A stretch of 64,000 bases of DNA, taken from the NCBI GenBank assembly GCA_964557295.1, contig CAZKZP010000004.1, positions 68,667 through 132,666 of the forward strand, read 5' to 3'. Below the pieces are notes generated by a model, which searched no databases, was not told where the DNA came from, and was given only the letters and a program-made list of their open reading frames with translations. Below, one piece after another: positions 1 through 64,000 of the stretch. The position numbers were made by a program, and so were the translations under genes. Source of the DNA: an uncultured Chromatiales bacterium (GTDB lineage: Bacteria > Pseudomonadota > Gammaproteobacteria > RBG-16-57-12). Positions within the stretch are counted from its first letter, which is position 1. The number at the start of each line of letters is the position of its first letter.

Positions 1-497
1 GCGAGGAATTATGGGAGGTGGTGCACCGCTGTTATCTCGCCACCTTCGAAAAGAAATGGGGCATCGCGACCTTATCGCGCGAGTTTTTCGCCGAGCTCGG
101 CCAGACCATGGGCGAACAACTGCTGCTGATACTGGCGCGACGCGCTGGCCGATATATCGCCGCCGCGATCTGCTTTCGCAGCGACGATTGCCTCTACGGC
201 CGGCACTGGGGCAGCCTGGAGCCGGTCGACTGCCTACACTTCGAGTTGTGCTACTACCAAGGCATCGAATATTGCATCGAACACGGCCTGGCGCGCTTCG
301 AGCCCGGCGCGCAGGGCGAATACAAGATCAGCCGCGGCTTCGAACCCACGCCCACCCATTCCGCGCACTGGCTGCGCGATGCGCGCTTTCAGCACGCGAT
401 CGAATACTACTTGCGGGAAGAGACCGCGCATGTGCGGCAGGCGATGGCACAGCTGCGCGAGCATGTGCCGTTCAAAAAAGTGTTGATCGCGCGGTAG
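1..497 (+). CDS. C-terminal fragment (5'-truncated by the window edge) of a FemAB-like/DUF482 GNAT-fold acyltransferase, possibly the PEP-CTERM-locus FemAB-related protein
   Basis: The frame of ORF 18..497 stays open back to the window start. Tail motifs (YKISRGFEPTPTHSAHWL...IEYYLREE) resemble the FemAB/DUF482 acyltransferase family. It lies in a PEP-CTERM locus context next to an XrtA-type deacetylase. The overlapping Arg-rich ORF 11..631 is judged a GC shadow. Confidence 0.45.
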   Translation, partial: EELWEVVHRCYLATFEKKWGIATLSREFFAELGQTMGEQLLLILARRAGRYIAAAICFRSDDCLYGRHWGSLEPVDCLHFELCYYQGIEYCIEHGLARFEPGAQGEYKISRGFEPTPTHSAHWLRDARFQHAIEYYLREETAHVRQAMAQLREHVPFKKVLIAR

Positions 498-539
498 GAA
501 ACCGCCCACGGATCAATCGCAAGCTGAAGCTTCCGTTCC

Positions 540-625
540 AGACTCACGCCCCTTGCCTACCTCCATGTAGGCAAAGCTTGCTCCTACAAAACAGGTTGGA
601 GCCAGCTTTAGATGGCGATAGCACT
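540..625. repeat. REP-like interspersed repeat, family 2 copy A (motifs cctacctccatgtaggcaaagc / gccagctttagatggcgat)
   Basis: It shares motifs with copies at 21175-21262, 46298-46340 and 46800-46895 (core gtaggagccatctttagatggcgat and its reverse complement). Confidence 0.5.
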
Positions 626-637
626 GAGTGATCGGCC

Positions 638-1738
638 TCAGGTCACCTTATCGAGGCTGTACAGCAGATAGGCTTCGAGGAAGCCATCGACCACGGCCGG
701 ATCAAGCTCCTTGCCGCTCATGGCCTTCACTCGCTCAAGGGCCTGCTCCCGCGCCGCCTTCGGCAGATAGGCGCGCTGTGTCGCCAGGGCATCGAAGGTG
801 TCGGCCACGGCGATGATGCGCGCCAGGATGGGAATCTGATTGCCCTTGAGCCCGTCCGGGTACCCGCTGCCGTCATAGTGTTCGTGATGATGGCGGATCA
901 CCGGCATGCAGTCCTTCAACTGCTTTATGTTATTGAGGATCTGGCAACTCAATTCGACGTGGCGCTTGATGATCTCCGCGTGTTCTTTGTCGGTGAGTTC
1001 CGCGCGCTGAACCTGCTCGTCACTGATGCCGATCATGCCGACATCATGCAGCATCGCCGCCAGCTTGAGCGTACCCAGCAGCTTGGGCGGCATCCCCATC
1101 ACCCGGGCGATCCCGACGCTATAGCCGACCACGCGCCGCGCATGGCCCTTGGTCGCCTGATCGCGCAGATCCATGGCCTCTGCCAGCGACTGCACCGTCG
1201 AGTGAAACGCCGCGCGCAGGTCCTGATAAAGCCGCGCGTTTTCGATCGCCACCGCCACCTGATTGGCCAGCGCCGTCAGATAATCCTGATCCTCCTCGCC
1301 GAAGCCGCCGCCCTGCTTGTTGATCGCCTGCAACACCCCGATCAGCCGGTTCTTGATGCGCACCGGCACGCACAGGATATCGCGCGTGATGAAACCGCTC
1401 TTGCGATCGACACGCCCGGTAAAGCGCGGATCGTGGTTGACATCCGGCACGATCAGCGGCTCGTTGTGCTCCGCCACCCAGCCCGCGATGCCCTCGCCTT
1501 TTTTCAGGCGGATCTGCTTGACCTCTTCCCCTTTATCGCCCGTGGCGGTATCGAAATACAACTCGCCGGTCTGTTCATCGAGCAGCAGCAGGCTGGCCTG
1601 CTCCGACTGCACCAGCCGCATCGCCGCCTCGATGGTCCGCGCCTCGATTTCGCTCAAATCCAGCGAGGTGTTGACGATCGCCAGGGTTTCGATGAGGGTC
1701 TTTAGTTTGTCCGTCTCGCCGCGTGGTTCCCGTGTCAT
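638..1738 (-). CDS. GAF domain-containing HD-GYP c-di-GMP phosphodiesterase
   Basis: 366 aa. An N-terminal GAF-like region is followed by an HD motif ([11 protein letters not shown]) and a GYP motif ([14 protein letters not shown]). Confidence 0.85.
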
Positions 1739-1826
1739 CGCCGCACCGAATTATCATTAGATATCGAATATATCGGATGTGATGGCTGAATCTGTAAACA
1801 GCGCGTCGCGGCGAAAGCGCGCGGGA

Positions 1827-2981
1827 TCAACATTGCGGCAAATCGGCCAGCTTATCGATACCCACCGCGGTAATGTTCTCGGCCAGCGGGAAGGTTTCAG
1901 CTCCACCGTAAATGACAAAGACGTGGTCAACGCCAAGATCTTTTTGGGCGACGAGCATGGAGCGGGTTACGGCCGGTTTTTCGGTATATTTGATTTCAAA
2001 CCCGAGGCGCTTGCCGTTCTTGATGATCATAAGATCGAGTTCCGCCCGGCCGTAGACGGACCAGAAATAGGCCTCTCCTTCTCCCGCATCGTAGCGGCGG
2101 ATGATCTCCTCCAGTGCAAAGCCCTCCCAGGAAGCACCGAGCTTCGGGTTGAATTGCAGGGCCTCGTAGTCATTGATGCCCATCAAGGTGTGATAGAGCC
2201 CGGAGTCGCGGAAGTAGATCTTGGGCGATTTGACTTGGCGCTTGCCGATGTTTTCGAACCAGGGTGGGAGTTGCCGGATCATGTAAGTCGATGACAGCAG
2301 ATCAACATATTTTCTGATCGTCGTGTCGGCGACACCAAACGAGCGGCCCAACTCCGAGTAATTGAGCAGTTGTCCGTGATAGTGGGCGAGCATCATCCAG
2401 AAGCGGCGCAGGGTTGTCGGAGGAATCGTAATGCCCAAGGCGGGAATATCCCGCTCCAGATAGGTCGAAATATATGACTTGCGCCACTCGACGCTGACAG
2501 GTTCGTCATCCGCCAAAAAGGATCTGGGATAGCCGCCCCGCACCCACAGCCGCTGCCGCTGCTGGATGCCGGTTTCGTCAAGCGAAAAGGGCGTCAATTC
2601 GAGGTAACCAATGCGCCCGGCCAGCGATTCCGAGGACTGCCGGATGAGATCCCGGGAGGCGCTGCCGAGGATGAGAAACCTGGCAGGATTATTTTCACGA
2701 TCGACGAGCACACGCAGCGTTTCGAACAGACGGGGCGCGCGCTGAACCTCGTCGATGATCACGACCCCGCTCAAATCCTGAAGCGCCAGCTTCGGATTTT
2801 CCAGCCGGGCCAGGTGGGTGGGATCTTCCAGATCGAGAAAGGTGACGCGGGTATCGGCCAGTTGCTTGGCATACATTCGCGCCAATGTTGTCTTGCCGCA
2901 TTGCCTTGGTCCCAAAATGGCAGCGACGGGATGTGCGGCAAACACACGCTTAATCTTGGCAAGGTGATCAGGACGTTCCAT
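1827..2981 (-). CDS. AAA-family ATPase (DUF4143-containing ATP-binding protein)
   Basis: 384 aa with a Walker A motif (GPRQCGKTT) and Walker B (VVIIDEVQ). The architecture is typical of AAA_14/DUF4143 ATP-binding proteins. GC is lower than in the neighbouring genes. Confidence 0.8.
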   Translation of the reverse strand: MERPDHLAKIKRVFAAHPVAAILGPRQCGKTTLARMYAKQLADTRVTFLDLEDPTHLARLENPKLALQDLSGVVIIDEVQRAPRLFETLRVLVDRENNPARFLILGSASRDLIRQSSESLAGRIGYLELTPFSLDETGIQQRQRLWVRGGYPRSFLADDEPVSVEWRKSYISTYLERDIPALGITIPPTTLRRFWMMLAHYHGQLLNYSELGRSFGVADTTIRKYVDLLSSTYMIRQLPPWFENIGKRQVKSPKIYFRDSGLYHTLMGINDYEALQFNPKLGASWEGFALEEIIRRYDAGEGEAYFWSVYGRAELDLMIIKNGKRLGFEIKYTEKPAVTRSMLVAQKDLGVDHVFVIYGGAETFPLAENITAVGIDKLADLPQC

Positions 2982-3058
2982 GCTTCGAGCATATTGCGAA
3001 AATTCGGTTATATCAACCGGATTTTCACATATCAGGCGCCCCTATCCTCAACCACGGC

Positions 3059-4144
3059 CTATCTCGCCGCATGCCGGATTCGGCGCGCCAGTGATTTCAG
3101 ATCCTGAAACGTGATGGACTCGAGCTCACGATGCCGCGCCAGGAAGCGGTCCAGCTCGCGCAGCGAATACGGCGTGAGCGATTTGGGGTGGCCGATCACA
3201 TTGAAGATGCGCGGCGCGGCACCCGCGGGCAGTTGGCGGAATGCCCGTTCCAGCAAGGCGGCCTTGGCCCCGTCGATGGAGGCCACGCTCGAACTCGACA
3301 GCAGCAGCAGGCGCAGATAATAGCCGCCATCGGCCTGCATCGCCGCGCCGTCGCCGAAGGCCCGATGTGCCGCGCCGCCAAGTTTTTTCTGCACGATCAT
3401 CTTCCAGAAAAACGGCGGCATCACCGTTACAGCGCTGATCGGCACCTCGACGAACGTGCCGGCGTCATCTTCGACGAGCGGGTCCGTGGCAAAGCGCCAG
3501 GTGGACTTCTCCGGCATGCCGCTGAAGTCGAACCAACGCAGCGTATCCCGCGAGATGCCGTTTTGGTAGAGCGTGCTGTCCAGCCAGACGCCCGCCGCCT
3601 GCAAGGCCGGACCGATCCGCTCGAACGGCTGGATGCACCACCCGCCGGCGCGATAGGCAAAGACCGTATCGCCGACGTGCTCCATCAGCTCCGCCTTATA
3701 CGCAGTCACGATGCGGTTGATCTCCGCCTCGGAAAAATCCTGGAGACGATAACGCCGCGCATCGATACGCCACTTCTCGCCGTCGAACGCGCAGTCTTCC
3801 CAATGGGGATGGATGTGCAGCTGCACATCATGTCCCAGGGCTTTGAGGTCACTCAGCTGGCGGGATATCCGCGTGTACTCCCGGCCCAGTCCGGGATGGC
3901 GCGCCGCCTCGCGCTTCAAGCGCAACAGGAATCCCGCGTCGACGAACAAGGTCAGCCTCACCCCGTAGCGGTCGAGCACCGCCAGCAGCGCATCGATCGG
4001 ACGGATCAGGCAATGCTCCACCGAGCCGGTCTTCTCACCAAAAAACAGCTCGTAATCCAGCCCAAGAATCAACTTCACACTCATCAGAATTCCATCGGAA
4101 AAATCACCAGGGCAGATACTCTCACAGCCCCCGCACCCAGACAA
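3059..4144 (-). CDS. polysaccharide deacetylase-like protein (XrtA/PEP-CTERM-associated subfamily); alternative start at 4084 (MSVKL)
   Basis: 361 aa (341 aa from the internal ATG). The N-terminal LILGLDYELFFG motif and His-rich HIHPHWED resemble the PEP-CTERM-locus deacetylase family. Confidence 0.6.
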   Translation of the reverse strand: MSGCGGCESICPGDFSDGILMSVKLILGLDYELFFGEKTGSVEHCLIRPIDALLAVLDRYGVRLTLFVDAGFLLRLKREAARHPGLGREYTRISRQLSDLKALGHDVQLHIHPHWEDCAFDGEKWRIDARRYRLQDFSEAEINRIVTAYKAELMEHVGDTVFAYRAGGWCIQPFERIGPALQAAGVWLDSTLYQNGISRDTLRWFDFSGMPEKSTWRFATDPLVEDDAGTFVEVPISAVTVMPPFFWKMIVQKKLGGAAHRAFGDGAAMQADGGYYLRLLLLSSSSVASIDGAKAALLERAFRQLPAGAAPRIFNVIGHPKSLTPYSLRELDRFLARHRELESITFQDLKSLARRIRHAAR

Positions 4145-4364
4145 TCACCTCGGCCGATGCGCTGCCACAACACGTCGCCCGCCATCAAAGGCGCCGCTGG
4201 CCCGTGTGACGCCACCCACCGACAGCCTGTGATAAGACTCACAAAGCAAGAGGTTCACCCTGTTTTTCGTATAGCACCGAGGCGAAATGTGACTTGTGTC
4301 GCGCAAATTTGTACCGCGACCCACTATGGTAAGCAGCGCAATCCACTAGAGAGACACCCATATC

Positions 4365-6665
4365 ATGCTCAAGAAAATACCCATACTCATTTTCAGCGCA
4401 ACTCTGTGCGCTTGTGGTGGAGGATCGACAGGAAGTGAAAAAAATTCCGGACAGAATAGCCCCCAAGACAATGAGGAAATCGTCGCAGCCATGCAAGGCA
4501 GCGTCGGCGACGGCCCGATCCAGAACGCCGTCATCGCCATCCGCGACAAGAACGGCGCAGTGGTGCAAGCCCTCATGGGCAGCGGCACGGCCAGCTATGA
4601 AACCACGATCAACGTCAAACGAAGGCTCTATCCCCTGACGATCGAAGTCTCCGGCGGCACCGATCTCGTCACCGATACCGCCCCCGACTTCACCTTGTAT
4701 TCAGTCGCGCTCAAGCCGAGTGCATCGAGCACCTTCAACGTCAATCCGTTCACCACCTTCATCACCCGCATCGCGCAGAACATGCCGGGCGGCATTAACA
4801 CCACCAACGTACAAACCGCCACAGATACCGTATTGGCGAATCTGCACGCGGGACTGGATACCACGCTCATCTCCGACACCATTGGTCAAACTGTCGACGC
4901 CAACACGATCGCGGTGATGGTCAAGGCGAGCGAGTCCGTGGGCGAAATCGTGCGCAGAACGCGCGATGGCATTCGGGCAAAAGGCCTGGACGTCACGGGC
5001 GATGACATCGTCGATGCGCTCTCGGCCGACCTCGTCGATGGCAAGATCGATGGCCGCGGCGCTACCGGTGCCGACAACCGCATCGCCGCCGTCGCCAACC
5101 TGGTCACCGGCCAGGTTCTGCTCGAAGTGGTGCGCAACCGCCTGAACGTCAACGGCGCCGAAGCGACCGTGCGCATGGACAACGCCATTATGGCCACACA
5201 TCCCGGCAGCACTAAACTGACCGGCTCGGTGGCCATTACCGGCGAAATCATTGATCAGTCCAAACGTATCGTCGATGTCGTCAACACCATTACCCCGAGC
5301 ACTACATTGGTCGAGATCTCGAAACAGCTTGCCACACTTGCGCCCAATAGTTCCGCCAGTGACGCAGACCGGACTCTGCCAGACGCTGCCAGCGGCGCGC
5401 TCGACGGCGCCATTCAATATGCCCTGCAAGCCGATGCTACCGATCTGAAGGCGATCAATGATGTCGTGCCAGGGCCGCTCCCGACGCAAACGCCTGCGCC
5501 GACCGCAACACCCACTCCGACCCCGAGGGCCACACCAACGCCTGCGCCGAGCGCGGCACCCACGCCGACACCTGCGCCGATCATCGTGCCGGGACCTGGT
5601 CCGACTCTGACGCCCAAGCCGACAGCGACGCCCTCACCGACACCCAAGCCAACGGCGACACCCTCACCCACGCCCAAGCCGACAGCGACGCCCTCACCCA
5701 CGCCCAAGCCAACGGCGACGCCCTCACCGACGCCCAAGCCAACGGCGACGCCCACGCCTGCACCAGGCCCCACTCAAACGCCGAAGCCATCACCTACGCC
5801 CACTCCGGCGCCTCAGGCGGTAGCCCCGGTGCTCAATTCCGCAACCGTTAAAGGAACGGATATTGTACTGGCCTGGTCCCAGGGCAACCCGACACCCGAT
5901 GGTGGCTATGATCTCTTCATCGACAATACCGACACCGGCAGCAAATATCGCACGACCGCCCTATCGCTCACCCTGAGCGGCTTGGATGTATCGGTAGCGC
6001 ATTGCTTCAAGGTCGAGTCCCGGTATGTCGCGCTGAACCAATTCCTGCCCTCGAACGAGCGCTGCACCACACCGGTGGTCACTCCGCAGAATGCAGCGCC
6101 CACCCTCAGCGGCACCCCCGCTGGCAGTGTCGCGGCGGGATCATACTACCTGTTCACGCCGAAGGCATCCGACGCCAATGGCGACACCCTCACCTTCAGC
6201 GTCAGCAACAAGCCTGCTTGGGCCATGTTCGACACCGCCACCGGCAAATTGTCCGGCATCCCGAATGCAGCCAATGCCGGCACCGCCAGCAACATCGTGA
6301 TCACCGCCTCAGATGGCAAGGCCAGCACATCGCTTCCCGCCTTCGCCATCACGGTGACCACTTCAAGCACCGGCGGTGGCAGTGGCAGCGGCAGCGGCAG
6401 CGGCAGCGCCACACTGTCATGGAGCACTCCTACCACCAAGGAAGATGGCAGCCCGATGCCCATGTACGAAATCGCCGGTTATCGCGTCTATCGCGGGACG
6501 GCTCCGGACAAGATGACCGTCATATCAGACATCAAAAACAACACCACGACATCGTATACCGCCACAGCGCTCACGAGCGGGACTCATTACTTTGCCGTAA
6601 CCACATATGACGTCAACAACATCGAAAGCTCACTCTCAAGCGTCATGAGCAAGACGATTCCGTAG
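4365..6665 (+). CDS. modular surface lipoprotein with Pro/Thr-rich tandem-repeat linker, two FN3-like domains, a putative Ig (cadherin-like) domain and a (GS)n linker
   Basis: 766 aa. The N-terminal [21 protein letters not shown] shows a lipobox. A PT-rich region [10 protein letters not shown] is repeated about five times. A putative Ig-like stretch is TLSGTPAGS...[33 protein letters not shown] is followed by an FN3-like C-terminal domain ([10 protein letters not shown]...YRVYRGT...[10 protein letters not shown]). A strong terminator lies immediately downstream. Confidence 0.8.
5610..5758 (+). repeat. in-frame 30-bp tandem repeat (about 4.8 copies) encoding ([10 protein letters not shown])n
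   Basis: The unit acgcccaagccRacRgcgacRccctcaccS repeats head-to-tail. The antisense ORF 5414..5773 ([10 protein letters not shown] repeats) is its shadow. Confidence 0.85.
6372..6407 (+). repeat. hexanucleotide microsatellite (ggcagY)n encoding the (GS)n linker
   Basis: The sequence is ggcggtggcagtggcagcggcagcggcagcggcagc, in frame inside CDS 4365..6665. Confidence 0.8.
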
Positions 6666-6685
6666 AGCCTCCCTCCTTCGGCTCG

Positions 6686-6720
6686 AGAGCAGACAATGCA
6701 TAATTGTCTGCTCTTTTTTT
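6686..6720 (+). terminator. Rho-independent terminator
   Basis: A perfect 12-bp stem (agagcagacaat / attgtctgctct) with a 5-nt loop is followed by a T7 run, starting 21 nt after the stop of CDS 4365..6665. Confidence 0.8.
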
Positions 6721-6934
6721 ATTTATCCCATGCCGCATTTCCCGAGGCTGCCCTGAGCGGCAAAGCACTCGATCCAAGAAACATTTGCCCCCTCCAGCGA
6801 CACTCCCTCGCACGCAGGCAGGCTTGGGATGACGGCATCATGGACACCCCGGAGGTAGTGCAGCGCATCGTGCTGTTACCGAGGAAATCAATAATGGGCA
6901 CTTCTAATAATTCGTCGCACCGGCGAAGGCCGGT

Positions 6935-6985
6935 GTCCAGATCTTTTAAAACACTGGATTCCGGCATTCGCCGGAATGACAAAAT
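6935..6985. repeat. interspersed repeat family 3 copy (gtccagatcttttaaaacactggattccggcattcgccggaatgac)
   Basis: The GTCCAGATYTTTYAAAMC..CTGGATYC core is shared with 11611-11650. It contains the hairpin ttccggc-att-cgccggaa. Confidence 0.5.
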
Positions 6986-7372
6986 TTGAATTTTTAGAGG
7001 TGCCCTAATGCATTAGCGCTTGATTATATCCCGCTCATCCTGGCCTTATCGCCTCGAATCCCGGAGTCCCATCTATGCACCCACTCACCCAAACTACGGT
7101 TTTTTTTGTATCCATGGACGCCATGTTTTTCTATAATCGGGCTTCCCCCTGTTTTATAGAAAACGCTTTCCGTCACTGAATCATGGAAGGCACAAACCGC
7201 TCATCGCGCGGCTGCCGTTTTGTTGTGTGATACAACTCACAACTCATTGATGCTGAATACCATTTTTGCGGAAGAGTTAACACTATTGCATCTAACCTTT
7301 CCTACCGCCGGTCGATACAATTACACAACTTGTCGTACAAATGCGCTTTTGCAGTTGCAGAGGAAGTGAAAA

Positions 7373-7840
7373 ATGAGATCGAGCATCGCAAGCAACATTT
7401 TGAAACTCGTGGCACTGGGAAGCATCACCTTGGCCCTCACTGCCTGCCAGGGTGGACCCTCGGCGAGCAACGAAACCACACCGAATAACACTAACAATGT
7501 GGGCGGCACCGGCAACACTGGTGGTTCTGGATCCGGTTCAGGATCAGGCTCGGGATTGAACATCAGCAAGTCATCGGCGACGCTCAGCTGGTCAGCCCCG
7601 CTGACGGATGAAACTGGCGCCCCCATCAACCTTTATCAACTCGGTGGCTACAAGGTATACCTGGGCAGCAGCGCCGACACCATGACCCCGGTCGTGGATC
7701 TCGCAGACCCTGCCACCACGGAATACACCCTGACCGGCCTGAGCAACGGCACTTATTACATGGCAGTGACCGCCTACGACAACGACCTGATAGAAAGCGC
7801 GCTTTCCACAGTTGTTGAAATCAACGTCAACCATTCTTGA
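7373..7840 (+). CDS. small lipoprotein consisting of lipobox signal peptide, Asn/Thr/(GS)n linker and a single FN3-like domain
   Basis: 155 aa. The signal peptide MRSSIASNILKLVALGSITLALTACQGG carries a lipobox. [11 protein letters not shown] is followed by an FN3-like domain (SATLSWSAPLTDE...YKVYLGS...TYYMAVTAYD) homologous to the C-terminal domain of CDS 4365..6665. Confidence 0.75.
   Translation: MRSSIASNILKLVALGSITLALTACQGGPSASNETTPNNTNNVGGTGNTGGSGSGSGSGSGLNISKSSATLSWSAPLTDETGAPINLYQLGGYKVYLGSSADTMTPVVDLADPATTEYTLTGLSNGTYYMAVTAYDNDLIESALSTVVEINVNHS
7523..7555 (+). repeat. microsatellite encoding the (GS)n linker
   Basis: The sequence is ggttctggatccggttcaggatcaggctcggga, in frame in CDS 7373..7840. 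Confidence 0.7.
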
Positions 7841-7924
7841 TAAACATATTTCCAGGGCGATGCGCGGACTATACTTCTAGCGAATGGTCCCATATCGCCC
7901 AGCCCCCCACAGGAGATCAAAGAG

Positions 7925-9622
7925 ATGAATAAACTTACCAGCGCAACCTGGCTTCTGGGCCTGACCATGCTCGGTTCAAGCGCCGCCCATGCGTATACCC
8001 CACCCATCGGCATTCCAGCACCTTCCTTCGGCATCGATGAAACCGCCCCGGCACAGCCTGCGGCCTGGCCCAGCGGCGAAGCTGCCGGATTCTACTATGT
8101 CGACAAATCCCACCCATCAGCCACTGACACTGGCAACTCGTACGGCTATCCCAACAAGCCTCGACTGACTATTCCGAGAACCACATTTGGCCCAGGCGCT
8201 TACATTGAACTGCACGGGGGAGAATATAGTGGAAGCCTAGGCATGCTCACCTTCGATTGCCGCAAGGAAAACCCTTGCTGGCTGAGAGGTGCCAGCGCAA
8301 GTGTAATGCCGACAATTTCCGGGAACTTTACGCTGGATGCCACTTACCTGATTGTAGAGAATCTCGATTTCAATGGAGGCACAGGCGGCAGTATCGATAT
8401 AGTCAGCGATTCGACTTATGTGTCTGTGCGGCACTCAAAATTCCGCAACAGGGCTTTTGTAAGCAACACCGCCGCAATTGGCATCACACCAGCGCTTGGA
8501 AAAAAATCTCACGACATCGTAGCCTATAAAAATGAGTTCAGCGCGCTTGGTGACTATACGGCAACAGTGGATCTCGATTTTCATGCGATCAACCCGACCC
8601 TCTGGGGGCGTGACAGCACTACTGAGTTATTCAATGTGTGGGCACTTGAAAACCATTGTTACCGCCTAAGCGGCGATTGTGTTCAAGTGAATGCTGGTAA
8701 TTGGACCGACTCTTATAAATATCTGCATCATGTCTATATAGGAAAAAATGTAGGCCATGAAGGACGTCAGGGTCCATTTGGCGTCAAACAATCAAGTGAT
8801 GTAATAATTTCTCAAAACACAGCCTATGGATCGCGCCAACACGGCCCACAAGCAGGCAATGGGATTGGGTTTCAATACGGCCCCAATAATTTATGGATTA
8901 TCTTCAACGATATATCCGATTCTAACTATGGCATTCGGCAAACGGATACCTCCACCCCCTTCCCAAACAACAAGATCTATATTGTCGGAAACGTAATTCA
9001 TAACATTCATCCTGAAGCTAGCATCACCTACAACCCCAACGATGCCTGGAGACCTGGGGTCGCCATATCCTTGTGGCATGGCAACCTGCAACGCTTCATC
9101 GTGGACAACACCATTTATGATGTTCATGGCGGCATTACAGCCATCTATGATGGCCCATTGACCATTTCAAACAACATTATTTCTAATATTCACGATCAGG
9201 ACTATCACTTATACATTGCCCATCCAGCTCGACCAAATCCAACTGCAGATGCCTCTATCGACAGCGGCCTGTTCTACGACCCCGAGCTCGGCAACGCCAA
9301 AATTCGCTGGGAAGGTGGAAATGGTGATTTGCATAACACCCTGACGTCCTTTAAAGCTGCGTATGGGTTATGCGCTGACTGTTCAGTAGGCAATCCCGAC
9401 TTTCTAGATCCAGCGAATGGAAAGTTTGATCTGCAAAAAACATCCGCGGCTATTAATAAAGGCAAAGATCAATCAGTCTACGACACATTTTTCAGTCTAT
9501 ATGGCATAAACATCGAAAAGGACTTCCACGGCCAATCTCGCAAGATTGGATTAAAACAGGACTTCGGTGCATTTGAGGTAGGCCTAGCGCCTACTGCACC
9601 AAGTAATTTTACAGTAAAATAA
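7925..9622 (+). CDS. secreted right-handed parallel beta-helix protein (pectate-lyase-fold polysaccharide lyase/hydrolase candidate), paralog 1
   Basis: 565 aa with a Sec signal peptide MNKLTSATWLLGLTMLGSSAAHA. It contains multiple PbH1-like repeats (NLDFNGGTGGSIDI, IISQNTAYG, GNGIGFQYGPNNLWIIFN, IVGNVIHNIH, IVDNTIYDVHGGI, ISNNIISNIHD). It ends with an FN3-like first strand, APTAPSNFTVK. GC is lower than in the locus core. Confidence 0.8.
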   Translation: MNKLTSATWLLGLTMLGSSAAHAYTPPIGIPAPSFGIDETAPAQPAAWPSGEAAGFYYVDKSHPSATDTGNSYGYPNKPRLTIPRTTFGPGAYIELHGGEYSGSLGMLTFDCRKENPCWLRGASASVMPTISGNFTLDATYLIVENLDFNGGTGGSIDIVSDSTYVSVRHSKFRNRAFVSNTAAIGITPALGKKSHDIVAYKNEFSALGDYTATVDLDFHAINPTLWGRDSTTELFNVWALENHCYRLSGDCVQVNAGNWTDSYKYLHHVYIGKNVGHEGRQGPFGVKQSSDVIISQNTAYGSRQHGPQAGNGIGFQYGPNNLWIIFNDISDSNYGIRQTDTSTPFPNNKIYIVGNVIHNIHPEASITYNPNDAWRPGVAISLWHGNLQRFIVDNTIYDVHGGITAIYDGPLTISNNIISNIHDQDYHLYIAHPARPNPTADASIDSGLFYDPELGNAKIRWEGGNGDLHNTLTSFKAAYGLCADCSVGNPDFLDPANGKFDLQKTSAAINKGKDQSVYDTFFSLYGINIEKDFHGQSRKIGLKQDFGAFEVGLAPTAPSNFTVK

Positions 9623-9741
9623 TCTCCGCGTTGGGCAAGGATGCCCTTGCCCAGATCGTCTGCCCCGCGCGCACCCCACACACCAGATACCAGCTCTAAC
9701 TTTCAGAGTATGATTCCCAGTCCCAGCAGAAGATTTCAACA

Positions 9742-11427
9742 ATGACAAAACATAACACAGCAACCTGGCTTCTGGGCCTGACCATGCTCGGTTCAAGCGC
9801 CGCTCATGCGTATACCCCGCCCATCGGCATTCCAGCGCCCGCGTTCGGCATCGATGAAACCGCCCCGGCACAGCCTGCGGCCTGGCCCAGCGGCGAAAAG
9901 GCCGGGTTCTACTACGTCGACAAGTCCCATCCTTCGGCGACAGACACCGGCAACACATACGGCTATCCCAACAAGCCCCGGTTGACAATTCCGAACACCA
10001 CCTTTGGGCCTGGGACTTACGTTGAGCTGCACGGGGGGACGTATTCCTCAAACATGAGCCTGAACTTCAACTGCACTCAGGCAGCCCCCTGCTGGGTCAG
10101 AGGCGCCAGCGCCACAACCATGCCGACAATCACCGCATCGATGAGCATTAATTCCAAATATTTGATTGTGGAGAACCTCGATTTCAACGGCGGGGTTGGT
10201 GGTGCGTTGAACGTGACGGGTACGTCACAATATGTATCCATCAGGCACTCCAAGATCCGCAACAGGGCGCATCCCACTGGTGCTACCGCCGCCATCGGCC
10301 TCATTCCCGCCCCTGGCCAAAAAGTGTCAGATGTCGTGATCCATAAGGTTGAGTTCAGCGATCTCGGCGACTGGTTACGCCTGGACGATCTGGATTTTCA
10401 CGGTGTCAATCCGAGCCTCTGGGGACGTGACAGCACCGCCGAGCTTTCCAATGTGTGGATTCTTGATAGCCAATGCTTCCATGTGAGCGGCAACTGCGTG
10501 CAGGTCAATGCCGGCAACTGGGCCGATAGCTGGAAATATCTCCACCACGTCTATATTGGTCGGAACGTCTCCCATGCCGGCCGACAGGCAGGTTTCTGGT
10601 CCAAGCAGGCACGGGATGTCATCATCTCGCAGAATACCGTCTATGATAACCGAGCGCACGGCCCCCAACCCGGAGACGGCATCGGCTTCCAATATGGTCC
10701 GGACAACCTATGGATCATCTTCAATGAGATTTACAACTGCAATTACGGAATCCGGCAGTCGGATACTGGCACCAGCGCCAGCACTCACAAGGCCTATATT
10801 CTCGGAAATCTGATCTACAACATTCATCCAGAAGATGTCGCCGCCTACAAGCCGAATGACGGATGGCGGCAAGGACTCGGGATCACCTTGTGGCATGGCA
10901 ATATGCAGCGTCACATCGTCGACAACACCATCTATGATGTACATGGTGGCATTAACACGATCTATGACGGCCCAGTGTCCATGTCAGGGAACATCATTAC
11001 AAACATTCACGATGCAGATTATCACATCAGCAGCTCGCACTCCGCGCGCAGCGGAAACGCATCAATCGACAGTGGGCTGTTCTATGACCCGGAACTGGCC
11101 TCAGCCCGTATCAACTGGAACTGGGCAGATTACACCAGCCTGTCAGCCTTCAAAAGTGGTACGGGGAATATACAATGCAGCGGCTGCGAAGTCGGCAATC
11201 CTGCATTCGTCGACCCGACAACCGGAAAGTTTGACCTGCAAAAAACCTCCTCGGCCATTAACAAAGGGAAGCTGCATTCAGCGTATGACACTTTCTTTAC
11301 GCTCTATGGCATAGACATCAAAAAGGACTTCGCAGGCAGGACTCGCGTACTGGGATTGAAGCCGGACTTCGGAGCCTTTGAGGTGGGTGTAGCCCCTACT
11401 GCGCCGAGCAACTTTACAGTCAAATAG
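9742..11427 (+). CDS. secreted right-handed parallel beta-helix protein, paralog 2 (tandem duplicate of 7925..9622)
   Basis: 561 aa, colinear with paralog 1. The first roughly 170 nt are about 90% identical at DNA level and diverge thereafter. It has the same signal peptide, the same PbH1 repeats and the same C-terminal APTAPSNFTVK. Confidence 0.8.
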   Translation: MTKHNTATWLLGLTMLGSSAAHAYTPPIGIPAPAFGIDETAPAQPAAWPSGEKAGFYYVDKSHPSATDTGNTYGYPNKPRLTIPNTTFGPGTYVELHGGTYSSNMSLNFNCTQAAPCWVRGASATTMPTITASMSINSKYLIVENLDFNGGVGGALNVTGTSQYVSIRHSKIRNRAHPTGATAAIGLIPAPGQKVSDVVIHKVEFSDLGDWLRLDDLDFHGVNPSLWGRDSTAELSNVWILDSQCFHVSGNCVQVNAGNWADSWKYLHHVYIGRNVSHAGRQAGFWSKQARDVIISQNTVYDNRAHGPQPGDGIGFQYGPDNLWIIFNEIYNCNYGIRQSDTGTSASTHKAYILGNLIYNIHPEDVAAYKPNDGWRQGLGITLWHGNMQRHIVDNTIYDVHGGINTIYDGPVSMSGNIITNIHDADYHISSSHSARSGNASIDSGLFYDPELASARINWNWADYTSLSAFKSGTGNIQCSGCEVGNPAFVDPTTGKFDLQKTSSAINKGKLHSAYDTFFTLYGIDIKKDFAGRTRVLGLKPDFGAFEVGVAPTAPSNFTVK

Positions 11428-11572
11428 CCCACTCTATTGGACCATGCTCTAAGCCAGATTCATTATCATCTATATCTCCGTATGGGAATCCGGAGGATAA
11501 AGTGTTACCATTTTCCCGCGTGATGCGTGGAATCCCAGCTCGTCACGACCTTGCTCAGTGATCAGAATATAA

Positions 11573-11612
11573 GGCGCCGCATCTAGATGTGGCGCCCCCA
11601 CGAAGGCGGGGG
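11573..11612. repeat. two consecutive GC-rich hairpins (ggcgccgcatctagatgtggcgcc; cccccacgaaggcggggg)
   Basis: Perfect or near-perfect palindromes seen directly in the sequence, in the intergenic region after CDS 9742..11427. They may act as a terminator or RNA-stability element, but there is no T-run. Confidence 0.4.
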
Positions 11613-11650
11613 TCCAGATTTTTCAAACCGCCTGGATCCTGTCTTCGAGG
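11611..11650. repeat. interspersed repeat family 3 copy (ggtccagatttttcaaaccgcctggatcc)
   Basis: It matches the core of the 6935-6985 copy. Together they bracket the 7373-11427 three-gene segment. Confidence 0.45.
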
Positions 11651-11780
11651 GAATTGAGAGGTTCTGGTATGCAACCTGATAGTCTATCTGACCACTGTGC
11701 AAATCTGATTAAAATTTACCAGGTACCTCATGTGAGCATCCAGTGGTGATGGCTATTTTAGGAATTTATGAGAACTCCGC

Positions 11781-13463
11781 ATGGAAAACACCACCTTTAA
11801 AATACTTAGAAAGTCATCCCATTATCTCATATCGGCTGGATTTCTTCTTCTCTACCTAGCCCTGCCTTCGGCCAATCATAGCTACGCAGATGATAGCCTT
11901 CGGTGGGCTTATGGTATCACGCAAGAAGGCGGCATTATCAACTCTCACCATCTGATTATTAACGCCTTAAGAGAAGCATTTATTCTATTTAACAGTCTAT
12001 TTGATAGCGTATCACCATCAAGCTTCTTAACTATCTACTCAAGTCTCTGGGGTGGCACCGGATTGCTCCTTCTAAGCTTCTTACTAAAAGAAGTTGGATT
12101 GCATAACTCCCGTATAGTCGGCGTCACTCTCTGCGGAATATCTGTTGGTTACTGGTCATACTCTATCGTGGGAGATGTTTATGTGCCCGCAACAGCAAGC
12201 TTGGTGGGAGGCACACTATTCTTTCTGAAGGGATTGAAGCGCAACCCTAGTGCAACTAAACAAGCATACGCCCTTCTAAGCGTCTTGTTTTTTCTCACTG
12301 CAATTATGCATCATCAGGCTTTTTTTGTTTTTGTAATAGGACTTGGATTTATCGGGCTTTTATACAGCAACACACTTAGCAAACAAGGCCTGACTTATGG
12401 CCTCATAATATCAGTAGCGGTCGGGCTTGCGTGCATTGCAATTTATGTTTCTGCTCACAAATTCTCTACCCCTCCGCATGAGGAGTCTCCCTCCACGCTC
12501 CAATTCATGTCCGGCTACGCCTCGAGCTTTACAGCTTACCCAGACATGAAAGACTTATCGCCAGCAACACTTATCAAAGGCGCTGGCGGATTTGCTCGCT
12601 CGCTTGTAAGCACAAACATCTTATTCAGCAATCATTCCTTTGTGGAGAACATTCAAAACAAATTCCCCTATCGTCACATGCTAAGCCAAGTCTATTTAGC
12701 AGAGCAAATGACGTCTTTGCAAATTACAGTCGCCTGGATAGGCCTGTTTATAACCGTATTGATTGCAGCACCGCTCACCATATTCGCACTCTGGTGCTGC
12801 GCAAAAAACCCATCTGCTGCAAAAAAAGTGCTTATATTTTCCGTTGTACCTCAGATGTTATTTTTTTTGTGGTGGGAATCAATATCTGACGAATTTTGGA
12901 TTTGGATACTTCCCTTCTGGGCAATGACAATTTGTTTCGCCGTTGAACGGCTCAAGAAGAACGGCACCCTTATTGCTATTGTATTTTCGGCAGCACTTTT
13001 AGCGGCCAATCTTTGCGCCTCGATACTACCTTACAGCAACTCCAGCTCAGATATTGACCAACGCAACAGCGAATACATCAATACCGTTAAACCTGGCGAT
13101 CTGCTGATATCATTTGATGAAATAATTACAGCACACTTGATAAAACTCTCAGAAAGCAAAATTGGCTTCGAATATATCAATCTATTTGGACCGGCAGAAA
13201 AAGGGCGTGACTTAGAAATAGACAAAATAATCATGCGCGCGGAAGCAGCCATACGGCGCGGTAACTCAATCCATCTTGGCCCCTACTTGATAGATCCCCC
13301 ACGATCATATATGGCACTAGTAGAGCTGCAAACGAAAGACTTCTCCCAACAAAGAGATTTATTGATACAGAAACTTATGCTGCTGAGTCGGGACAGCTTA
13401 AAATTTCACCACCCAAATATAACAATAGATGGGGCATTCTCGAATAGATTGGCGCCCGAGTGA
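11781..13463 (+). CDS. polytopic integral membrane protein of unknown function (possible GT-C-type glycosyltransferase or polymerase accessory protein)
   Basis: 560 aa with about 12-13 hydrophobic segments and a roughly 140-aa hydrophilic C-terminal domain. It is AT-rich (low-GC island). Its stop overlaps the GTG start of the next gene (GTGA). Confidence 0.65.
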   Translation: MENTTFKILRKSSHYLISAGFLLLYLALPSANHSYADDSLRWAYGITQEGGIINSHHLIINALREAFILFNSLFDSVSPSSFLTIYSSLWGGTGLLLLSFLLKEVGLHNSRIVGVTLCGISVGYWSYSIVGDVYVPATASLVGGTLFFLKGLKRNPSATKQAYALLSVLFFLTAIMHHQAFFVFVIGLGFIGLLYSNTLSKQGLTYGLIISVAVGLACIAIYVSAHKFSTPPHEESPSTLQFMSGYASSFTAYPDMKDLSPATLIKGAGGFARSLVSTNILFSNHSFVENIQNKFPYRHMLSQVYLAEQMTSLQITVAWIGLFITVLIAAPLTIFALWCCAKNPSAAKKVLIFSVVPQMLFFLWWESISDEFWIWILPFWAMTICFAVERLKKNGTLIAIVFSAALLAANLCASILPYSNSSSDIDQRNSEYINTVKPGDLLISFDEIITAHLIKLSESKIGFEYINLFGPAEKGRDLEIDKIIMRAEAAIRRGNSIHLGPYLIDPPRSYMALVELQTKDFSQQRDLLIQKLMLLSRDSLKFHHPNITIDGAFSNRLAPE

Positions 13464-14950
13464 AAATCGCTGCTTTAACTTTTTTTATAACACTTTTCTC
13501 TCTTTATGCCTGGAAAGATTGGTATAAATCGCTTTGCGCACTAATCTTTCTTATGGCTTTTCTCGAGCGCCCGGACATTCCAAAGACCATTCTTGATATT
13601 CCGGGCTTTAATCCCTGGAATTTCCTTCTTGCAGTCGTCTTACTGGCATGGCTAGCATCGAAACGGCGAGAAGAGCTGAAATGGGATATGCCTCCCAAAA
13701 TCACATTTCTACTACTTTTTTATTTTTTTGCTATCACTGTTGCAGTTGCCCGCATGCTTAGCGACATTAGCGGCATTACCGAATTTCGATTGGCCGCAGG
13801 ACAGGAAGCTCCAACAAAGTCGGGCTTGATAATTGATTATTATGTCAATTGCATTAAATATACAATTCCAGGGTTATTGCTTTTTATCGGCTGCAACAGT
13901 CGCAGCCGACTAAACTGGGCGCTGGCCGCACTGGCGGGCATGTATTTATTTCTTGCACTCCAAGTCATCAAATGGATGCCCTTAGGGTTGCTCACCGATG
14001 GGGTGGAATTGAGCTATCGGGCATTACGTGTGCTAGACAGAGAAATAGGCTATCACCGTGTCGATTTGTCAATGATCCTTGGAGGGGGGGCTTGCGCCAT
14101 TTTTGCCGCCAGAATATTCGCAAAAAACCAAATTCAATACTTCATCATAATATCTGTTAGCGCTATTACAGCACTCAGCCAGGTGCTTACGGGCGGCCGA
14201 ATGGGTTATGTCACTACTGCGATTATTGGATTAATATTCGCTGCCTTTCGTTGGCGAAAGCTGTTTCTGTTACTACCAATTATGGTCGTCCTGATAACGA
14301 TCTATATGCCCTCGGTTGTAGACCGCTTTACACAAGGTTTCGGAGGCGAATTTGCCACTGAGGAAGCACCACCAACTGTCGTTGCTGAAACGCTCAACGA
14401 GGGCGATGCGGGGCTGTATGCCATGACATCAGGACGCAACTTTGCGTGGCCATTTGTACTAGATAAGATAGCAGAAGCGCCACTTTTCGGTTACGGTTGC
14501 TTAGCGATGCAGAACCTCGGCATTAGCACACACCTATTGCTCAATTATGGCGAGCTTTTTCCGCACCCCCACAACGCTTATCTAGAGCTGATATTTGATA
14601 CGGGATTGTTTGGAGCAATCCCCGTTTTTATCTTATTTGCGCTACTGACAAAATTCAGTTTTTCACTCTTCCGCGACTCAAGCAGCACTATATTCATCGC
14701 CGTAGGCGGTGGAGGACTCGCAATCATCTTGGCCCAACTTATCGCCAGCCTTGGCGCGCAATCTTTCTATCCGCGCGAAGGCACTGTTGCCCTTTGGTGT
14801 GCAATCGGACTGGTGCTGCGCGTTTACATTGAGAGAGCAAAAGCCATCACCATGCGACCCAGCAACTCCGCGCCCATCGATGATCTAATGTGGGGACGTA
14901 AGTTAGCTGAAAAAAATACGTCTATGCGGTTTAACAAACGGTCGCAATAG
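13460..14950 (+). CDS. O-antigen ligase/Wzy-like polysaccharide polymerase family membrane protein
   Basis: 496 aa and multi-TM. It carries a Wzy_C-type motif, YGCLAMQNLGISTHLLLNYGELFPHPHNAYLELIFDTGLFG. The GTG start is overlapped by the upstream stop. It lies in the low-GC region. Confidence 0.75.
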   Translation: MKIAALTFFITLFSLYAWKDWYKSLCALIFLMAFLERPDIPKTILDIPGFNPWNFLLAVVLLAWLASKRREELKWDMPPKITFLLLFYFFAITVAVARMLSDISGITEFRLAAGQEAPTKSGLIIDYYVNCIKYTIPGLLLFIGCNSRSRLNWALAALAGMYLFLALQVIKWMPLGLLTDGVELSYRALRVLDREIGYHRVDLSMILGGGACAIFAARIFAKNQIQYFIIISVSAITALSQVLTGGRMGYVTTAIIGLIFAAFRWRKLFLLLPIMVVLITIYMPSVVDRFTQGFGGEFATEEAPPTVVAETLNEGDAGLYAMTSGRNFAWPFVLDKIAEAPLFGYGCLAMQNLGISTHLLLNYGELFPHPHNAYLELIFDTGLFGAIPVFILFALLTKFSFSLFRDSSSTIFIAVGGGGLAIILAQLIASLGAQSFYPREGTVALWCAIGLVLRVYIERAKAITMRPSNSAPIDDLMWGRKLAEKNTSMRFNKRSQ

Positions 14951-15067
14951 AGAGAATATACGCGTCTCACAACATCAGTGCGGCTGGCCTTACATCACCC
15001 AATCAATTTTTTCCGAGTTTTCCAACCCCCACATGACTGATGAGTTGCGTTAATCTGAAATATCACT

Positions 15068-16207
15068 TTAGTTACTTACGCAGAGTTCGCCAAATGTTTT
15101 TTCGAATTTTGGCATGGCAACGTCTAACGAATGGTTCCTCTGAAAATATTCGATGCAATTATGCGACACTGACTCATGCTTTTTGGGCGAAGATAAAATG
15201 CCGGTTATCCATTCAATTACTTCATCTGGGGTTCGTGCAAAACCGCCCAAGCCATTTTTCTCGATCACAGAATCAGGGTCCACCGTTGACACCACGGGCA
15301 GTCCGACGCTCCATGCTTCCAAAAACACGTTTGGAAACCCTTCAAAGGTGGAGGTGCAACAAAGCACGGCCGCTCTCCGGTAGAATTTTGCTAAATTACC
15401 GTGGTCAATCCGTCCATGTATGACGACATTGTCCATCTCACGTGCGCGGCTGAGCAGTCCGCTTGAATATTTAGTGTCCATGTTCGCCGCGCCAACAATA
15501 TCAAATTTTACGTGCTTGAGCTTTTCTGCAACATCCAGCATCCATTCAAGCCTTTTCTCAGCGCTCAATCTTCCCACCCACAGCACATGGTGCTGCTCTG
15601 CCATTTCATTATTCGTCAGCGTTGCACCTCCAATTCCCGCCGACGGCATGCTGATAACTGTCGAATGTTTGCCGAAATTTCTATTCAACAACTGCTGTTG
15701 CTTGTTAGTTTGCACAATCACCACATCGGTTCTTTTGAGGCCATAGCGATATAGCACCCGCTCGCGCAGCGGACGAAGGCTTGGCAGGGACGATTCGCAA
15801 TCTGGATCACTGGCAACAGAGTACACAACTTTTTTTCCATGTCGATGCGCCCAATTGACAACCTGCCCCAAACCCATGTCTCCGCAGTTATAATAATAGA
15901 TGTCAGCATCGGCCTTTTTCATGGCTTTTATCAAACTTGTCCAGCGCGGATATATAAATCGAACCACTGGAATGCCGTCATCGCGATCACACATTTTGTA
16001 CACGCGAACGCCATCCACCAGCTCACCATCTGGCTGCCCTTCATCCCATGTGATCATGCTTACCTTGTACCCGTGACTGGCGAGCCACTTAGCCATGAGG
16101 GACTGCTGTCGCTCAATCCCGCCCGCATGCCTTTTGTTATTTCCAACCAATGCGCCATACGCATGGTGCGCAACAAAGCATATTGATGGCTTGCTCAATC
16201 CACACAC
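15068..16207 (-). CDS. glycosyltransferase family 4 (GT-B, retaining)
   Basis: 379 aa with the GT4 signature EGFPNVFLEAWSVGLPVVST. Confidence 0.85.
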   Translation of the reverse strand: MCGLSKPSICFVAHHAYGALVGNNKRHAGGIERQQSLMAKWLASHGYKVSMITWDEGQPDGELVDGVRVYKMCDRDDGIPVVRFIYPRWTSLIKAMKKADADIYYYNCGDMGLGQVVNWAHRHGKKVVYSVASDPDCESSLPSLRPLRERVLYRYGLKRTDVVIVQTNKQQQLLNRNFGKHSTVISMPSAGIGGATLTNNEMAEQHHVLWVGRLSAEKRLEWMLDVAEKLKHVKFDIVGAANMDTKYSSGLLSRAREMDNVVIHGRIDHGNLAKFYRRAAVLCCTSTFEGFPNVFLEAWSVGLPVVSTVDPDSVIEKNGLGGFARTPDEVIEWITGILSSPKKHESVSHNCIEYFQRNHSLDVAMPKFEKTFGELCVSN

Positions 16208-16295
16208 TCCGATAACTTAATCAATCTCTAAACCATCCCGCACCCACGGAACAATGGCAGCGAATAAGCGCGATTGCTTCAGATCATGCCAGTAG

Positions 16296-17453
16296 TTATT
16301 GCGCTTTTGAATCCATGATCGCTCGATACATGGCGATAGTTCTCTGCGCCACTGACTCGGGATGATACTTGGCAGCCGCATCCTGCCGCCCATTTTCCGC
16401 GATCTTATTCCGCATGCCCGCATCGGTCAGCAGCTCGATCAATCTTTGCGCCAATCGGTCATGGTCGTCAGGGCCGACAAGAAAGCCTGTTCTCCCTTCC
16501 TCGATCATGTAGGGCATACCGCACACATTGGACGAAATGACCGGCACGCCAGCCGCCATGGCCTCTGCGATTGCCATCGGCGCATTCTCTTGATACGAGG
16601 GCAACACAAACACACTGGCTTCACTCAACTCCTTGCGCATCTGCTGTTGACTCAGCCTGCCCAGCAGGTGCACTCGGGTCTCAAGGCCATTCTGAACGAT
16701 GATATTTTTTATCTCACGATAATATTCAACCTCTCCGCCTGGCTCGCCTGCTATGTGCAGCTGCGCATCGACTCCAGCCGCAATCACTTTTATAAAAGCC
16801 TTGATTAGCCCAAGCGCATTTTTTCGTGGATTCAACCACCCGGCAAAGAACACTCTTCCCGCCTGCTCATTGCGCTCGATGGCGAAAAAGTCGCGCGAAA
16901 TTGCATTTTCTATTTCATAGACTTTTGCAGATGTCAGCGGCTCAATCTCTTTTCTTACGTAGGGATTAATGGATACGATGTGATGTTGTCGGGACAATCC
17001 AAATGACTCCGCCCGCCGCCATAACAACGAGCGTAGCCGCCAGAACGGCTTTCGCTCGGCGCCCAGATTGAGGCTGTCGAATCCGTGCACTGTGAATACC
17101 GACGGCACCCTTAGCTTATGCACGCCCAATCCATAGGTTTCCTGAAAATGCACAATATCGGGATTCAATGAGGACACATACTGCTTAAGCAGCCGCTCCC
17201 CTGGCCCGAAGAAAATGTCAAACATCATCGGCCAACGAGTTTTCGGTAATCTGTGGACAGTAATATTCTCGACTTTCTCTACTGAGATAGCATGACGACC
17301 CTTCTCAAAGGTCACCACATGCAACTCGTGTTCACCCGATGAAAGCAGCCCACGCAATAATCCAATGGTCGCGGTTTCGACACCACCACGTGGATTATCC
17401 ATGCTGGCAGGCATGCGGCTAAAAATCACTACTCTCATCGTTTTCCTTAGCAA
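16296..17453 (-). CDS. glycosyltransferase family 4
   Basis: 385 aa (an alternative start lies 5 codons in). It carries the GT4 signature ENAPMAIAEAMAAGVPVISSNVCG. Confidence 0.85.
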   Translation of the reverse strand: MLRKTMRVVIFSRMPASMDNPRGGVETATIGLLRGLLSSGEHELHVVTFEKGRHAISVEKVENITVHRLPKTRWPMMFDIFFGPGERLLKQYVSSLNPDIVHFQETYGLGVHKLRVPSVFTVHGFDSLNLGAERKPFWRLRSLLWRRAESFGLSRQHHIVSINPYVRKEIEPLTSAKVYEIENAISRDFFAIERNEQAGRVFFAGWLNPRKNALGLIKAFIKVIAAGVDAQLHIAGEPGGEVEYYREIKNIIVQNGLETRVHLLGRLSQQQMRKELSEASVFVLPSYQENAPMAIAEAMAAGVPVISSNVCGMPYMIEEGRTGFLVGPDDHDRLAQRLIELLTDAGMRNKIAENGRQDAAAKYHPESVAQRTIAMYRAIMDSKAQ

Positions 17454-17587
17454 AGTTCCTGTTCGGATTTCAGCGCCTCAGGGGGCTCTGTTGAACTTCT
17501 AGCGTCACTCCGGCGCATGTTGGGCTCTTGGGCGCCTGCGGTGGCAACCCCTGTTTTTCTCACGCCCCAAGAATTGGCCGGCTCACG

Positions 17588-19516
17588 CTACAGCCCACGC
17601 AAGTCGCTAAGCTGATAATTATTCCCGTCCATCACCCTGTCTTCGATATACATGCGGTACCAGACCTCGAGCGCGATGATACTCCAGAGCTGCAAAGAGT
17701 AATCTCGCGCGCCGCTCATGTGTTCCGCAATCAGTTTTTGCACAGCTCCGCCGTCGAGCAATCCCGTTCGATTCACTTGCTCCGGCGACAGGAAGGCGCT
17801 GATAAATTCTTTCAGCTCCCCCTTGAACCATTGGCCGATTGGAGAATCGAAACCGACTTTCTTCCGCTCGACAATCTGCTCTGGCAAGTACTTCTTGGCG
17901 ACTTCCTTCAAGATGTGTTTGGTTCGCGTGCCTTTGAGCCGGTATTGATTTGGCAGCTTGGCGGCATACTCGACCAGCTTGTAATCACACAGAGGTGAAC
18001 GCACCTCAAGGCTGTTGGCCATGCTCATGCGATCCATGTAGGTCAGCTGATATTCGGGGAGGTAGCCCTCCACCTCAAGTGATGTGGCCCGCTGGAAGAT
18101 AGTCATTTCTGATGATCCGCCCATCAAGTGATCTCGCAAAAAACTATCGCCGGCAGGATTGTCCGCCAAGCGCCGGCAGTTTTCAGAGATCAGTGCACTG
18201 CGTACATCCGGATTCAGCAAGCTCACCCAGGATAGATAAGCCTGGTCTGGCGGCAGATCCGCACCGGTCACAAATCGCTTGACCCGCTTGGCGAAACGGC
18301 TTCCGGTCGTGGACTCTGGCCATTTCATCGCGATGCGCTCGACGATCTGGGCTCGGACGAATTTCGGCAGGCGCTGATAGTATTCGAGATAACGCAAGCC
18401 TTGATGCTTGGGATAACCGTAAAACAGCTCATCGCCACCTGTGCCGCCGAGCGCGACCTTGAGCCGCTTGCGCACGAATTCGCACAACAGATACACCAAA
18501 ACTGATGTCGGCTCGCCGTGCGGTTCATCATAGTGCCAGATGATTCGCGGCAACAATTCCATGCTGGAGTGCGCTTCGAGAATCAACTCATGGTGCTGTG
18601 TGCCCAGGTGGTCGGCGACGCGTTGGGCATGACTCAGCTCATTGAATCCGGCGGCCTCACCACGATAGCCAACGGAAAATGTCTGCACTTGCGCTTCGTG
18701 CTTTTTCATCAGCGCGCAGATCAGTGAGGAATCGATACCGCCGCTGAGAAAGGCCCCCACCTCCACATCACTCTTGAGGCACAGCCGGATGGCTTCATCG
18801 AGCTCATGCTCCAGGCCGGCAAGCGCGTCACGATAGGAAATGTCGAGCGTTTTTGAAAAATCATTGTACCAATAGCGCTTCAGTGCACAACCGGTTTGTT
18901 CGCGCCAGATCAGCATCTCGCCGGGCTGCAGGCGTGATATTTCTTTATAGAATGTCTTGGGTCCCGCCACATATCCGGCAGCGAGAAAATCACAGACGGA
19001 TTGCGCCTCGACCGTACGGCTGGACAATGCCTGGAGAATGGTCTTCATTTCCGACCCGAAAAATACCCGGCCCTCTTGCTGAGCGTAATAAAGAGGCTTT
19101 TCACCGATGCGGTCACGCGCCAGGATCAGCTGGCGCTGTTTGGCATCCCAGAGCGCAATACCGAACATGCCGCGCAGATGATGCACGAAGTCCAGACCGT
19201 AATCCTCATACAGATGGACAATGGTTTCGGTATCGGAGTGCGTCTTCAAGGTGTGGCCACGCTGGATAAGCTGCGCCCTCAATTCCTCGAAGTTGTAAAT
19301 CTCGCCATTGAAGACCACCCAGACATCCTGGGTTTCATTCGTGATGGGCTGATTGCCGGATTTCAGATCGATGATGGCCAGCCGGCGCATCGCCAGCCCG
19401 ACGCCTGGTGCCGTGTAATAGCCGGCATCATCGGGCCCGCGATGCGTCATGCTGTTGCACATCGCGCGCAGCAGATTGCCGTCATCCAAGCCTACATATC
19501 CAGTGATGCCGCACAT
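17588..19516 (-). CDS. asnB: asparagine synthase (glutamine-hydrolysing) family amidotransferase, exosortase-locus type
   Basis: 642 aa. An N-terminal MCGITG class-II glutamine amidotransferase nucleophile is followed by the PP-loop SGGIDSS. It sits within the EPS operon. Confidence 0.9.
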   Translation of the reverse strand: MCGITGYVGLDDGNLLRAMCNSMTHRGPDDAGYYTAPGVGLAMRRLAIIDLKSGNQPITNETQDVWVVFNGEIYNFEELRAQLIQRGHTLKTHSDTETIVHLYEDYGLDFVHHLRGMFGIALWDAKQRQLILARDRIGEKPLYYAQQEGRVFFGSEMKTILQALSSRTVEAQSVCDFLAAGYVAGPKTFYKEISRLQPGEMLIWREQTGCALKRYWYNDFSKTLDISYRDALAGLEHELDEAIRLCLKSDVEVGAFLSGGIDSSLICALMKKHEAQVQTFSVGYRGEAAGFNELSHAQRVADHLGTQHHELILEAHSSMELLPRIIWHYDEPHGEPTSVLVYLLCEFVRKRLKVALGGTGGDELFYGYPKHQGLRYLEYYQRLPKFVRAQIVERIAMKWPESTTGSRFAKRVKRFVTGADLPPDQAYLSWVSLLNPDVRSALISENCRRLADNPAGDSFLRDHLMGGSSEMTIFQRATSLEVEGYLPEYQLTYMDRMSMANSLEVRSPLCDYKLVEYAAKLPNQYRLKGTRTKHILKEVAKKYLPEQIVERKKVGFDSPIGQWFKGELKEFISAFLSPEQVNRTGLLDGGAVQKLIAEHMSGARDYSLQLWSIIALEVWYRMYIEDRVMDGNNYQLSDLRGL

Positions 19517-19582
19517 TCTAGTCTTTCACTCCAAATCAGTTCATCAATATTCAACTGCCGCAAGAAACAGGGCCGCCGACAC

Positions 19583-20827
19583 TCACCCGAGCCGATATTG
19601 ACCAATCACCGCATTTAACTCATCATGCCAGCGGGCGGCAATCGCCTCGGTACTGCTATATCCGAGCGCATCGCGGCTCGCGGACAGTGAACAGGATTGC
19701 CAGTGGCTTTCGTCATTCAAGAGACATAGAATCTTGTCCCTGAATTGGCCGATTGCGTCACCGGGCAATATATATCCGTTGTGATCGTTCCGAATGATAT
19801 CACCCAGATCGCCCACCTCTGCGACGACCGGCACCGTCCCCATGGCCATCGCCTCCAACATGGCAATGGACATCCCCTCCCAGCGCGATGTCAGCACAAA
19901 GACCTTGGCGCGCGACACAAGCTCTGGCACATCGCTGCGTTGCCCCATGAACTGCAGGTGGTGGCTGATACCTAATGCCTGCGCCTGCGCCTTGAGGTCT
20001 CCTGCATCGGGGCCGTCACCTATCAGCACTGCCTTCAGGCCAGGCACCTCTTTGGCCACCTCGGCGACTACCCTGACGAATCGATCAGGGCGCTTGTATT
20101 CCGTCAGCCGACCGACGAACACCAGATCATCCGCGCGCTGACTGAGCGGCAATGGCGCAGCGGGCGCCTCGATACTGCCGGTGATGATGCACAGTCTGCG
20201 GCGGTAACCAAGCTGTCTGATGTAATCCGCGGCCTTGTTCCCGCGCACCACCACCAAGTCAAAGGCGCGCACGACTGCGAACGCAAAGCGCTCCACCAAA
20301 CGGCTTGGTCGGCCCAGCGCAACCAGTACTCGATTCTCTGCGTGCCATCCTCCCCCCTCAAGCTCCAGCGGGCCGGATGTCACTTGATAACAGGCAGGCC
20401 GTCGAAACAGCCGCGCCGCCACCAATGCAGAGACGGCTGCGGGAAAAATATGATATCCCATATAGAGATCCGGTCGATAACGCCAGCCGCAACGGACCGC
20501 CCAGATAAATTTGGCCAGAGCGCGACTGAACAATTTAGATAACAGTGGCGGCGGACACTCATAACGCAGTCTGTCGAGCATTTCCACCGGCTCGTCGCAG
20601 ACAAGGATCACCTCATTGACGCCGCTTTGCGTCAACGGACGAATGTGCGCATGAAACCAATTGGGATTGTGGAAGGTGCCGATCACCAGGATTCGCCCAG
20701 TACTTGTCAGGGGGTGTTTGCTTCGGCCGGCAAGCAGTTTCGCGACAGCCCAGCTCAACCCGTATATCGTTGACAAAATCACGGTTGCCGCCAATCGAAG
20801 CAGGCTGGATTTGATCTTGTTTTTCAT
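19583..20827 (-). CDS. glycosyltransferase family 4 with N-terminal membrane anchor
   Basis: 414 aa with an N-terminal hydrophobic segment and the GT4 signature EGMSIAMLEAMAMGTVPVVAEVG. Confidence 0.8.
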   Translation of the reverse strand: MKNKIKSSLLRLAATVILSTIYGLSWAVAKLLAGRSKHPLTSTGRILVIGTFHNPNWFHAHIRPLTQSGVNEVILVCDEPVEMLDRLRYECPPPLLSKLFSRALAKFIWAVRCGWRYRPDLYMGYHIFPAAVSALVAARLFRRPACYQVTSGPLELEGGGWHAENRVLVALGRPSRLVERFAFAVVRAFDLVVVRGNKAADYIRQLGYRRRLCIITGSIEAPAAPLPLSQRADDLVFVGRLTEYKRPDRFVRVVAEVAKEVPGLKAVLIGDGPDAGDLKAQAQALGISHHLQFMGQRSDVPELVSRAKVFVLTSRWEGMSIAMLEAMAMGTVPVVAEVGDLGDIIRNDHNGYILPGDAIGQFRDKILCLLNDESHWQSCSLSASRDALGYSSTEAIAARWHDELNAVIGQYRLG

Positions 20828-20925
20828 TGTATGTTCATCGTATGCAATTGCAACTTCATCGGCGACGACATGTCGGTCGTGTTTTTTTATTAACCCGGCG
20901 ATTAAATATATCTGCCACGTATCTT

Positions 20926-21062
20926 AAAAGCGTCCCTTCTCCCTCCGGGAGAAGGATAGGATGAGGGAGTAAATTAATGTGTTAATCCCCCTCACCCTAG
21001 CCCTCTACCCTAAAGGGCATAAATCCCGGAGGGAGAGGGAACAGTACACCAGATCCATTTTG
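20926..21062. repeat. interspersed repeat family 1 copy (hairpin ccttctccc-tccg-ggagaagg, core ggatgagggagtaaattNatg...ccccctcaccctagccctct, second hairpin)
   Basis: An 85-bp core is shared at about 90% with 26996-27095. A partial third copy (ttctccctgagggagaa) lies at 21090-21140. Confidence 0.6.
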
Positions 21063-21174
21063 TCGCCGGGTTAATAATTTAATCATCGGCGCCAAAATAG
21101 GTCTGCTTTTATTCCTTCTCCCTGAGGGAGAATGAACGTCTTGAATATGCGACAGAGGTGTTACTAACTTGGCG

Positions 21175-21262
21175 GCTAAAGATACCTGCTGCTGTAGGAG
21201 CAAGCTTCAGCTTGCGATCAGCCACCGCTGCGATGATCGCCATCTAAAGATGGCTCCTACAT
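21175..21262. repeat. REP-like repeat family 2 copy B (ctgtaggagcaagcttcagcttgcgatc...gatcgccatctaaagatggctcctac)
   Basis: The motif gccatctaaagatggctcctac is shared with 46298-46340. Motifs are also shared with 540-625 and 46800-46895. Confidence 0.6.
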
Positions 21263-21297
21263 CAGATGTAATTGATCGCCGAGTTAATACTAACCAA

Positions 21298-22878
21298 TCA
21301 ATCATTCTCGGCAATTCCAAGGCCGAGCCGCTTCGCGAGCGATGTGTTGCGCAAATCATAACGCACTTGTGCGGGCACAAGATATCGCCAATACAAAACC
21401 GCCAATACAAAACCGCCAACCACGCATCCCAGCGCCAGCCCCGCGAGGAGATTGTCCGCGAACAGTACACGGCACCCGGCCAACACCATCAAGAATATCC
21501 CATTGAGCGCCAACGGCCGCAAGAATACCTGACGCACATATGTCCATAATGGAATATCGAGCTTGCGGCAAGCATAGACCGGCAGCAAAATCCCGTTGCT
21601 CAGCGTGAGCGGTATGGTGACCAATAACGCCGCGCTGATTAGGCTCCACCCCAATTGTTCAATCAGCAGCGCCGCGGAGGCAAAGGTCACTAGACTGAGC
21701 AGCAACGAGATCAGCGCGACTTTGCCGTGATGCCCCATCCCCATCAAGATTTTGTATACGGTGCCCTGTGAAACCGGTAAGAAATAGCCGATGGCCAATA
21801 TCGTCATCAGCAACCAGTCTGCATATTCCTGCCCCATCCATACATCGAGCACCACGTCGCCGAAACACACCAGCAGCAGAACAAATGGCAGCGTAAAGGC
21901 AACGCCGTATCGCGCGCTCTTGATCATGAACTCGCGCACTTCACCCGGCACACCGTTTTGATGCAATACGCCAGCGGTTGGTGTCAGAATCATCGAGAAC
22001 CTGCTGAGAAAACCCTCCATGTGGCGAACAAGGGCGATCGGCCGTGAAAACACCGCCAGCGCCGCCGGCCCGAGCTTGGCCACCAGCAATATATTGGTTG
22101 TTTGCACCAGCATCAGGGCGGGCAGTGAAAAAATCATGGCCTTGCCGCCAAATTGAAATGCCTCGACCCCATGCGAGCGACTGACATGCCGGTAGCTCAC
22201 CGTAAGCTCCGGGCATATCCTCCGGACGACAAAAACGCGCGCCACCTCGGTGATGATGGTCACTGACAAATACGCCACCCCTAAGCTGATCAACCCGCCG
22301 CCAAAGGTCAAGGCCGCTATCATGGCGATAACGGCCACAAACCGTCCCGCCGCATTCAGCCCACTATTCAAGTCCCAGCGATGACAGCCAGTGAGCACGC
22401 CGCGGGCCCAATTGAACGCCATTTCAGCCGCCAATGCGGCCCCCAACAGCGATACCACCCAGCCAGCAGTGTTTAACTGGTCTCCCAGCTGTTCTGAGAA
22501 AAACTTTGGGAGTGACCATACGACACCGGCGGTAGCCAGCAGCACAATGAGTGCGATGAAGATCTGTATGAAGACTGTCGAGGATACGATCTTGGACAGC
22601 TCTTCGATTTGGTTGGAAGCGCGATACACCGCCACATACCGGTTGATCGCCGTGCCGATACCCAGGTTGGACAGGCTGATATAGTTGATGAATGACCAGG
22701 AAAAATCCCAGATCCCCAGCGACACCTGTCCCACGTGCTCATCGATCATCCTTGGAATGATGAAGCCCGCGACAAAGAATACCAGGTAACTGCCCCAGCT
22801 CGTGATGACATTCCAGGCGAATCTATCGCGCCCGGTCATGTCCTCCGCTTGTGGCTGTGGCGTGCTTTTATCTGTCAT
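21298..22878 (-). CDS. polysaccharide biosynthesis protein / Wzx-type oligosaccharide flippase (MOP superfamily)
   Basis: 526 aa with about 12-14 TM segments, a hydrophilic N-terminal tail and the expected position in the EPS operon. The C-terminal few codons may run into REP copy B. Confidence 0.7.
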   Translation of the reverse strand: MTDKSTPQPQAEDMTGRDRFAWNVITSWGSYLVFFVAGFIIPRMIDEHVGQVSLGIWDFSWSFINYISLSNLGIGTAINRYVAVYRASNQIEELSKIVSSTVFIQIFIALIVLLATAGVVWSLPKFFSEQLGDQLNTAGWVVSLLGAALAAEMAFNWARGVLTGCHRWDLNSGLNAAGRFVAVIAMIAALTFGGGLISLGVAYLSVTIITEVARVFVVRRICPELTVSYRHVSRSHGVEAFQFGGKAMIFSLPALMLVQTTNILLVAKLGPAALAVFSRPIALVRHMEGFLSRFSMILTPTAGVLHQNGVPGEVREFMIKSARYGVAFTLPFVLLLVCFGDVVLDVWMGQEYADWLLMTILAIGYFLPVSQGTVYKILMGMGHHGKVALISLLLSLVTFASAALLIEQLGWSLISAALLVTIPLTLSNGILLPVYACRKLDIPLWTYVRQVFLRPLALNGIFLMVLAGCRVLFADNLLAGLALGCVVGGFVLAVLYWRYLVPAQVRYDLRNTSLAKRLGLGIAEND

Positions 22879-22905
22879 AACGATCGTTCGGACGCTCTCG
22901 ATAAT

Positions 22906-23868
22906 TCATACGTAACCGAAGTTGCGATTGGTTGCACCCGCCTTGGACTCGAACCGAGCAAGATCCGCCGAACTCAACTCCGACTTCCAGCGCTCATCCA
23001 ATCGGATCTGCTCGATTGCCTTTAAGCGCATGTTATTGCCGAGGATGTGATGCTCGACACGATTGAAGTCCGGCGCCGCCTCATTCGGCTCCAACCCGAT
23101 GAAACGATAGATCCGATCCAACACCTGAGCATGATCGCGGCAGAGATCCTCGTAGCGCACGACCAAGTGTTCCTGCGATGTCAGCATTTCGGACATAGAC
23201 TTCATCTCGCTAATCGTGTGCAGCCATTCCTTGAGCGCCCCGTTCATCGTGTGCTGCTCATGCCTCATGTAGGAGCAGGTCACCCCGCGACCGTCACGCA
23301 CCAGTGAAATCACGCGCACCTTTCGCCAGGGCGCCATCATTAAATGCTTGAGTCGCACCGGATCTTTCGATCCGTCCAGAAAGACCTGCCCACCCTTGAT
23401 TCGAGTGATAATCTCAATAAGTGTCAGGTTCTGCAGCAGTATCTGTGAGCGCTTGTCGCGGCAATGCCCGGACCGGCGAAACAAAAATTCACGCCCTGTC
23501 TCAAAACTTCGGCCACGCACCGCAGCATGCAGCAATCGATCGCAAAAATAGTCGTTGTCACGGAAATGCGTGCCGTAATGTTCCAGTGAAAACGGTAAGC
23601 CTTGCTTCGTCATCGCCTCGTCGACCTGCCGCCAGAATCCACAGGTTTTGATCGGGGCGCCGCAGGAGCACTGATAGCGTTCGATGTCCCCCATCGCGGT
23701 CGCCTTCAGTTCACCGATCGTGGATATTTCAGGGTGCGCCGCCATCATCATGGTCAAGAGCGTCGAACCGGAATAACTCGGTGACATGATATATACCAGA
23801 TCACCCAGCGGCCGTTCGTGCGCCACCGTATTAGTTTGCCCCATCCTAAAATCACCTAGCATTGTCAC
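22906..23868 (-). CDS. sulfotransferase family protein
   Basis: 320 aa with an N-terminal PAPS-binding-like P-loop (YIMSPSYSGSTLLTMMMAAHPE) and the fold typical of Stf0/Sulfotransfer_3-type carbohydrate sulfotransferases. Confidence 0.7.
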   Translation of the reverse strand: MTMLGDFRMGQTNTVAHERPLGDLVYIMSPSYSGSTLLTMMMAAHPEISTIGELKATAMGDIERYQCSCGAPIKTCGFWRQVDEAMTKQGLPFSLEHYGTHFRDNDYFCDRLLHAAVRGRSFETGREFLFRRSGHCRDKRSQILLQNLTLIEIITRIKGGQVFLDGSKDPVRLKHLMMAPWRKVRVISLVRDGRGVTCSYMRHEQHTMNGALKEWLHTISEMKSMSEMLTSQEHLVVRYEDLCRDHAQVLDRIYRFIGLEPNEAAPDFNRVEHHILGNNMRLKAIEQIRLDERWKSELSSADLARFESKAGATNRNFGYV

Positions 23869-23894
23869 CGTTGCTCACCCAATGTCCGCAGGGA

Positions 23895-24680
23895 TCAGGC
23901 CTTGGCCCGTCGATCAGCCAGCCGGCCCAGCCAGGCCTTGAATGTCATCCAAAAAAACAGAGTGTTCGTCACGAAATAACGCCGCCACAATCTGCGCGGC
24001 TCCTGCTTGACGCGATACAGCCACTCCAGGCCCAAGCGTTGCCATGCCGGTGGCGCGCGCATGACCTTACCGGCCATCACATCGAAGGAGCCGCCGACGC
24101 CATGACAGACCGGCACGCCCATGACCTGAGTCCAACGCGCGAGGAAATTCTCCTTCTTAGGCGAAGTCATCGCCACCAATAAGATATCTGCGCGCGAGGC
24201 CGCGATCTCAGCGGCAATCCGCGCCTCCTCATCCTTCGAAAAATATCCGTTGTGCCGCCCGGCCAGCACGACGCCGGGGTAATCCGCAGCTATGCGCTCA
24301 GCGACTTTCGCGGAAATCTCTTCAGTCGCACCCAGACAATACACACGGTACCCATGTTTTTGACCGCGCTCGAACATGCCGTACATCAAATCGATGCCGG
24401 CGATTCGCTCCGGCAAGGGCGCGCCCAAGATCCGACTTGCCCAGACGACGGCCTGGCCGTCAGCAAGAATGAGATCCGAACTCAGCACATCCTCACCGAG
24501 CGCGGGATCACGATGCATGTTGACGACCTTGGCGGCATTCACTACGCCGATCTGCAACTTTGAGCGCTGGTTGATCGCTGCATGCACGAGATCGAGCACC
24601 TGCGCCATGCTCATCGGATGGACGGGCACGCCCAAGATCTTAACCGGCGCCACACCATTAATCACATATGACTTTTCCAC
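23895..24680 (-). CDS. WecB/TagA/CpsF family glycosyltransferase (GT26)
   Basis: 261 aa. The N-terminal KILGVPVHPMSMAQVLDLV and a central NAAKVV...DGQAVVWASRILG match the WecG/TagA family. Confidence 0.85.
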   Translation of the reverse strand: MEKSYVINGVAPVKILGVPVHPMSMAQVLDLVHAAINQRSKLQIGVVNAAKVVNMHRDPALGEDVLSSDLILADGQAVVWASRILGAPLPERIAGIDLMYGMFERGQKHGYRVYCLGATEEISAKVAERIAADYPGVVLAGRHNGYFSKDEEARIAAEIAASRADILLVAMTSPKKENFLARWTQVMGVPVCHGVGGSFDVMAGKVMRAPPAWQRLGLEWLYRVKQEPRRLWRRYFVTNTLFFWMTFKAWLGRLADRRAKA

Positions 24681-24766
24681 CCGTTCACCTCATCACAAAC
24701 CTTAATATCTAAAGACACACACGACCGTGACACACCGTGCAAAATCATAAAAACCGCATGGTCCGT

Positions 24767-25729
24767 CTACCCCGGGTTTCTCCGCCCCAGAGAATATTGA
24801 AAATCTAACAGCCCAGACAAAGATTTCCTCATCACATCGAAATTATGATGCACATGCACACGTCGGATTTCATAGCGATCCAAGCAACTCAAGAGATTGG
24901 TACCCCCGACCGAGGTGAACGCCAAATCAAAACCTGCGTCTTTGATGACCCTGCGGGTTCTGTCGTTGAAATCCCCTGGCAGCCCGTTCGGATAACAAAA
25001 GCTACTGATGCGGACTCCCAGAAATGCCTCCAACTCCTCCTTAGCACCCTGAATTTCTTCTACCAACTGCTCATCACGCAATAGGGAAACAATAGGATGA
25101 GAGCATGTATGACCCACGACCTCGAACAGTCCCGTTGCCAGCATCTCTTGCACGTCGAGCTTGCTGACGGCCCGGTATTGTTCGATCGGAATCTCCGGCA
25201 GCTCCAGAGCGAAATCATCAAACATGCGTTGGATGACCGCGTCTCGATCCGCAGGCAGTTTCGTTTTAAGGAAACCTTTGAATGCCTTTTCCGACGTCCT
25301 GACGCCGACGGTTAAACGGTGACCCTGCACATCATAGACCAAGCCAGGCGCTAATTGGCCTATGACCCAATGCAGCTTGTCAAACCAGAGCCATTGATTG
25401 CGGATAAAAAAGTCGGTAGGTATCGCCGATGCAATCGGCACATTGAGTGACTTGGCCACGGGAAAAATAGCCTCGCACAGATCGCGGTGACCATCATCCA
25501 CAACCACCATCGCCAACCGCTTGGAGCGTGATGATTCCAGCTGGCTTGGTAGAATGACATCGTAATGCGCGGCAAGATATTGCAGATACTCCCTGACATG
25601 AGCGCTCGTTATCAGCGAGCCCCCGTCGACACGATGCAATGTCATTACCGTCAACCGGCGTCTTCGATCCAATTTCATATAGCATTCCGACAACAAGGCC
25701 AGGACACCGCTCTTCAACCTTCCTACCAT
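24767..25729 (-). CDS. polysaccharide deacetylase (CE4/NodB-fold)
   Basis: 320 aa with NodB motifs VVVDDGHRD and VGHTCSHP. Confidence 0.75.
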   Translation of the reverse strand: MVGRLKSGVLALLSECYMKLDRRRRLTVMTLHRVDGGSLITSAHVREYLQYLAAHYDVILPSQLESSRSKRLAMVVVDDGHRDLCEAIFPVAKSLNVPIASAIPTDFFIRNQWLWFDKLHWVIGQLAPGLVYDVQGHRLTVGVRTSEKAFKGFLKTKLPADRDAVIQRMFDDFALELPEIPIEQYRAVSKLDVQEMLATGLFEVVGHTCSHPIVSLLRDEQLVEEIQGAKEELEAFLGVRISSFCYPNGLPGDFNDRTRRVIKDAGFDLAFTSVGGTNLLSCLDRYEIRRVHVHHNFDVMRKSLSGLLDFQYSLGRRNPG

Positions 25730-25784
25730 TCCCCCCTCTCCCCCTCTAACTGCCTTCCCACGTCATGCCCGCTCAACCGCGGGC

Positions 25785-26939
25785 CTAAGCACAAAAATGT
25801 TCCTTGATCGACGCCACCACGCGCACGGCTGTCTTACCATCCCACAGATCGGGAACTTGATGCTTCATGGCCTTCGGGCCGAAGATGGCGTCGATGCGGG
25901 CCTTGATGTTGTCGAGGCTGCACAATTGATTGGTGCCTTGCGATACCGTGATCGGCCGTTCGGTGTTGGCGCGCATGGTGAAGCACGGCACGCCGAGATA
26001 TGTGGTTTCTTCTTGCACGCCGCCGGAATCGGTGAGGACAAAGCGGCAGTTGAACACCAGGTTCATGAAGCGCACGTAATTCACTGGTTCCAGCAAATGG
26101 ATGGCGCGATTTTCGCGCAGCGTGTCGTATAGGCCCAACTGTTCGAGATTCTTGCGCGTGCGGGGGTGCACTGGAAACACAATGGCCGTTTTGCGGGAGA
26201 GGTCGTGCAGCAGTGCGCACAGCGCGCGGAGATTGTCGAGATGGTCGACATTGCTGGGGCGATGCAGCGTGACAACGCCATAGCCGCCCTTGCTCAATCC
26301 CAACTCGGTGAAATAGGCCTCGGCCTCGATCTGTTTGCGCATCATCTCCAGCGAATCGATCATGATATTGCCGACGCGCACGATCTTGTCCTCCGCCACG
26401 CCTTCGCGCCGCAGGTTCTCGTCGGCGTCGGGCGACGGCGTCCACAGCAGATCCGCCAGGACATCCGTCGCCAGGCGGTTGACTTCCTCCGGCATGGTGC
26501 GATCGAAGGAGCGCAGTCCGGCCTCCAAATGCGCGATCACCGGCCTCTGCAAGGGCAGACGCGGACGGCCGGGTTCGGCCAACCGCTTGGCATCATAGAT
26601 CATCTTGGCCGCCGCCAGCGTGCAGGCGATGGTCGAGTTCACATCACCGACCACGACCACCATGTCGGGTTGTGATTCACGCAACACCTTTTCATACGCG
26701 ACCATCACCGCGGCGGTTTGTTCGGCGTGCGAGCCGCTGCCCACTCCGAGATGGATGTGCGGCTTGGGCAGACCCAAATCCTGAAAAAACGCATCCGACA
26801 TATTGGCGTCATAATGCTGGCCGGTGTGCACCAATTCCGTTTGCGCCCAAGGCGCTTCGATCAGCGCGTGATACAGGGGCGCGATCTTCATGAAATTCGG
26901 TCTTGCCGCTGCGATAAGATGGATTTTTGCCTTCACCAT
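25785..26939 (-). CDS. wecB: UDP-N-acetylglucosamine 2-epimerase (non-hydrolysing)
   Basis: 384 aa with the WecB/MnaA N-terminal KIHLIAAARPNFMKIAPLYHAL and conserved HTGQHYD. Confidence 0.9.
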   Translation of the reverse strand: MVKAKIHLIAAARPNFMKIAPLYHALIEAPWAQTELVHTGQHYDANMSDAFFQDLGLPKPHIHLGVGSGSHAEQTAAVMVAYEKVLRESQPDMVVVVGDVNSTIACTLAAAKMIYDAKRLAEPGRPRLPLQRPVIAHLEAGLRSFDRTMPEEVNRLATDVLADLLWTPSPDADENLRREGVAEDKIVRVGNIMIDSLEMMRKQIEAEAYFTELGLSKGGYGVVTLHRPSNVDHLDNLRALCALLHDLSRKTAIVFPVHPRTRKNLEQLGLYDTLRENRAIHLLEPVNYVRFMNLVFNCRFVLTDSGGVQEETTYLGVPCFTMRANTERPITVSQGTNQLCSLDNIKARIDAIFGPKAMKHQVPDLWDGKTAVRVVASIKEHFCA

Positions 26940-26995
26940 TCACCTCTTTGCAATTACATTCATCTCGTGAGAACAGCCGTCACGATACCCTGGGC

Positions 26996-27095
26996 GCCAA
27001 AAAAACGGATATCGCCTTCCCCATGCAGGAGAAGGTTGGGATGAGGGAGTAAATTCATGCCCCCTCACCCTAGCCCTCTCCCGATGGGAGAGGGC
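26996..27095. repeat. interspersed repeat family 1 copy
   Basis: The sequence ggagaaggttgggatgagggagtaaattcatgccccctcaccctagccctctcccgatgggagaggg matches the copy at 20926-21062. Confidence 0.6.
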
Positions 27096-27366
27096 ATTAC
27101 TAAGACGATCGGTAGTAAAGCCTCATTCAGAGCCACCCCAATGTTGCGGAACAAGGCGCAGTGCGCAGGCAATGGCAAGCCCTTGTCAAGCACTGCAACG
27201 CTGGGCTGCAACATTGGGGTGGCTCCCTTCGGGCGGACGGCTAGACGGCCATCCGCCGCGTTGCGACGGTTTGACATAGATTGACTATGCCGGCACCGCC
27301 GCGCCTTGCGGGCTGACCGTCTAGCCGCCCGCTGAATGCGGCTTTACTACCGATCGTCTTAGTATT
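27096..27366. mobile_element. MITE-like element of about 270 bp with terminal inverted repeats (25 bp perfect, about 35 bp imperfect) and two internal long hairpins
   Basis: Outer inverted repeat (IR): tactaagacgatcggtagtaaagcc (27096-27120) against ggctttactaccgatcgtcttagta (27337-27361). Inner IR-B: gagccaccccaatgttgc (27130-27147) against gcaacattggggtggctc (27206-27223), with nested palindromes in between. Inner IR-C: cgggcggacggctagacgg (27229-27247) against ccgtctagccgcccg (27301-27319). It is non-coding and lies between the wecB start and the sugar-transferase stop. Confidence 0.55.
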
Positions 27367-27381
27367 GCCGGGCACGGTAGC

Positions 27382-28794
27382 TCACACGGCGCCCTCGCCT
27401 CTCAACACCACCGGCACGGTTTTGAACAGAATCTTCAGATCCAGCTTGAGCGACCAGTTTTCGATATACGCCAGATCCAGTTCCAGCCACTTTTCAAACG
27501 GCAGGCTGCTGCGGCCCGAGATCTGCCACAGGCAGGTCAACCCCGGCTTGACGCTGAACCGTTTGCGCTGGATGCCGCGATCGAACAAGTTGACGTCGCG
27601 TATCGACATTGGCCGCGGCCCTACCAGACTCATATGTCCCAACAGCACATTGAACAATTGCGGCAGCTCATCCAGGCTGGTCTTACGCAGAAACTTTCCT
27701 ATGCGCGTCACGCGGGGATCATTGGCGATCTTGAAGATGGGACCGGAGGCCTCGTTGAGATGCTCGATGTCCTTGAGCTTCTGCTCGCTGCCCTCGACCA
27801 TCGATCTGAATTTGTACATCGGGAATACCCGCTTGCGGTAGCCGACACGCTGCTGCACGAAAAACACCGGGCCGGGCGAATCCAGTTTGATGGCAAGGGC
27901 GATCACCGTCAGGATGGGCAACAGTATCGGCATCGCGGCGGCGGTCAGCACGATGTCGATCAGCCGCTTCAGGAACAGCTCGGCATCGTGCTGGGCCACC
28001 GGCTCGAAATTCAACAGCGGCACGCCGCCCAACACATCCAGCCGCATGCGCGCCACTTGAAAATCAAACAGATCCGCCATCAGCTTCAACATCACGCCTT
28101 CCTCGCTGCAAGCATCGACGATTTTTCCGACATCCTCGATCATTGAGCGTGGAACCGCGAGCACCACTTCATCCACCACATGCCATTTCAAGATATTGCT
28201 GATCTCATCCACTGTGCCGATCACCTTCGACCCGCAGAGCTCTGTACCGACCATGTCCGGGTCGATATCCAGATAGCCGACGACATCCACCCCCCAATTC
28301 GAGTTCTTCTTCAGCAGTTCCGTGACCCGGACGGCACGCTCCCCGGTGCCCACCACCAGGACCTTCAGGCGGTTCTCATCCTTGATCTTGAATCGCTTGA
28401 AATACCACCATGTCAGTATCGCGCGGTTCAGAATGAGAAACGCCACGCTCACGACCGTAAATGCCGTGATGACGATCCGGCTGATGCCCTGCTCACCCAG
28501 GAAAAACAGCATCATGATGAGCAAGGCCAGGGTCAAGATATAGCCTCGGGCGACAATCCATGCATAGTTCACCATGGAGATGCGCAACTGTCGGTAGGCC
28601 CCCCAATAACTGAAGCTCAATCCCAGCGACGGCAGAATGATTGGCAAGAGCGCCAGATGCAGGATGGTATCGACTTCCTTGCCGGGAACAAACATTGCGT
28701 GGGCGTGCACTGCCCAGATGTAGCAAAGCACGATGACAAGCCCATCGAGCACAAAAACCAATCGACTTAGATGTTTTGATTTATCGTCTATCAT
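27382..28794 (-). CDS. undecaprenyl-phosphate sugar-1-phosphate transferase (bacterial sugar transferase family, EpsB/WbaP-like initiating enzyme)
   Basis: 470 aa with N-terminal TM helices and a C-terminal catalytic domain (DSPGPVFFVQQRVG...FKFRSM...DELPQLFNVLLGHMSLVGPRP). Confidence 0.85.
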   Translation of the reverse strand: MIDDKSKHLSRLVFVLDGLVIVLCYIWAVHAHAMFVPGKEVDTILHLALLPIILPSLGLSFSYWGAYRQLRISMVNYAWIVARGYILTLALLIMMLFFLGEQGISRIVITAFTVVSVAFLILNRAILTWWYFKRFKIKDENRLKVLVVGTGERAVRVTELLKKNSNWGVDVVGYLDIDPDMVGTELCGSKVIGTVDEISNILKWHVVDEVVLAVPRSMIEDVGKIVDACSEEGVMLKLMADLFDFQVARMRLDVLGGVPLLNFEPVAQHDAELFLKRLIDIVLTAAAMPILLPILTVIALAIKLDSPGPVFFVQQRVGYRKRVFPMYKFRSMVEGSEQKLKDIEHLNEASGPIFKIANDPRVTRIGKFLRKTSLDELPQLFNVLLGHMSLVGPRPMSIRDVNLFDRGIQRKRFSVKPGLTCLWQISGRSSLPFEKWLELDLAYIENWSLKLDLKILFKTVPVVLRGEGAV

Positions 28795-28818
28795 TACAGC
28801 ATTCCGGGGGCGAGCGAT

Positions 28819-30852
28819 TTACACCCTGATCATTGTTCTAAACTGAGCATCACCATTGAATTCGCCCTCTGCCACGAGCGTAGTGACGGGAATCTTCCGG
28901 TGATAGCCTCGGCTGAGCCAACCCGCCTTGGTGTGTGCATCCCCTTTGATCATCGATACCCGCACGGTCGGATCAAACGCCAAACTTACTCGTCCTTTCG
29001 GATATACGAGCTGACAGATATTGTTTTCTAAACTCGCGACCGTGCAGTGCTCCGACAAATGAAAGAACGCGCGCATGCGATGTTTGCCCGACGCCAGCAG
29101 CTCATCGGTCACCGCCACTTCGCGTCGCGTATGATCCAGACTGAGGGTGCGCCGGTGGATGACGGAGCCGTCGGCGGCCTGGTAGCCATCGTGTTCCCCT
29201 ATCACGCAGGTCGACGCTGCACTCGTCTCCCATAACAAACAGCGCGAACGCGCACGGCTGCCCCACAGGAACGGCCCGAGCATTCGGGACTGGTCCCTGC
29301 CGTCGATCTCGATCGTGTTGTGAGCGGCGGTGCTGCGGAAGTAGTTGCGCCATTCCGGGTAGGTGAAATAGTCATAGGTGCCCGGATCGACCAGGATATC
29401 GACGCCCGCCACCCGCAGCGTGAAACTCAACGCATCGGCGTGACCATGCGCGGCGATCGATCCATAACCGAGCTCGGCGCAGTCGAAAAACAAACTGATC
29501 GCCTCATCACCCGGCAGCCCACTTTGCAGCAGATAATAGCCGGACTCGGAAAAGGCGGTTGAACCCAATAGTTGCTGTGCCGAGTCCTTCGCCGCGGAGT
29601 GATACCAGGCAGGACCAGCCCCGCCCATGGTCCAATATGCCGTTTCGGCATATTCATCCGTAAGCGCGGCGAAATCCGCTCTCTTGAATAACACTGCAGC
29701 GACTGTCAGCAACCCGGTGACATCCTCTGGACGGTTGCCCAGATCGAGCACGTACCCGTCATCGCGATCACCAAACATCGGCAGCTCTTTGCCGCCTTCG
29801 GCAAGCCGCGCCACAAATTCGCACATTTTCTCGAGCCGCGCCCAATATTCTGGCGAATAATCATGACCGACCGCTCGGGCGCACAAGCCGGTGTACAAAT
29901 AAAACTGGATCACGAAGAATTGATAGCCGAGGGCGTGTTCGCGCGTGCAGCCGTCGGCGTAGGATTGCGCAAGAATCTCCCGCTCGAGGATCGCCTGGCT
30001 TTGCTGGCGCCACTGCGCTGAAAGCGCGAACTTGGAAAAGTAGCAGCTGGCGACCAACACGCCCGCCGCCTCGCCGATCAAATGGTTGTTGGATGATGAG
30101 CCTTGCGAATATTTCTTGGCCAGATCACGGCAGTGGAGATACACCGCGTGCAAAACTCGCCGCCGGAAATCGCCGGCAAACAACCCGGAATCCAGGATGA
30201 GGTCGATGGCCCATACCCAATTGATGAGCCGGACGCCCAGCTCCAGCGGACTGCGCCAGTTCATCCCCTTGCCATACGGATTGGCCTCCAGCCAAGAACC
30301 CAGCTGATCGATGACCCCCTGCGCATAGCGTTGATCGCGCGTCACATGATAGGCCCTGGCAAGCACCACTAAATGGTGGTGGCGATTCGGCTCCCAGACC
30401 AATTTACAATCACCGACGCGGTTGAAATCACGGTAATCGATCGCCTGAATGGGGAGGACCGGCGCTGTTATACCGCTGCTGTGATCCTTGTGCCAGTTGA
30501 TGGGATGGCCGAGGTCGACAGACTTTAAATCAAAATAACTGAGCTTGTGCGCCAGAATTTCCTCAGCGGCTTGCACCAGGGCCGCCTTCCAGCGCGGCTG
30601 ATATACCTGTTCGCGCGTGCCATCGCCGATCATATCGACCACTCTGAATCCCGGAGTGAAATCCCGTCCTTCATAGGGCTTGCAGACTTCATCGGCATCG
30701 GGAATCAAATTCATTTCCACACGGATGCGATCGATGACATCCTGAGCGAACGATCCCATCCGCCAAGCCACCTCGCCTGCGGACATGCTCTTCAATCGAT
30801 GTAAATACCAGGAAATGTTTTGCATATATCCTATCTTTCCTTTGTGTCCCAC
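28819..30852 (-). CDS. heparinase II/III-like family protein (polysaccharide lyase-like)
   Basis: 677 aa with an alpha/alpha-toroid-like N-terminal half and a Hepar_II_III-like C-terminal half. This is a common accessory gene of XrtA loci. Confidence 0.65.
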   Translation of the reverse strand: MGHKGKIGYMQNISWYLHRLKSMSAGEVAWRMGSFAQDVIDRIRVEMNLIPDADEVCKPYEGRDFTPGFRVVDMIGDGTREQVYQPRWKAALVQAAEEILAHKLSYFDLKSVDLGHPINWHKDHSSGITAPVLPIQAIDYRDFNRVGDCKLVWEPNRHHHLVVLARAYHVTRDQRYAQGVIDQLGSWLEANPYGKGMNWRSPLELGVRLINWVWAIDLILDSGLFAGDFRRRVLHAVYLHCRDLAKKYSQGSSSNNHLIGEAAGVLVASCYFSKFALSAQWRQQSQAILEREILAQSYADGCTREHALGYQFFVIQFYLYTGLCARAVGHDYSPEYWARLEKMCEFVARLAEGGKELPMFGDRDDGYVLDLGNRPEDVTGLLTVAAVLFKRADFAALTDEYAETAYWTMGGAGPAWYHSAAKDSAQQLLGSTAFSESGYYLLQSGLPGDEAISLFFDCAELGYGSIAAHGHADALSFTLRVAGVDILVDPGTYDYFTYPEWRNYFRSTAAHNTIEIDGRDQSRMLGPFLWGSRARSRCLLWETSAASTCVIGEHDGYQAADGSVIHRRTLSLDHTRREVAVTDELLASGKHRMRAFFHLSEHCTVASLENNICQLVYPKGRVSLAFDPTVRVSMIKGDAHTKAGWLSRGYHRKIPVTTLVAEGEFNGDAQFRTMIRV

Positions 30853-30943
30853 CTAAGCCTCGCCACGCGGGTCGAGGCATAAATGGCATTATCCGCGGCC
30901 GATGCACGCGAAAAGTACTCGCCCGTTTTCTTGGCCCTACCCA

Positions 30944-32320
30944 TCAGAATTCAGCCTTGAGGCCCAGCCTCGCCGCCAACTCCTCGTATTCCTTCGTGAG
31001 GTCCGTGGAATCCATATTCGCCGCCGAGACTCCCGCATCGATCGAGATCGTTTTGCTCACCGTTCGCACCAAGGACATCTCATACACGCGGTACCGATCA
31101 TTCCGATACCCCGACAGCCGCTTCCACGTCCGCCCGGCGCGCTGAGACAATATCGCATTGGTTCGGGGACCGAGAGTGTAGGTAAAGACCGCACGCTCCT
31201 GCGCCTCCCATTCCTTCTTGTCGCTTTCGACATCCTCACGCTCGCGCGCAAACCCATAGAACGCCAGCCGAAGCCTCTTCGCGAGCGTGAACTCCGCCGT
31301 GCCCCGCGCAGTCCTGTTGACAATGAACTGATTGAGATCGCTCAGCAAGGAATCCGGCGCCAGGGCATCGCTCTGCACCCGATTATACTGCTGATCGATC
31401 GTCTCCTCGCTGTAGCCGAATGTCAGCGTCGACGAGGGATTGCGCATCGTAAAATCGACCGAATAGGCATTGCCATAAAACCGGTGCCCGTAACTCAAGG
31501 CCAGCCTGGTCCTCGGCGTCATCGCCCACTGCGCCTGCGCCTGCCATGTGGTTGAGTCAAAATCCCTGTCGGGAAAACGCGTAAACTCGTAGGTCTCCGT
31601 GCCTGCCGCGCCTCCCAGCCGCCAAGTCTCATTCAACAGATAACTCACGCCGGCATTCAGCGTTAGCGCCGTCAGCTGATCATTGGTATAAACGTAGTCC
31701 GTTTCGCGCTTTGCGCCCTCCGCCCACCAATCCAACCGGCCTTGCCTGTCAGACATGACGCTCAGGATCGTCGCCGCCTGATTCTTGTTCAAATCCACCC
31801 GCGTCTCGTGCCGCTGATAGAATATCGCATGACGCGCTGAAAACTTGACGGATGGACCCAGGCTCAGATTGAGGTACGGGGAGGCCGAATAATTTCTCAC
31901 CTGCTCGCGCTCCCCCTTGAGCACGCGCGACACAGACGCCACACCCTCCTGGTTTCTCCTTTCCTCGAAGGCCACACGCCCATCCAGTCCGAATAGATTC
32001 TCCGTCGCCTGGGCATTGCCGCTCACACGCATCGAGCCGTAGTGATCGTCATACGCGGAATTGTTGCGGTACATCACCTGATTGACATAGCCATCGAAGC
32101 TGCCGCTGAAATGCCTGGACTGCTGCGTGATGCGCACGCCGGGAACCAAGGTTGTAATCACATCAGCTTGCGCCGCGGATTCCTCGAGCAAGGCGTTATC
32201 CGTATACAGGGCCTCTGCCCGAAGATACGGGGCGATCTCCCACGTGCCGGCGACACCGGGCGGTGCGCCCAGGAGCATAAGCAATGCCCCGGCAGAAGAT
32301 CGAATCCAGAAGCGTGTCAT
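30944..32320 (-). CDS. PEP-CTERM-system-associated outer-membrane beta-barrel protein (start taken at MTRFW; ORF-track start 32371 would overlap the upstream gene)
   Basis: The signal peptide is MTRFWIRSSAGALLMLLGAPPGVAG. The body has alternating amphipathic beta-strand patterning rich in Y/F/R and ends with a C-terminal Phe (..GLKAEF). Confidence 0.65.
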   Translation of the reverse strand: MTRFWIRSSAGALLMLLGAPPGVAGTWEIAPYLRAEALYTDNALLEESAAQADVITTLVPGVRITQQSRHFSGSFDGYVNQVMYRNNSAYDDHYGSMRVSGNAQATENLFGLDGRVAFEERRNQEGVASVSRVLKGEREQVRNYSASPYLNLSLGPSVKFSARHAIFYQRHETRVDLNKNQAATILSVMSDRQGRLDWWAEGAKRETDYVYTNDQLTALTLNAGVSYLLNETWRLGGAAGTETYEFTRFPDRDFDSTTWQAQAQWAMTPRTRLALSYGHRFYGNAYSVDFTMRNPSSTLTFGYSEETIDQQYNRVQSDALAPDSLLSDLNQFIVNRTARGTAEFTLAKRLRLAFYGFAREREDVESDKKEWEAQERAVFTYTLGPRTNAILSQRAGRTWKRLSGYRNDRYRVYEMSLVRTVSKTISIDAGVSAANMDSTDLTKEYEELAARLGLKAEF

Positions 32321-32322
32321 GA

Positions 32323-33120
32323 CTATTTCTTCGGATATGGGTAGTAGAAACTCTGGTGATGACTTTGGCACTTGTTCAGCACTAACCCGATGCTCTTGTT
32401 ATGATCCAGGAACTCCAGCGCCATCTTGAGATCTTTTTCCGCTGTCTTGCCGGATTCCACCACCATGACGATCTGCCCCACCAGTTCGGCGAGAATGCGC
32501 GCCTCGTTGCTCACCAACAAGGGAGGAGAATCGATGATGACGATTCGATCGTCATAGCGCGATTCAATCTCATCGAGCAGCTTCTTCATTTTCTCGCTGG
32601 ACAACAACTCCGCGGAGTGCTCGTACATCCGGCCGGCTGACAGCAGCACCAGATTGTTCAGATTGGTTCGCTGCAGCAGCGGCGCGACATCCCAGAACTT
32701 GCCTGAGAGATAGTCCGACAATCCCTTGGTGGGCGGCAGATTGAGCACATTGAACAACGAGGGGTTGACCAGGTCGGCATCGATCAGCAACACGGTCTTA
32801 TCCAGCTCCATGGCGCAACTCAGCGCCAGGTTGATCGCCGTAAAGGATTTGCCTTCGTTGGGAAAAGTGCTCGTGACCAGGACAAGATTGCCTTTGTCGA
32901 CCATGTTGGCCGACGCGCCAAAGGCGTTGTTCAACAACGGCCGCTTGATCTGCCGGAATTCTTCGGCAACCAATGAGCGTGGCGCTCCGGGGTTGATGAG
33001 GCCGCCCTTCTCCAACGCTCTGAAATCAATTTCCACGTAGGGCTTGCCGGCGGCGCTCGCCAGCTCAACCACTTTATCCACATTCTCCATATCGTTCCCG
33101 GATGTTCGCAAATTCATCAA
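32323..33120 (-). CDS. chain-length-determinant tyrosine-kinase ATPase component (EpsG/BY-kinase-like, MinD/ParA fold)
   Basis: 265 aa with Walker A (TSTFPNEGKSFTAINLA) and Walker B (LLIDAD). Its start overlaps the upstream EpsF-like stop. Confidence 0.8.
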   Translation of the reverse strand: MMNLRTSGNDMENVDKVVELASAAGKPYVEIDFRALEKGGLINPGAPRSLVAEEFRQIKRPLLNNAFGASANMVDKGNLVLVTSTFPNEGKSFTAINLALSCAMELDKTVLLIDADLVNPSLFNVLNLPPTKGLSDYLSGKFWDVAPLLQRTNLNNLVLLSAGRMYEHSAELLSSEKMKKLLDEIESRYDDRIVIIDSPPLLVSNEARILAELVGQIVMVVESGKTAEKDLKMALEFLDHNKSIGLVLNKCQSHHQSFYYPYPKK

Positions 33121-34628
33121 TGCACCAACGACCAGTACATCAGTCCGCCATAAGCTGCCAGCAATACCAGCAGCCCCAAGAAATACACCGCCACATCGAC
33201 CGCGGACCGGTAGATTTGAGCCGGGGTGCGCACCTTCGTGATGGTGCCCAGCACTGGCAGCCCAGTGGCTTCGCGCAGCCGGCGCGCGTTATAGAACGTC
33301 AATTTGATTTCTGACAACAAGTAGGCCACCGCCACGCCAATGGCCAAGCCGGCAATCAGGACCACCGAATACAGCAACGGCCGATTGGGGCCCGCCGGCA
33401 GGATTGGAACGCGCGCCGGTTCGATGATGCGGAACTGGATTTGATCGGTGCTCTTTTCGACATCCTGCGCGATTTTCGCCGACTCGCGCCGCGACACCAG
33501 CGCCTCGTAGTTTTCTTTGTTGATGCTGTAGTCACGATTGAGTTTCGCAAATTCCGCCTCGACGGCGGGAATGGTGTCGATCAAGGTTCTGAGCTTCTCC
33601 ACGCGCCGGGCATACTCATGATAACGCACTTGCAGCGAAGCGACTTCCGCCTCCGCCTTGCCGAGCTCGACATTCAATTCATGGTACGCGGGATTTTGCA
33701 CAATGGTTGGAGCGCTCTTTTGCCCCGCAGCGGCGTCCTGTTTTTGACGCTCGAGATCTTCGATGTTTTTCTTGACCGCAATGACATCGGGATGCTGGTC
33801 GGTATAGACCATCCGCAATTCGTCCAGGCGCTTTTGGAATTCGCTGATTCGAGCATCCACCGGACCGCTGGTTACACCGTCTACGGTTTCTCCGCCGCTG
33901 GCGCGAGCAAGTTGGCGTCTCAGCTCATCGCGGCGATTGACCGCCTCCGACATGTTCAGCCGCGCATCCTCCATCGCCGCCTTGGAGGTTTCCAGCTTCT
34001 GGAAGTACCCGCCGGTTTCGGATGGCATCAAGCCGATGTTCTCTTGCTTGAAGCGCTTGAGGCGTTCCTCCGCCTCTTCCAGGCGCTGCTGATATTCCGT
34101 GATCTGCTCCATCAGAAACCGCTGAGTCACATCCGTATCCTGGCGCGCGGCCGAGAGCGTGCCTTCCATGAAGATATTCAGCAAGGCCTCGACCACTTTC
34201 TTGGCCATCTCCGGATCTTTGTCGCTATAGGAGATATCGTAGATGTTTTCGCGATTGCTCCCCGTCACTTCGATTTTGTTCTCGATATTGATCAGCAGCT
34301 TCTCCAGTTCTTCCGGATCGCGCGCCTGCAAATCGAGGTCGGTGTCACGCGCCACCTTGAGAATGTTGGTTCGAGTGAGCAGCGTGCGTCTGGCGACATT
34401 GGCGAATTCCTGCCGCGCATCACTCTGCACCGCCAGGCCTTTTAACAGCGGACGCAGCATGGAATCCGCCTCGAGATACACCTTGGCATTGGATTGGTAG
34501 ACACTCGGCAGCAGGGTCACGATTGGCCAGCCGATGATGGAAACCAGCAAAGCGCTGGCAAATATCAGCCAGCGGCGATGCCAAAACAAACGGATCAGTT
34601 CAACAATTTGGTCAAGCGTCCCGGACAT
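33117..34628 (-). CDS. polysaccharide chain-length determinant protein (Wzz/EpsF-like, PEP-CTERM locus type)
   Basis: 503 aa with an N-terminal TM segment, a long coiled-coil periplasmic region and a C-terminal TM segment (GLLVLLAAYGGLMYW). Confidence 0.8.
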   Translation of the reverse strand: MSGTLDQIVELIRLFWHRRWLIFASALLVSIIGWPIVTLLPSVYQSNAKVYLEADSMLRPLLKGLAVQSDARQEFANVARRTLLTRTNILKVARDTDLDLQARDPEELEKLLINIENKIEVTGSNRENIYDISYSDKDPEMAKKVVEALLNIFMEGTLSAARQDTDVTQRFLMEQITEYQQRLEEAEERLKRFKQENIGLMPSETGGYFQKLETSKAAMEDARLNMSEAVNRRDELRRQLARASGGETVDGVTSGPVDARISEFQKRLDELRMVYTDQHPDVIAVKKNIEDLERQKQDAAAGQKSAPTIVQNPAYHELNVELGKAEAEVASLQVRYHEYARRVEKLRTLIDTIPAVEAEFAKLNRDYSINKENYEALVSRRESAKIAQDVEKSTDQIQFRIIEPARVPILPAGPNRPLLYSVVLIAGLAIGVAVAYLLSEIKLTFYNARRLREATGLPVLGTITKVRTPAQIYRSAVDVAVYFLGLLVLLAAYGGLMYWSLVH

Positions 34629-34686
34629 TTTTCAACCTGTTATTCTCTGCTCGGCGTCGCACACGAGTGGCATCATGCCGAGATTG

Positions 34687-35406
34687 TTAAAACCATGATT
34701 CCGGAATGATCAGGATATCCCCAGGCATAAGCTGCCGATTGGCGGAGATGTCACCCTTCTTCAGCAGGTCATTGAGCTTGACCGGGATCACGGTATCCTG
34801 GCCATCGATCTTGCGCACGATCTTGGCGCGGTTACCCGCCGCAAACTCTGTCAATCCCCCCGCGGAGATCATCACATCAAGCAAGCTCAACCCTTCCTGA
34901 TAGGGCAGCGCCTTGGGTTCGCCGGCGGCCCCGATGATTCTGATCTGCTGACTGGCGACGCCGCCGAATTGGGTGATGATGATCGTCACCAGCGGATTCT
35001 TGATGAAGTCGGAGAGCATGGTTTCGACGGAACGCGCCACCTGATTGGGAGTGCGGCCGATAACCATCAGGTCTTCCACCAGCGGAATCGAGATCTTGCC
35101 GTCGGGCCGGACCGGCACGGTAACAGACAAATCGGGATTACGCCAGACGAAGATCTGCAACATGTCACCGGGGCCGATGATATAGTTGGCGCCGGCTTTG
35201 TCGTTACTGGCGAACTTGTTTTGCGTCTCGGCGGTTTGACCCGCGGACTGTGGCGACGGCACTGGCGCAAGCTTCATGACCTCCGCAGGTTCCTTGATCG
35301 CCGTGTTCTGAGCACATCCGCTCAACAGCATGACAAGACATAAGAGAACGATCATTGTTACTTTCATGGCCCCTCGGTTCACCACCCCTCCTGAAATGCG
35401 ATTCAA
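34687..35406 (-). CDS. polysaccharide export outer-membrane lipoprotein (Wza/EpsE-like; Poly_export + SLBB); likely start at 35367 (MKVTMIVLL)
   Basis: It has a lipobox LLSGCAQN, the Poly_export motif YIIGPGDMLQIFVWRNPDLS and an SLBB region. Confidence 0.8.
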   Translation of the reverse strand: MNRISGGVVNRGAMKVTMIVLLCLVMLLSGCAQNTAIKEPAEVMKLAPVPSPQSAGQTAETQNKFASNDKAGANYIIGPGDMLQIFVWRNPDLSVTVPVRPDGKISIPLVEDLMVIGRTPNQVARSVETMLSDFIKNPLVTIIITQFGGVASQQIRIIGAAGEPKALPYQEGLSLLDVMISAGGLTEFAAGNRAKIVRKIDGQDTVIPVKLNDLLKKGDISANRQLMPGDILIIPESWF

Positions 35407-35824
35407 TTCGCATAATTATCGAAAAAAATCTGTTAGCCAGAATTCAGCGAGCGCCATTTTCCCATGCCGCGCCAAAAATCACCATCTCATTAAGACTCTC
35501 AGAGGCCAAACACGTCAGCGCGCCCCCTCAATTCAAGACTATAGTAATGATTCCTTTCGTAAATCAGCGCTTCCTGCCAGGGCCGCCGCAGCCTCTGTCA
35601 TGCTCCGGCAAGCGGGGTTTGCCTCTCGGCGGTCGGGAGGCATCGATGCCGCGGGTGCGAAATGCTGACGTACCTCGGCACCTCCGCCAGCGCGTCGCGC
35701 GTCACGCACAATAAATCATATTAGCGATTTATTATGCACCCTTTATGACAACATGACACCGCTAAACGGCCGTGCGGCAGCACTGCGTTTTGCTGCGGGG
35801 CCGCCAGGATTCTCGCTGCGCTGA

Positions 35825-38602
35825 TCACAGACTCTCCAGCAGTTTCTTGGCCTCGCTGCGCCCAGGGAAGTCCGCCTTCGAATCGAGCAACTCCTGCAAG
35901 ATCGACTTCGCCTGGAGCTTCTTGCCGTTTTTGTGCAACACCACGGCATAGTGATAGCTGATCTCGGGGGCGTCCTTGGCCAACTGCCGCGCCTTGTACA
36001 GGATCTCTTCGGCCTCCTTGGTTGCGTTCTTGTGATAAAGCACCCAGCCATAGGTATCGAGCACGCCCGCGCTCTCGCCACTCAGGTCGTAGGCCTTTTT
36101 CGCATTGAGCTGGGCATTGTCCAGATCGCCCTGCTCGTACTGGAGCCACGCCAGATTGTTGAGGGCGATGTAATTGTTGGCATCCAGGCTGGTCGCCCGC
36201 TTTAGATGCTCAATCGCCTTTTCCGCCTGGCCCTGCACCTGATATCCCGTCGCCACCCTGATCATCGCCGCCGTATCCTTCGGATGACGCTCCAGCCATT
36301 TCTCAAGCGTCTGACCTGCGTCCTTCTGTCCCAGCGCCTCGCGGATCTCGTAGAGCTTGATGACATCCCGGGTGGATTCCTGCTTGCCCAGCGCCGTCAC
36401 CATGAGCTGTTCGGCCTCCTTGATTTGTTTCTGAGCCAGCATGACATCGGCCTTCAACACATATCCCGCCCCCGCATCCGGATATTGGGCGATGATTTTC
36501 TCCGACATCTTCAGCGCATCATTTGGCTGATTTTCCTTCAGCGCAATCCGTCCCAACGTCTCCAGGGCGGGCAAATACTTCTCGTTCGCGCTCAATGCGC
36601 TCTGCAACGATCGTTTCGCGGCGGCCACCTTCTCCTGTCGCAACTGCACGAGGGCGAGATTGAAATAGGTCTGGGCCTGTGGCCGTTTCTCGGCCAACTG
36701 CGTCAGAAGCTTTTCCGCCGCGGGCAAATCTTTGTTTCGCACCTGCAATTCCGATTCGAGCAGGACGACGTCGTCCAGTTCGGGGGCGAGCGTCTTCAGT
36801 TCCTCGACATACTTCTTGGCTTGCTCCATTTCCCCCGCCTGGAGATAGTACCGCCCCAACAGCAGGCGCGGATGCACCGAGGCCTGATCCTTGCCGGCGG
36901 CCGTAGTCAGCAGCTCGAGCGCACGCGCATTGTCCCCGCGCCCCGCCTCCACCTCGGCCAGCGCGATATACGCTGGCACGAAGTCGGGATGGGTCTTGAT
37001 CACCCTCTCGAGGTAGTCCTTGGCGGACTGGGTCTTGCCTTGCCGGAAGTTGATCTGCGCCTTGGCGAAGAGCAGTTTTTCATGCTCGGGATCGACCTTC
37101 ATGCCCTGGTCGATAAACGATTCGGCGTTGGCCAGATCCCCGGTGACCTGATACACCGACGCGAGCAGCAGATAGGACATCGCATCATCCTTGTGGCGGG
37201 AAAGATATGACTGCGCGGACTCCAGGGCCTTGTCGGGCTGCTTCTTTTGCAGATAGGCCACGACCAGCAGCTGCTCGGCCTTGAATTCGCCTTGGCCGCT
37301 CTGCACCATCTTGGTCAGATCCTCGATGGCCGCATCCGGATTGCCCTGAGCCACCGAGGCCATGGCCAGCTCAAGTTTCAGCGAAGCCGCGCCCGGATTT
37401 TTCTCCAGCACCTTTTGCAGATAGGCGCGCCCCTGGGCGAAATCGCCCTTCCTGAGCGCGGCACGGCCGATCATTTCCAGCAATTCAGCGTCCTCGCCGG
37501 TCTCGCTCAGCGCCGGCAGCATGGCATCATACGCGGATTGCGGCTGATTCAATCGCAGCCGCACGTCGCCGAGCAGCTTGCGTCCGGCGATATTGCCCGG
37601 ATCGCCGGCAAGATAACGCGAGAGATACATATCCGCCTGCAAATACTGCTCCTGCGCATGCTTGACCGCGCCCAGCAACAGCAGACTCGGCCGATGCTTT
37701 TCAGAGAGCTTGAGCCCGCTCAGCAAGGCCTCGCTGGCGGCGTCATACTCCTTCTCTCCGAAGGCGAGGAGCCCCTTGAAATAATAGACGTCTGGGGTAG
37801 TGACCTGCTTCGCCAGCAAATCATCGACGATGGTCTTGGCCGCCGCCGGATCGTTTTTCGACAGATGCAGCCTGATCATGGCGATATTGGCCAAATAGCC
37901 GAACCGGGTGACATTGGCGCCCGAATCCTGCGCCTTGACTGCCTCGAAGACCTTGAGCGCCGCATCGGGATCACCGAGCGCCGCGTGGATATCGCCGAGC
38001 ATCAGCTGCGCCCGCCGGTGACCGTCCGCGCGCTGGACCAGCGGCTCGACCAGCGCCTTGGCCTCCGCCAGCTTGCCTTCCGCAAAGAGCAACTGCCCCT
38101 TGCCCAGCAGCCCTTCCATGTTGTCGCCTTCGATCTCCAGCGCCGCGTTGACATGCGTCTGGGCTTCCGCACGTTTTCCCGCATAGAATTCGATCTGCGC
38201 CATCAGCCCGTGGATGCTGGCCTGCGCCGATTTCGGGACGCTCGAATCGATCGCGGCCGCCAGCACGCGCTCGTTATCGCCCTGATAGAAATAGGCCAGC
38301 ACGAGGCGGTCGAGCAGGTCTTGCTTCTTCACGCCGGCGGCAACCGCCTTTTCGAGTTCCTTCTCGGCGGCCTCGCCCTCACCCAGGCGCAGGTAGATGT
38401 CGGCGAGCAGCACCCGCCCCTCCTTGCTCGAGGGGTCGGCGGTCAGGGCGTTTTTCAGGTCGATCACCGCCGCGCCAACGTCATTGCCCGCCAGCGCCTG
38501 CCGCGCGCGCTGAAGGTATTCGGCGGTTGACATCTCCGCCTTGCCGCAGGCCGTCAATTGCAACACTGCCAATGCCAAGCCCATCCACTTCGTTGCACTC
38601 AT
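35825..38602 (-). CDS. prsT: PEP-CTERM system TPR-repeat lipoprotein (PrsT-like)
   Basis: 925 aa with a lipoprotein signal (LALAVLQLTACGK) and TPR repeats throughout. The size and position between the exporter and exosortase are canonical. Confidence 0.8.
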   Translation of the reverse strand: MSATKWMGLALAVLQLTACGKAEMSTAEYLQRARQALAGNDVGAAVIDLKNALTADPSSKEGRVLLADIYLRLGEGEAAEKELEKAVAAGVKKQDLLDRLVLAYFYQGDNERVLAAAIDSSVPKSAQASIHGLMAQIEFYAGKRAEAQTHVNAALEIEGDNMEGLLGKGQLLFAEGKLAEAKALVEPLVQRADGHRRAQLMLGDIHAALGDPDAALKVFEAVKAQDSGANVTRFGYLANIAMIRLHLSKNDPAAAKTIVDDLLAKQVTTPDVYYFKGLLAFGEKEYDAASEALLSGLKLSEKHRPSLLLLGAVKHAQEQYLQADMYLSRYLAGDPGNIAGRKLLGDVRLRLNQPQSAYDAMLPALSETGEDAELLEMIGRAALRKGDFAQGRAYLQKVLEKNPGAASLKLELAMASVAQGNPDAAIEDLTKMVQSGQGEFKAEQLLVVAYLQKKQPDKALESAQSYLSRHKDDAMSYLLLASVYQVTGDLANAESFIDQGMKVDPEHEKLLFAKAQINFRQGKTQSAKDYLERVIKTHPDFVPAYIALAEVEAGRGDNARALELLTTAAGKDQASVHPRLLLGRYYLQAGEMEQAKKYVEELKTLAPELDDVVLLESELQVRNKDLPAAEKLLTQLAEKRPQAQTYFNLALVQLRQEKVAAAKRSLQSALSANEKYLPALETLGRIALKENQPNDALKMSEKIIAQYPDAGAGYVLKADVMLAQKQIKEAEQLMVTALGKQESTRDVIKLYEIREALGQKDAGQTLEKWLERHPKDTAAMIRVATGYQVQGQAEKAIEHLKRATSLDANNYIALNNLAWLQYEQGDLDNAQLNAKKAYDLSGESAGVLDTYGWVLYHKNATKEAEEILYKARQLAKDAPEISYHYAVVLHKNGKKLQAKSILQELLDSKADFPGRSEAKKLLESL

Positions 38603-38632
38603 TTATGGCTCATCCTCTTCAAAAACCGTTTA

Positions 38633-40180
38633 CTATTCTGCCTGGCCGCCTGCTCGCGCCGGCGTGCCGAGCTTGTACAAATTCGAGACGGACAGGAAAT
38701 CGTGCAGCCGCGCGGCCGCCTCATCCTTGGATCCGTGATAATCCGTGGCCAGCGCAAAGACCGACGCCCCGCGTTCGCCCGCAACGATGCCCAGCAAATC
38801 ATACAGCTTTGCCCGCGCCGGACTGATGGTGCGCCGCGCCCCTACCTCATACCAGTACCAGATCAAGCGCCGCATCGAGCCGGCCTCCAGGACCAGCTCG
38901 TTGACATCCGTGCGTTGCCCCTCCGCCAGGTCAACACTGACTGCGCGCTCTTCGCGCGGGACCCAGCCGGATCTGGGATAGAGGCGATTCTCGACATTGA
39001 TCAGCTCCCGGCCCTGGGTCTGCTTGTTATAGTTTCCGATATACAGATACACGGGTGCCGCGCTCGACCGGTACACCGCGCGGTAGTGGGAGGAGGCCCC
39101 GACATAGTGCGGCTCCCAATCGAGCTGCTCCCCGTGCGAAACCAGGCGCCAGTCTCCCGCCGCCTGTGGCGGCACATGGCCGTAAGCCTGCTCATAACCA
39201 TGGTCGGCCAGTCGCGCTGTCAGCGGCGGCAACAGTAGCAGCCCGGCCAGACCGATGACGCTGACCGGAGCGCGCAACGCCCGCAACCGCTCCGTTCCAC
39301 GCAGGGAGGCGGCCGCGCTACTGGCGCCGGAGTCTGGATCCGCGGCCGGCTGCCCCGACACCAACTTTGCCCCGACCCAGAACAAGGGGATCAACATGAA
39401 GGCGTAGAGTATCCAGCCGAAGGTGATGTGATCCTGCACGATGGGGTGTTGCATGTGAGTGTAATTGCCCACCAGTATGATCACGATCACCCGCAGCCAG
39501 TTGGAAATAATCGCCAGCGCCAGCGAATATGCAACGAAGAATATCCCCTTGCGCATCCCGAGCTGGTTGACATGGGCAAACAACACCCCGAGTGTCAGCG
39601 CCGTGAGAAAGAAGCTCACCCCGGCGCAGGACTCTTCGACCAGAAACTGGCCGCCGGGCACGGAAAGGGAGTAACCGTCACGGAACACCGGCACATCGAT
39701 CAGCTTGATGAAAAGATAGGAAACCTCGGTGGTCATCACCCGCAGGGGATGCTCAAGCCAGCCCCACACCGGGCTTGCGAACAGAATGAAGACGATTGGA
39801 AACCAGACGCGCTGAAACACCGTCCGACCGAAGATGGCCAGCACGCTGGCGAGCAACAAGGCGACCACGCCCAACAGTTGCAACAGAAAGACATTGCTCA
39901 AAAAACCGACGGCCCACACGCCACCGGCCAGCACGGCCAGCAGCAGCCCGAGGGCATTCGGACGAATATCGCAGCGCGCCAGCTGCTCACGCTGCTTCCA
40001 GACGAGATAGGCCATGATGGCCAGCACCAAAAAGCCGTGACTATAGACCCCGCCGCCTTGCGCCCATTCCTCCAGCAGCAAGCCCAGCGTCGGCCAATAA
40101 CTCACCCCCCAGGCAACGACCAGCCCCAGAAGTAAAATGCCGACATAAGGGGGATAGGTGTCCGATACCGCTTTATTCAT
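38633..40180 (-). CDS. xrtA: exosortase A (XrtA) fused to a C-terminal EpsI-family domain
   Basis: 515 aa. The N-terminal roughly 300 aa are polytopic with exosortase motifs (VEESCAGVSFF active-site Cys region; conserved NWLRVIVII Arg). The C-terminal roughly 200 aa are a periplasmic EpsI-like domain (..YRAVYRSSAAPVYLYIGNYNKQTQGRELIN..). Confidence 0.8.
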   Translation of the reverse strand: MNKAVSDTYPPYVGILLLGLVVAWGVSYWPTLGLLLEEWAQGGGVYSHGFLVLAIMAYLVWKQREQLARCDIRPNALGLLLAVLAGGVWAVGFLSNVFLLQLLGVVALLLASVLAIFGRTVFQRVWFPIVFILFASPVWGWLEHPLRVMTTEVSYLFIKLIDVPVFRDGYSLSVPGGQFLVEESCAGVSFFLTALTLGVLFAHVNQLGMRKGIFFVAYSLALAIISNWLRVIVIILVGNYTHMQHPIVQDHITFGWILYAFMLIPLFWVGAKLVSGQPAADPDSGASSAAASLRGTERLRALRAPVSVIGLAGLLLLPPLTARLADHGYEQAYGHVPPQAAGDWRLVSHGEQLDWEPHYVGASSHYRAVYRSSAAPVYLYIGNYNKQTQGRELINVENRLYPRSGWVPREERAVSVDLAEGQRTDVNELVLEAGSMRRLIWYWYEVGARRTISPARAKLYDLLGIVAGERGASVFALATDYHGSKDEAAARLHDFLSVSNLYKLGTPARAGGQAE

Positions 40181-40201
40181 CGCAAACTCCGCTCGCCGAG
40201 G

Positions 40202-41545
40202 CTATTTCAGCCCGTGTCTTTCCATCAAGTCGTACATCGTCGGGCGGCTGACGCCGAGCATCTCGGCGGCCTTGGAGACATTGCCGTGGGTGATCGAAAG
40301 CACGGTATTGATGGCGGTGAATTCCGCCTTTTCCCGGACATCGCGCAGATTGAATTGCTGCGGCGCCCGATCGGGATCGGCCAGGGGTAACTCGAGATCT
40401 TCGGCCTTGACCAGGCTGTCATCGGCCATGATCACCGCCCGCTTGATCTTGTTTTCCATCTCGCGCACATTTCCGGGCCACGGGTATTGTTCGATCGCCG
40501 CAAGCGCCTCCGGGCTGAAGCCGCGCAATTTGCGCCCCATCTCCGCGGCGTATTTTTCCAGGAAAAATCGGGCCAGCAGCCGCGCGTCGCCGCTGCGTTC
40601 ACGCACGGGCGGGATGACCACCGAAATCTCACTCAAGCGGTAATAGAGATCTTCGCGGAACTCGCCGGAGGATATCAGCGCGGCGATATCCCGATTGGTG
40701 GCACTGATCACGCGCACATCGACCGGGATCTCCTCGCGTCCGCCCACCCGCTCGATCACCCTTTCCTGCAAGAACCGCAGCAGCTTGGCCTGTAGGGACA
40801 TGGGCATCTCGCCGATCTCGTCGAGAAACAGCGTGCCGCCGTGCGCCAGCTCGATCTTGCCCTTGGTCTGCTTGGCCGCGCCGGTGAAGGCCCCCTTCTC
40901 GTAGCCGAACAGCTCGCTCTCCAGCAGATTCTCCGGGATGGCCGCGCAATTGATCGCGACGAACCGGGCTTTCCCTCGGCTGCTCAGCGTATGCAGGGCG
41001 TTGGCCAGAATCTCCTTTCCGGTGCCGCTTTCTCCCAACAACAAGACGGATACATCGGCCGGGGCCACGCGCTCGATGGTCTTGCAAACCTTGAGCATCT
41101 CAGGGCTGCACGCCACGACATTCTGCAATGGGGAGTGATAACTGCGATCGAGACGTTTGATCTCCTGTTCGAGATCGTACAGATGAAAGGCGCGCTCAAC
41201 GATCAAGCCTAAGACATCCGGCTCGATCGGCTTTTGGTAGAAATCATACGCCCCTAGGGCAATCGCCGAGACGGCGTTCTTGCGGTCATCGTTGCCGGTG
41301 ACGACCACCACCTTGGTCTGTGGGGACTTCGAGACGATCGCCTCCAGCGCCCGTAGCCCTTCGACCTCGTTCTCCGGGTGCGGCGGCAAGCCGAGATCCA
41401 GGAGCACCACGGCCGGGGCATGCTCCTTGAACTTCGCCAAGGCGTCCTCGCGTTGCGAGGCGAATATGAGCGCGTATTTGTCGAAACACCAGCGGTATTG
41501 GCTCTGGAGGCCGGCATCATCCTCCACGATCAATAACTTTCTCAC
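40202..41545 (-). CDS. prsR: PEP-CTERM-box sigma-54-dependent response regulator (PrsR-like, NtrC family)
   Basis: 447 aa. A receiver domain (LLIVEDD...VLLDLGLPP) is followed by an AAA+ sigma-54 interaction domain (GESGTGKE, GAFTGA) and a C-terminal Fis-type HTH. Confidence 0.85.
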   Translation of the reverse strand: MRKLLIVEDDAGLQSQYRWCFDKYALIFASQREDALAKFKEHAPAVVLLDLGLPPHPENEVEGLRALEAIVSKSPQTKVVVVTGNDDRKNAVSAIALGAYDFYQKPIEPDVLGLIVERAFHLYDLEQEIKRLDRSYHSPLQNVVACSPEMLKVCKTIERVAPADVSVLLLGESGTGKEILANALHTLSSRGKARFVAINCAAIPENLLESELFGYEKGAFTGAAKQTKGKIELAHGGTLFLDEIGEMPMSLQAKLLRFLQERVIERVGGREEIPVDVRVISATNRDIAALISSGEFREDLYYRLSEISVVIPPVRERSGDARLLARFFLEKYAAEMGRKLRGFSPEALAAIEQYPWPGNVREMENKIKRAVIMADDSLVKAEDLELPLADPDRAPQQFNLRDVREKAEFTAINTVLSITHGNVSKAAEMLGVSRPTMYDLMERHGLK

Positions 41546-41583
41546 CCTGTTCCCCCGAATTCATAAGCGCGCATCCAAACTTC

Positions 41584-43641
41584 CTATTCCACGCAAGCTG
41601 GGAGCGCGATTATAAAGGATGTGCCCTGCCCCGGCATACTGTCGACGGTAATTTTACCGCCCAACCCCTGGATGTACTCCCGCGCCTCGTAGACGCCGAT
41701 CCCCATTCCCGCATTACCCTTGGTGGTATCAAAGGGCTTGAACAGCCGATCCTTGATGAAGGCTTGATCCATGCCGCAGCCATTATCGCTGACCGTTATG
41801 GTAACCGTTGCATTGGCGCACGCCAAATCCACCGTCACCCAGCCGTCATCCGCGGTTGCCTCCTGGGCATTTTGCACGATGTGCTCCAGTACCGCATGCA
41901 GCCGCGCGGGATCGGCGATCACGCAGGCGTCTTCGTTGCCATTCGCTTTCAGCCGGGGGAGCGGCGACTGCTGCGCACGCTGCTGGCACAGGGCCGCCAA
42001 CACCTTGACGACATTGACCTTCTCGACCTGCGCGGCCATTGCACCGCGATCCTTGCGCAACTGGCTCAGCATCTTGGTCATGCGATTGACGGCATTGTCG
42101 ACCGTGGCGAAGGCATCGTCGATGAACGCCGGGTTTGCACGGTGCTTCTCGGCGTTTTTCATCACCAGGGACAATTGTGCGACGACATTCTTCAGATCAT
42201 GGACCACATAGGCCGAGAGGCGGTTGAAGGCCTCGAACTGGCGCGCCTCGAACAACGACTGCGTCGTGTGCACCAGCGCCAGATAACCCGCCGCCTGCCG
42301 CCCCGCGGTCTTGAGCAGATCGCGATCCTCCCAGTTGAAGTCGATGTCCGCCCGCGGCTGCTTGAGCAGCAGGATGGCATACAGCTCGTCATGATGCATC
42401 AACGGCACCAACAGGCGCGCCTGGGGTATATCGAGCAGCCACGCCGGCAATTCCACTTTTTCATCCTCTTCCAGATTCTTTCTGCGATCCTTGATATCGA
42501 TGACCCAGTCTTTCTCCCTCATCAACTGCGCCAGCGCCCCCTGCGCCGCGAAACCCACCTCAGGCAGATCCGCCATGCCGACCTGCGCCGACAGGAGATA
42601 CTGGCCGCTGCCATCCTTGACCCATAGGGCGCCGCCGGAACAATCGATGATCCGGGCCAGCGCCTCGATGGCGCGCGTGCCAATGTCCTGCTGATACTCC
42701 GCGCCCGAAAATGCCTGCATGAATCTCAGCCATTCGCTGCGATAGTCGTAACGGTAGGGAAAGAAGTGTTTGTTGATGTACACCCGGATCCTGGCGCGCA
42801 GCTGGTCGGAAAAAAGCAGCACCATCAGCATCATCAGCCCGAGCGCCAGGAACACTACCTGTAGAACGATGCCCGCGGCGCCGCCCACGGTACGCAGATA
42901 ATATCCCACCGTGCTGATCACCAGGAGGTAGACCCCCGCCCCGATCATGCTGGCGCTGTGGAACGCCATCTGTCGCGAGAGCATCACCGTGCCCGGCTGT
43001 TTCAAGCCGCGCGAGACCGCCAGCACCAGCAGGGGCGCCGCCAAGGCATTCACGAGACCGCGCGCGTCCCATAACGCCGGATTGAGTTCCTTAAATAGGA
43101 TGGCGTCGGAATACATGACTAGGTCGTAGCAGAACACCGTCCCCAGTCCAATGAAATAAAATTTCACCGACCAACGCTGTTTCTCACTGGAGTTTTTCAA
43201 TAATTGCTCAAGGAGTATCAGCCCGGCGATGGCCAGGACGATGTATTCCATCGCCCAGACATCCCACAACGACACCTTGAACACAAAGCTGGTATCGAAT
43301 TGTAAATAAAGGTCCAGGGCAAGGGCGGCAAGAAACACTCCGCCCATCACTCTCAGCACCTGCCGGAAGGGCGCGGCGACATATTTGTTCTCATCCTGCG
43401 GCTTCAGCAGCAGGATCAGCACCAGAATCCAGGCCACCCCTCGGTAGAGCTCGAGAAAATGAAACAGCCGCGGCGAGTCCCCGGCGGCCACAGCCGCCGC
43501 ACCCGCCCACAGCGCGGTGATCAATGCCGCGATGGCATGCAGCCGGAACAGACCCTGCCGCGCTCCGCTGCGCAGCACGTAGATCGAATAGAAGAGAAAA
43601 GCGGCGCAGCAGATCGCATAGCTGACGGAGGTAACGCTCAT
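41584..43641 (-). CDS. prsK: PEP-CTERM system sensor histidine kinase (PrsK-like)
   Basis: 685 aa. A polytopic N-terminal half is followed by a GAF-like region, a HisKA H-box (VVHDLKNVVAQLSL) and HATPase_c (DNGCGMD...GMGIG). Confidence 0.8.
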   Translation of the reverse strand: MSVTSVSYAICCAAFLFYSIYVLRSGARQGLFRLHAIAALITALWAGAAAVAAGDSPRLFHFLELYRGVAWILVLILLLKPQDENKYVAAPFRQVLRVMGGVFLAALALDLYLQFDTSFVFKVSLWDVWAMEYIVLAIAGLILLEQLLKNSSEKQRWSVKFYFIGLGTVFCYDLVMYSDAILFKELNPALWDARGLVNALAAPLLVLAVSRGLKQPGTVMLSRQMAFHSASMIGAGVYLLVISTVGYYLRTVGGAAGIVLQVVFLALGLMMLMVLLFSDQLRARIRVYINKHFFPYRYDYRSEWLRFMQAFSGAEYQQDIGTRAIEALARIIDCSGGALWVKDGSGQYLLSAQVGMADLPEVGFAAQGALAQLMREKDWVIDIKDRRKNLEEDEKVELPAWLLDIPQARLLVPLMHHDELYAILLLKQPRADIDFNWEDRDLLKTAGRQAAGYLALVHTTQSLFEARQFEAFNRLSAYVVHDLKNVVAQLSLVMKNAEKHRANPAFIDDAFATVDNAVNRMTKMLSQLRKDRGAMAAQVEKVNVVKVLAALCQQRAQQSPLPRLKANGNEDACVIADPARLHAVLEHIVQNAQEATADDGWVTVDLACANATVTITVSDNGCGMDQAFIKDRLFKPFDTTKGNAGMGIGVYEAREYIQGLGGKITVDSMPGQGTSFIIALPACVE

Positions 43642-43849
43642 GAGGAATCATCGGAAGTGATTGATAAGGTCCGCTAACACTATATTGCAATCGCCAGGAT
43701 ATTCAAAAGTGAAATTGACCGGGAAAACTACCACGAAACGAATCCGGGCCGGCGGAACACAATTTATGTGACTCGGCCGCTGAACTCTAATATTCTGATG
43801 TTTATACTAACCCACGTGCGCACGACCACCTCGAACACAAAGAAAGAAC

Positions 43850-46270
43850 ATGTCCAAACCCAATATGGTCAATCCTCTCAAACCAGCGCAACTGTATACG
43901 CCCTGCGACCTCGGCGCCCTCGACATCAGCGCCAGCCATGACCTGCCGACGATCGAAGGCATGGTGGGGCAAACACGCGCCGTCGACGCCTTGCGCTTCG
44001 GCATCTCCATCAAGCGCCAAGGGTATAATCTGTACGTGATGGGGCCGCCGGGCAGCGGCAAGCACACCATGGTACACCTGCATCTCGCGCAGATCGCCAA
44101 GCAGGGCACGCCGCCGCCGGACTGGTGTTATGTCTATAACTTCGCGCAGCCGCAACACCCGGCGACGCTGGAACTGCCGCCCGGTCAAGGGGTGCAGTTG
44201 GAGCAGGACCTCAGCCAATTGGTGGACGAGCTCCATGTCGCGATCCCCGCCGCCTTCGAGAGCGACGAATTCCAGTCCCGCATCGAAAGCCTGGAGCAGG
44301 CGCTCAAAAACAAGCAGGAACAGGCGCTCAACGAAATCCAGCAAGAGGCTAGCCGGCATAACATCCGGCTCATGCGCACCTCCGATGGCTTTGTCTTCGC
44401 CCCAACCCACAACGGTGAGATCCTCGGCCCCGAGGACTTCAAAAAAATGTCGCCCCACGAGCGCGAGGCCCTCGAGCGGCTCATCACCGATCTACAGGAA
44501 AAATTGCGCAAGGTCATCGAAATGATGCCGCGCTGGTCCAAAGAGACGCGCGATAAAATCAAATTGGTGCAGCGGGAAACCGCGCAGCGCGCCGTCAGCC
44601 ACCTCATGGACGAGATCAAGGAAAAATACCGGAGCCTGCCCGAAGTCATCGCCCACCTCGATGCCGTGCAGGAAGATATCCTCAACAACGTCCACGAATT
44701 CCGCAAACACGAGGATCTGCCGCACCTGCTGCTCGGCGCGGCGGAGCGGCGCCAGAATTCCTTCAGTCGCTACAAAGTCAACCTGTTGATCGACAACAGC
44801 GCCACCACCGGGCTTCCGGTGATCTATGAGGATCAGCCGAGTTATCAGAACCTGATCGGGCGTGTGGAGCACATATCGCAGATGGGCACACTGGTCACCG
44901 ATTACACGCTGATCAAGCCGGGCGCGCTGCACCGGGCCAACGGCGGCTATCTGATCCTCGACGCCACCAAACTGCTCACCCAGCCCTACGCCTGGGAAGG
45001 TTTGAAGCGCGCGCTGCGCTGCAAGCAACTGCACATCGATTCGCTCGGACAGCTGCTGAGCCTGATCAGCACGGTTTCGCTCGAGCCAACACCGATCCCG
45101 CTGGATGTAAAGGTCGTGCTGGTCGGCGATCGGATTCTTTATTATCTGCTGAGCGAGTACGACCCGGAATTCGACGAACTGTTCAAGGTCGCCGCCGATT
45201 TCGAAGACGATATGCATCGCTCCGGCGACAACACGCACTTGTACGCGCGCTTCATCGCCACGCTCTGTCAGAAGGAAGAGCTGCTGGCGCTCGATCGCGC
45301 CGCCGTCTGCCGCGTCATCGAACACGCCGCCCGGCTCGCCGGCGATGCGGAAAAGCTCACCACCAATATGCGCGCCTTGACCGACCTGTTATGCGAAGCG
45401 GATTATCTGGCCCGGGAGGCCAAGCGCGAGCTCATCAAGCGCCAAGACATCGACGCGGCCATCACCCAGAGGAAAAGACGCCACCTGCGCCTGAAGGAAC
45501 AGATCCAGGATGAGATCGTACGCAATACCATCAAGATCGATACCGACGGGGCCAAGGTGGGTCAGGTCAACGGTCTGTCTGTGCTTTCCCTCGGCAATGA
45601 GAGCTTCGGCCAGCCGACACGGATCACCGCCACCATCCGTGTCGGCGAGGGCCACATCATCGATATCGAGCGCGAGGTCGAATTGGGCGGGCCGATCCAC
45701 TCCAAAGGCGTGTTGATCCTCTCATCCTATATCGGCGAGCGCTACTCCAGAGAGCGCCCGCTCTCCATGCACGCCAGCCTCGTATTCGAACAGTCCTACG
45801 GCAAGATCGAAGGCGACAGCGCCTCGCTCGCGGAGCTCTGCGCCTTGTTATCCGCGATCGCGGAAATCCCCGTTACCCAGGGCCTGGCGGTGACCGGATC
45901 GGTCAACCAACGCGGCGAGGTGCAGGCCATCGGCGGGGTCAATGAAAAAATCGAGGGATTCTTCGATATCTGTCAGGCACGCGGCCTGACCGGCCAGCAG
46001 GGCGTGATCATCCCGGTCGACAATGTCAAACACCTGATGCTGGACCAAGTGGTCGTCGAGGCCGTGGCCGCGGGCAAGTTCAATATCTATCCAGTTGCGC
46101 ATGTGGACGAGGCCGCCGCCTTGTTGACGGGGATACCGGCTGGCGAGCGCACGCTGGAGGGCGAGTATCCCGCCGGCACGCTCAACGCCCTCATTCTGGA
46201 ACGGCTGGAGCAAATGACCGAGATACGCCATTCCTACGCCGAGACATCGAAGGAACAGGAAGGTTCTTAA
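43850..46270 (+). CDS. Lon-like ATP-dependent protease (AAA_32 ATPase domain + Lon_C S16 proteolytic domain)
   Basis: 806 aa with Walker A GPPGSGKHTM, a long alpha-helical insert and C-terminal Lon protease motifs (GDSASLAELCALLSAIAEIPV...VTGSVNQRGEVQAIGGVNEKIEG). It is divergent from prsK. Confidence 0.8.
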   Translation: MSKPNMVNPLKPAQLYTPCDLGALDISASHDLPTIEGMVGQTRAVDALRFGISIKRQGYNLYVMGPPGSGKHTMVHLHLAQIAKQGTPPPDWCYVYNFAQPQHPATLELPPGQGVQLEQDLSQLVDELHVAIPAAFESDEFQSRIESLEQALKNKQEQALNEIQQEASRHNIRLMRTSDGFVFAPTHNGEILGPEDFKKMSPHEREALERLITDLQEKLRKVIEMMPRWSKETRDKIKLVQRETAQRAVSHLMDEIKEKYRSLPEVIAHLDAVQEDILNNVHEFRKHEDLPHLLLGAAERRQNSFSRYKVNLLIDNSATTGLPVIYEDQPSYQNLIGRVEHISQMGTLVTDYTLIKPGALHRANGGYLILDATKLLTQPYAWEGLKRALRCKQLHIDSLGQLLSLISTVSLEPTPIPLDVKVVLVGDRILYYLLSEYDPEFDELFKVAADFEDDMHRSGDNTHLYARFIATLCQKEELLALDRAAVCRVIEHAARLAGDAEKLTTNMRALTDLLCEADYLAREAKRELIKRQDIDAAITQRKRRHLRLKEQIQDEIVRNTIKIDTDGAKVGQVNGLSVLSLGNESFGQPTRITATIRVGEGHIIDIEREVELGGPIHSKGVLILSSYIGERYSRERPLSMHASLVFEQSYGKIEGDSASLAELCALLSAIAEIPVTQGLAVTGSVNQRGEVQAIGGVNEKIEGFFDICQARGLTGQQGVIIPVDNVKHLMLDQVVVEAVAAGKFNIYPVAHVDEAAALLTGIPAGERTLEGEYPAGTLNALILERLEQMTEIRHSYAETSKEQEGS

Positions 46271-46297
46271 GATTTCACCGTCAATCGATACATATTT

Positions 46298-46340
46298 CGC
46301 ATGCGATCAATCATCGCCATCTAAAGATGGCTCCTACCGG
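46298..46340. repeat. REP-like repeat family 2 copy C (atcgccatctaaagatggctcctac)
   Basis: It matches 21236-21260 exactly over about 25 bp. Confidence 0.55.
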
Positions 46341-46359
46341 CTGGATCATGTGTGGGCGG

Positions 46360-46647
46360 CTAGAAACTCACTCGGTCCAGCGGGCTGATCTCCTCGGGAA
46401 ACACCGCGGCATCCGCATCATCGAGCTCCCACTTCTCGATGTCGTCAAAGGCGGCCGCCCAGTCCTCCGGCGGTGACACGGCCATGACATTGAGCGCATC
46501 CCACTGATCAAGATCCAATTCCTGAACAGCGCCATCATCATATTGGATTTCGAGGGTCTGCGTGTGCTCGTCCCAGGCGACCACCTCAAAAATACCTTCC
46601 TCGCACTGGTACCATTTGCCGATCTGGCGATCAAAGTCTCTCATCAT
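46360..46647 (-). CDS. small acidic hypothetical protein (95 aa)
   Basis: An ATGATG start is preceded by a strong SD (ttGGAGGTgcaag). The protein begins MMRDFDRQIGKWYQCEEGIFEVVAWDEHTQ and is D/E-rich. The longer ORF 46360..47073 is a read-through across a REP repeat and was trimmed. Confidence 0.5.
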   Translation of the reverse strand: MMRDFDRQIGKWYQCEEGIFEVVAWDEHTQTLEIQYDDGAVQELDLDQWDALNVMAVSPPEDWAAAFDDIEKWELDDADAAVFPEEISPLDRVSF

Positions 46648-46799
46648 CTTGCACCTCCAATTAGGGGGATTAAAGGTCAACGATACGGAAAGCCACTGTT
46701 CTAAAGATAGCAAGGCATGGGAAAAATCCCACCAAGACTGATTCCAAGCTGCGGGATGGGGGCGTCGGATGCCGGAGGAACAGGCCACCCTCCGGTCTT

Positions 46800-46895
46800 T
46801 GTGTAGGGGAGCCATCTTCAGATGGCGCTGGCCTGCTTGCAAGCCGAGGCCTCCAGCCCCCCGCCTACCTCCACGTAGGCAAAGCGCGCTTAGGA
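46800..46895. repeat. REP-like repeat family 2 copy D (gtaggggagccatcttcagatggcgctgg...cctacctccacgtaggcaaagcgcg)
   Basis: It shares both motif halves with copies A and B. Confidence 0.55.
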
Positions 46896-46904
46896 AAATC
46901 CGGG

Positions 46905-48368
46905 CTAAATCCGCCCATACAGCTGATTGAGATGGCGCAGGCGTTTGGCGAGGGTGTCGGGCAGCATGTCCCAGCCAAAACGCCACAGCCAATTGCCTTG
47001 CGAGGTGCCGGGGATGTTCATGCGGTGGGCGCTGTCCAGACCGAGCACATCCTGCATCGGCAGGATGGCCCACTGCGCCACGGACGCCAGCGCCGCGCGA
47101 TTCAGCGGCCAGGGCATCGGTTCGTTGGGCAGGTTCAGATATTCCAGCACGTGCGCCCGCTGCGGCTCCTTCAGCGCTGCGAACCAGCCGCAGGTCGTAT
47201 CGTTGTCATGCGTGCCGGTATACACCACACTGCGGATTTCATGATTGTGGGGCAGATACGGATTGGTCGGCCCGCCTTCGAAGGCGAATTGCAGGATCTT
47301 CATGCCGGGCAATTGGAACGCGTTGCGCAGGGCATTGACTTCGTCGGTGATCACGCCGAGGTCTTCGGCCACCAGCGGGATCTCGCCGAACTCGCTCTTG
47401 AGGCACTTGAACAGCTCCTCGCCCGGGGCCTTGACCCAGCGCCCATTGATCGCCGTCGGCTCGCTGGCCGGGATCTCCCAATAGGCCTCGAAGCCACGAA
47501 AATGATCGATGCGGATCACATCGAACAACTGCATCTGACTGCGCAGGCGATTCTGCCACCATTCGAAGCCGTCGGCCTGCATCTGCTCCCAGTGGTAGTG
47601 GGGATTGCCCCAGCGCTGGCCGGTGGCCGAGAAATAATCCGGGGGCACGCCCGCCACCACCTCCATCCGGCCGTCCCGATCCAGGCGGAAATATTCGCGC
47701 TGCGCCCAGACATCGGCGCTGTCGTAGGAGACGAAGATCGGCATGTCGCCGAACATCCAGATTCCGCGCTCATTGGCATAGCGCTTGATGCCAAGCCATT
47801 GGGTGAAGGCGACATATTGGGCGAATTTGTACTGCTGGACGTCCTCCGCCAGACGCTTGGCCGCCGCGGCCAGGGCCGAGGCCTCTCGGTCGCGCAACGG
47901 GGCCGGCCAATCCACCCAGCCTTTCATCCCTTGCTCCACGCGGATGGCGCGATAGAGGGCGTAATCCTCCAGCCAATAGGCGTGGGCGGCGGCGAAGGCG
48001 GCGAAGGCCTGCTGTTCCTCGGCGGAGGCCTTGTGCCGGAATGCGGCATAGGCATTGCTCAAACAGTCGAGGATGGTTCCACCCAGCTGAGCGGCCGACA
48101 ACCAGCCCCGGGCCTCCAGCCAGCGGCGGCAAATCAACTCCTCGCTGCATGCGTGCACGGACAGGCTTTGATACGGCGAACGGTCGCCGTGGGTCGGCGT
48201 CAGCGGCAAGGACTGCCAGATGCTCATCCCGCTCTCGGCGAGCAGGTCGACGAATCGGTAGGCATCGGCGCCCAGCACGCCACCCTCCCCCGGCCCCGGC
48301 AAGGAGGTGGGGTGCAGCAACAGCCCCGCGCGTCGTTTCAGATTGTTGGCATATGCGGTTTGGCTCAT
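46905..48368 (-). CDS. malQ: 4-alpha-glucanotransferase (amylomaltase)
   Basis: 487 aa. The N-terminal RRAGLLLHPTSLPGPGEGGVLGADAYRFVDLLAESG and the GH77 core are present. Confidence 0.9.
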   Translation of the reverse strand: MSQTAYANNLKRRAGLLLHPTSLPGPGEGGVLGADAYRFVDLLAESGMSIWQSLPLTPTHGDRSPYQSLSVHACSEELICRRWLEARGWLSAAQLGGTILDCLSNAYAAFRHKASAEEQQAFAAFAAAHAYWLEDYALYRAIRVEQGMKGWVDWPAPLRDREASALAAAAKRLAEDVQQYKFAQYVAFTQWLGIKRYANERGIWMFGDMPIFVSYDSADVWAQREYFRLDRDGRMEVVAGVPPDYFSATGQRWGNPHYHWEQMQADGFEWWQNRLRSQMQLFDVIRIDHFRGFEAYWEIPASEPTAINGRWVKAPGEELFKCLKSEFGEIPLVAEDLGVITDEVNALRNAFQLPGMKILQFAFEGGPTNPYLPHNHEIRSVVYTGTHDNDTTCGWFAALKEPQRAHVLEYLNLPNEPMPWPLNRAALASVAQWAILPMQDVLGLDSAHRMNIPGTSQGNWLWRFGWDMLPDTLAKRLRHLNQLYGRI

Positions 48369-50077
48369 GACGGCATCTGCCCCGGCCGCATGGTTCCACC
48401 CATGGCGGGGGCGCCACTTCCGTGTGTGAAGGCATGTGTCAAATAATCGGGCGGCTCCACGCCGAGCAACTCATAGAGATGGGCCAGGTGCGTGCGGAAC
48501 ATGCGTTCGAAATCGCTCACCGAATCGGCCGGATTGTAATCGCCGAACCACCAGAACCAGTCGGAGCCTTCGCAGACGAACAATTGCTGTTCCGCCTGCT
48601 GGCGGCGATCCTCGGAGAGTTTACCGCTGCTGATGACCTTGTCATAACAGCGCTTGGCGTCCCCGAGCATATCCCAGCCGCGGTTTTTGTCCGGATCTCC
48701 GATCCAGGTCGAGAAGGTGCCGTACACCCAGCTGCCGGCCACCAAGCCGTTCAATTCGCTCACCAGAGAGTCCTTCTCGACGCATTCGGAGAAGGTGGTC
48801 AGCTCCAGCATGGGGTGCTCAGACAGGCGCCGGTACAGGGCGCTCAAGAAGTAATAGCCGTTTTCCGGATAATATTCCCAGGCGTTTTCACCATCGAGGA
48901 TGATGGACACGACGGTGCCCGGATGATCCTTGCAGGCATGGGCGATGTTTTCCAGATGATGGGCGAGATTGGCCACCGCATCATCGGCATGCCAGTTCGA
49001 GTAGCTGAATCCGATCAGATCGGAAAGTCCGTCATCGCGGAAGAAGCAGTTCACCTTCTGCCCCTTGATGCGATAGGCCTGGTGCGGGCCTTTGCACATC
49101 TGCGCATCGAAATCCATCGAGCCCTTTTGCAAGGTGTGGCGCAATACGCTCGCGCCCGTGGCGACCCATTTGAAGCCCAGCTCGTCGAACACCTTGAGCG
49201 CCTGGGTGGAGACGCCGCCTTCCGCCGGCCAGCAGCCCGCGGGGGAAAAACCGAAATATTTCTTGAACACCTCACGTCCATGCTCCACATGCCGCCGCAG
49301 GCGTTCCTCGCCGCCGGGATATTTCTCCAGCAACGGCAGCTGCACATCCGGCATGGCCTCGCGGGTGGAGTCCAGCGCCAGCAGCAGCGGCGCGATGGGA
49401 TGGGCATAGGGCGTCATGGAGAGCTCGAGCTGCCCGCGCGCATGCAGCGCGCGGTAACGCCCCAGCAGCCCGACCAGCAACTCGCCGATGACATGCATCA
49501 ATTCGTGGCGGTCGTGCACGGTGAATCCCTGGCCTTTCTCGATCAGCCGCTTCACGCGCGCGTCCTTACGGCGCACGCACTCCCCTAACCACGCCAGGTG
49601 ATACCACACGGCCAAATCGACCAGGAACTGATCGGAAATATAGTTCATCGTATAGGCTTGGCCATTCATCCAGTCGGCGATCTCCGCCAGTTTGCGATAG
49701 GGCTCGAAACGATTGACCACTGTCGCACGGTTGACCCGCAGACACTCCTTGATCATGCGCTTGCGCAGATTGATATCGGAGGGCATGACCGGTGCGTCCA
49801 GCAGACGCAACAGCGGGTCCTTGATCGTCCCCGTCTGATCGAGATGCGCACTGACCTGCCGCGCGTAATCATCGATCTGCTCCAGCAGGATGGGCACGAA
49901 GTTCACCACGGCGCGAGCCTTGGGCACGGACTCCAGGTGCTCGGCCATGTCGGCATAGTCCTTGATGGCGTGCAGATAGGTCCACGGCAGTTGATAATCC
50001 CCGGAGCTGAGATCGCGATATTCCGGCTGGTGCATGTGCCAACACAGCACCACCTTCAGCCGACCATTACCTGACAT
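48365..50077 (-). CDS. glycoside hydrolase family 57 protein (alpha-glucan-active)
   Basis: 570 aa. The N-terminal [15 protein letters not shown] is a GH57 signature. It overlaps malQ and glgC in an operon. Confidence 0.8.
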
Positions 50078-51347
50078 GGCGGTACTCCTGTGAGAGCATC
50101 TCCGGAGTCACCAGCACCACGCCGCCTTCGGAAACATAGAAACGCTTGGCATCCAGTTCAAGATCCTCGCCGATCACCATCCCCTCGGGGATCAAACAGC
50201 CCTTGTCGATGACGGCCTTCTTGATGCGGCAATTCCGCCCGATCTCCACGCTGGGCAAGAGCACCGATTGGTACACGCTCGAAAAGGAATTCACCCGCAC
50301 GCTGGAAAACAGCACCGATTGGCGCACCGTGCTGCCCGAGACGACGCAGCCGCCGGAGACCATCGAATCGATCGCCATGCCGCGGCGGCCCTCGTCATCG
50401 AAGATGAATTTGGCCGGCGGCAACTGCTCCTGATAGGTCCAGATCGGCCATTCGTTGTCATAAAGGTTCAGCTCCGGCGTCACGCGGGCCAGATCGATAT
50501 TCGCCTCCCAGTAGGAATCCACCGTTCCCACATCACGCCAGTAGGCCGTCTCCTTGTTTTGCACATCCCGGAAGGGATGGGCGAAGACGCGGTATTTCCG
50601 GATTGCGCCTGGGATGATGTCCTTGCCGAAATCATGGCTGGACCCCGGCGTATCCGCGTCCTTGATCAGCTGCTCGTACAAGAAGGCGGTGTTGAACACA
50701 TAGATGCCCATCGATGCCAGCGCCATGCCCGGCTTGCCCGGCATCGCGGTCGGGTTGGCCGGCTTCTCGGCGAACTCTTGGATACGGCCATCGCTGTCCA
50801 CCGACATCACGCCAAACGCGCTCGCCTGATCCAGCGGGACCTCGATGCAGCCGACCGTCATGTCCGCCTGGCGCTCCACGTGCTCGGCGATCATGGTGCC
50901 GTAATCCATCTTGTAGATGTGATCGCCGGCCAGGATCAGCACGAACTCGGGGTTGTGCATACGGATGATGTCGATGTTCTGATACACCGCATCGGCGGTG
51001 CCGACATACCAGTTTTCCGTAATGCGCTGCTGCGCCGGCAGGATTTCCACAAACTCGCCAAACTCCGCGCGCATGAAACTCCAACCGCGCTGGATATGCT
51101 GCAACAAGGAATGCGCCTTGTACTGGGTCAGGATCCCGATACGCCGAATCCCCGAATTCACACAGTTAGACAAGGGGAAGTCAATGATGCGAAACTTTCC
51201 TCCGAAGGGTACCGAGGGCTTCGCGCGCCAGGCCGTCAGATGCTTCAAGCGCGAGCCGCGGCCACCCGCCATGATCAGAGCCAGGGTATTTCGAGTGAGT
51301 CGGCTGACAAAACGTGAAGGATTTGAACCGTGTTGTTTCTCATTCAT
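50067..51347 (-). CDS. glgC: glucose-1-phosphate adenylyltransferase (start taken at MNEKQH; ORF-track start 51404)
   Basis: It carries [55 protein letters not shown]. Confidence 0.9.
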
Positions 51348-51509
51348 AGATCGACCTGCAGTTGGTAGGAAATTCGCATGCAAATTAGCGGCAAGAATTG
51401 GCAAGTATTGAATATTATTAGCTTATGTTAATATCGTCTCATAGCCGCCAGCCGTTAAAAAACACTTTTTTATTGGCACAACAACCCACTCACAGAACCA
51501 CAATAAAAC

Positions 51510-53681
<2,172 letters not shown>

Positions 53682-53698
53682 ACAAAAAGAAATCCTGC

Positions 53699-55162
53699 AT
53701 GAAGATCCTCTTTGTCACCAGCGAAGCCTATCCCTTGATCAAAACCGGCGGCCTGGCCGATGTCTCGGGCAGCCTGCCGGTGGCGCTGCGCAACAAGCGC
53801 CAGGATGTGCGCCTGCTGCTCCCCGCCTACCACGAGGCCCTGGAACAGGCCGGCGATCTGCGCACCGTCGCCACGCTGGAGCCGCCCGGCGCCAGCCAGC
53901 CGATCCGCATCCTGGAAGGCACGCTGCCCGGCACGCGGGTCAAGGTCTGGCTGGTGGACTACCCGCCCGCCTTCAACCGCCCTGGCAACCCCTATATGAC
54001 CCTGCAAGGCGATCCCTGGCCGGACAACGCCCAGCGTTTCGCCCTGCTATCGCGCGTTACCGTCGAGATCGCGCAAAACCGCGCCGGACTCGACTGGCGG
54101 CCGGACGTGGTGCATTGCCACGACTGGCAGACAGCCTTGGTCCCGGCGCTGCTCAGCCTGGAGGCGGCGCGCCCGGCCACCGTCTTCACCATCCACAACC
54201 TGTCGTATCAAGGCATCTACGACCCGGACACCTTCATCCGCCTCGACCTCGCGCCCGCCCTGTGGCAGCCGGACGGCCTGGAATACTACGGCAAGCTCAA
54301 CATCATCAAAGGCGGCCTGGTCTACGCCGACATCATCACCACGGTCAGCCCGACCTACGCCGAAGAGATCCAGACATACGAGTTCGGCTACGGCCTGGAA
54401 GGCCTGCTGCACCACCGGCGCGATCGCCTGCACGGCATCTTGAACGGCGTGGATTACGACAAATGGAATCCCGCCCAGGACCCGCGCCTGAAAAAGCCGT
54501 ACACAGCGCGCACCCTCGACGACAAGGACGAAAACAAGAAACAACTGCGCAGGGATTTCGGACTCAGCCAAAAGAAGGGTTTGGCAGTCATCGGCATGAT
54601 CACCCGCCTGGTCGAGCAGAAAGGCATCGATCTGGTCCTCGACGCCATGCCGCGCCTGATCCAGTTGCCGCTGCAATTCGTGATCCTGGGCGGCGGCGAC
54701 TCCCGCTACGAATGGGCGCTCGGCGAGTGGGCCAAGCTGTATCCGGATCGCATCGGTCTGCACATCGGTTATGACGAAACCATCGCGCACCGCATCGAAG
54801 CCGGCGCCGATATCTTTCTCATGCCCTCGCGCTTTGAACCCTGCGGCCTCAATCAGATGTACAGCCAGCGCTACGGCACGATCCCGATCGTGCGCCGCGT
54901 CGGCGGACTGGCCGACTCGGTCATCGACGCCACCGATGAGAATATCGCCCAAGGCACGGCGACCGGCATCATCTTCGATCATGCCGATGCCAACGCCGTC
55001 TGCTGGGCGGTGGAACGCTCACTGACGCTATATCAGGATCTCAAGGTCTGGCGCGGCATGATGCGCGCCGGGATGCGCCAGTCCTTCGACTGGAAGACCA
55101 GCGCCGGGAAGTACATCGAAGTCTATGAGGAAGCGGTACGGTTGGCGGCCCTCAGGCCTTGA
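53699..55162 (+). CDS. glgA: glycogen synthase (ADP-glucose type, GT5)
   Basis: It starts MKILFVTSEAYPLIKTGGLADV (KTGGL motif), with the start taken at an internal ATG of ORF 53465..55162. Confidence 0.9.
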   Translation: MKILFVTSEAYPLIKTGGLADVSGSLPVALRNKRQDVRLLLPAYHEALEQAGDLRTVATLEPPGASQPIRILEGTLPGTRVKVWLVDYPPAFNRPGNPYMTLQGDPWPDNAQRFALLSRVTVEIAQNRAGLDWRPDVVHCHDWQTALVPALLSLEAARPATVFTIHNLSYQGIYDPDTFIRLDLAPALWQPDGLEYYGKLNIIKGGLVYADIITTVSPTYAEEIQTYEFGYGLEGLLHHRRDRLHGILNGVDYDKWNPAQDPRLKKPYTARTLDDKDENKKQLRRDFGLSQKKGLAVIGMITRLVEQKGIDLVLDAMPRLIQLPLQFVILGGGDSRYEWALGEWAKLYPDRIGLHIGYDETIAHRIEAGADIFLMPSRFEPCGLNQMYSQRYGTIPIVRRVGGLADSVIDATDENIAQGTATGIIFDHADANAVCWAVERSLTLYQDLKVWRGMMRAGMRQSFDWKTSAGKYIEVYEEAVRLAALRP

Positions 55163-55355
55163 GCTTTTGCGACATCTGCAAACAATCCGCGCGCCACATG
55201 CAGTCATAACGATCGCACTTGCCCTCGGCATCCGTGGCAAAACAGACGGGGTTACCCTCTCGATTCTGTAGGGCGCGGATCAATTCCATCTTGCTCAAGC
55301 GGGACGTATTGATCCCCTTGGCGCTCGCGATGTAACGGATTTGCTGCATGTTCAT
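55152..55355 (-). CDS. small hypothetical protein with Rho_N/SAP-like helix-extended-helix motif and C-terminal Cys cluster
   Basis: About 67 aa from MNMQQ. It carries IASAKGINTSRLSKMELIRALQ and the 4-Cys stretch CFATDAEGKCDRYDCMWRADC. Confidence 0.4.
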   Translation of the reverse strand: MNMQQIRYIASAKGINTSRLSKMELIRALQNREGNPVCFATDAEGKCDRYDCMWRADCLQMSQKLKA

Positions 55356-55560
55356 GGCCAGATTCCACTCGGATTGAAAAATAACCACGATAGCCGGGAT
55401 CGGCACTATCAGTTATCGGCCGAATCATTCGCAACTGGATAATAAAGCTTAGAAAATATTATCCAATTCACAAACTAAACTAAATCAATAACCCGTCGAC
55501 AACCTGGAACAACGCAGCACATTCCAAGGTTAACACGTTCAAATATATACATTATCAAAG

Positions 55561-56475
55561 GTGAGAGAAATGAAATTAGCAATCTTTGGCCTGGGCAAGA
55601 TGGGTGGCAACATGGCGCGCCGTCTTTGCCGCAGCGGTATCGAGGTCGTGGGCTACAACCGCTCGTCCGACATCACCGAAACACTCGCGAAGGAAGAAGG
55701 CCTGATCCCCGCCTTCACCGTGGACGAGGCCCTCGCCAAGCTCACCGGCCGGCGCGTGCTCTGGCTGATGCTGCCCAGCGGCGCCCCGACCGAAGAGATG
55801 ATCCAGAGCCTCATCCCCAAACTCAAGGCCGGCGATATCGTCATCGACGGCGGCAACTCCAACTACCATGACACCCAGCGCCGCCACGCGCTGCTGGCCC
55901 AGCACGACATCCACTTCATGGACGCAGGCACCTCCGGCGGCGTGTGGGGGCTGGAGAACGGCTATTGCATGATGGTCGGCGGCGGCAAGGAAGACTTCGC
56001 CATGATCAAACCGATCATCCAGGCGCTAGCCCCTGGCAAAGATCACGGCTGGGCGCACGTCGGCCCGTGCGGCGCGGGACATTTCACCAAGATGATCCAC
56101 AACGGCATCGAATACGGCATGATGCAGGCCATGGCCGAGGGCTTCGCGCTGATGCAGGGCAAGCAAGAATTCAACATCGATCTGGCCAACGTCGCCGAGA
56201 TCTGGCGCCACGGCTCCGTGGTGCGCAGCTGGCTGCTCGATCTGACCGCGGAGTTCCTCAAGCACGACCAGACACTCACGGACATCAAGCCCTTCGTCGC
56301 CGATTCCGGCGAGGGCCGCTGGACCTGCGTCGAGGCCATCGACCAGGGCGTCTCCGCGCCGGTCTTGTCGTTGTCCATCCACGCGCGTTTCGCCAGCCAA
56401 GGCAAGGCCGACTTCGGCAACAAGATGCTCTCGAAGATGCGCAACGCCTTCGGCGGTCACGCCATCAAAAAATAA
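55561..56475 (+). CDS. gnd: 6-phosphogluconate dehydrogenase (decarboxylating), short ~300-aa form
   Basis: It carries the Rossmann motif MKLAIFGLGKMGGNMARRL and the 6PGDH C-terminal core. The alternative start MKL is at 55570. Confidence 0.85.
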   Translation: MREMKLAIFGLGKMGGNMARRLCRSGIEVVGYNRSSDITETLAKEEGLIPAFTVDEALAKLTGRRVLWLMLPSGAPTEEMIQSLIPKLKAGDIVIDGGNSNYHDTQRRHALLAQHDIHFMDAGTSGGVWGLENGYCMMVGGGKEDFAMIKPIIQALAPGKDHGWAHVGPCGAGHFTKMIHNGIEYGMMQAMAEGFALMQGKQEFNIDLANVAEIWRHGSVVRSWLLDLTAEFLKHDQTLTDIKPFVADSGEGRWTCVEAIDQGVSAPVLSLSIHARFASQGKADFGNKMLSKMRNAFGGHAIKK

Positions 56476-56489
56476 TAAGGACCACAAGC

Positions 56490-57971
56490 ATGCGCGAACC
56501 CTGTACCTTCGTCATCTTCGGCGCGACCGGCAATCTCTCGAAAGTCAAACTCTTGCCGGCGCTGTATCATCTGGAAGAGGCCCGCGCCCTCCCGGAAGGC
56601 ACCTCCATCCTGGCGATCGGCCGCCGTGAATGGAACGATGAACAATGGCGCAACGAGGTCGCCGAAACCCTTTCAACGCGCGCCCGCAGCGGCTTGAAGC
56701 AGGAGGTATTCGATCGGCTCGCCAAGCGTCTGTATTATCTCCAAGGGGATCTCGATGACCAGGCGTCCTACGCCCGTTTGCGCGATCACATCAACGCCAC
56801 GCCACACCTCCCGACCAACATCGCCTTTTACATGGCCATCCGCCCGGCGGACTTCGCCACGGTCAGCCATTATCTGGCCGTGGTCGGGCTAAACAATGAA
56901 GAAAGCGGCTGGCGCCGGATCGTGGTGGAGAAGCCCTTCGGCTACGACCTGGAAAGCGCGCAGATCCTGGAGCATCAACTGCACAAGGATTACAAGGAAT
57001 CCCAGATCTTCCGCATCGACCACTATCTCGGCAAGGGCACGGTGCAGAACGTCTTGGCGTTCCGCTTCGCCAACGTGATGCTCGAACCCTTGATGAACCG
57101 CAACTACATCGATCACGTGCAGATCACGCACTCCGAGAGCAAGGGCATCGAAAACCGCGCCGAATATTACGACGGCGCCGGCGCGCTGCGCGACATGATC
57201 CAGAGCCACCTGCTCCAGCTGCTCACCCTGGTGGCCATGGAGCCGCCCGCCTCGATGGACTCCGAATCGCTGCGCGACGAGAAGGTGAAGGTACTCAAAT
57301 CGATCCGCCCGATCCCGCCCAACGCCGTCCACGCCCACGCCTTTCGCGCCCAATACACCCGCGGCATGGTCGGCGGCGCCAAGGCGTGCAGCTATCTGGA
57401 GGAAAAAGACGTTCCGCCCGTGAGCACCACGGAGACCTACGCGGCGCTCAAGGTCTACATCGACAACTGGCGCTGGCGCAACGTGCCGTTTTATCTGCGC
57501 ACCGGCAAGCGCATGGCGCAGAACAGCTCGGTGATCAGCATCCGCTTCAAGCATCCGCCGCAGCAGCTGTTCCGCGAAACGCAAATCAATCGCCTGGAAC
57601 CCAACTGGCTGCTCCTCGGTATTCAACCCAATGAATGCCTGCGCCTGGTGGTCCAGGTGAAGGAACCGGGGCTGGAGATGAAGATCCGCACCACCCACAT
57701 GGATGCCAGCTTCTTCCGCGCCAGCGATGTGAAACTCGATGCCTACGAGGCCTTGCTGCTGGACGTGATCGAAGGCGACCGCTCGCTGTTCCTGCGCTAC
57801 GACGAGGTCAGCTGGGCCTGGAAGGTGGTCGACCCCATCCTCAAGGTCTGGTCGATGGAGCGCGACTTCATCGAAACCTATCCGGCCGGCACCTGGGGAC
57901 CGCTGGTGGCCAACCGCCTGTTCGACCGCGAAGACCAGACCTGGCGCAATTCGGTGGAAGAATACGAGTAG
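56490..57971 (+). CDS. zwf: glucose-6-phosphate 1-dehydrogenase
   Basis: It carries FVIFGATGNLSKVKLLPALY and the active site RIDHYLGKGTVQN. The start is preceded by aaggac. Confidence 0.9.
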   Translation: MREPCTFVIFGATGNLSKVKLLPALYHLEEARALPEGTSILAIGRREWNDEQWRNEVAETLSTRARSGLKQEVFDRLAKRLYYLQGDLDDQASYARLRDHINATPHLPTNIAFYMAIRPADFATVSHYLAVVGLNNEESGWRRIVVEKPFGYDLESAQILEHQLHKDYKESQIFRIDHYLGKGTVQNVLAFRFANVMLEPLMNRNYIDHVQITHSESKGIENRAEYYDGAGALRDMIQSHLLQLLTLVAMEPPASMDSESLRDEKVKVLKSIRPIPPNAVHAHAFRAQYTRGMVGGAKACSYLEEKDVPPVSTTETYAALKVYIDNWRWRNVPFYLRTGKRMAQNSSVISIRFKHPPQQLFRETQINRLEPNWLLLGIQPNECLRLVVQVKEPGLEMKIRTTHMDASFFRASDVKLDAYEALLLDVIEGDRSLFLRYDEVSWAWKVVDPILKVWSMERDFIETYPAGTWGPLVANRLFDREDQTWRNSVEEYE

Positions 57972-58967
57972 CTAACCCCCAACATCCTGGGCAGCCCGCA
58001 AGGCTGCCCCGATCACCCCCACACGCGGCTCCATGATCACCTTCACCGGGAAACGGTGCATCAGCTCCGCCATCGGCTCCTTCTCATGGAAGGCCTCCAT
58101 GAACCCGCCCTGCTGGATTTGCGTGATGAGTTTCGGGGCGATCCCCCCGGCAAGATACACCCCGCCGTAGGGCAGGCAGGTGAGCGCGAGATTGCCGGCC
58201 TGCGCGCCATAAATCCGAATGAAGAGATCCACCGCCTCGCCGGCCAAGGCATCGCCCGCCTCCAACGCAAAGCGCGCGATGCTCGCCGCGCGATCGCCGT
58301 GCTCGAGTGCGGCGCTGAGCGCCGCGCTCTGCCGCCGGGGGTATTTCTCGGCGAAGAAACTGTAGATCGACGCCAATCCGCCGCCGGACACCACATTCTC
58401 GTAACTCACCCGCGGCTGCCGCGCCAACAGCCATTGCAGCAGCTCGATCTGCAGGGCATCGACCGGGGCGAAGTCGACATGGCCGCCTTCGGTGGGCTGC
58501 ACCTGATACTGCCGGCCATTCCACACCATGATCCCTTCCCCCAGCCCGGTGCCCGCACCGATCAGCGCCTTCACCCCATGTTGATCGGGCACGCCGGATT
58601 GCAGCACCACCAGCTGATCCTCACGCAGACCGGCAATGCCGTAGCCGACCGCCTGAAAGTCGTTGATCAGGGCGACGTGCGGGATGTCGAAATGCTCGCT
58701 CAGCAGCCGCGCATCGATATCCCACGGCAGATTGGTGATCATGGCGTGGCCGCCGCTGACCGGCCCCGCCACCCCCAGGCAAGCGCCGGAGACCGGCCAG
58801 AGATCCGCGCGCAAACCATCGACGAACTCGGCGAGCATCGCCTCGAAATCATCGTACACAGTGCTGGAAAAAGAGTGCTCATACAGCGGCTGGCAGCGCG
58901 CGCCTTCCACCTGCGCGATCATCAACAGCGTCTTGGTGCCTCCGACATCACATGCCAGCACCTTCAT
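57972..58967 (-). CDS. glk: glucokinase
   Basis: It carries MKVLACDVGGTKTLLMIAQ (Glk family). The start is overlapped by the pgl stop. Confidence 0.85.
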   Translation of the reverse strand: MKVLACDVGGTKTLLMIAQVEGARCQPLYEHSFSSTVYDDFEAMLAEFVDGLRADLWPVSGACLGVAGPVSGGHAMITNLPWDIDARLLSEHFDIPHVALINDFQAVGYGIAGLREDQLVVLQSGVPDQHGVKALIGAGTGLGEGIMVWNGRQYQVQPTEGGHVDFAPVDALQIELLQWLLARQPRVSYENVVSGGGLASIYSFFAEKYPRRQSAALSAALEHGDRAASIARFALEAGDALAGEAVDLFIRIYGAQAGNLALTCLPYGGVYLAGGIAPKLITQIQQGGFMEAFHEKEPMAELMHRFPVKVIMEPRVGVIGAALRAAQDVGG

Positions 58968-59707
58968 GCGCGCATCTCCTGCGGCAGCAAGGCGGCGGCC
59001 GCCTCGTCGAGATACCACAGCAGATCCCCGCGCGGTCGCACATCCTTCACCGGATAATCCACCGGCTGGCCGGTCAGCACCTCCGCCAGCCGCTGCGCCT
59101 TGCCGCTGCCGGCGATCAGAAACAGCACCTGCCGCGCGTTGTTGATCACCGGATAGGTGAGCGTCAGCCGCCAGGTATTGAGTTTGTCCACATACACCGG
59201 GGCCACGAGTTTCGTGCGTTCACCCAGGGCCGTGGTCTGCGGAAACAGCGAGGCGGTGTGCCCGTCATCGCCCATGCCGAGCAACACCAGATCGAAGGCC
59301 GGCAGCCGGTTTTCCTGCGGCACGCGCTGTTGTACGAGTTCGGCATAGTCGCGCGCCGCCTGATCGAGATCGGCCAGCTCACCGTGCATCCGGTGGACAT
59401 GGGACGGATCGAGCGTCAACGGCTGCAACAGCGCGGCACTGGCCATGCGGAAATTGCTGTCCGGGTGATCCGGCGGCACGCTGCGCTCGTCGCCGAAATA
59501 GACCTGCACCCGCGACCAATCGACACGACGCCGGAACTCCGGGGTGGCCAGCTGCTCATACAGCCGCTTCGGCGTCGAGCCGCCGGAGAGTACGAGATGA
59601 AATTCCCCGCGCCGCGCAATGGCCTCGCGGGCACAGGCGACCACCCGTTCCGCCGCCGCCAGACTCAAGACTTCAGCGTCGGCAAACACCTGGATCCTTG
59701 TTGTCAT
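58964..59707 (-). CDS. pgl: 6-phosphogluconolactonase
   Basis: It starts MTTRIQVFADAEVLSLAAAERV...HLVLSGGSTP, with the start taken at an internal Met of ORF 58964..59779. Confidence 0.85.
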   Translation of the reverse strand: MTTRIQVFADAEVLSLAAAERVVACAREAIARRGEFHLVLSGGSTPKRLYEQLATPEFRRRVDWSRVQVYFGDERSVPPDHPDSNFRMASAALLQPLTLDPSHVHRMHGELADLDQAARDYAELVQQRVPQENRLPAFDLVLLGMGDDGHTASLFPQTTALGERTKLVAPVYVDKLNTWRLTLTYPVINNARQVLFLIAGSGKAQRLAEVLTGQPVDYPVKDVRPRGDLLWYLDEAAAALLPQEMRA

Positions 59708-59804
59708 TCTGTGCCACCCTCCGGATGCGTTATCATGGACGATATGGAATAGCTTAGACTGCGCCCGGCAAGGTCGCATCGACTAATATTTCGGACGATT
59801 TTCA

Positions 59805-60533
59805 TTGAACAAAAGCCTGCTCACCAATTTAATCGCTGCGGCCCTGATCCTGGCCGGGTTGGTCTCGCCATGGTATGGCCCCGTGATCATCGAAACCGGC
59901 ACCTTCGCGCTCTCCGGCGCGCTGACCAACTGGCTCGCGATCTACATGCTGTTCGAGCGCGTGCCGCTGCTGTACGGCTCCGGCATCATCCCCGCGCGTT
60001 TCGAGGAATTCAAATGCGTGATCAAGCAAACAATCATGGAGCAATTCTTCACCCGCGAGCAGATCAACCGCTTCATCGACACCGAGGAACACTCCAGCGT
60101 GCGGCTCATGGACCTGGAGCCGCTGGTGCGCATCGTCGATTACGACCGCATCTTCGACGCCCTGACTGAGGCAATCTTGAAAAGTACCGTCGGCAGCATG
60201 CTCGGCATGCTCGGCGGCGCGAAGTCGCTGGAATCGCTCCGCGAACCCTTCACCACCAAGCTGCAGGAGACCTTGCGCGGCATCACGCAGAGCGAAGCCT
60301 TCCATGCCGCCTTGAGCAAAAGCATCAACCAGAAACAGCTCGGCGAGGACATCATCGTGAACATCGAGCGCCTCCTCGATCAGCGCCTGAATGAACTCAC
60401 CCCGCAGCAGGTCAAGGAGATCGTGGAGAAGATCATCCAGGAACACCTCGGCTGGCTGGTGGTCTGGGGCGGCGTCTTCGGCGGGCTGATCGGCCTGGTC
60501 TTCAGCCTCGCCAGCGGCAACCTCAACCCATAG
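59805..60533 (+). CDS. DUF445-like membrane-associated protein
   Basis: 242 aa with N-terminal hydrophobic segments. The family call is from memory, with moderate confidence. Confidence 0.5.
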
Positions 60534-60543
60534 GATTCCATCC

Positions 60544-61023
60544 GTGCGCCCCTATCTCCTCATCGCCATCGCGTTATTGCTGCTCGTGTTTCTTCTGGGC
60601 CGCTGGTTCGTAAAAGCCCCGCCGCAGCAAGCGCGCATGTGGCTGGTCCGCGCCTTGATCTTCCTGCTGCTCGCCGGGTTGATCGTGCTCGCGGCCACCG
60701 GCCGCATACACTGGCTCATCGCCGCCGGCGGCGGCCTCGCCGCGCTGGCCATGCGCCTGTGGCGCGCCTGGCAGGTGTACAGCGCGATCAAACGCGCCAC
60801 CCGGGGCTCGCAGCAATCCCGCTCCGCCCCGAGCGGAACCCACAGCGGGCGGATGAACAAGGACGAGGCCTACGAGATCCTCGGCCTCAAACCCGGCGCC
60901 AGCCGCGAAGAGATCATCGCCGCTCATCGGCGCCTGATCCAAAAACTCCATCCCGACCACGGCGGCAGCGATCGCCTCGCCGCCAAGGTCAATGAGGCGA
61001 AGGATGTGCTGCTCGAGGACTAA
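60544..61023 (+). CDS. J-domain (DnaJ-like) inner-membrane protein
   Basis: Two N-terminal TM helices are followed by a C-terminal J domain ([36 protein letters not shown] with an HPD motif). Confidence 0.75.
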
Positions 61024-62360
61024 CCGAGCGCCTCGGCATTATTGAAGGCGCTCAACACCCGGTAGAGATCATACGCATCGCGCGCCCCGGCCAGCTCGCG
61101 GATCGAGTGCATGGCAAAGGTCGGCACGCCGATATCGCTGGTCTTGATCCCCAGCTCCGCCGCCGTGATCGGACCGATCGTGCTACCGCAGGCCATATCG
61201 CTTCTGACCACAAACGATTGCACCGGCACCTGCACGCTCGCGCACAGCGCGCGGAAAAACGCCGCCGTCACACTGTTGGTGGCGTATCGCTGATTGGCAT
61301 TGACCTTGATGACCGGGCCGCGATTGAGTAAGGGCCCGTGATTGTCATCATGCTTGTCGGCGAAGTTGGGATGCACGCCATGGGCGTTGTCCGCGGAGAT
61401 CATCAACGAGCGATTGATCATGCGCGCCAGCTCCTGCCCCGTGCCGCTCATCCGCTCCAGCACATCGCGCAGGAACGAACCCTGCGCCCCACAGTAGGAG
61501 GCGCTGCCGACTTCTTCATGATCATTGCAGACCAGCACCGCGGTATGCTGACCTGCGTTTTCCAACAGGCCCATCGCGCCGGCATAACAGCTGAGCAGAT
61601 TGTCCAGCCGCGCCCCGCTGATGAATTCCCCGTAGAACCCCACCCGCGCCGGCGGCTGCACATCATAGAGGCTGATCTCGAAATCCAGCACCTTGTCGAT
61701 GTCATGCGCCCCGCACTCCTCGATCAGATGTGCCAGCAACAGTTCCTTGAAACGCGGCGAGGCACCCTCCTCGGCCTGCAACACCACCGGCGGCAGCTGC
61801 AATTGCGCATTCACATTGCGCGCGCTGTTGGCCTCCCGGTCCAAATGGATCGCCAGACTGGGAATGATCGCCACCGGACGCTTGAAATCCACCAGCAGAT
61901 GCGCGAGTGCCTGGTCCTTGGTCAGACAACTGACGCGCCCAGCCAGCGAGAGATCGCGGTCGAACCAGGGATTGAGCAAGGCCCCGCCGTACACCTCGAC
62001 ACCTAGCTGGTAATAGCCCTTCTTGACGCGATCAGGTTCCGGCTTGACCTTGAGACAGGGGCTGTCGGTATGCGCGCCGACGATGCGCGCGCCGTGCGTC
62101 AGCGCATCCTCCGTGCCGGCCACGAAGGCGATGAGCGATGAGCCATTGCGCGTGACAAAATACCGCCCACCCGGCGCGAGCTGCCACGGCTGCGATTCGC
62201 ACAACTCGGTGAATCCCCGCTGGTGCAGGATGGCTGACAGATTGGCCGCCGCATGAAACGGCGTGGGGGAGTTTGCAAGAAACCTCAACAGACCCTCGAG
62301 AAAATTGTCTTCGGCCATCGCCATGTCGCTCAACCTCGTGTGTGCAGTTGCGTCTATCAT
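61020..62360 (-). CDS. M18-family aminopeptidase (aspartyl aminopeptidase-like)
   Basis: 446 aa with [15 protein letters not shown] near the N-terminus, [13 protein letters not shown] and the M18 metal-ligand regions. Confidence 0.8.
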
Positions 62361-62469
62361 AAGCTAGTTGCCAGGGTCTGTTAACCTGGTGCATCCGCCC
62401 GGTTAAATCTTTTGCCCAAACACTCGATATCATTCATAGACCCGCGCATTTCTTGAGAGGACTCGTCCC

Positions 62470-63882
62470 ATGAGCGACACCATCAGCTTCTACCAAAGCG
62501 TCAACCTCATGGCCGACCGCGCCATCCAGGTGCTCGGTCTGGATGCGGGCACGGCAGCGGCCATCAAGGCGTGCAGCTCGGTGCTCAAGGTGGAATTCCC
62601 CGTCAAGCTCAACGGCAAGATCGAACTCTTCACCGGCTGGCGCGCCGTGCACAGTACCCATCGGCTGCCGGTCAAAGGCGGCATCCGTTATGCGCCCTAC
62701 GCCAATCAAGACGAGGTGGAGGCGCTGGCCGCGCTGATGAGCTACAAATGCGCGCTGGTGGATGTCCCCTTCGGCGGTTCCAAGGGCGCGCTGCTGATCG
62801 ATCCGAAGAAATACACCCGCGATGAATTGCAACTCATCACCCGGCGCTTCACGCTGGAACTGGTGCGCAAGGGCTTCCTGAGCCCGGCGACCAATGTCCC
62901 CGCGCCCGACATGGGCACCGGCGAGCGCGAAATGGCCTGGATCGCCGACACCTACAAACATCTGCACCCCGAGGACATCAACTACCTGGCGTGCGTCACC
63001 GGGAAACCGGTGCAGCACGGCGGCATCCGCGGCCGCAAGGAGGCCACCGGGCGCGGCGTGCAATATGCCTTGCAGGAATTCTTCCGTCACCCCGATGATG
63101 TCAAACGCGCCGGCCTGAGCGGCACGCTCGCGGGCCAGCGCATCATCGTCCAGGGCTTCGGCAATGTCGGCTACCACGCCGCCAAATTCTTGAGCGAGGA
63201 AGACGGCGCCAAGATCATCGGCATCATCAAGAGCGACGGCTATCTCTATCATGAAGACGGCCTGTCGGTGGAAGAGGTGCACCGGCATCTCGTCACCCAC
63301 AAGACCCTCAAGAACTTTCCCGGCGCCCGCTACGGCGAGAATGTGAGCGAAGCGCTGGAACTCGCGTGCGACATCCTGATCCCCGCCGCGATGGAGGCGG
63401 TGATCGACCAGCACAACGCCAACAACATCAAGGCGCGGCTGATCGTGGAGGCGGCCAACGGCCCGATCACCTATGGCGCCGATGAAATGCTGAAAAAACG
63501 CGGCATCACCGTACTGCCCGACTTCTTCGTCAACGCGGGCGGCGTGATCGTGTCCTACTTCGAATGGATCCGCAACATCTCGCACATCCGTTTCGGGCGC
63601 ATGCAGCGCCGGCACGACGAAACGCGCGGTCATCAATTTGCATCCGTGCTGGAGAATTTGACTGGCATGAAAATGCCGGAGAATGCCCGCGAAAACCTAG
63701 TCCGTGGCGCAGAAGAGATCGACTTGGTGCGCTCCGGCCTCGACGACTCCATGCGTCTGGCCTATCAGGAGATGCAGCGGGTGCTCCACACCTATCCGCA
63801 GATCGGCGATTACCGCACCGCCGCGTATGTCATCTCGATCGAAAAGATCTCCCGGACCTATCTCGACATCGGCGTATATTGA
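62470..63882 (+). CDS. Glu/Leu/Phe/Val dehydrogenase family protein (likely glutamate dehydrogenase)
   Basis: 470 aa with the catalytic-Lys motif VDVPFGGSKGAL and Rossmann GFGNVGYHAA. Confidence 0.85.
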   Translation: MSDTISFYQSVNLMADRAIQVLGLDAGTAAAIKACSSVLKVEFPVKLNGKIELFTGWRAVHSTHRLPVKGGIRYAPYANQDEVEALAALMSYKCALVDVPFGGSKGALLIDPKKYTRDELQLITRRFTLELVRKGFLSPATNVPAPDMGTGEREMAWIADTYKHLHPEDINYLACVTGKPVQHGGIRGRKEATGRGVQYALQEFFRHPDDVKRAGLSGTLAGQRIIVQGFGNVGYHAAKFLSEEDGAKIIGIIKSDGYLYHEDGLSVEEVHRHLVTHKTLKNFPGARYGENVSEALELACDILIPAAMEAVIDQHNANNIKARLIVEAANGPITYGADEMLKKRGITVLPDFFVNAGGVIVSYFEWIRNISHIRFGRMQRRHDETRGHQFASVLENLTGMKMPENARENLVRGAEEIDLVRSGLDDSMRLAYQEMQRVLHTYPQIGDYRTAAYVISIEKISRTYLDIGVY

Positions 63883-63925
63883 CAAGAAGGAGGGAAGACC
63901 GGCGACCTTCCCTCCGCACGCACAT

Positions 63926-64000
63926 CACCACTGCTTGAAGCGAGTATCCCAGCGCTTGAACCGATTGCGGCAGTACTGATCCAGGGCCTCCGCCCCGTCG
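63926..64000 (-). CDS. 3' end (C-terminal ~24 aa) of an unidentified minus-strand gene running off the window
   Basis: The reverse frame reads ...DGAEALDQYCRNRFKRWDTRFKQW* with its stop around 63925-63927. It is too short to assign a product. Confidence 0.3.

Follow-up and report, generated by a model that had tools for sequence, protein, structure and literature searches.

The genes between 7.4 and 17.5 kb of the DNA analysed here probably represent the repeat-unit-specific part of one Wzx/Wzy-dependent, XrtA-associated EPS locus, with g1 as a separately transcribed, co-regulated neighbour. The cassette is an ordinary glycan-specific variable region composed of uncharacterised families and not a separate new surface system. 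An earlier note had read its six plus-strand genes as a coherent accessory system for glycan processing and anchoring, which we do not uphold: one of them, g6, is the sole Wzy candidate, and the six are not co-inherited. The window is the whole stretch of 64,000 nt from an uncultured Chromatiales bacterium (GCA_964557295.1 CAZKZP010000004.1:68667-132666), and all positions are counted along it. Genes were assigned by computation and the biochemical steps are inferred.

The plus-strand genes and the XrtA array

All six plus-strand open reading frames that the earlier note had listed are present and of the kinds it had named (Table 1). The same note had placed them upstream, at the head of the XrtA array. 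The last plus-strand gene stops at 14950 and the first minus-strand gene at 15068, so that both sets converge tail to tail; the six genes thus adjoin the distal (3') end of the array, whose head is PrsK at 43641. The array (15068-43641) does comprise 19 ORFs including XrtA, as had been claimed, but due to gaps of more than 400 bp at 20827-21298, 26939-27382 and 35406-35825 it need not be a single operon.

Table 1 Features of the cassette and the adjoining array, with positions in the window
Feature	Position	Strand	Remark
CRP-type palindrome TGTGA-N6-TCACA	4228..4243	.	perfect; centre 129 bp upstream of g1 start codon
g1, predicted 766-aa lipoprotein	4365..6665	+	lipobox-like signal, C-terminal FN3
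Intrinsic-terminator-like hairpin, then T run	6685..6715	+	13-pair stem, just after g1
Second CRP-type palindrome	7226..7241	.	perfect; centre 139 bp upstream of g2 start codon
g2, predicted 155-aa lipoprotein	7373..7840	+	canonical lipobox L-T-A-C(25), Gly/Ser linker, FN3 domain
g3, secreted right-handed beta-helix protein, 565 aa, PL6-like	7925..9622	+	GC3 0.49
g4, beta-helix paralog, 561 aa	9742..11427	+	ortholog of the single MAG326 beta-helix gene, 88% identity
Terminator-like hairpin	11594..11613	+	in the 353-bp g4-g5 gap; consensus match only
g5, 560-aa GT-C-fold membrane glycosyltransferase	11781..13463	+	polytopic; lowest GC of the window, 0.44
g6, Wzy_C protein	13460..14950	+	start overlaps g5 stop by 4 bp
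GT4a glycosyltransferase	15068..16207	-	inside GC trough, convergent with g6
GT4b glycosyltransferase	16296..17453	-	end of GC trough
Rest of XrtA EPS array	17588..43641	-	family matches
Wzx/MOP-like protein, 526 aa	21298..22878	-	~12-14 predicted TM segments; hydropathy profile

From 17588 the array encodes, in this order, an AsnB-like amidotransferase, GT4c, the Wzx-like protein, a sulfotransferase, WecG/TagA, a deacetylase, WecB, a priming transferase, a heparinase II/III-like protein, a TIGR03016 outer-membrane protein, a tyrosine kinase, a chain-length determinant, an export protein, PrsT, XrtA-EpsI, PrsR and PrsK (to 43641). The protein at 38633-40180 matches exosortase A (TIGR03109, 230.7 bits, cut-off 208) and also the EpsI model TIGR02914 (110.6 bits). 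In this respect the locus resembles the XrtA/PEP-CTERM EPS loci, i.e. Haft's EpsH/exosortase loci and the Zoogloea 'zooglan' cluster: besides XrtA-EpsI it has PrsK, PrsR and PrsT as well as the XrtA-type chain-length determinant (TIGR03007), kinase (TIGR03018), exporter (TIGR03027) and outer-membrane protein (TIGR03016), all above the NCBIfam cut-offs (bits/cut-off for these seven Prs and XrtA-type parts 729/300, 701/503, 593/312, 547/279, 260/231, 229/180 and 162/91). It differs from them in that g6 falls outside TIGR03097, the exosortase-A-associated Wzy-like (O-antigen-ligase-like) family, in that the amidotransferase, with 561 bits, stays under the TIGR03108 cut-off of 817 and in that no PEP-CTERM gene lies within this window. 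To our knowledge, the FN3 lipoproteins, the PL6-like beta-helix pair and the GT-C family of g5 do not appear in described lists of XrtA components. The lack of PEP-CTERM cargo agrees with the earlier note and comes from a weak test, a permissive regular expression that gave three matches over all stop-to-stop frames of the 64-kb window, all of them in non-genic frames. Since PEP-CTERM genes are usually dispersed across the genome, their absence within 64 kb tells little.

The Wzx/Wzy-type logic sketched for XrtA-type clusters in the epsSMASH preprint (doi 10.64898/2025.12.21.693542) is found here as well. The polytopic protein g6 had been called a Wzy-like polymerase, and its Wzy_C membership (PF04932) is clear with 61.5 bits against a cut-off of 31.7 (E 1e-16) and at least 8 hydrophobic segments. 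Since no other Wzy_C protein is encoded in this locus, which does have Wzx-like, PCP and OPX parts, g6 is likely the repeat-unit polymerase, a prediction from family membership that would also fit a ligase or O-oligosaccharyltransferase. As the only Wzy candidate for a pathway whose other parts are encoded on the minus strand, g6 belongs to the core and is not accessory. The Wzx-like protein matches MatE weakly (E 0.002) and is probably the flippase that works with g6.

The neighbouring g5 is a polytopic membrane protein, as had been noted. It has the GT-C membrane fold, at 7-12% identity to solved GT-C structures, and its best structural matches include Pmt4, Pmt1/2, PglB, AglB and STT3. Residues Y35, A36, D37 and D38 of the first external loop are at least 90% conserved (n=20 sequences); in the predicted topology this loop follows TM1 (H4-27), the N-terminus of which is positively charged. 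Thus g5 shares the fold and acidic loop residues with the GT-C enzymes ArnT, PMT, PglB/AglB/STT3, AftA and ALG12, but stands outside the curated PMT_2/ArnT-type family; it gave no Pfam match even at E<=10 and no NCBIfam match. A polyprenyl-phosphate sugar synthase (GT2) to feed g5 was not seen in the window.

Base composition, a close relative and homologous loci

The earlier note had described all six genes as lower in GC than the core. This holds for g3, g5 and g6, and the stretch of about 7.9-17.5 kb is indeed atypical, but the trough crosses the strand switch into GT4a and GT4b, and g1 is locus-typical (GC 0.61, GC3 0.72). GC is 0.49 over 6666-17453 compared with 0.57-0.61 elsewhere; within the trough it is 0.48 for g3, 0.44 for g5, 0.47 for g6, 0.49 for GT4a and 0.51 for GT4b, while g2 has 0.56 and g4 0.55. 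GC3 is 0.44-0.57 across g3, g5 and g6 versus 0.72-0.82 elsewhere. Searches for marks of a mobile cassette returned no tRNA gene, no repeats flanking the region and, by family searches (Pfam, NCBIfam), no integrase or transposase. Each genic-frame ORF that reaches 95 aa was assigned either to an EPS function or to an unknown envelope protein.

MAG326 is the only close relative in the databases, so that variability was sampled from one genome. It carries the cassette at the syntenic position, beside the same flanking gene (81% amino acid identity) and with the same GC dip. A mobile cassette should be missing from this site in relatives, which is not the case in the one relative available. The low GC is shared with MAG326 at the syntenic site and is therefore old and not a mark of recent transfer. 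Gene content varies inside the cassette: MAG326 has one beta-helix gene instead of two, g3 being the extra copy, and two tandem copies of g1 (73% and 66% identical) instead of one. In addition, g5 is replaced there by a non-homologous PMT_2-like GT-C membrane protein, and the counterpart of GT4a is only 41% identical while its neighbours reach 70-88%. In both genomes g3 is preceded directly by g2. Of the strain-variable, horizontally exchanged cassette that had been proposed, the exchange and copy variation of some genes thus stands, whereas the cassette as a whole has the same place and the same low GC in MAG326. Low GC together with gene replacements is what is expected for a serotype-like variable region of a polysaccharide locus. 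As in serotype-specific O-antigen and capsule regions, low GC3 is confined to polymerase, glycosyltransferase and modifying genes, export and regulatory genes are genome-like, and single transferases are replaced by non-orthologous ones between relatives with syntenic flanks. Unlike those regions, the one described here, compared with a single relative, is split over two convergent strands and includes secreted enzymes and lipoproteins.

Homologs of g3/g4, g6, GT4a, GT4b, GT4c and the Wzx-like protein are also neighbours in loci of Gammaproteobacteria, Desulfobulbaceae, Akkermansiaceae, Planctomycetota and Vicinamibacterales. Among 51 loci of at least 15 kb with a beta-helix homolog, a close homolog (E<1e-50 within 10 kb) was found for GT4a in 15, GT4b in 14, GT4c in 13, the Wzx-like protein in 10, and g6 and AsnB in 8 each; an exosortase (E<1e-10) occurs in 6 of the 51. 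Pairwise identities across these loci, which span five phyla or classes, are 31-63%. Homologs of g6 (42-70% identical) adjoin beta-helix homologs in 11 loci, Wzx-like homologs co-locate with them in 13, and GT4a homologs (42-58% identical) stand next to beta-helix genes in several phyla. Of 80 loci with a beta-helix gene, only about 7-9 also have an FN3 lipoprotein; in two of these, L003 and L005, it adjoins Wzy, with the beta-helix gene about 3 kb and 9 kb away, respectively. Relatives of g5 were found in none of the 80 beta-helix loci, and relatives of g5 and of g2 each occur in other EPS loci without the remaining parts. Given this scattered occurrence, the six genes do not form a module that is inherited together.

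Secreted beta-helix proteins and FN3 lipoproteins

The secreted proteins carry lipobox or Sec signals, as had been proposed: g1 and g2 have lipobox-like motifs, g3 and g4 have signal peptides. The latter two had been described as secreted beta-helix enzymes, which is consistent with their being Sec-signal paralogs (67% identical, AHA|Y signal peptides) and with the AlphaFold model of g3, a right-handed beta-helix with a pLDDT of 91. Their first 50 codons are 92% identical at the nucleotide level, which points to gene conversion at the 5' end. The best structural matches of g3 are polysaccharide lyases, hydrolases and epimerases. PL6 is its sole sequence-level PDB match, with profile-level similarity over about 95 N-terminal residues only; the PL6 catalytic motif Glu-x-Glu...Lys / Arg was not recovered in the g3 alignment, and in a weak second aligned segment the PL6 motif 'GEMEIISLK' stands opposite non-conserved g3 residues. 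With PF13229 (Beta_helix, cut-off 25.9), g4 scores above (29.4 bits) and g3 below (25.4 bits), and the C-terminal segments of g3 and g4 reach 23.2 and 22.9 bits with choice-of-anchor Q (NF041518), below the cut-off of 25. An alignment of 26 beta-helix sequences (36-69% identity) contains 40 invariant columns. The polar invariants D216, D218, H220, H268, H269, Y271, K288, N298, N328 and R390 map to the central coils, and such a cluster is typical of an active-site groove. Hence g3 and g4 are probably PL6-like beta-helix enzymes, judged from the modelled fold, which cannot tell lyase, hydrolase and epimerase apart. AlgL/AlgG of alginate and RbmB of Vibrio polysaccharide are trimming, release or remodelling enzymes of their polymers. 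Like these and PL6 lyases, g3 and g4 are exported and encoded inside an EPS locus; in contrast to them, they show only 9-19% identity, align with PL6 in an N-terminal stretch only and end in a choice-of-anchor-Q-like segment.

That g1 and g2 are two lipoproteins with a common C-terminal FN3 domain, as the earlier note stated, is borne out by lipobox signals after the signal-peptide h-region, from which both are predicted to be lipoproteins, by Pfam fn3 matches (27.9 bits for g2, 23.7 for g1) and by 52% identity of the two domains over 81 aa (E 2e-25). The lipobox-like sequence of g1, L-C-A-C(17), is unusual in having Cys at position -2; an unassigned N-terminal domain, a Pro/Thr-rich linker of about 100 aa with a 30-bp tandem repeat in its gene, and a He_PIG domain precede the FN3. 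The g2 family comprises 45 small proteins built of lipobox, linker and FN3, with the lipobox present in 39. Gene contexts were inspected for four family members, and each is an EPS locus that contains exosortase, PrsR-like or PrsK-like genes together with glycosyltransferases. Small g2-like FN3 lipoproteins therefore recur in exosortase-type EPS loci.

Transcription units were drawn from gaps and consensus hairpins only. The terminator-like hairpin after g1, conserved in MAG326, would let g1 be transcribed by itself, and the one between g4 and g5 probably divides the remaining genes into two units, g2-g3-g4 and g5-g6. The two perfect CRP-type palindromes are the only ones in the 64-kb window, where 0.04 would be expected. 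MAG326 has equivalent sites upstream of the g1 and g2 orthologs, with about 200 bp upstream of g2 conserved. The 1.47 Mb of retrieved loci contain seven unique perfect CRP sites, five of which immediately precede a gene for an FN3 lipoprotein. These putative operators at g1 and at the g2 unit point to a regulator of the CRP/Vfr/Clp family, besides PrsK/PrsR control of the core.

Rival readings and the proposed pathway

The cassette could be a self-contained accessory system that was gained by horizontal transfer and added to an already complete XrtA locus, and that processes and anchors a surface glycan with the FN3 lipoproteins as adaptors for the beta-helix enzymes. We regard this as unlikely in spite of the GC3 trough over g3, g5 and g6, the low-GC extra copy g3 that is missing from MAG326, the swap of g5 for an unrelated GT-C there, the place of g2 directly upstream of g3 in both genomes and the short tail of g3 and g4, whose relatives carry assorted C-terminal anchors in cis. 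The supposed core would be incomplete without g6, its sole Wzy candidate; the trough takes in GT4a and GT4b and leaves out g1; MAG326 has the cassette at the corresponding site with GC just as low; and neither tRNA gene, flanking repeats, integrase nor transposase was found. Furthermore, FN3 lipoproteins are rare in beta-helix loci, and in L003 and L005 stand beside Wzy, away from the beta-helix gene.

Slightly less likely again is a protein O-glycosylation module in which g6 is PglL-like and/or g5 PMT-like and the linkers of g1 and g2, perhaps also PEP-CTERM proteins, receive the locus glycan. The oligosaccharyltransferases and protein mannosyltransferase types among the structural matches of g5 and the Pro/Thr and Gly/Ser linkers would suit it. 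Wzy_C also includes PglL-type transferases, and TIGR03097 in NCBIfam is an exosortase-A-associated 'O-glycosylation ligase' family. However, g6 gave no match to any NCBIfam family, TIGR03097 included, at E<=0.01, and the locus would have PCP, OPX and Wzx-like parts yet no polymerase. Moreover, no FN3 protein occurs in the precomputed Pfam listings of four g5-family contexts, and the Planctomycetota and Desulfobulbaceae loci with g6 homologs have no FN3 lipoprotein. It is very improbable that g3 and g4 lack catalytic activity and act at the surface as adhesins or as matrix scaffold, in the manner of PfbA or Vag8: many of the invariant columns are polar and on central coils, and enzymes account for the top structural matches as well as for the single PDB match at sequence level.

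For the favoured reading, a repeat-unit-specific part of one EPS locus, we propose the following pathway. A lipid-linked repeat unit would be built by the minus-strand priming transferase, WecB, WecG, the GT4 enzymes, amidotransferase, sulfotransferase and deacetylase, would be flipped across the membrane by the Wzx-like protein and would be polymerised in the periplasm by g6, for which Wzy is the likeliest role. On the periplasmic side, the GT-C protein g5, whose translation is coupled to that of g6, probably attaches a side sugar that it takes from a polyprenyl-phosphate donor. The Sec-exported g3 and g4 probably cut or epimerise a uronate-containing polymer, which would lead to trimming, release or remodelling. 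The proteins g1 and g2 are probably outer-membrane lipoproteins, and judging by gene neighbourhood their common FN3 most likely binds the polymer or a polymer enzyme at the envelope.

A bolder role for the FN3 domains starts from the tails of the beta-helix proteins. In relatives of g3 and g4, the C-terminus bears an interchangeable anchor in cis, be it a GlyGly-CTERM-like tail, a dockerin-like module or a complete FN3 domain. In g3, g4 and 58 of 120 homologs it is instead a short 'P-x-A-P-x-x-L/F-x-V' tail, which resembles an orphan FN3 A-strand. We speculate, with little confidence, that the FN3 lipoproteins (g2 and the C-terminus of g1) anchor the beta-helix enzymes to the outer membrane in trans, and that the short tail could dock onto the FN3 domain of the lipoprotein. 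If this were true, trans-anchor and conserved CRP-type operator together would constitute a new regulated tethering of matrix-remodelling enzymes in exosortase-type EPS systems.

Gene content of the plus-strand block and the adjoining array

ORF calls confirmed the six plus-strand genes g1 to g6 at the coordinates of the earlier note (see the table). The FN3 domain said to be common to the C-termini of the lipoproteins g1 and g2 is indeed shared, with 52% identity between the two. In g1 it is preceded by a He_PIG domain (38 bits in Pfam), while the N-terminal domain of ~340 aa remained without family assignment and without a meaningful match in a PDB sequence search; PDB searches with g3 and g6 as queries gave no meaningful match either. 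The linker of g1 is encoded by a tandem repeat lying inside a longer degenerate repeat, and repeats of this kind are liable to length variation.

The beta-helix paralogs g3 and g4 are 67% identical and have the same signal peptide (...AHA/YTPP). Their 5' ends, comprising the first 50 codons and ~20 bp upstream (7905-8204 versus 9722-10021), share 92% nucleotide identity, with a third-position identity of 0.86 across these codons, compared with 55-79% identity in the remaining gene. This difference indicates gene conversion between the paralogs at the 5' end. The membrane protein g5 matched no Pfam or NCBIfam family. Its stop overlaps by 4 bp with the start of g6, which encodes the window's sole Wzy_C protein and did not match the exosortase-associated model TIGR03097 in the NCBIfam search.

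Features of the window
Feature	Position	Strand	GC3	Description
361-aa gene	3059-4144	-		adjoins g1
CRP-type palindrome	4228-4243			centre 129 bp upstream of g1 start codon
g1	4365-6665	+	0.72	766 aa; N-terminal domain, Pro/Thr-rich linker, He_PIG, C-terminal FN3
Repeat in g1 linker	5484-5825			30-bp unit repeated in tandem 4.8 times (89% matches), inside a longer degenerate repeat
CRP-type palindrome	7226-7241			centre 139 bp upstream of g2 start codon
g2	7373-7840	+	0.67	155 aa; canonical LTAC lipobox, Gly/Ser linker, FN3 (27.9 bits)
g3	7925-9622	+	0.49	beta-helix
g4	9742-11427	+	0.66	beta-helix
g5	11781-13463	+	0.44	polytopic membrane protein
g6	13460-14950	+	0.475	Wzy_C (61.5 bits)
XrtA array	15068-43641	-		19 ORFs
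GT4a	15068-16207	-	0.52	glycosyltransferase
GT4b	16296-17453	-	0.57	glycosyltransferase
AsnB-like gene	17588-19516	-		amidotransferase
Array gap	20827-21298
Inverted repeat	within 20887-21077			28-nt arms 135 nt apart
Direct repeat	20935-20979; 27015-27059			45 nt, 84% identical
28-nt sequence	21233-21260; 46310-46337			two copies, 96% identity
Wzx-like gene	21298-22878	-		526 aa, MOP/Wzx-like
Inverted repeat	within 27015-27369			38-nt arms 201 nt apart
XrtA-EpsI fusion	38633-40180	-		exosortase

The minus-strand array is a textbook XrtA exopolysaccharide (EPS) locus. It encodes PrsK, PrsR, the XrtA-EpsI fusion, PrsT, an exporter, a chain-length determinant, a tyrosine kinase and a TIGR03016 outer-membrane protein, together with genes for building and tailoring sugars: heparinase II/III-like, priming transferase, WecB, deacetylase, WecG/TagA, sulfotransferase, three GT4s, the AsnB-like amidotransferase and the MOP/Wzx-like protein, which has 12-14 TM segments and a weak MatE match. 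The plus-strand block had been placed upstream of this array, at its head; it is instead convergent with the array's 3' end. Housekeeping genes flank the whole, with an HD-GAF protein and an AAA protein on the left and glycogen genes, G6PD and glucokinase on the right. In agreement with the earlier claim, a regex search of the window, which is a weak test, found no PEP-CTERM cargo, and a look at the small ORFs between the genes yielded nothing either.

Several features of the array were noted besides. The AsnB-like amidotransferase is a divergent member of its family, since it scores 561 bits against a TIGR03108 equivalog cut-off of 817, and the XrtA-EpsI fusion reaches 222 bits with the XrtW model (cut-off 425). 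The two large gaps of the array share a direct repeat and each holds a long inverted repeat; they resemble insertions of the MITE or REP type, or else regulatory elements common to both gaps. A hairpin-containing sequence (ATCGCCATCTAAAGATGGC...) occurs in one of these gaps, beside the Wzx-like gene, and again after a Lon-like gene. Scanning the entire window with Rfam at gathering thresholds gave no match.

Base composition, synteny and predicted regulation

Per-gene GC3 forms a gradient across the window, from 0.77-0.82 in most flanking genes through 0.72-0.80 in the XrtA regulatory and export genes and 0.59-0.76 in the sugar genes to the values of GT4b, GT4a and the plus-strand genes. The low GC attributed to the six-gene block is therefore a real dip with different bounds: it spans ~7.9 to 17.5 kb, runs across the strand switch and leaves g1 outside. 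No tRNA gene, flanking repeats or mobility genes were found in the low-GC region.

The same layout in the same position is found in the Pseudomonadota MAG GCA_040752855.1 (MAG326), beyond which the databases searched held no further close relative. Its gene order is the flanking 361-aa gene (81% identity), two copies of g1 (A with 73% and B with 66%), g2 (73%), a single beta-helix gene (88% to g4, 66% to g3), Wzy (70% to g6), a 549-aa membrane protein and counterparts of GT4a (41%) and GT4b (71%). The 549-aa protein is weakly PMT_2-like and non-homologous to g5; it was considered as a distant g5 homolog and rejected, as neither phmmer nor the A2 profile gave a match. Because the layout and the GC dip agree between the two genomes, the cassette is old and syntenic, with single parts exchanged. 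The label of accessory, exchanged cassette fits g5, GT4a and the additional copy g3, but not the block as a whole.

The 361-aa protein next to g1, which had no Pfam, NCBIfam or PDB match, adjoins the module in both genomes, and in a further locus (L006) its homolog again adjoins FN3, beta-helix and Wzy genes. Since the gene recurs in this way, the conserved neighbourhood may extend to the left of g1.

Directly 3' of g1 there is a strong hairpin followed by a T run, which is kept in MAG326; the 353-bp gap separating g4 from g5 contains a weaker hairpin of terminator-like form. Given these two hairpins and the overlap of g5 with g6, the likely transcription units are g1, g2-g3-g4 and g5-g6. Perfect CRP-type palindromes (TGTGA-N6-TCACA) occur exactly twice in the window, where 0.04 are expected, and corresponding sites precede the g1 and g2 genes of MAG326. 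Only seven unique perfect sites were found in 1.47 Mb of fetched loci (L001: 1168, 3599 and 6494; L003: 2512; L058: 5979; L089: 7520; L017: 9927), of which five immediately precede FN3-lipoprotein genes and one a beta-helix gene. These predicted operators give the strongest indication of a functional link between g1 and g2-g4, and they suggest an input from, or a regulon of, a CRP/Vfr/Clp-type regulator. A search for sigma-54 promoters (TGGCAC-N5-TTGCW, up to 2 mismatches) gave 28 matches where 37.8 were expected, and the upstream regions of interest contained none; we have no evidence for PrsR/RpoN driving the plus-strand genes.

Occurrence of the gene families in other loci

Eighty loci with a beta-helix homolog were retrieved, from one genome per species. 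In those of 15 kb or more (51 loci), a close homolog (E<1e-50, within 10 kb) of GT4a was found in 15, of GT4b in 14, of the third array glycosyltransferase GT4c in 13, of the Wzx-like protein in 10, of g6 and AsnB in 8 each and of the sulfotransferase and heparinase-like protein in 5 each; an exosortase was present in 6 at E<1e-10. With identities of 31-63%, the loci are distributed over Gammaproteobacteria, Desulfobulbaceae, Akkermansiaceae, Planctomycetota and Vicinamibacterales. From this we conclude that the beta-helix protein and Wzy are part of a widespread, conserved EPS gene set. The set in the window (15068-30852) recurs in L003, L005, L012, L014-L017, L025, L040, L053, L055 and L079, from five phyla or classes and at 31-63% identity, with the beta-helix, three GT4s and the Wzx-like protein as core and Wzy, sulfotransferase, heparinase II/III-like protein, AsnB and exosortase as variable extras. 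It may represent one widespread, undescribed acidic EPS chemotype, possibly sulfated and amidated.

Across 120 beta-helix homologs (P0001-P0120) the C-termini present a choice of anchor: GlyGly-CTERM-like tails (P0023, P0025, P0027, P0029, P0033), dockerin-like modules (P0003, P0004, P0041, P0047, P0063, P0071, P0100) or a full FN3 domain (P0110, P0112, P0117, P0120). A short tail alone, resembling an orphan FN3 A-strand, is found in 58 of the 120, including g3 and g4 (...APTAPSNFTVK).

The g2 family comprises 45 small proteins, 39 of which follow the order lipobox, Gly/Ser linker, optional He_PIG, FN3. All four contexts examined were EPS loci with exosortase, PrsR-like or PrsK-like genes and glycosyltransferases; in these four no beta-helix gene was called next to the g2-family member. 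As a g2-like protein is present in only ~7-9 of the 80 beta-helix loci and adjacency is not constant, an FN3 lipoprotein as obligate partner of the beta-helix enzyme was rejected as a general rule. That the beta-helix tail docks onto the lipoprotein as an anchor in trans seems to us quite improbable.

The g5 family had appeared very rare in a word-indexed search (20 matches), which an exhaustive profile search overturned (144 representatives at E<=1e-30; 1570 at E<=1e-3). No g5 relative occurred in the 80 beta-helix loci; each of the four contexts examined was another EPS cluster, in which GT4 genes are joined by a varying selection of Wzy_C, WecG, heparinase-like, sulfotransferase and AsnB genes. 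In three of the four (L082, 8319-11668; L084 and L085, 5011-11755) a Wzy_C gene lies directly before the g5 relative or a few genes from it, which, together with the 4-bp overlap in the window, hints that the GT-C enzyme and Wzy may be functionally paired.

Proposed function of the locus

With gene assignments and neighbourhoods taken from the tool results, the locus is most simply read as a single EPS pathway, Wzx/Wzy-dependent and XrtA-associated, whose glycan-specific genes would lie at the distal, low-GC end, distributed over two convergent strands. The repeat unit would be polymerised by g6 and the polymer decorated at the periplasmic face by g5, g3 and g4 would cut or epimerise it, and g1 and g2 may bind the polymer or its enzymes at the envelope. 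Substrates, type of reaction and the role of the lipoproteins are what we infer here. A protein O-glycosylation module is a possible but disfavoured alternative, because the locus would then be left without a polymerase, and relatives of g5 and g6 also occur without FN3 lipoproteins. Within a single EPS pathway, the plus-strand block is not an add-on, since it holds the probable polymerase and the glycan-tailoring enzymes.

The contribution of this analysis is the corrected reading of the locus. Current understanding is not overturned; the value lies in annotation and a specialist would not be surprised. The locus is of a type already known, and it contains three recurrent uncharacterised families and a conserved operator; no description of the gene set was found in the literature. 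These families, namely a PL6-like beta-helix enzyme whose anchors are exchangeable, a GT-C without Pfam match and small FN3 lipoproteins with a predicted CRP-type operator, recur in environmental EPS loci and are reasonable targets for studies of the matrix polymers of flocs and biofilms.

Follow-up and report, generated by a model that had tools for sequence, protein, structure and literature searches.

A modular lipoprotein with repeat-encoded Pro/Thr and Gly/Ser spacers at the edge of an XrtA/PEP-CTERM exopolysaccharide locus

Introduction

Spacers rich in Pro/Thr or Gly/Ser and encoded by DNA repeats are well known in anchored and secreted modular proteins. In CenA and Cex of Cellulomonas fimi, the Pro/Thr linkers are extended (PT)n spacers that arise from short in-frame DNA repeats and vary in length among homologues. 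In-frame tandem repeats likewise set the length of the spacer in surface-anchored proteins such as the Vlp lipoproteins of Mycoplasma hyorhinis and ClfA, with its SD repeats. For these proteins, experiments have demonstrated size variation at high frequency, or a requirement for length.

PgcA from Geobacter sulfurreducens is a lipoprotein in which a lipobox is followed by a cofactor-free, two-part N-terminal domain, Pro/Thr linkers and small globular payloads (PMC10570954, PMC11520253). The payloads are cytochrome domains with c-type haem, and the context is metal respiration. The (PT)x linkers are flexible, protease-resistant tethers that set a reach of about 18 nm (PMC11520253). The N-terminal non-haem "secretion" domain comprises residues 58-252 and is represented by PDB entry 9i0e. 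A second system of relevance is XrtA/PEP-CTERM, the substrates of which carry a PEP-CTERM sorting signal (Haft et al. 2006, PMC1569441).

A 766-aa modular lipoprotein encoded in a 64-kb stretch of DNA (the window) was compared with these systems. Its closest functional analogue is PgcA, like which it has a lipobox, a two-part N-terminal domain that is free of cofactor and possibly related to that of PgcA, a Pro/Thr linker and small globular payloads. The payloads differ, being Ig/FN3-like and devoid of CXXCH, and the N-terminal domain, hereafter the base module, is about 140 aa longer than that of PgcA. The genetic context is exopolysaccharide synthesis instead of metal respiration. CenA and Cex are secreted enzymes in which the linker joins catalytic and binding modules, whereas here a lipid-anchored base is joined to non-catalytic β-sandwiches. 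Unlike the variation known for Vlp and ClfA, the length differences seen here are between species alone, and the repeat units are already divergent. The gene sits on the margin of a complete XrtA locus, but its product lacks the sorting signal of XrtA substrates. The design is an ordinary one, in an unnamed family. The analysis established the domain order, the presence of a lipobox, how the base module folds, the diversity of the linkers across the family, the polysaccharide-locus context and the restriction of indels to linkers. The reading favoured on balance, by a modest degree of confidence, is that of an accessory protein of the XrtA/PEP-CTERM exopolysaccharide locus, anchored by lipid and most likely situated at the cell surface.

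Results

Architecture and predicted membrane anchor

The gene is complete and lies on the plus strand at 4365..6665, as called from the open reading frame and its homologues. The start codon is backed by the aligned N-termini of both homologues at the nearest related locus (L001). Antisense open reading frames run across the repeat, for example at 5414-5773 on the minus strand; they were rejected, as all homologues found support the plus-strand reading. An intrinsic terminator-like hairpin, with a 13-pair stem and a T run, is present at 6685..6715 (plus strand), 20 nt past the stop codon. Read from the N-terminus, a lipobox and a domain of about 330 aa precede a Pro/Thr stalk of 116 aa, after which come a weakly FN3-like domain, a He_PIG domain, a Gly/Ser hinge and a terminal FN3 domain. 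The modular architecture read from the DNA in an earlier note is upheld.

The same note had called the protein a lipoprotein, and the call withstands a formal check with PROSITE PS51257. This rule demands a Lys or Arg within the first seven residues, an uncharged h-region, the lipobox [LIVMFWSTAG]2-[LIVMFYSTAGCQ]-[AGS]-C, and a Cys at positions 15-35. The signal peptide (4365..4415, plus strand) has a positively charged n-region (K3 and K4) and a conforming h-region and lipobox, L14-C15-A16-C17, with Cys17 as the predicted lipidated residue. The Cys at position -2 is unusual yet allowed. SLCAC is identical in both L001 homologues, C17 is invariant in the family alignment, and GGG commonly follows the lipobox in members of the family. 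Judging by these residues, Cys17 is probably lipidated in the cell after Sec export. Residue +2 is Gly, and Lol sorting to the outer membrane is therefore expected. From the lipid anchor to the first fold extends a Gly/Ser/Asn-rich tether of 27 aa (4416..4496, plus strand), identified as disordered from its sequence and low pLDDT, which covers roughly the first 30 residues of the base-module model. The N-terminal indels relative to L001 are confined to this tether.

The base module and its family

The N-terminal region had been described as a segment of unknown fold. It indeed matches no Pfam or NCBIfam model and no PDB sequence. The structure prediction that had been suggested was performed with AF2 from an alignment, and yielded a confident fold (pLDDT 92, pTM 0.88), so that this module of about 330 aa, which has no Pfam or NCBIfam model, now has a confidently predicted structure. 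It consists of a β-sandwich resembling transthyretin and CarboxypepD_reg (aa 38-125; 4476..4739, plus strand), which bears an invariant GSVGDGP motif, and of a helical bundle (aa 128-368; 4746..5468, plus strand), delineated by the AF2 model and by invariant columns of the alignment. The invariant residues of the bundle are E190, E194, R197, R198, D222, D225, D229, G230, G232 and N258. No sequence homology to solved structures, including PgcA 9i0e, was detected with phmmer and two profiles, and a Foldseek search of the PDB returned nothing below E 1e-3. At the level of sequence, no relative of known function could be detected for the base module, which counts against the proposed accessory role.

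The module was found in about 500 sequence clusters (505 representatives), mostly from environmental Gammaproteobacteria, and it is N-terminal in all of them. The linkers that follow are of low complexity, range from 0 to 127 aa with a median of 25, and are built from many unrelated repeat units, such as EPAPQ, GGTTT, TDPVT, EPPP and PEPQ. The payloads identified in 62 representatives include He_PIG (34), Big_9 (28), fn3 (22), RibLong (17), Calx-beta (11), F5/8C (4), Malectin (3), Pectate_lyase_4 (3) and Beta_helix (3), as well as cadherin-like domains. These are typical extracellular modules for adhesion and for the binding or cleavage of glycans. The proteins reach up to 2426 aa. No CXXCH haem motif was found in the 766-aa protein or in 255 family members. 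The same 255 members contain no PEP-CTERM payload; a single one passed a loose PEP regular expression, with a tail that is not a PEP-CTERM signal.

These features bear on the side of the membrane on which the protein resides. Gram-negative lipoproteins face the periplasm by default, which would fit a protein held in the outer membrane's inner leaflet (or in the inner membrane), the stalk of which passes through periplasm and peptidoglycan to the inner-membrane machinery of polysaccharide polymerisation and export. E. coli LpoB reaches PBP1B in such a manner, through a long disordered linker. The length of the stalk would then be matched to the width of the periplasm. With 0.31 nm for each residue, the contour of the stalk could extend to about 36 nm, which would be on the order of that width. 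The gene also clusters with those of Poly_export, chain-length determinant and Bac_transf proteins, which act in the periplasm or inner membrane. However, the cadherin-like, RibLong, Calx-beta, F5/8C, malectin and pectate lyase payloads, in proteins of up to 2426 aa, are typically extracellular, and linkers of 0 to 127 aa within one family are hard to square with a fixed periplasmic distance. In addition, the modelled fold of the base appears to resemble that of the N-terminal domain in PgcA, and PgcA is a lipoprotein that reaches the outside of the cell. A periplasm-spanning protein is considered unlikely, and we infer that the protein probably resides in the outer membrane and faces the outside.

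The C-terminal β-sandwich modules

The earlier note had counted two FN3-like domains and one Ig-like domain, and domain profiles were run as it had proposed. The Ig-like domain is a He_PIG domain (putative Ig, dystroglycan-type cadherin-like; Pfam PF05345) spanning aa 579-665 (6099..6359, plus strand), with an E-value of 2.1e-9 and 38.1 bits against a gathering cut-off of 24. The terminal FN3 domain spans aa ~677-766 (6393..6662, plus strand). Its match to Pfam fn3 (PF00041) over aa 677-743 remains slightly under the cut-off (E 5.8e-5, 23.7 bits against 25), but the profile of the family picks up FN3 structures of fibronectin at 2.4e-9. The first β-sandwich domain (aa ~485-573; 5817..6083, plus strand), which matches no Pfam model, is less secure as an FN3-like domain: a profile of three homologues aligned, at marginal significance, with the whole of the chitinase A1 FnIII domain (1k85, E 0.018). 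Homology of this domain to the terminal FN3 was looked for and not detected (hhalign probability 0.7%). The full-length AF2 model of the 766-aa protein, from the single sequence, was unusable (pLDDT 34).

Throughout the family, FN3 of the terminal type is the commonest C-terminal module.

Genomic context

The window holds a complete XrtA/PEP-CTERM locus, with genes for PrsK, PrsR, XrtA-EpsI, PrsT, an export protein (34687-35406), a chain-length determinant, a tyrosine kinase, an outer-membrane protein (30944-32371) and a priming transferase. The lipoprotein gene is at the very edge of this locus, beside unrelated genes, which counts against the accessory role. Polysaccharide gene clusters nevertheless host 11 of the 13 loci examined, namely the window, L001 and nine of eleven distant homologues; the two remaining distant loci, which lie outside such clusters, are again evidence to the contrary. 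Among the homologues, the gene recurs in loci of the XrtA type, and a recurrent order is observed: Poly_export, BBP2_2, Bac_transf, lipoprotein, histidine kinase, sigma-54 regulator.

The C-terminus of the protein, ...SSVMSKTIP, is without PEP motif, transmembrane helix or basic tail. As it has no PEP-CTERM sorting signal, the protein is not an exosortase substrate, and it matches none of the NCBIfam models of the described XrtA/PEP-CTERM components. The sigma-54 promoter described for PEP-CTERM genes has no match near 4145-4364, and its matches across the 64-kb window are fewer than expected by chance. No sigma-70 consensus promoter was found upstream of the gene either. As no consensus promoter of the two types is present upstream, control by PrsR is not indicated, which also weighs against the accessory role.

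Downstream, at 7373..7840 on the plus strand, a companion gene encodes a 155-aa lipoprotein, composed of a lipobox (LTAC), a short Gly/Ser/Thr tether and a single FN3 domain of the same type, 51% identical to the terminal FN3 of the 766-aa protein. The companion is kept in L001 with a tether of different length. Its Gly/Ser run is written in mixed codons, with no DNA repeat. It is followed by genes for two tandem secreted right-handed β-helix proteins of 565 and 561 aa (7925..11427, plus strand; Pfam Beta_helix/NosD). They share 67% identity, and for the second of them the identity to its L001 copy is 88%. Genes of this kind adjoin the lipoprotein gene in the window, in L001 and in L017, and β-helix or pectate-lyase domains are fused to the base module itself in 3 of 62 representatives. 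From this sequence evidence, the tandem β-helix proteins are likely functional partners of the lipoprotein.

The Pro/Thr stalk, the Gly/Ser hinge and their DNA repeats

The stalk comprises 116 aa (aa 369-484; 5469..5816, plus strand), with 46 Pro, 31 Thr and 14 Ala, and is a Pro/Thr repeat linker of the PgcA type (40% Pro, 27% Thr). An older degenerate repeat, three copies of 24 bp, is found within it at 5499..5569 on the plus strand (TRF, 70% matches, score 72). Further on, five in-frame 30-bp units occupy 5610..5759 (plus strand), as seen by TRF, in a codon-aligned view and by an exact-repeat search. In TRF, the array at 5609-5753 scores 234, with a period of 30, 4.8 copies and 89% matches. 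This is the top-scoring tandem repeat of the window, the others scoring 68 or less. The in-frame array is thus real, as had been noted, although its description as nearly perfect was a slight overstatement, since the units differ at five third-codon positions.

Units 1-4 encode one 10-aa peptide, and the fifth encodes a variant. The at least five substitutions that distinguish units 1-4 are all synonymous third-position changes, which has a probability of ~0.004 by chance; it therefore appears that the peptide of the stalk is kept by selection. The repeat is not young, and its synonymous divergence argues for a maintained peptide over a freshly slipping tract. The sole exact direct repeat of at least 25 bp within 200 bp in the window lies inside this array (29 bp, offset 60). 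As the longest exact repeats of the array are just 29 and 24 bp, rearrangement rates may be low.

The hinge is encoded by a hexanucleotide tract, GGCGGT + (GGCAGY)5, at 6372..6407 (plus strand; TRF period 6, 7 copies), which specifies 12 Gly/Ser residues; the (GGCAGY)5 part spans 6378-6407. The tract is codon-aligned, and this second repeat is also as had been reported. Both periods, 30 and 6 bp, are multiples of three, and both are codon-aligned inside the open reading frame, which is not the arrangement of an on/off switch, where the unit would not be a multiple of three or would lie in the promoter. The expected change of length without frameshift is seen when the protein is aligned with its two closest homologues.

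These homologues are the two copies at L001, 71-73% identical to the window protein. Every indel relative to them falls in disordered segments, and none in folded domains. The Pro/Thr linker measures 116, ~96 and ~57 aa in the three proteins and the Gly/Ser hinge 13, 9 and 5 aa, and the DNA repeat units at the same linker site are of 30, 12 and 24 bp. With length differences restricted to linkers and with different repeat units among homologues, it follows that linker length varies over evolutionary time. The idea that the repeats vary linker length thus holds between species and between paralogues. The exact 766-aa protein is not on record. A search of genome contigs found one relative, at 73% identity; two metagenome searches returned nothing closer than 45%, and the best match among 5.8 billion proteins was 45% identical, so that none of the genome, metagenome or protein collections searched holds a relative closer than 73%. 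An origin of the window gene by recombination between the L001 paralogues, with the crossover inside the linker, was also considered. The informative sites for the two paralogues (55:43 in the N-domain, 14:22 in He_PIG and FN3) show no clear switch, and this origin was rejected as unsupported.

It may be asked whether length also varies within a population. In a rapidly size-variable surface protein of the contingency type, like the Vlp lipoproteins of M. hyorhinis, frequent changes of copy number would give subpopulations with stalks of different lengths, of use in the escape from phage or grazers or in the tuning of adhesion. Both repeats are in frame and within linkers, as this would require, and at one and the same site the three homologues differ both in repeat unit and in length. 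Moreover, the lipoprotein is 71-73% identical to its L001 counterparts and the β-helix protein 88%, which suggests faster evolution of the former. Against this, five or more synonymous changes separate the units, the longest exact repeats measure 29 and 24 bp, and only five copies make up the hexanucleotide tract; short, imperfect tracts are not typical of high-frequency variation. The tether of the companion lipoprotein, rich in Gly and Ser without a DNA repeat, also implies that a property of the peptide, and not instability of the DNA, appears to be kept. Some variation within populations may occur, but rapid size variation is deemed improbable.

The composition of the stalk, with 37 Ser/Thr among 116 aa, raises another possibility. 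It could be an acceptor for O-glycans or exopolysaccharide, and thereby anchor polysaccharide covalently to the cell. The enzyme would be the Wzy_C-family ligase-like protein of the locus (13460-14950) or another membrane glycosyltransferase. The Wzy_C family includes O-antigen ligases and PglL-type O-oligosaccharyltransferases. The gene at hand belongs to the same plus-strand block as that of the lipoprotein, another Wzy_C gene is near the distant homologue L012, and PMT_2 and GT87 membrane glycosyltransferases are encoded at the L016 locus. Precedent is provided by the PT linkers of secreted Gram-positive glycanases, which are O-glycosylated. PEP-CTERM proteins, too, are enriched in Ser, Thr and Asn, and their glycosylation has been suggested (Haft et al., PMC1569441). 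Yet loci of this kind routinely encode Wzy_C proteins as polymerases. Because many linkers of the family are without Ser/Thr (EPAPQ, EPPP, PEPQ), glycosylation is not a general role of the linkers. An acceptor function of the stalk is given very little credence.

Discussion

In the favoured reading, that of a surface accessory protein of the exopolysaccharide locus, the base module would remain near the membrane on its 27-aa tether, with the invariant acidic/basic cluster carried by its helical bundle. The 116-aa Pro/Thr stalk, presumed to be stiff and protease-resistant, would bear three β-sandwich binding modules (FN3-like, He_PIG and FN3), the last FN3 being held by the flexible Gly/Ser hinge. 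The putative ligands of these modules are the polysaccharide matrix or the neighbouring secreted β-helix proteins, presumably glycan-processing enzymes. Engagement of the modules would either tie the matrix to the cell envelope or position the β-helix enzymes. The 30-bp and 6-bp repeats would build and resize the spacers through replication slippage or unequal recombination. Each 30-bp unit would add up to about 3 nm of stalk, with no on/off switching. Resizing is evident between relatives, as far as their aligned sequences tell.

A broader and more speculative proposal, which we regard as doubtful, is that the base module is a general "display base" of proteobacterial surface lipoproteins. 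It would be distantly homologous to the "secretion domain" of PgcA and bring the protein to the exterior side of the outer membrane, or dock it there, beside the polysaccharide export machinery. Stalks built from repeats would serve as an evolvable ruler, which sets the distance that adhesin, lectin or lyase payloads extend into the exopolysaccharide layer. In a stronger form of this proposal, the Ser/Thr of the stalk would themselves be the point of covalent attachment of the polysaccharide.

A repeat-encoded spacer in such a protein is in itself an ordinary finding. What is added here is its carrier, a base module absent from Pfam and NCBIfam that recurs in loci of the XrtA/PEP-CTERM type together with glycan-binding and β-helix modules. 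If this module is a display or docking domain related to the secretion domain of PgcA, it would offer a handle on the attachment of matrix to cells in flocs and biofilms, and would bear on how Gram-negative lipoproteins reach the cell surface.

Domain organization and coding repeats

The lipoprotein (766 residues) is encoded by an ORF at 4365–6665 (+), with a strong terminator-like hairpin (6685–6715) 3′ of its stop codon. The first 17 residues form a signal peptide with a lipobox that passes the PROSITE lipoprotein rule, Cys17 being the predicted lipidated residue, in agreement with the lipoprotein assignment of the earlier note. A Gly/Ser/Asn-rich tether of 27 residues leads to an N-terminal domain (residues ~38–368) without Pfam or NCBIfam match, followed by a 116-residue Pro/Thr-rich stalk (PT stalk; 40% Pro, 27% Thr), a β-rich domain of ~90 residues, a He_PIG domain (E = 2e-9), a Gly/Ser spacer (GS hinge) and a terminal FN3 domain. 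Two FN3-like domains and one Ig-like domain had been proposed. The Ig-like domain is recovered as He_PIG, and the terminal FN3, slightly below the Pfam cut-off (E = 5.8e-5), is recovered through its family profile, which matches fibronectin FN3 structures at 2.4e-9. The first FN3-like domain is only marginal: the β-rich domain resembles nothing but the FnIII domain of chitinase A1, matched over its full length at E = 0.018.

The in-frame 30-bp and hexanucleotide repeats described previously were recovered with Tandem Repeats Finder, at 5609–5753 (4.8 copies, 89% matches, score 234) and 6367–6408, together with an older, degenerate 24-bp ×3 repeat at 5499–5569. Read by codons, the 30-bp array consists of five units (5610–5759), units 1–4 encoding one 10-residue peptide and unit 5 a variant. 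The hexanucleotide tract (6372–6407) is GGCGGT followed by (GGCAGY)5 and encodes a 12-residue Gly/Ser stretch. The 30-bp array is the top tandem repeat of the 64-kb window, all others scoring ≤68, and contains an exact direct repeat of 29 bp (offset 60), the only one in the window to reach 25 bp within 200 bp; the second-longest has 24 bp at offset 30. The repeat is not a chance feature. Units 1–4 differ at five columns, all at third codon positions and synonymous (chance under random placement ~0.004), indicating that the array is old enough to have diverged and that its peptide is under purifying selection. As both periods are multiples of three, the repeats cannot serve as an on/off switch, and a phase-variable switch was ruled out. 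Elsewhere in the window, a perfect 14-bp tandem repeat (21386–21419, 2.4 copies, unit CGCCAATACAAAAC) is located close to the 3′ end of a minus-strand ORF (21298–22878, 526 residues, no family match); since this period is not divisible by three, a change in copy number would shift the frame.

Linker length in the nearest relative

The sole close relative is on the MAG contig L001 ('Pseudomonadota bacterium MAG326'), in a locus syntenic with the window where the lipoprotein is present as two tandem copies of 707 and 746 residues, followed 3′ by a small lipoprotein, a single β-helix gene and a Wzy_C gene. The region upstream of the lipoprotein gene, with a divergent 361-residue ORF (3059–4144, −) without Pfam or NCBIfam match, is seemingly conserved in L001. 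In a three-way alignment, the folded domains are 71–73% identical with zero indels. All indels are confined to the N-terminal tether, the PT stalk (116, ~96 and ~57 residues), an inter-domain hinge and the GS hinge (13, 9 and 5 residues), which upholds the proposal that the repeats sit in linkers and that length changes there. The DNA repeat differs in each copy, with 30 bp ×4.8 in the window, and 12 bp ×9 and 24 bp ×3.5 in L001. As each copy has its own unit, tandem expansions arose independently and repeatedly at one position, the expected product of slippage or unequal recombination in the linker. The repeats would generate and retune spacer length over evolutionary time; size variation at high frequency is a possible alternative.

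The N-terminal module and its family

A model of the whole protein from its single sequence was unusable (pLDDT 34). The N-terminal region, previously of unknown fold, was modelled confidently when residues 1–368 were submitted with a 44-sequence alignment (pLDDT 92, pTM 0.88), as a β-sandwich (residues 38–125) followed by a helical bundle (residues 128–367). Foldseek returned no PDB match below E = 1e-3, and no PDB sequence was detected with the single sequence or two profiles. Among the invariant positions are a GSVGDGP motif where the sandwich begins and a charged cluster of the bundle (E190, E194, R197, R198, D222, D225, D229), a pattern suggestive of a conserved binding site, perhaps for a cation.

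An exhaustive search of 1.84 billion representatives yielded 505 proteins at E ≤1e-3 (295 at ≤1e-30), with total lengths of 273–2426 residues. The domain always starts ~35–80 residues from the N-terminus. A word-indexed search found 278 relatives, all at ≤45% identity; the majority are from MAGs of Gammaproteobacteria, from Thiogranum longum, and from metagenomes of vents or sediments. A lipobox is present in most complete members, usually with GGG after it. Nearly every family member has a low-complexity linker after the domain (0–127 residues, median 25), the 116 residues of the window protein being near the long extreme. The linker repeat units are mutually unrelated (EPAPQ, GGTTT, TDPVT, EPPP, PEPQ, GGSST). 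Payloads in 62 representatives include He_PIG (34), Big_9 (28), fn3 (22), RibLong (17), Calx-beta (11), F5/8 type C (4), Malectin (3), Pectate_lyase_4 (3), Beta_helix (3) and cadherin-like domains. Among 255 members, none has a haem motif and none a genuine PEP-CTERM tail, the one regex match being judged not genuine; a PEP-CTERM identity of the lipoprotein was ruled out.

The best-studied precedent for this layout is PgcA of Geobacter sulfurreducens, which combines a lipobox and an N-terminal 'secretion domain' with small payload domains; its (PT)x linkers were demonstrated to be flexible spacers giving ~18 nm reach (PMC5732950, PMC10570954, PMC11520253). Membership of the PgcA family was ruled out, as the lipoprotein has neither haem domains nor sequence similarity. 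Given the lack of PDB matches by sequence or Foldseek, the link is no more than a fold-level resemblance.

Genomic context

The window contains a complete XrtA/PEP-CTERM exopolysaccharide locus. An XrtA–EpsI fusion exosortase (38633–40180, −; XrtA residues 15–272, EpsI domain residues 337–496) is flanked by PrsT (35825–38602), PrsR (40202–41545) and PrsK (41584–43641), giving the window a textbook XrtA/PEP-CTERM regulatory and sorting core. Also present are an export protein (34687–35406), a chain-length determinant (33117–34628), a tyrosine autokinase (32323–33120), an outer-membrane protein (30944–32371), a priming transferase (27382–28794), WecB/WecG-type enzymes, an amidotransferase, GT4 transferases and a Wzy_C protein. 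A sulfotransferase (22906–23868) and a heparinase II/III-like protein (28819–30852) within the locus hint at a sulfated polysaccharide.

The lipoprotein gene is the outermost member of a plus-strand block (4365–14950). Its companion (7373–7840, 155 residues) has a lipobox, a Gly/Ser/Thr tether, unequal in length between the window and L001, and one FN3 that is 51% identical to the terminal FN3 of the large protein. One FN3 type thus seems to be presented on two tethers, one short and one long. The (GS)5 run of the companion uses mixed codons and is kept without a DNA repeat, so that the peptide property appears to be what is retained. Two tandem secreted β-helix proteins (7925–9622 and 9742–11427) follow, mutually 67% identical, the second being 88% identical to the single L001 copy (L001 7208–8893). 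As the β-helix gene is doubled in the window and the lipoprotein gene in L001, this edge of the locus evolves by tandem duplication of different genes. A low-GC block (11781–16200; 44–48% versus ~60% elsewhere) encodes a Wzy_C protein, a GT4 and a 560-residue polytopic membrane protein without Pfam or NCBIfam match. Since the gene of the latter is missing from the L001 locus, the cassette may be horizontally acquired and polysaccharide-type-specific.

Distant homologues on long contigs lie in polysaccharide clusters in 9 of 11 cases. Three contigs (L012, L016, L018) share the order Poly_export, BBP2_2, Bac_transf, lipoprotein, histidine kinase, sigma-54 regulator. In L017, Pel9A-like β-helix genes are directly downstream of the homologue, as in the window. 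That β-helix/pectate-lyase domains are fused to the module in some proteins and adjacent in others supports a functional tie to polysaccharide processing. In the metagenomic contigs L014 (10001–12525) and L016 (10001–12704), gene calling splits the homologue into two or three successive ORFs (N-domain, then He_PIG pieces), with breaks at the linker or just past it; either frameshifts or errors of assembly in the repetitive linker DNA could account for them.

Discussion

The lipoprotein most probably serves the exopolysaccharide system as a lipid-anchored accessory; we infer its lipidation, surface exposure and binding partners. The conserved base module would be positioned near the membrane, and a stiff, protease-resistant PT stalk would bear three β-sandwich binding modules, the last suspended by the flexible hinge. 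Glycosylation of the stalk is possible. With a contour length of up to ~36 nm (0.31 nm per residue), the stalk would let the modules extend into the matrix and bind polysaccharide or the adjacent β-helix enzymes; a periplasm-spanning role is a possible alternative. The lipoprotein would work like other anchored modular proteins with repeat-built spacers, and the repeat finding by itself is ordinary. The part worth following up is the uncharacterised N-terminal module, as it is consistently associated with exopolysaccharide loci.

What the first reader, a model, noticed from the sequence alone, without database searches (positions are those of the whole stretch)
7373..7840. Minimal lipoprotein that is essentially lipobox + flexible linker + one FN3 domain
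The 155-aa product has a lipobox signal peptide, an Asn/Thr/(GS)n low-complexity linker and a single FN3-like domain clearly homologous to the C-terminal domain of the 766-aa lipoprotein (SATLSWSAPLTDE...YKVYLGS...YYMAVTAYD against [10 protein letters not shown]...YRVYRGT...HYFAVTTYD). A free-standing membrane-tethered FN3 module next to EPS enzymes suggests a surface adaptor or polysaccharide-binding anchor.
Basis: seen in the sequence. Interest (0 to 1): 0.55.

Follow-up and report, generated by a model that had tools for sequence, protein, structure and literature searches.

The report
Lipoprotein with strand-deficient FN3 docking module
The small gene is real and encodes a lipid-anchored protein with a flexible tether and a single FN3 domain that lacks its first strand; it belongs to a large, undescribed family found in exosortase-type slime (EPS) gene clusters, and it probably docks the secreted sugar-cutting enzymes encoded right after it, whose tails look exactly like the missing strand.

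Summary
ORF 7373..7840 (+) encodes 155 aa made of three parts. The first is a signal peptide with a lipobox that passes the PROSITE rule (Cys25). The second is a disordered N/T/G/S linker. The third is one FN3 domain, supported by Pfam, AlphaFold2 and Foldseek. That domain is 51% identical (E=5e-25) to the C-terminal domain of the 766-aa lipoprotein.

The architecture is not unique. At least 486 metagenome relatives share it, and the FN3 is always C-terminal and never preceded by a canonical A strand. These genes lie in XrtA/PEP-CTERM exopolysaccharide loci, often directly beside XrtA or the export operon.

The new point concerns the two beta-helix glycanases encoded immediately downstream. 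Both end in a free tail, APTAPSNFTVK-COOH, which matches the FN3 A-strand consensus. The same tail (TPPxAP[ST][GN]LxVx-COOH) ends about 20-40% of listed homologs in two unrelated secreted families. Other members of those families carry known anchors at that position (T9SS CTD, TM anchors, dockerin-like, full FN3).

In four independent lineages a tail-bearing gene sits directly beside such an FN3 lipoprotein.

Best reading (about 0.45): the lipoprotein is a membrane tether that captures tagged enzymes, possibly by strand complementation. This has not been shown physically.

The parts
7373..7840 (+). Gene for the 155-aa FN3 lipoprotein (stop codon included)
   Evidence: ORF list and translation. 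An exact copy and 73-78% orthologs exist in public data.
7373..7447 (+). Lipoprotein signal peptide with lipobox L-T-A-C (Cys25 = codon 7445-7447)
   Evidence: Full PROSITE PS51257 rule met. The Cys is invariant in 28 homologs.
7448..7570 (+). Disordered Asn/Thr/Gly/Ser tether (residues 26-66), including (GS)5 and the clade-specific 'GLNISK'
   Evidence: AF2 pLDDT <50 over residues 20-64. Composition read from the translation.
7571..7837 (+). FN3 core, strands B-G only (residues 67-155); the A strand is absent
   Evidence: AF2 strands 67-72, 90-98, 105-110, 117-123, 126-136 and 148-152. Pfam fn3 27.9 bits, aligned from profile position 10. Foldseek hits are all FN3.
7925..9622 (+). BH1: secreted right-handed beta-helix glycanase/lyase-like protein (565 aa), 84 bp downstream of the FN3 gene
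   Evidence: Pfam Beta_helix and NCBIfam choice-of-anchor Q, near cutoff. AF2 pLDDT 94. Foldseek finds GH136 lacto-N-biosidase and PL6 lyases.
9578..9619 (+). BH1 C-terminal tail VGLAPTAPSNFTVK-COOH (FN3 A-strand-like tag)
   Evidence: Translation. AF2 pLDDT 62-67 with no secondary structure, so the tail is not packed on the helix. Appending it to the FN3 core extends the Pfam fn3 match to profile position 2 and adds 6.5 to 9 bits.
9742..11427 (+). BH2: tandem paralog of BH1 (561 aa, 68% identity) with the same signal peptide and tail
11383..11424 (+). BH2 C-terminal tail VGVAPTAPSNFTVK-COOH
   Evidence: Translation. BH1 and BH2 are the only genes in the window with such a tail.
4365..6665 (+). 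766-aa lipoprotein: unknown N-domain, Pro/Thr linker, complete FN3-like domain, He_PIG Ig domain, GS linker and a terminal FN3 that lacks the A strand
6402..6662 (+). Terminal FN3 of the 766-aa lipoprotein, lacking the A strand and paralogous to the 155-aa protein's domain
   Evidence: BLASTP 51% identity, E=5e-25. Family HMM 88 bits. The GS linker runs straight into 'ATLSW'.
6685..6715 (+). Intrinsic-terminator-like hairpin (13-bp stem plus T run) that separates the 766-aa gene from the FN3-BH1-BH2 unit
   Evidence: No + strand terminator was found between 7840 and 7925.
11781..14950 (+). Context: 560-aa polytopic membrane protein and Wzy_C-family polymerase/ligase, syntenic with the FN3-BH module in relatives
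15068..43641 (-). Context: the XrtA/PEP-CTERM EPS locus. It holds GT4s, amidotransferase, sulfotransferase, WecG, deacetylase, priming transferase, heparinase-like protein, TIGR03016 OMP, Tyr kinase, chain-length determinant, export protein, PrsT, XrtA 38633-40180, PrsR and PrsK.

Best explanation
The 155-aa product is an outer-membrane-type lipoprotein (Gln at +2). It consists of a lipid anchor, a flexible tether of about 40 residues, and a C-terminal FN3 domain that has only strands B-G.

It belongs to a large, uncurated family of lipoproteins ending in an FN3 without an A strand. These are accessory genes of XrtA/PEP-CTERM exopolysaccharide systems.

In this locus it most likely acts as a membrane tether (receptor) for BH1 and BH2, the two secreted beta-helix glycanases encoded immediately downstream and probably co-transcribed. 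Each enzyme ends in a free Pro-rich tail, APTAPSNFTVK-COOH, which is an FN3 A strand in sequence. The proposal is that this tail docks onto the lipoprotein's FN3, most simply by filling the missing A-strand position next to strand B (donor-strand complementation). That would hold the EPS-trimming enzymes on a leash at the envelope, near the export machinery.

Shown here:
- the anatomy of the protein;
- the existence of the family and its link to XrtA loci;
- the absence of an A strand in models and profiles;
- the free tail on the enzymes;
- recurrence of the tail in unrelated families at the position where other members carry an anchor;
- repeated gene adjacency between tail-bearing genes and these lipoproteins.

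Inferred only:
- physical binding between the two;
- the binding geometry;
- the cellular side (periplasm or cell surface);
- the enzymes' substrate.
For: (1) Anatomy. Lipobox, linker and FN3 core are confirmed.

(2) No A strand. AF2 gives six strands with the linker disordered. Pfam and PDB profile matches begin at the B strand. In 102 family ORFs the FN3 is never tandem, ends within 8 aa of the stop in 101 cases, and is always preceded by a low-complexity linker or the last He_PIG strand.

(3) BH tail. It is unstructured and unpacked in a model with overall pLDDT 94. In BH homologs that carry a full C-terminal FN3, the same position holds that domain's A strand, for example P0157 '...GAYE...APPAPTGLTAAVSGTTITFNW'. 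After the conserved GAFE motif, 79 of 114 homologs have only a 13-45 aa Pro-rich extension that ends in a strand-like hydrophobic dyad.

(4) Anchor slot. Other BH homologs carry He_PIG plus a TM/basic anchor, dockerin-like repeats or full FN3s at that position. NCBI names the family choice-of-anchor Q.

(5) Second family. An unrelated family of secreted proteins of about 380 aa shows the same tail consensus, TTPP[AS][AP]P[TS][GN]Lx[VIL]x(1-2)-COOH, in 44 of 120 members. Other members have a T9SS CTD or TM anchors there. The background rate of the strict pattern is 13 of 1376 ORFs, 0 of 45 in the lipoproteins themselves on the relaxed pattern, and 4 of 150 in giant FN3 proteins on the relaxed pattern.

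(6) Adjacency in independent lineages and with different partner families:
- window and L001: FN3 then BH, gaps of 84 and 81 bp;
- L004: FN3 then the 380-aa protein ending in the tail, gap 32 bp;
- L042: a distant beta-helix ORF '...APSPPTELTIQ*' then FN3, gap about 41 bp;
- L088: a divergent FN3-lipoprotein/BH pair outside any EPS locus;
- looser linkage in L089, L007 and L010.

(7) In-silico complementation with Pfam fn3. The core alone scores 25.8 bits over profile positions 14-72. Tail+GSG+core scores 34.9 bits over positions 2-71. Scrambled tails score 27.7 and 30.1 bits without reaching the A strand. The FN3 of the 766-aa protein rises from 21.9 to 28.2 bits.
Against: No physical or structural evidence of a complex exists.

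The lack of an A strand is a property of the whole long-BC-loop FN3 subtype. It is also seen in N-terminal and tandem copies separated by linkers (P0414, P0351, P0401). These domains may therefore be self-sufficient six-stranded variants whose extended BC loop covers the A-strand position. I could not inspect coordinates to check this.

Co-localisation is incomplete. Four of seven BH-tail lineages have no such lipoprotein within +-10 kb (L087, L091, L092, L093). Most soil-metagenome FN3 lipoproteins sit next to XrtA or small PEP-CTERM genes, with no tail-bearing neighbour in the available flank.

Stoichiometry is not 1:1. The window has 2 FN3 lipoproteins and 2 BH proteins, while L001 has 3 and 1.

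The window clade has a conserved 'G[LI]NISK' three residues before strand B. This could be a weak cis A strand.

The Pfam score gains are modest.
Confidence: 0.45

Rival explanations
1. Polysaccharide-binding anchor. The tethered FN3 binds the nascent or exported EPS directly. It would retain the polymer at the cell surface or guide it to the export channel, independently of the beta-helix enzymes.
For: The gene is located in EPS loci in the window and in relatives. FN3 modules are common in carbohydrate-active enzymes, for example chitinase A1 FN3 and beta-1,2-glucanase among the Foldseek hits.
Against: No carbohydrate-binding family matched in Pfam or NCBIfam. The closest structures are generic protein-interaction FN3s. 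This reading does not explain the A-strand-like tails on neighbours from three unrelated families. It also does not explain the isolated FN3/BH pair outside any EPS locus.
Confidence: 0.15
2. Accessory lipoprotein of the exosortase (XrtA) machinery itself. It would act with XrtA or its PEP-CTERM substrates, for example as a periplasmic handling or acceptor factor. On this reading the link to the beta-helix enzymes in this window is only shared locus membership.
For: In soil-metagenome relatives the gene lies immediately upstream of XrtA (L018, L022, L028, L069, L070). In others it is divergent from the export/chain-length/Tyr-kinase operon (L030, L044, L049, L060). Small PEP-CTERM genes are often adjacent.
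Against: In the window the gene is 31 kb from XrtA and 84 bp from BH1. No PEP-CTERM ORF was found in the window. L088 has the FN3/BH pair with no XrtA genes nearby. This reading is not exclusive of the tether model.
Confidence: 0.2
3. Self-sufficient six-stranded FN3 'spacer' lipoprotein with no specific ligand for the tails. The enzymes' tails would be vestiges of lost C-terminal FN3 domains, and adjacency would reflect only co-regulation within polysaccharide loci.
For: The lack of an A strand is general in this FN3 subtype, including tandem copies. AF2 folds the core confidently without an A strand. Some BH homologs do have full FN3s, which fits a history of domain loss.
Against: Vestiges should decay at variable points. 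Instead, hundreds of diverged sequences in two unrelated families end 1-3 residues after the same strand motif. Alternative anchors occupy the same slot. Partner families differ between loci while the tail and the FN3 lipoprotein remain constant.
Confidence: 0.15

Closest known systems
Donor-strand complementation in chaperone-usher pili (Fim/Pap subunits)
   Same: An Ig-like beta-sandwich lacks one edge strand. A short extension from another polypeptide is proposed to supply it, giving a very stable non-covalent joint.
   Different: In pili the missing strand is the C-terminal G strand, and the donor is an N-terminal extension of the next pilin. Here the missing strand is the N-terminal A strand of an FN3, the donor is the C-terminal tail of an enzyme, and the acceptor is a lipoprotein. 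No chaperone or usher is present. Binding here is inferred, not shown.
Cohesin-dockerin anchoring and other interchangeable C-terminal anchors ('choice-of-anchor' logic; T9SS CTD, PEP-CTERM, GlyGly-CTERM)
   Same: A short C-terminal module on diverse secreted enzymes occupies the slot where homologs carry other anchors. A dedicated receptor domain on a tethered protein would hold the enzyme at the cell envelope.
   Different: The tag is only about 10-12 residues with no TM segment, so no sortase-like cleavage is implied. The receptor is an FN3, not a cohesin. Some BH homologs do carry dockerin-like repeats instead.
LpoA/LpoB-type outer-membrane lipoproteins (lipid anchor, long disordered linker, small docking domain)
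   Same: The overall architecture is the same, as is the idea of reaching a periplasmic partner on a flexible leash (from established knowledge of LpoB).
   Different: The fold and partner are unrelated (PBP activation versus EPS glycanase tethering). There is no sequence similarity.
Periplasmic or envelope-associated EPS-trimming enzymes (AlgL, PelA, PslG, BcsZ, VexL, RbmB)
   Same: BH1 and BH2 are secreted beta-helix glycanase/lyase-like proteins inside an EPS locus. VexL and RbmB appear among the structural neighbours.
   Different: Those enzymes are soluble, anchored by a TM segment, or bound to scaffold proteins such as PelB. None is known to be held through a C-terminal FN3-strand tag.
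SpyTag/SpyCatcher and other engineered split Ig-like domains
   Same: A beta-sandwich is split into a large fragment and a single-strand peptide that reassociate.
   Different: Those systems are engineered from CnaB2 and locked by an isopeptide bond. Here the split would be natural, involve an FN3, and be non-covalent.

Membership tests
Bacterial lipoproteins (PROSITE PS51257 / Lgt-LspA substrates) | Positively charged n-region, uncharged h-region, lipobox [LVI][ASTVI][GAS]C, with the Cys at positions 15-35 | tested here: met
   R2; LVALGSITLALTA; L-T-A-C25. The full rule passes. The Cys is invariant in 28 homologs. 42 of 46 family members carry the pattern.
Bacterial lipoproteins (PROSITE PS51257 / Lgt-LspA substrates) | Actual diacylglyceryl modification and signal peptidase II cleavage | not testable with these tools
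   Needs globomycin sensitivity, palmitate labelling or mass spectrometry.
Fibronectin type III domain (Pfam PF00041) | Profile score at or above the gathering threshold | tested here: met
   27.9 bits against 25, residues 63-137.
Fibronectin type III domain (Pfam PF00041) | Beta-sandwich fold superposable on solved FN3 domains | tested here: met
   AF2 core pLDDT about 90. The top 50 Foldseek PDB hits are almost all FN3 domains or FN3-containing proteins, with probability 1.00.
Fibronectin type III domain (Pfam PF00041) | Seven strands A-G, with strand A pairing with strand B | tested here: not met
   Only B, C, C', E, F and G are predicted. Profile alignments start at positions 10-14. The same holds in 102 family ORFs.
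XrtA/PEP-CTERM exopolysaccharide system (accessory component) | Encoded within or next to a locus with exosortase A, PrsK/PrsR/PrsT and the EPS export genes | tested here: met
   The window locus spans 15-43.6 kb. Relatives: 5 of 5 looked-up contigs and 11 of 18 metagenome loci of at least 8 kb, several directly adjacent to XrtA.
XrtA/PEP-CTERM exopolysaccharide system (accessory component) | A curated family model for this component, or strict phylogenetic co-occurrence with XrtA | tested here: inconclusive
   No NCBIfam or Pfam model matches other than generic fn3. L088 shows the gene without XrtA nearby. Genome-wide profiling was not possible.
PEP-CTERM exosortase substrates | C-terminal PEP motif, TM helix and Arg cluster | tested here: not met
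   The protein ends ...EINVNHS after the G strand. A regex scan found no PEP-CTERM ORF in the window.
Donor-strand-complemented (split) Ig-like domains | Acceptor domain with a missing edge strand | tested here: met
   Caveat: the extended BC loop could cover the A-strand position, and coordinates could not be inspected.
Donor-strand-complemented (split) Ig-like domains | Partner carries a free terminal extension that matches the missing strand | tested here: met
   The BH1/BH2 tail APTAPSNFTVK is unstructured in AF2. It matches fn3 profile positions 2-9 and adds 6.5 to 9 bits, against 2-4 bits for scrambled tails. It is positionally equivalent to the A strand of fused homologs.
Donor-strand-complemented (split) Ig-like domains | Physical complex with the donated strand paired to the acceptor sheet | not testable with these tools
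This needs AF-Multimer/AF3, pull-down or a solved structure.
Carbohydrate-binding modules | Match to a CBM family or a recognisable aromatic binding platform | tested here: not met
   No CBM family matched in Pfam or NCBIfam. A binding surface was not analysed.

The most novel reading that the evidence does not exclude
The tail TPPxAP[ST][GN]Lx[VI]x-COOH is an undescribed C-terminal sorting or anchoring tag, in effect a detached FN3 A strand. It is used by several unrelated families of secreted enzymes in environmental Gram-negative bacteria.

Lipoproteins that end in an FN3 lacking the A strand, such as this 155-aa protein and the 766-aa one, would be its receptors. The two parts would reconstitute a complete FN3 by strand complementation.

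This would be a natural split-domain, non-covalent cell-envelope anchoring system associated with exosortase/EPS loci. Proteins carrying several such strand-deficient FN3 domains could act as multivalent scaffolds.
Probability: 0.4. Interest if true: 0.85.

Novelty: new variant of a known kind. Interest (0 to 1): 0.66.

Why it matters
If correct, this would add a new way for Gram-negative bacteria to fix secreted enzymes to the envelope. The mechanism would be a tag of about 12 residues that completes a receptor's FN3 fold. It would be analogous in logic to cohesin-dockerin and in mechanism to pilus donor-strand complementation.

It would assign a function to three groups that are all currently 'hypothetical':
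- a family of thousands of hypothetical lipoproteins in exosortase (XrtA/PEP-CTERM) EPS loci, systems whose biochemistry is still largely unknown;
- the conserved tails on at least two enzyme families;
- the 'choice-of-anchor Q' beta-helix proteins.

It would also provide a natural, small split-FN3 pair that could be useful for protein engineering.

Independently of the mechanism, the comparative result stands. The family is widespread, it ends in an FN3 lacking the A strand, and it is tied to XrtA loci. That is a usable annotation improvement.

Tried and rejected

(2) The genome-contig scan with a single BH protein returned only the already known ortholog contig. No named-organism survey was therefore possible.

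(3) The first metagenome scan with the 28-sequence alignment failed because no conserved stretch was found. It was repeated with a closer 11-sequence alignment.

(4) I looked for a sigma-54 promoter upstream of the gene, since PrsR is an enhancer-binding protein. No match lay near 6666-7372, and the window as a whole had fewer matches than chance. No sigma-70-like promoter was found by the simple scan either.

(5) Rfam found nothing in the window.

(6) Plasmid collection searches for BH1 and for an FN3 lipoprotein gave no match. The afdb50 fold library was unavailable.

(7) Literature searches found nothing describing split FN3, strand complementation with lipoproteins, FN3 in PEP-CTERM systems, or choice-of-anchor in this context.

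(8) I considered and rejected that the BH tail is part of the enzyme's own fold (AF2: unpacked, low confidence). I rejected that it precedes an FN3 hidden by a frameshift (only 120 bp of intergenic DNA before BH2). I rejected that it is an OMP beta-signal, because it ends in K/N/R/Q rather than an aromatic residue.

(9) I considered that the Ser/Thr/Asn-rich linker could be a glycosylation or EPS-attachment site for the nearby Wzy_C-family protein. This cannot be tested here. Wzy_C is more simply the EPS polymerase.

(10) The Fisher tests on tail frequency are descriptive only, because homologs are not independent.
Full report
**1. Observation**

The ORF 7373..7840 (+) exists as described. Its 155-aa product starts MRSSIASNILKLVALGSITLALTAC. 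This satisfies every clause of the PROSITE lipoprotein rule: a basic residue in the first 7, six uncharged residues, L-T-A-C, and Cys at position 25. The Cys is invariant in an alignment of 28 small homologs.

Residues 26-64 are an Asn/Thr/Gly/Ser tract that includes (GS)5. AlphaFold2 leaves it disordered, with pLDDT <50.

Residues 67-155 form a confident beta-sandwich with pLDDT about 90. Pfam fn3 scores 27.9 bits against a gathering cutoff of 25. Every top Foldseek hit in the PDB is an FN3 domain.

BLASTP against the 766-aa ORF 4365..6665 gives 41/80 identities, E=5e-25, to its last 85 residues. That protein also has a rule-passing lipobox, with Cys17.

**2. A refinement: the FN3 is incomplete**

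AF2 predicts six strands: B 67-72, C 90-98, C' 105-110, E 117-123, F 126-136 and G 148-152. No A strand is predicted. Pfam aligns the protein only from profile position 10, or position 14 for the bare core. A PDB profile search matches solved FN3s only from the B strand onward.

An HMM of the domain was run over all fetched loci and found 102 ORFs with this FN3 subtype. In those ORFs:
- the domain is never tandem;
- it ends within 8 residues of the stop codon in 101 of 102;
- it is always preceded by a low-complexity linker or by the last strand of a He_PIG Ig domain;
- it is never preceded by the canonical 'PxxPxnLxV' A strand.

**3. The architecture is a family, not a curiosity**

A protein search returned 45 relatives. 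Most are 110-190 aa proteins built as lipobox, Gly/Ser linker and one FN3. The rest are 210-260 aa proteins with He_PIG plus FN3.

The 80 loci kept are nearly all such lipoproteins.

A profile search of 1.84 billion representatives gave 18,049 hits at E<=1e-10, although that figure includes giant multi-FN3 proteins.

No curated NCBIfam model covers the family. I found no paper describing it, and the founding PEP-CTERM paper does not mention it.

**4. Context**

The window holds a complete XrtA/PEP-CTERM exopolysaccharide locus on the minus strand between 15 and 43.6 kb. It contains:
- exosortase A (38633-40180), PrsK, PrsR and PrsT;
- the chain-length determinant, Tyr autokinase, export protein and the TIGR03016 outer-membrane protein;
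- the priming transferase, GT4s, amidotransferase, WecG, 2-epimerase, deacetylase, a sulfotransferase and a heparinase II/III-like protein.

The FN3 gene lies at the distal end of this locus. It sits in a plus-strand block in the order: 766-aa lipoprotein, terminator, FN3 lipoprotein, BH1, BH2, a 560-aa membrane protein, Wzy_C.

Relatives are also found in such loci:
- All five looked-up contigs are EPS loci.
- 11 of 18 metagenome loci of at least 8 kb carry XrtA-system markers.
- In soil clades the gene is immediately upstream of XrtA (L018, L022, L028, L069, L070).
- In others it is divergent from the export/chain-length/kinase operon (L030, L044, L049, L060).
- Small PEP-CTERM genes are often beside it.

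**5. The neighbours' tails**

BH1 (7925..9622) and BH2 (9742..11427) are 68% identical secreted proteins. AF2 models BH1 as a right-handed beta-helix with pLDDT 94. Its nearest structures are GH136 lacto-N-biosidases and PL6 lyases, with VexL, RbmB and AlgG further down the list. They are therefore glycan-cleaving or glycan-modifying enzymes, of the kind usual in EPS loci.

Both end in ...GAFEVG[LV]APTAPSNFTVK-COOH. The last 15 or so residues are unstructured and not packed against the helix, with pLDDT 62-67.

The sequence P-T-A-P-S-N-F-T-V is the Pfam fn3 A-strand consensus. I tested this by appending the tail to the FN3 core and scoring against Pfam fn3:

| Construct | Score (bits) | Profile positions matched |
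|---|---|---|
| FN3 core alone | 25.8 | 14-72 |
| Tail + GSG + core | 34.9 | 2-71 |
| Scrambled tail 1 + core | 27.7 | 13-71 |
| Scrambled tail 2 + core | 30.1 | 11-71 |
| FN3 core of the 766-aa protein alone | 21.9 | 15-66 |
| Tail + GSG + that core | 28.2 | 2-65 |

**6. The tail is a family-level feature in an 'anchor slot'**

Of 114 classifiable BH homologs, 79 carry only a 13-45 residue Pro-rich extension after the conserved GAFE motif. These extensions end in a strand-like hydrophobic dyad, for example APAAPTELTVR, PPAAPTGLRIVY, APSAPNNLRTIR and G8-AQVPSAPSGLTIN. Thirteen homologs have no extension and 22 have extra domains.

The extra domains are He_PIG plus a Gly-rich/TM/basic anchor, dockerin-like repeats, or complete FN3 domains. 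The A strand of those complete FN3 domains occupies exactly the position of the tail, as in P0157. NCBI labels the family 'choice-of-anchor Q'.

A second, unrelated family behaves the same way. These are secreted proteins of about 380 aa, found because one is encoded 32 bp after an FN3 lipoprotein in locus L004. In this family 44 of 120 members end in the strict motif, for example DTTPPSAPTGLSVI, APAAPTNLTVQ and PDPPTNLRIIN. Other members carry a T9SS C-terminal domain or TM anchors at the same position.

The position-specific consensus is the same in both families: TTPP[AS][AP]P[TS][GN]Lx[VIL], followed by 1-2 residues and the stop.

Background rates for comparison:
- strict motif: 13 of 1376 ORFs, most of them spurious frames;
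- relaxed motif: 6 of 270 neighbouring genes, 0 of 45 FN3 lipoproteins and 4 of 150 giant FN3 proteins.

In the window only BH1 and BH2 carry the tail.

**7. Gene linkage between tail and lipoprotein**

Immediate adjacency is seen in the following lineages:
- window: FN3 then BH1, gap 84 bp, with no intervening plus-strand terminator;
- L001, the orthologous MAG: gap 81 bp;
- L004: FN3 then the 380-aa tail protein;
- L042: a distantly beta-helix-like ORF ending APSPPTELTIQ, then FN3, gap about 41 bp;
- L088: a 117-aa FN3 lipoprotein lacking the A strand, divergent from a BH homolog ending PSPPTNLRAR. This pair sits among unrelated housekeeping genes, so here it travels without an EPS locus.

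Looser linkage is seen in:
- L089, with a He_PIG-FN3 lipoprotein 9 kb from a tail-bearing BH;
- L007 and L010, with TAT-signal proteins ending ...PDAPALSVS and ...PQPPTLTVS, 3-6 kb away.

The partner families differ from locus to locus. What stays constant is the tail and the lipoprotein.

Against this, four tail-bearing BH loci (L087, L091, L092, L093) have no such lipoprotein within +-10 kb. Most soil-clade lipoproteins also have no tail-bearing neighbour in the flank available.

**8. Mechanism proposed**

The lipoprotein has Gln at +2 and no Asp, so by the E. coli Lol rule (established knowledge) it would default to the outer membrane. On that basis I propose it is a tether built as lipid anchor, leash of about 40 residues, and FN3 receptor.

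The secreted enzymes carry a detached A strand on a Pro-rich stalk. Docking of this strand against strand B would reconstitute a seven-stranded FN3 and hold the enzymes at the envelope, near the EPS export apparatus. The 766-aa lipoprotein would be a second, larger receptor.

The steps shown here are the anatomy, the family, the context, the tail statistics and the adjacency. The steps inferred are binding, geometry, compartment and substrate.

**9. Caveats and rivals**

The lack of an A strand is a property of the whole long-BC-loop FN3 subtype ('WxAPTxNxDGxxLxDLxGYxIYYG'). It appears in N-terminal and linker-separated tandem copies too (P0414, P0351, P0401). Related tandem arrays (P0373, P0439) and canonical FN3s (P0423) do have A strands. 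The extended BC loop might therefore cover the A position and make the domain self-sufficient. I could not inspect coordinates to check.

The window clade also conserves 'G[LI]NISK' just before strand B, which could be a weak cis A strand.

The rivals are:
No CBM evidence supports it, and it does not explain the tails;
- a role with XrtA or PEP-CTERM proteins, independent of BH. Adjacency in soil clades supports it, and it is not exclusive of the tether model;
- a plain spacer lipoprotein with vestigial enzyme tails. The precise and recurrent truncation point in two families, and the interchangeable anchors, argue against it.

**10. Comparison with known systems, and novelty**

In mechanism the proposal resembles donor-strand complementation of chaperone-usher pilins, but a different strand is missing, the donor is at the other terminus, and the purpose differs. 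In logic it resembles cohesin-dockerin or other interchangeable C-terminal anchors. In architecture it resembles LpoB-type tethered lipoproteins.

The protein is a member of the lipoprotein and FN3 classes, failing only the seven-strand criterion. It is not a PEP-CTERM substrate.

I rate it a new variant of a known kind. The gene itself is an ordinary-looking hypothetical protein. The family-level pattern it leads to is undescribed as far as I could find, and it is directly testable.

My confidence in the tether/strand-capture model is about 0.45. My confidence that the lipoprotein is a conserved accessory of XrtA-type EPS loci is high.

Noticed in passing
window 7925-9622 and 9742-11427: Two tandem paralogous beta-helix genes (68% identity) have near-identical signal peptides (…LLGLTMLGSSAAHA|YTPP) and identical C-terminal tails. 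The orthologous MAG locus L001 has only one copy, so this is a recent duplication.
   Followed up: partly
window 8000-16000: GC content drops to 0.44-0.51, against about 0.60 in the flanks. The drop covers BH1/BH2, the 560-aa membrane protein, Wzy_C and a GT4. This looks like the variable, possibly horizontally exchanged, serotype-like part of the EPS locus.
   Followed up: no
window 1-64000: No ORF with a PEP-CTERM sorting signal was found by regex anywhere in the window, although XrtA, PrsK, PrsR and PrsT are all present. Relatives' loci often have small PEP-CTERM genes next to the FN3 lipoprotein. The substrates must be encoded elsewhere in this genome.
   Followed up: partly
window 4365-6665: The 766-aa lipoprotein has an N-terminal region of about 330 aa with no family match. 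It is followed by a Pro/Thr linker with five '[10 protein letters not shown]' repeats, a complete FN3-like domain with its own A strand ('[18 protein letters not shown]'), a He_PIG domain, and then the FN3 that lacks an A strand. L001 carries two such large lipoproteins.
   Followed up: partly
window 22906-23868 and 28819-30852; L004, L091, L093: The window has a sulfotransferase and a heparinase II/III-like protein inside the EPS locus. Homologous loci have APS kinase and several sulfotransferases. This suggests a sulfated, amino-sugar-containing EPS, with UDP-GlcNAc 2-epimerase and a WecG-type transferase also present.
   Followed up: no
L004 8453-9595 and proteins P0170-P0289: This is a family of secreted proteins of about 380 aa with no Pfam or NCBIfam match. 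Its members end variously in the FN3-A-strand-like tail, a T9SS C-terminal domain, or TM/basic anchors. It is a second 'choice-of-anchor' family.
   Followed up: partly
window 6666-7372: A non-coding gap of about 700 bp separates the 766-aa gene from the FN3 gene. It has a strong terminator-like hairpin at 6685-6715. No promoter-like site was found by the simple sigma-70 or sigma-54 scans, and there was no Rfam match.
   Followed up: partly
window 3059-4438: Two long ORFs overlap on opposite strands: 3131..4438 (+), 435 aa, and 3059..4144 (-), 361 aa. The plus-strand ORF has no family match and the minus-strand ORF was not scanned. The plus-strand ORF also overlaps the start of the 766-aa gene by 74 bp. 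It is unclear which, if either, is a real gene.
   Followed up: no
window 11781-13463; L089 1072-2658: A polytopic membrane protein of about 550 aa is syntenic with the FN3/BH/Wzy_C block. Its counterpart in L089 has a weak PMT_2 (GT-C-like) hit and lies directly after a He_PIG-FN3 lipoprotein. It may be a periplasmic-face glycosyltransferase.
   Followed up: no
protein P0356 (311 aa, from the representative search): One record appears to hold two FN3 units that lack an A strand. The first is followed by a Gly-Cys/TM/basic C-terminal anchor and the second is preceded by a lipobox. This could be a gene fusion or a missed stop codon, and it hints at further anchor variants in the family.
   Followed up: no
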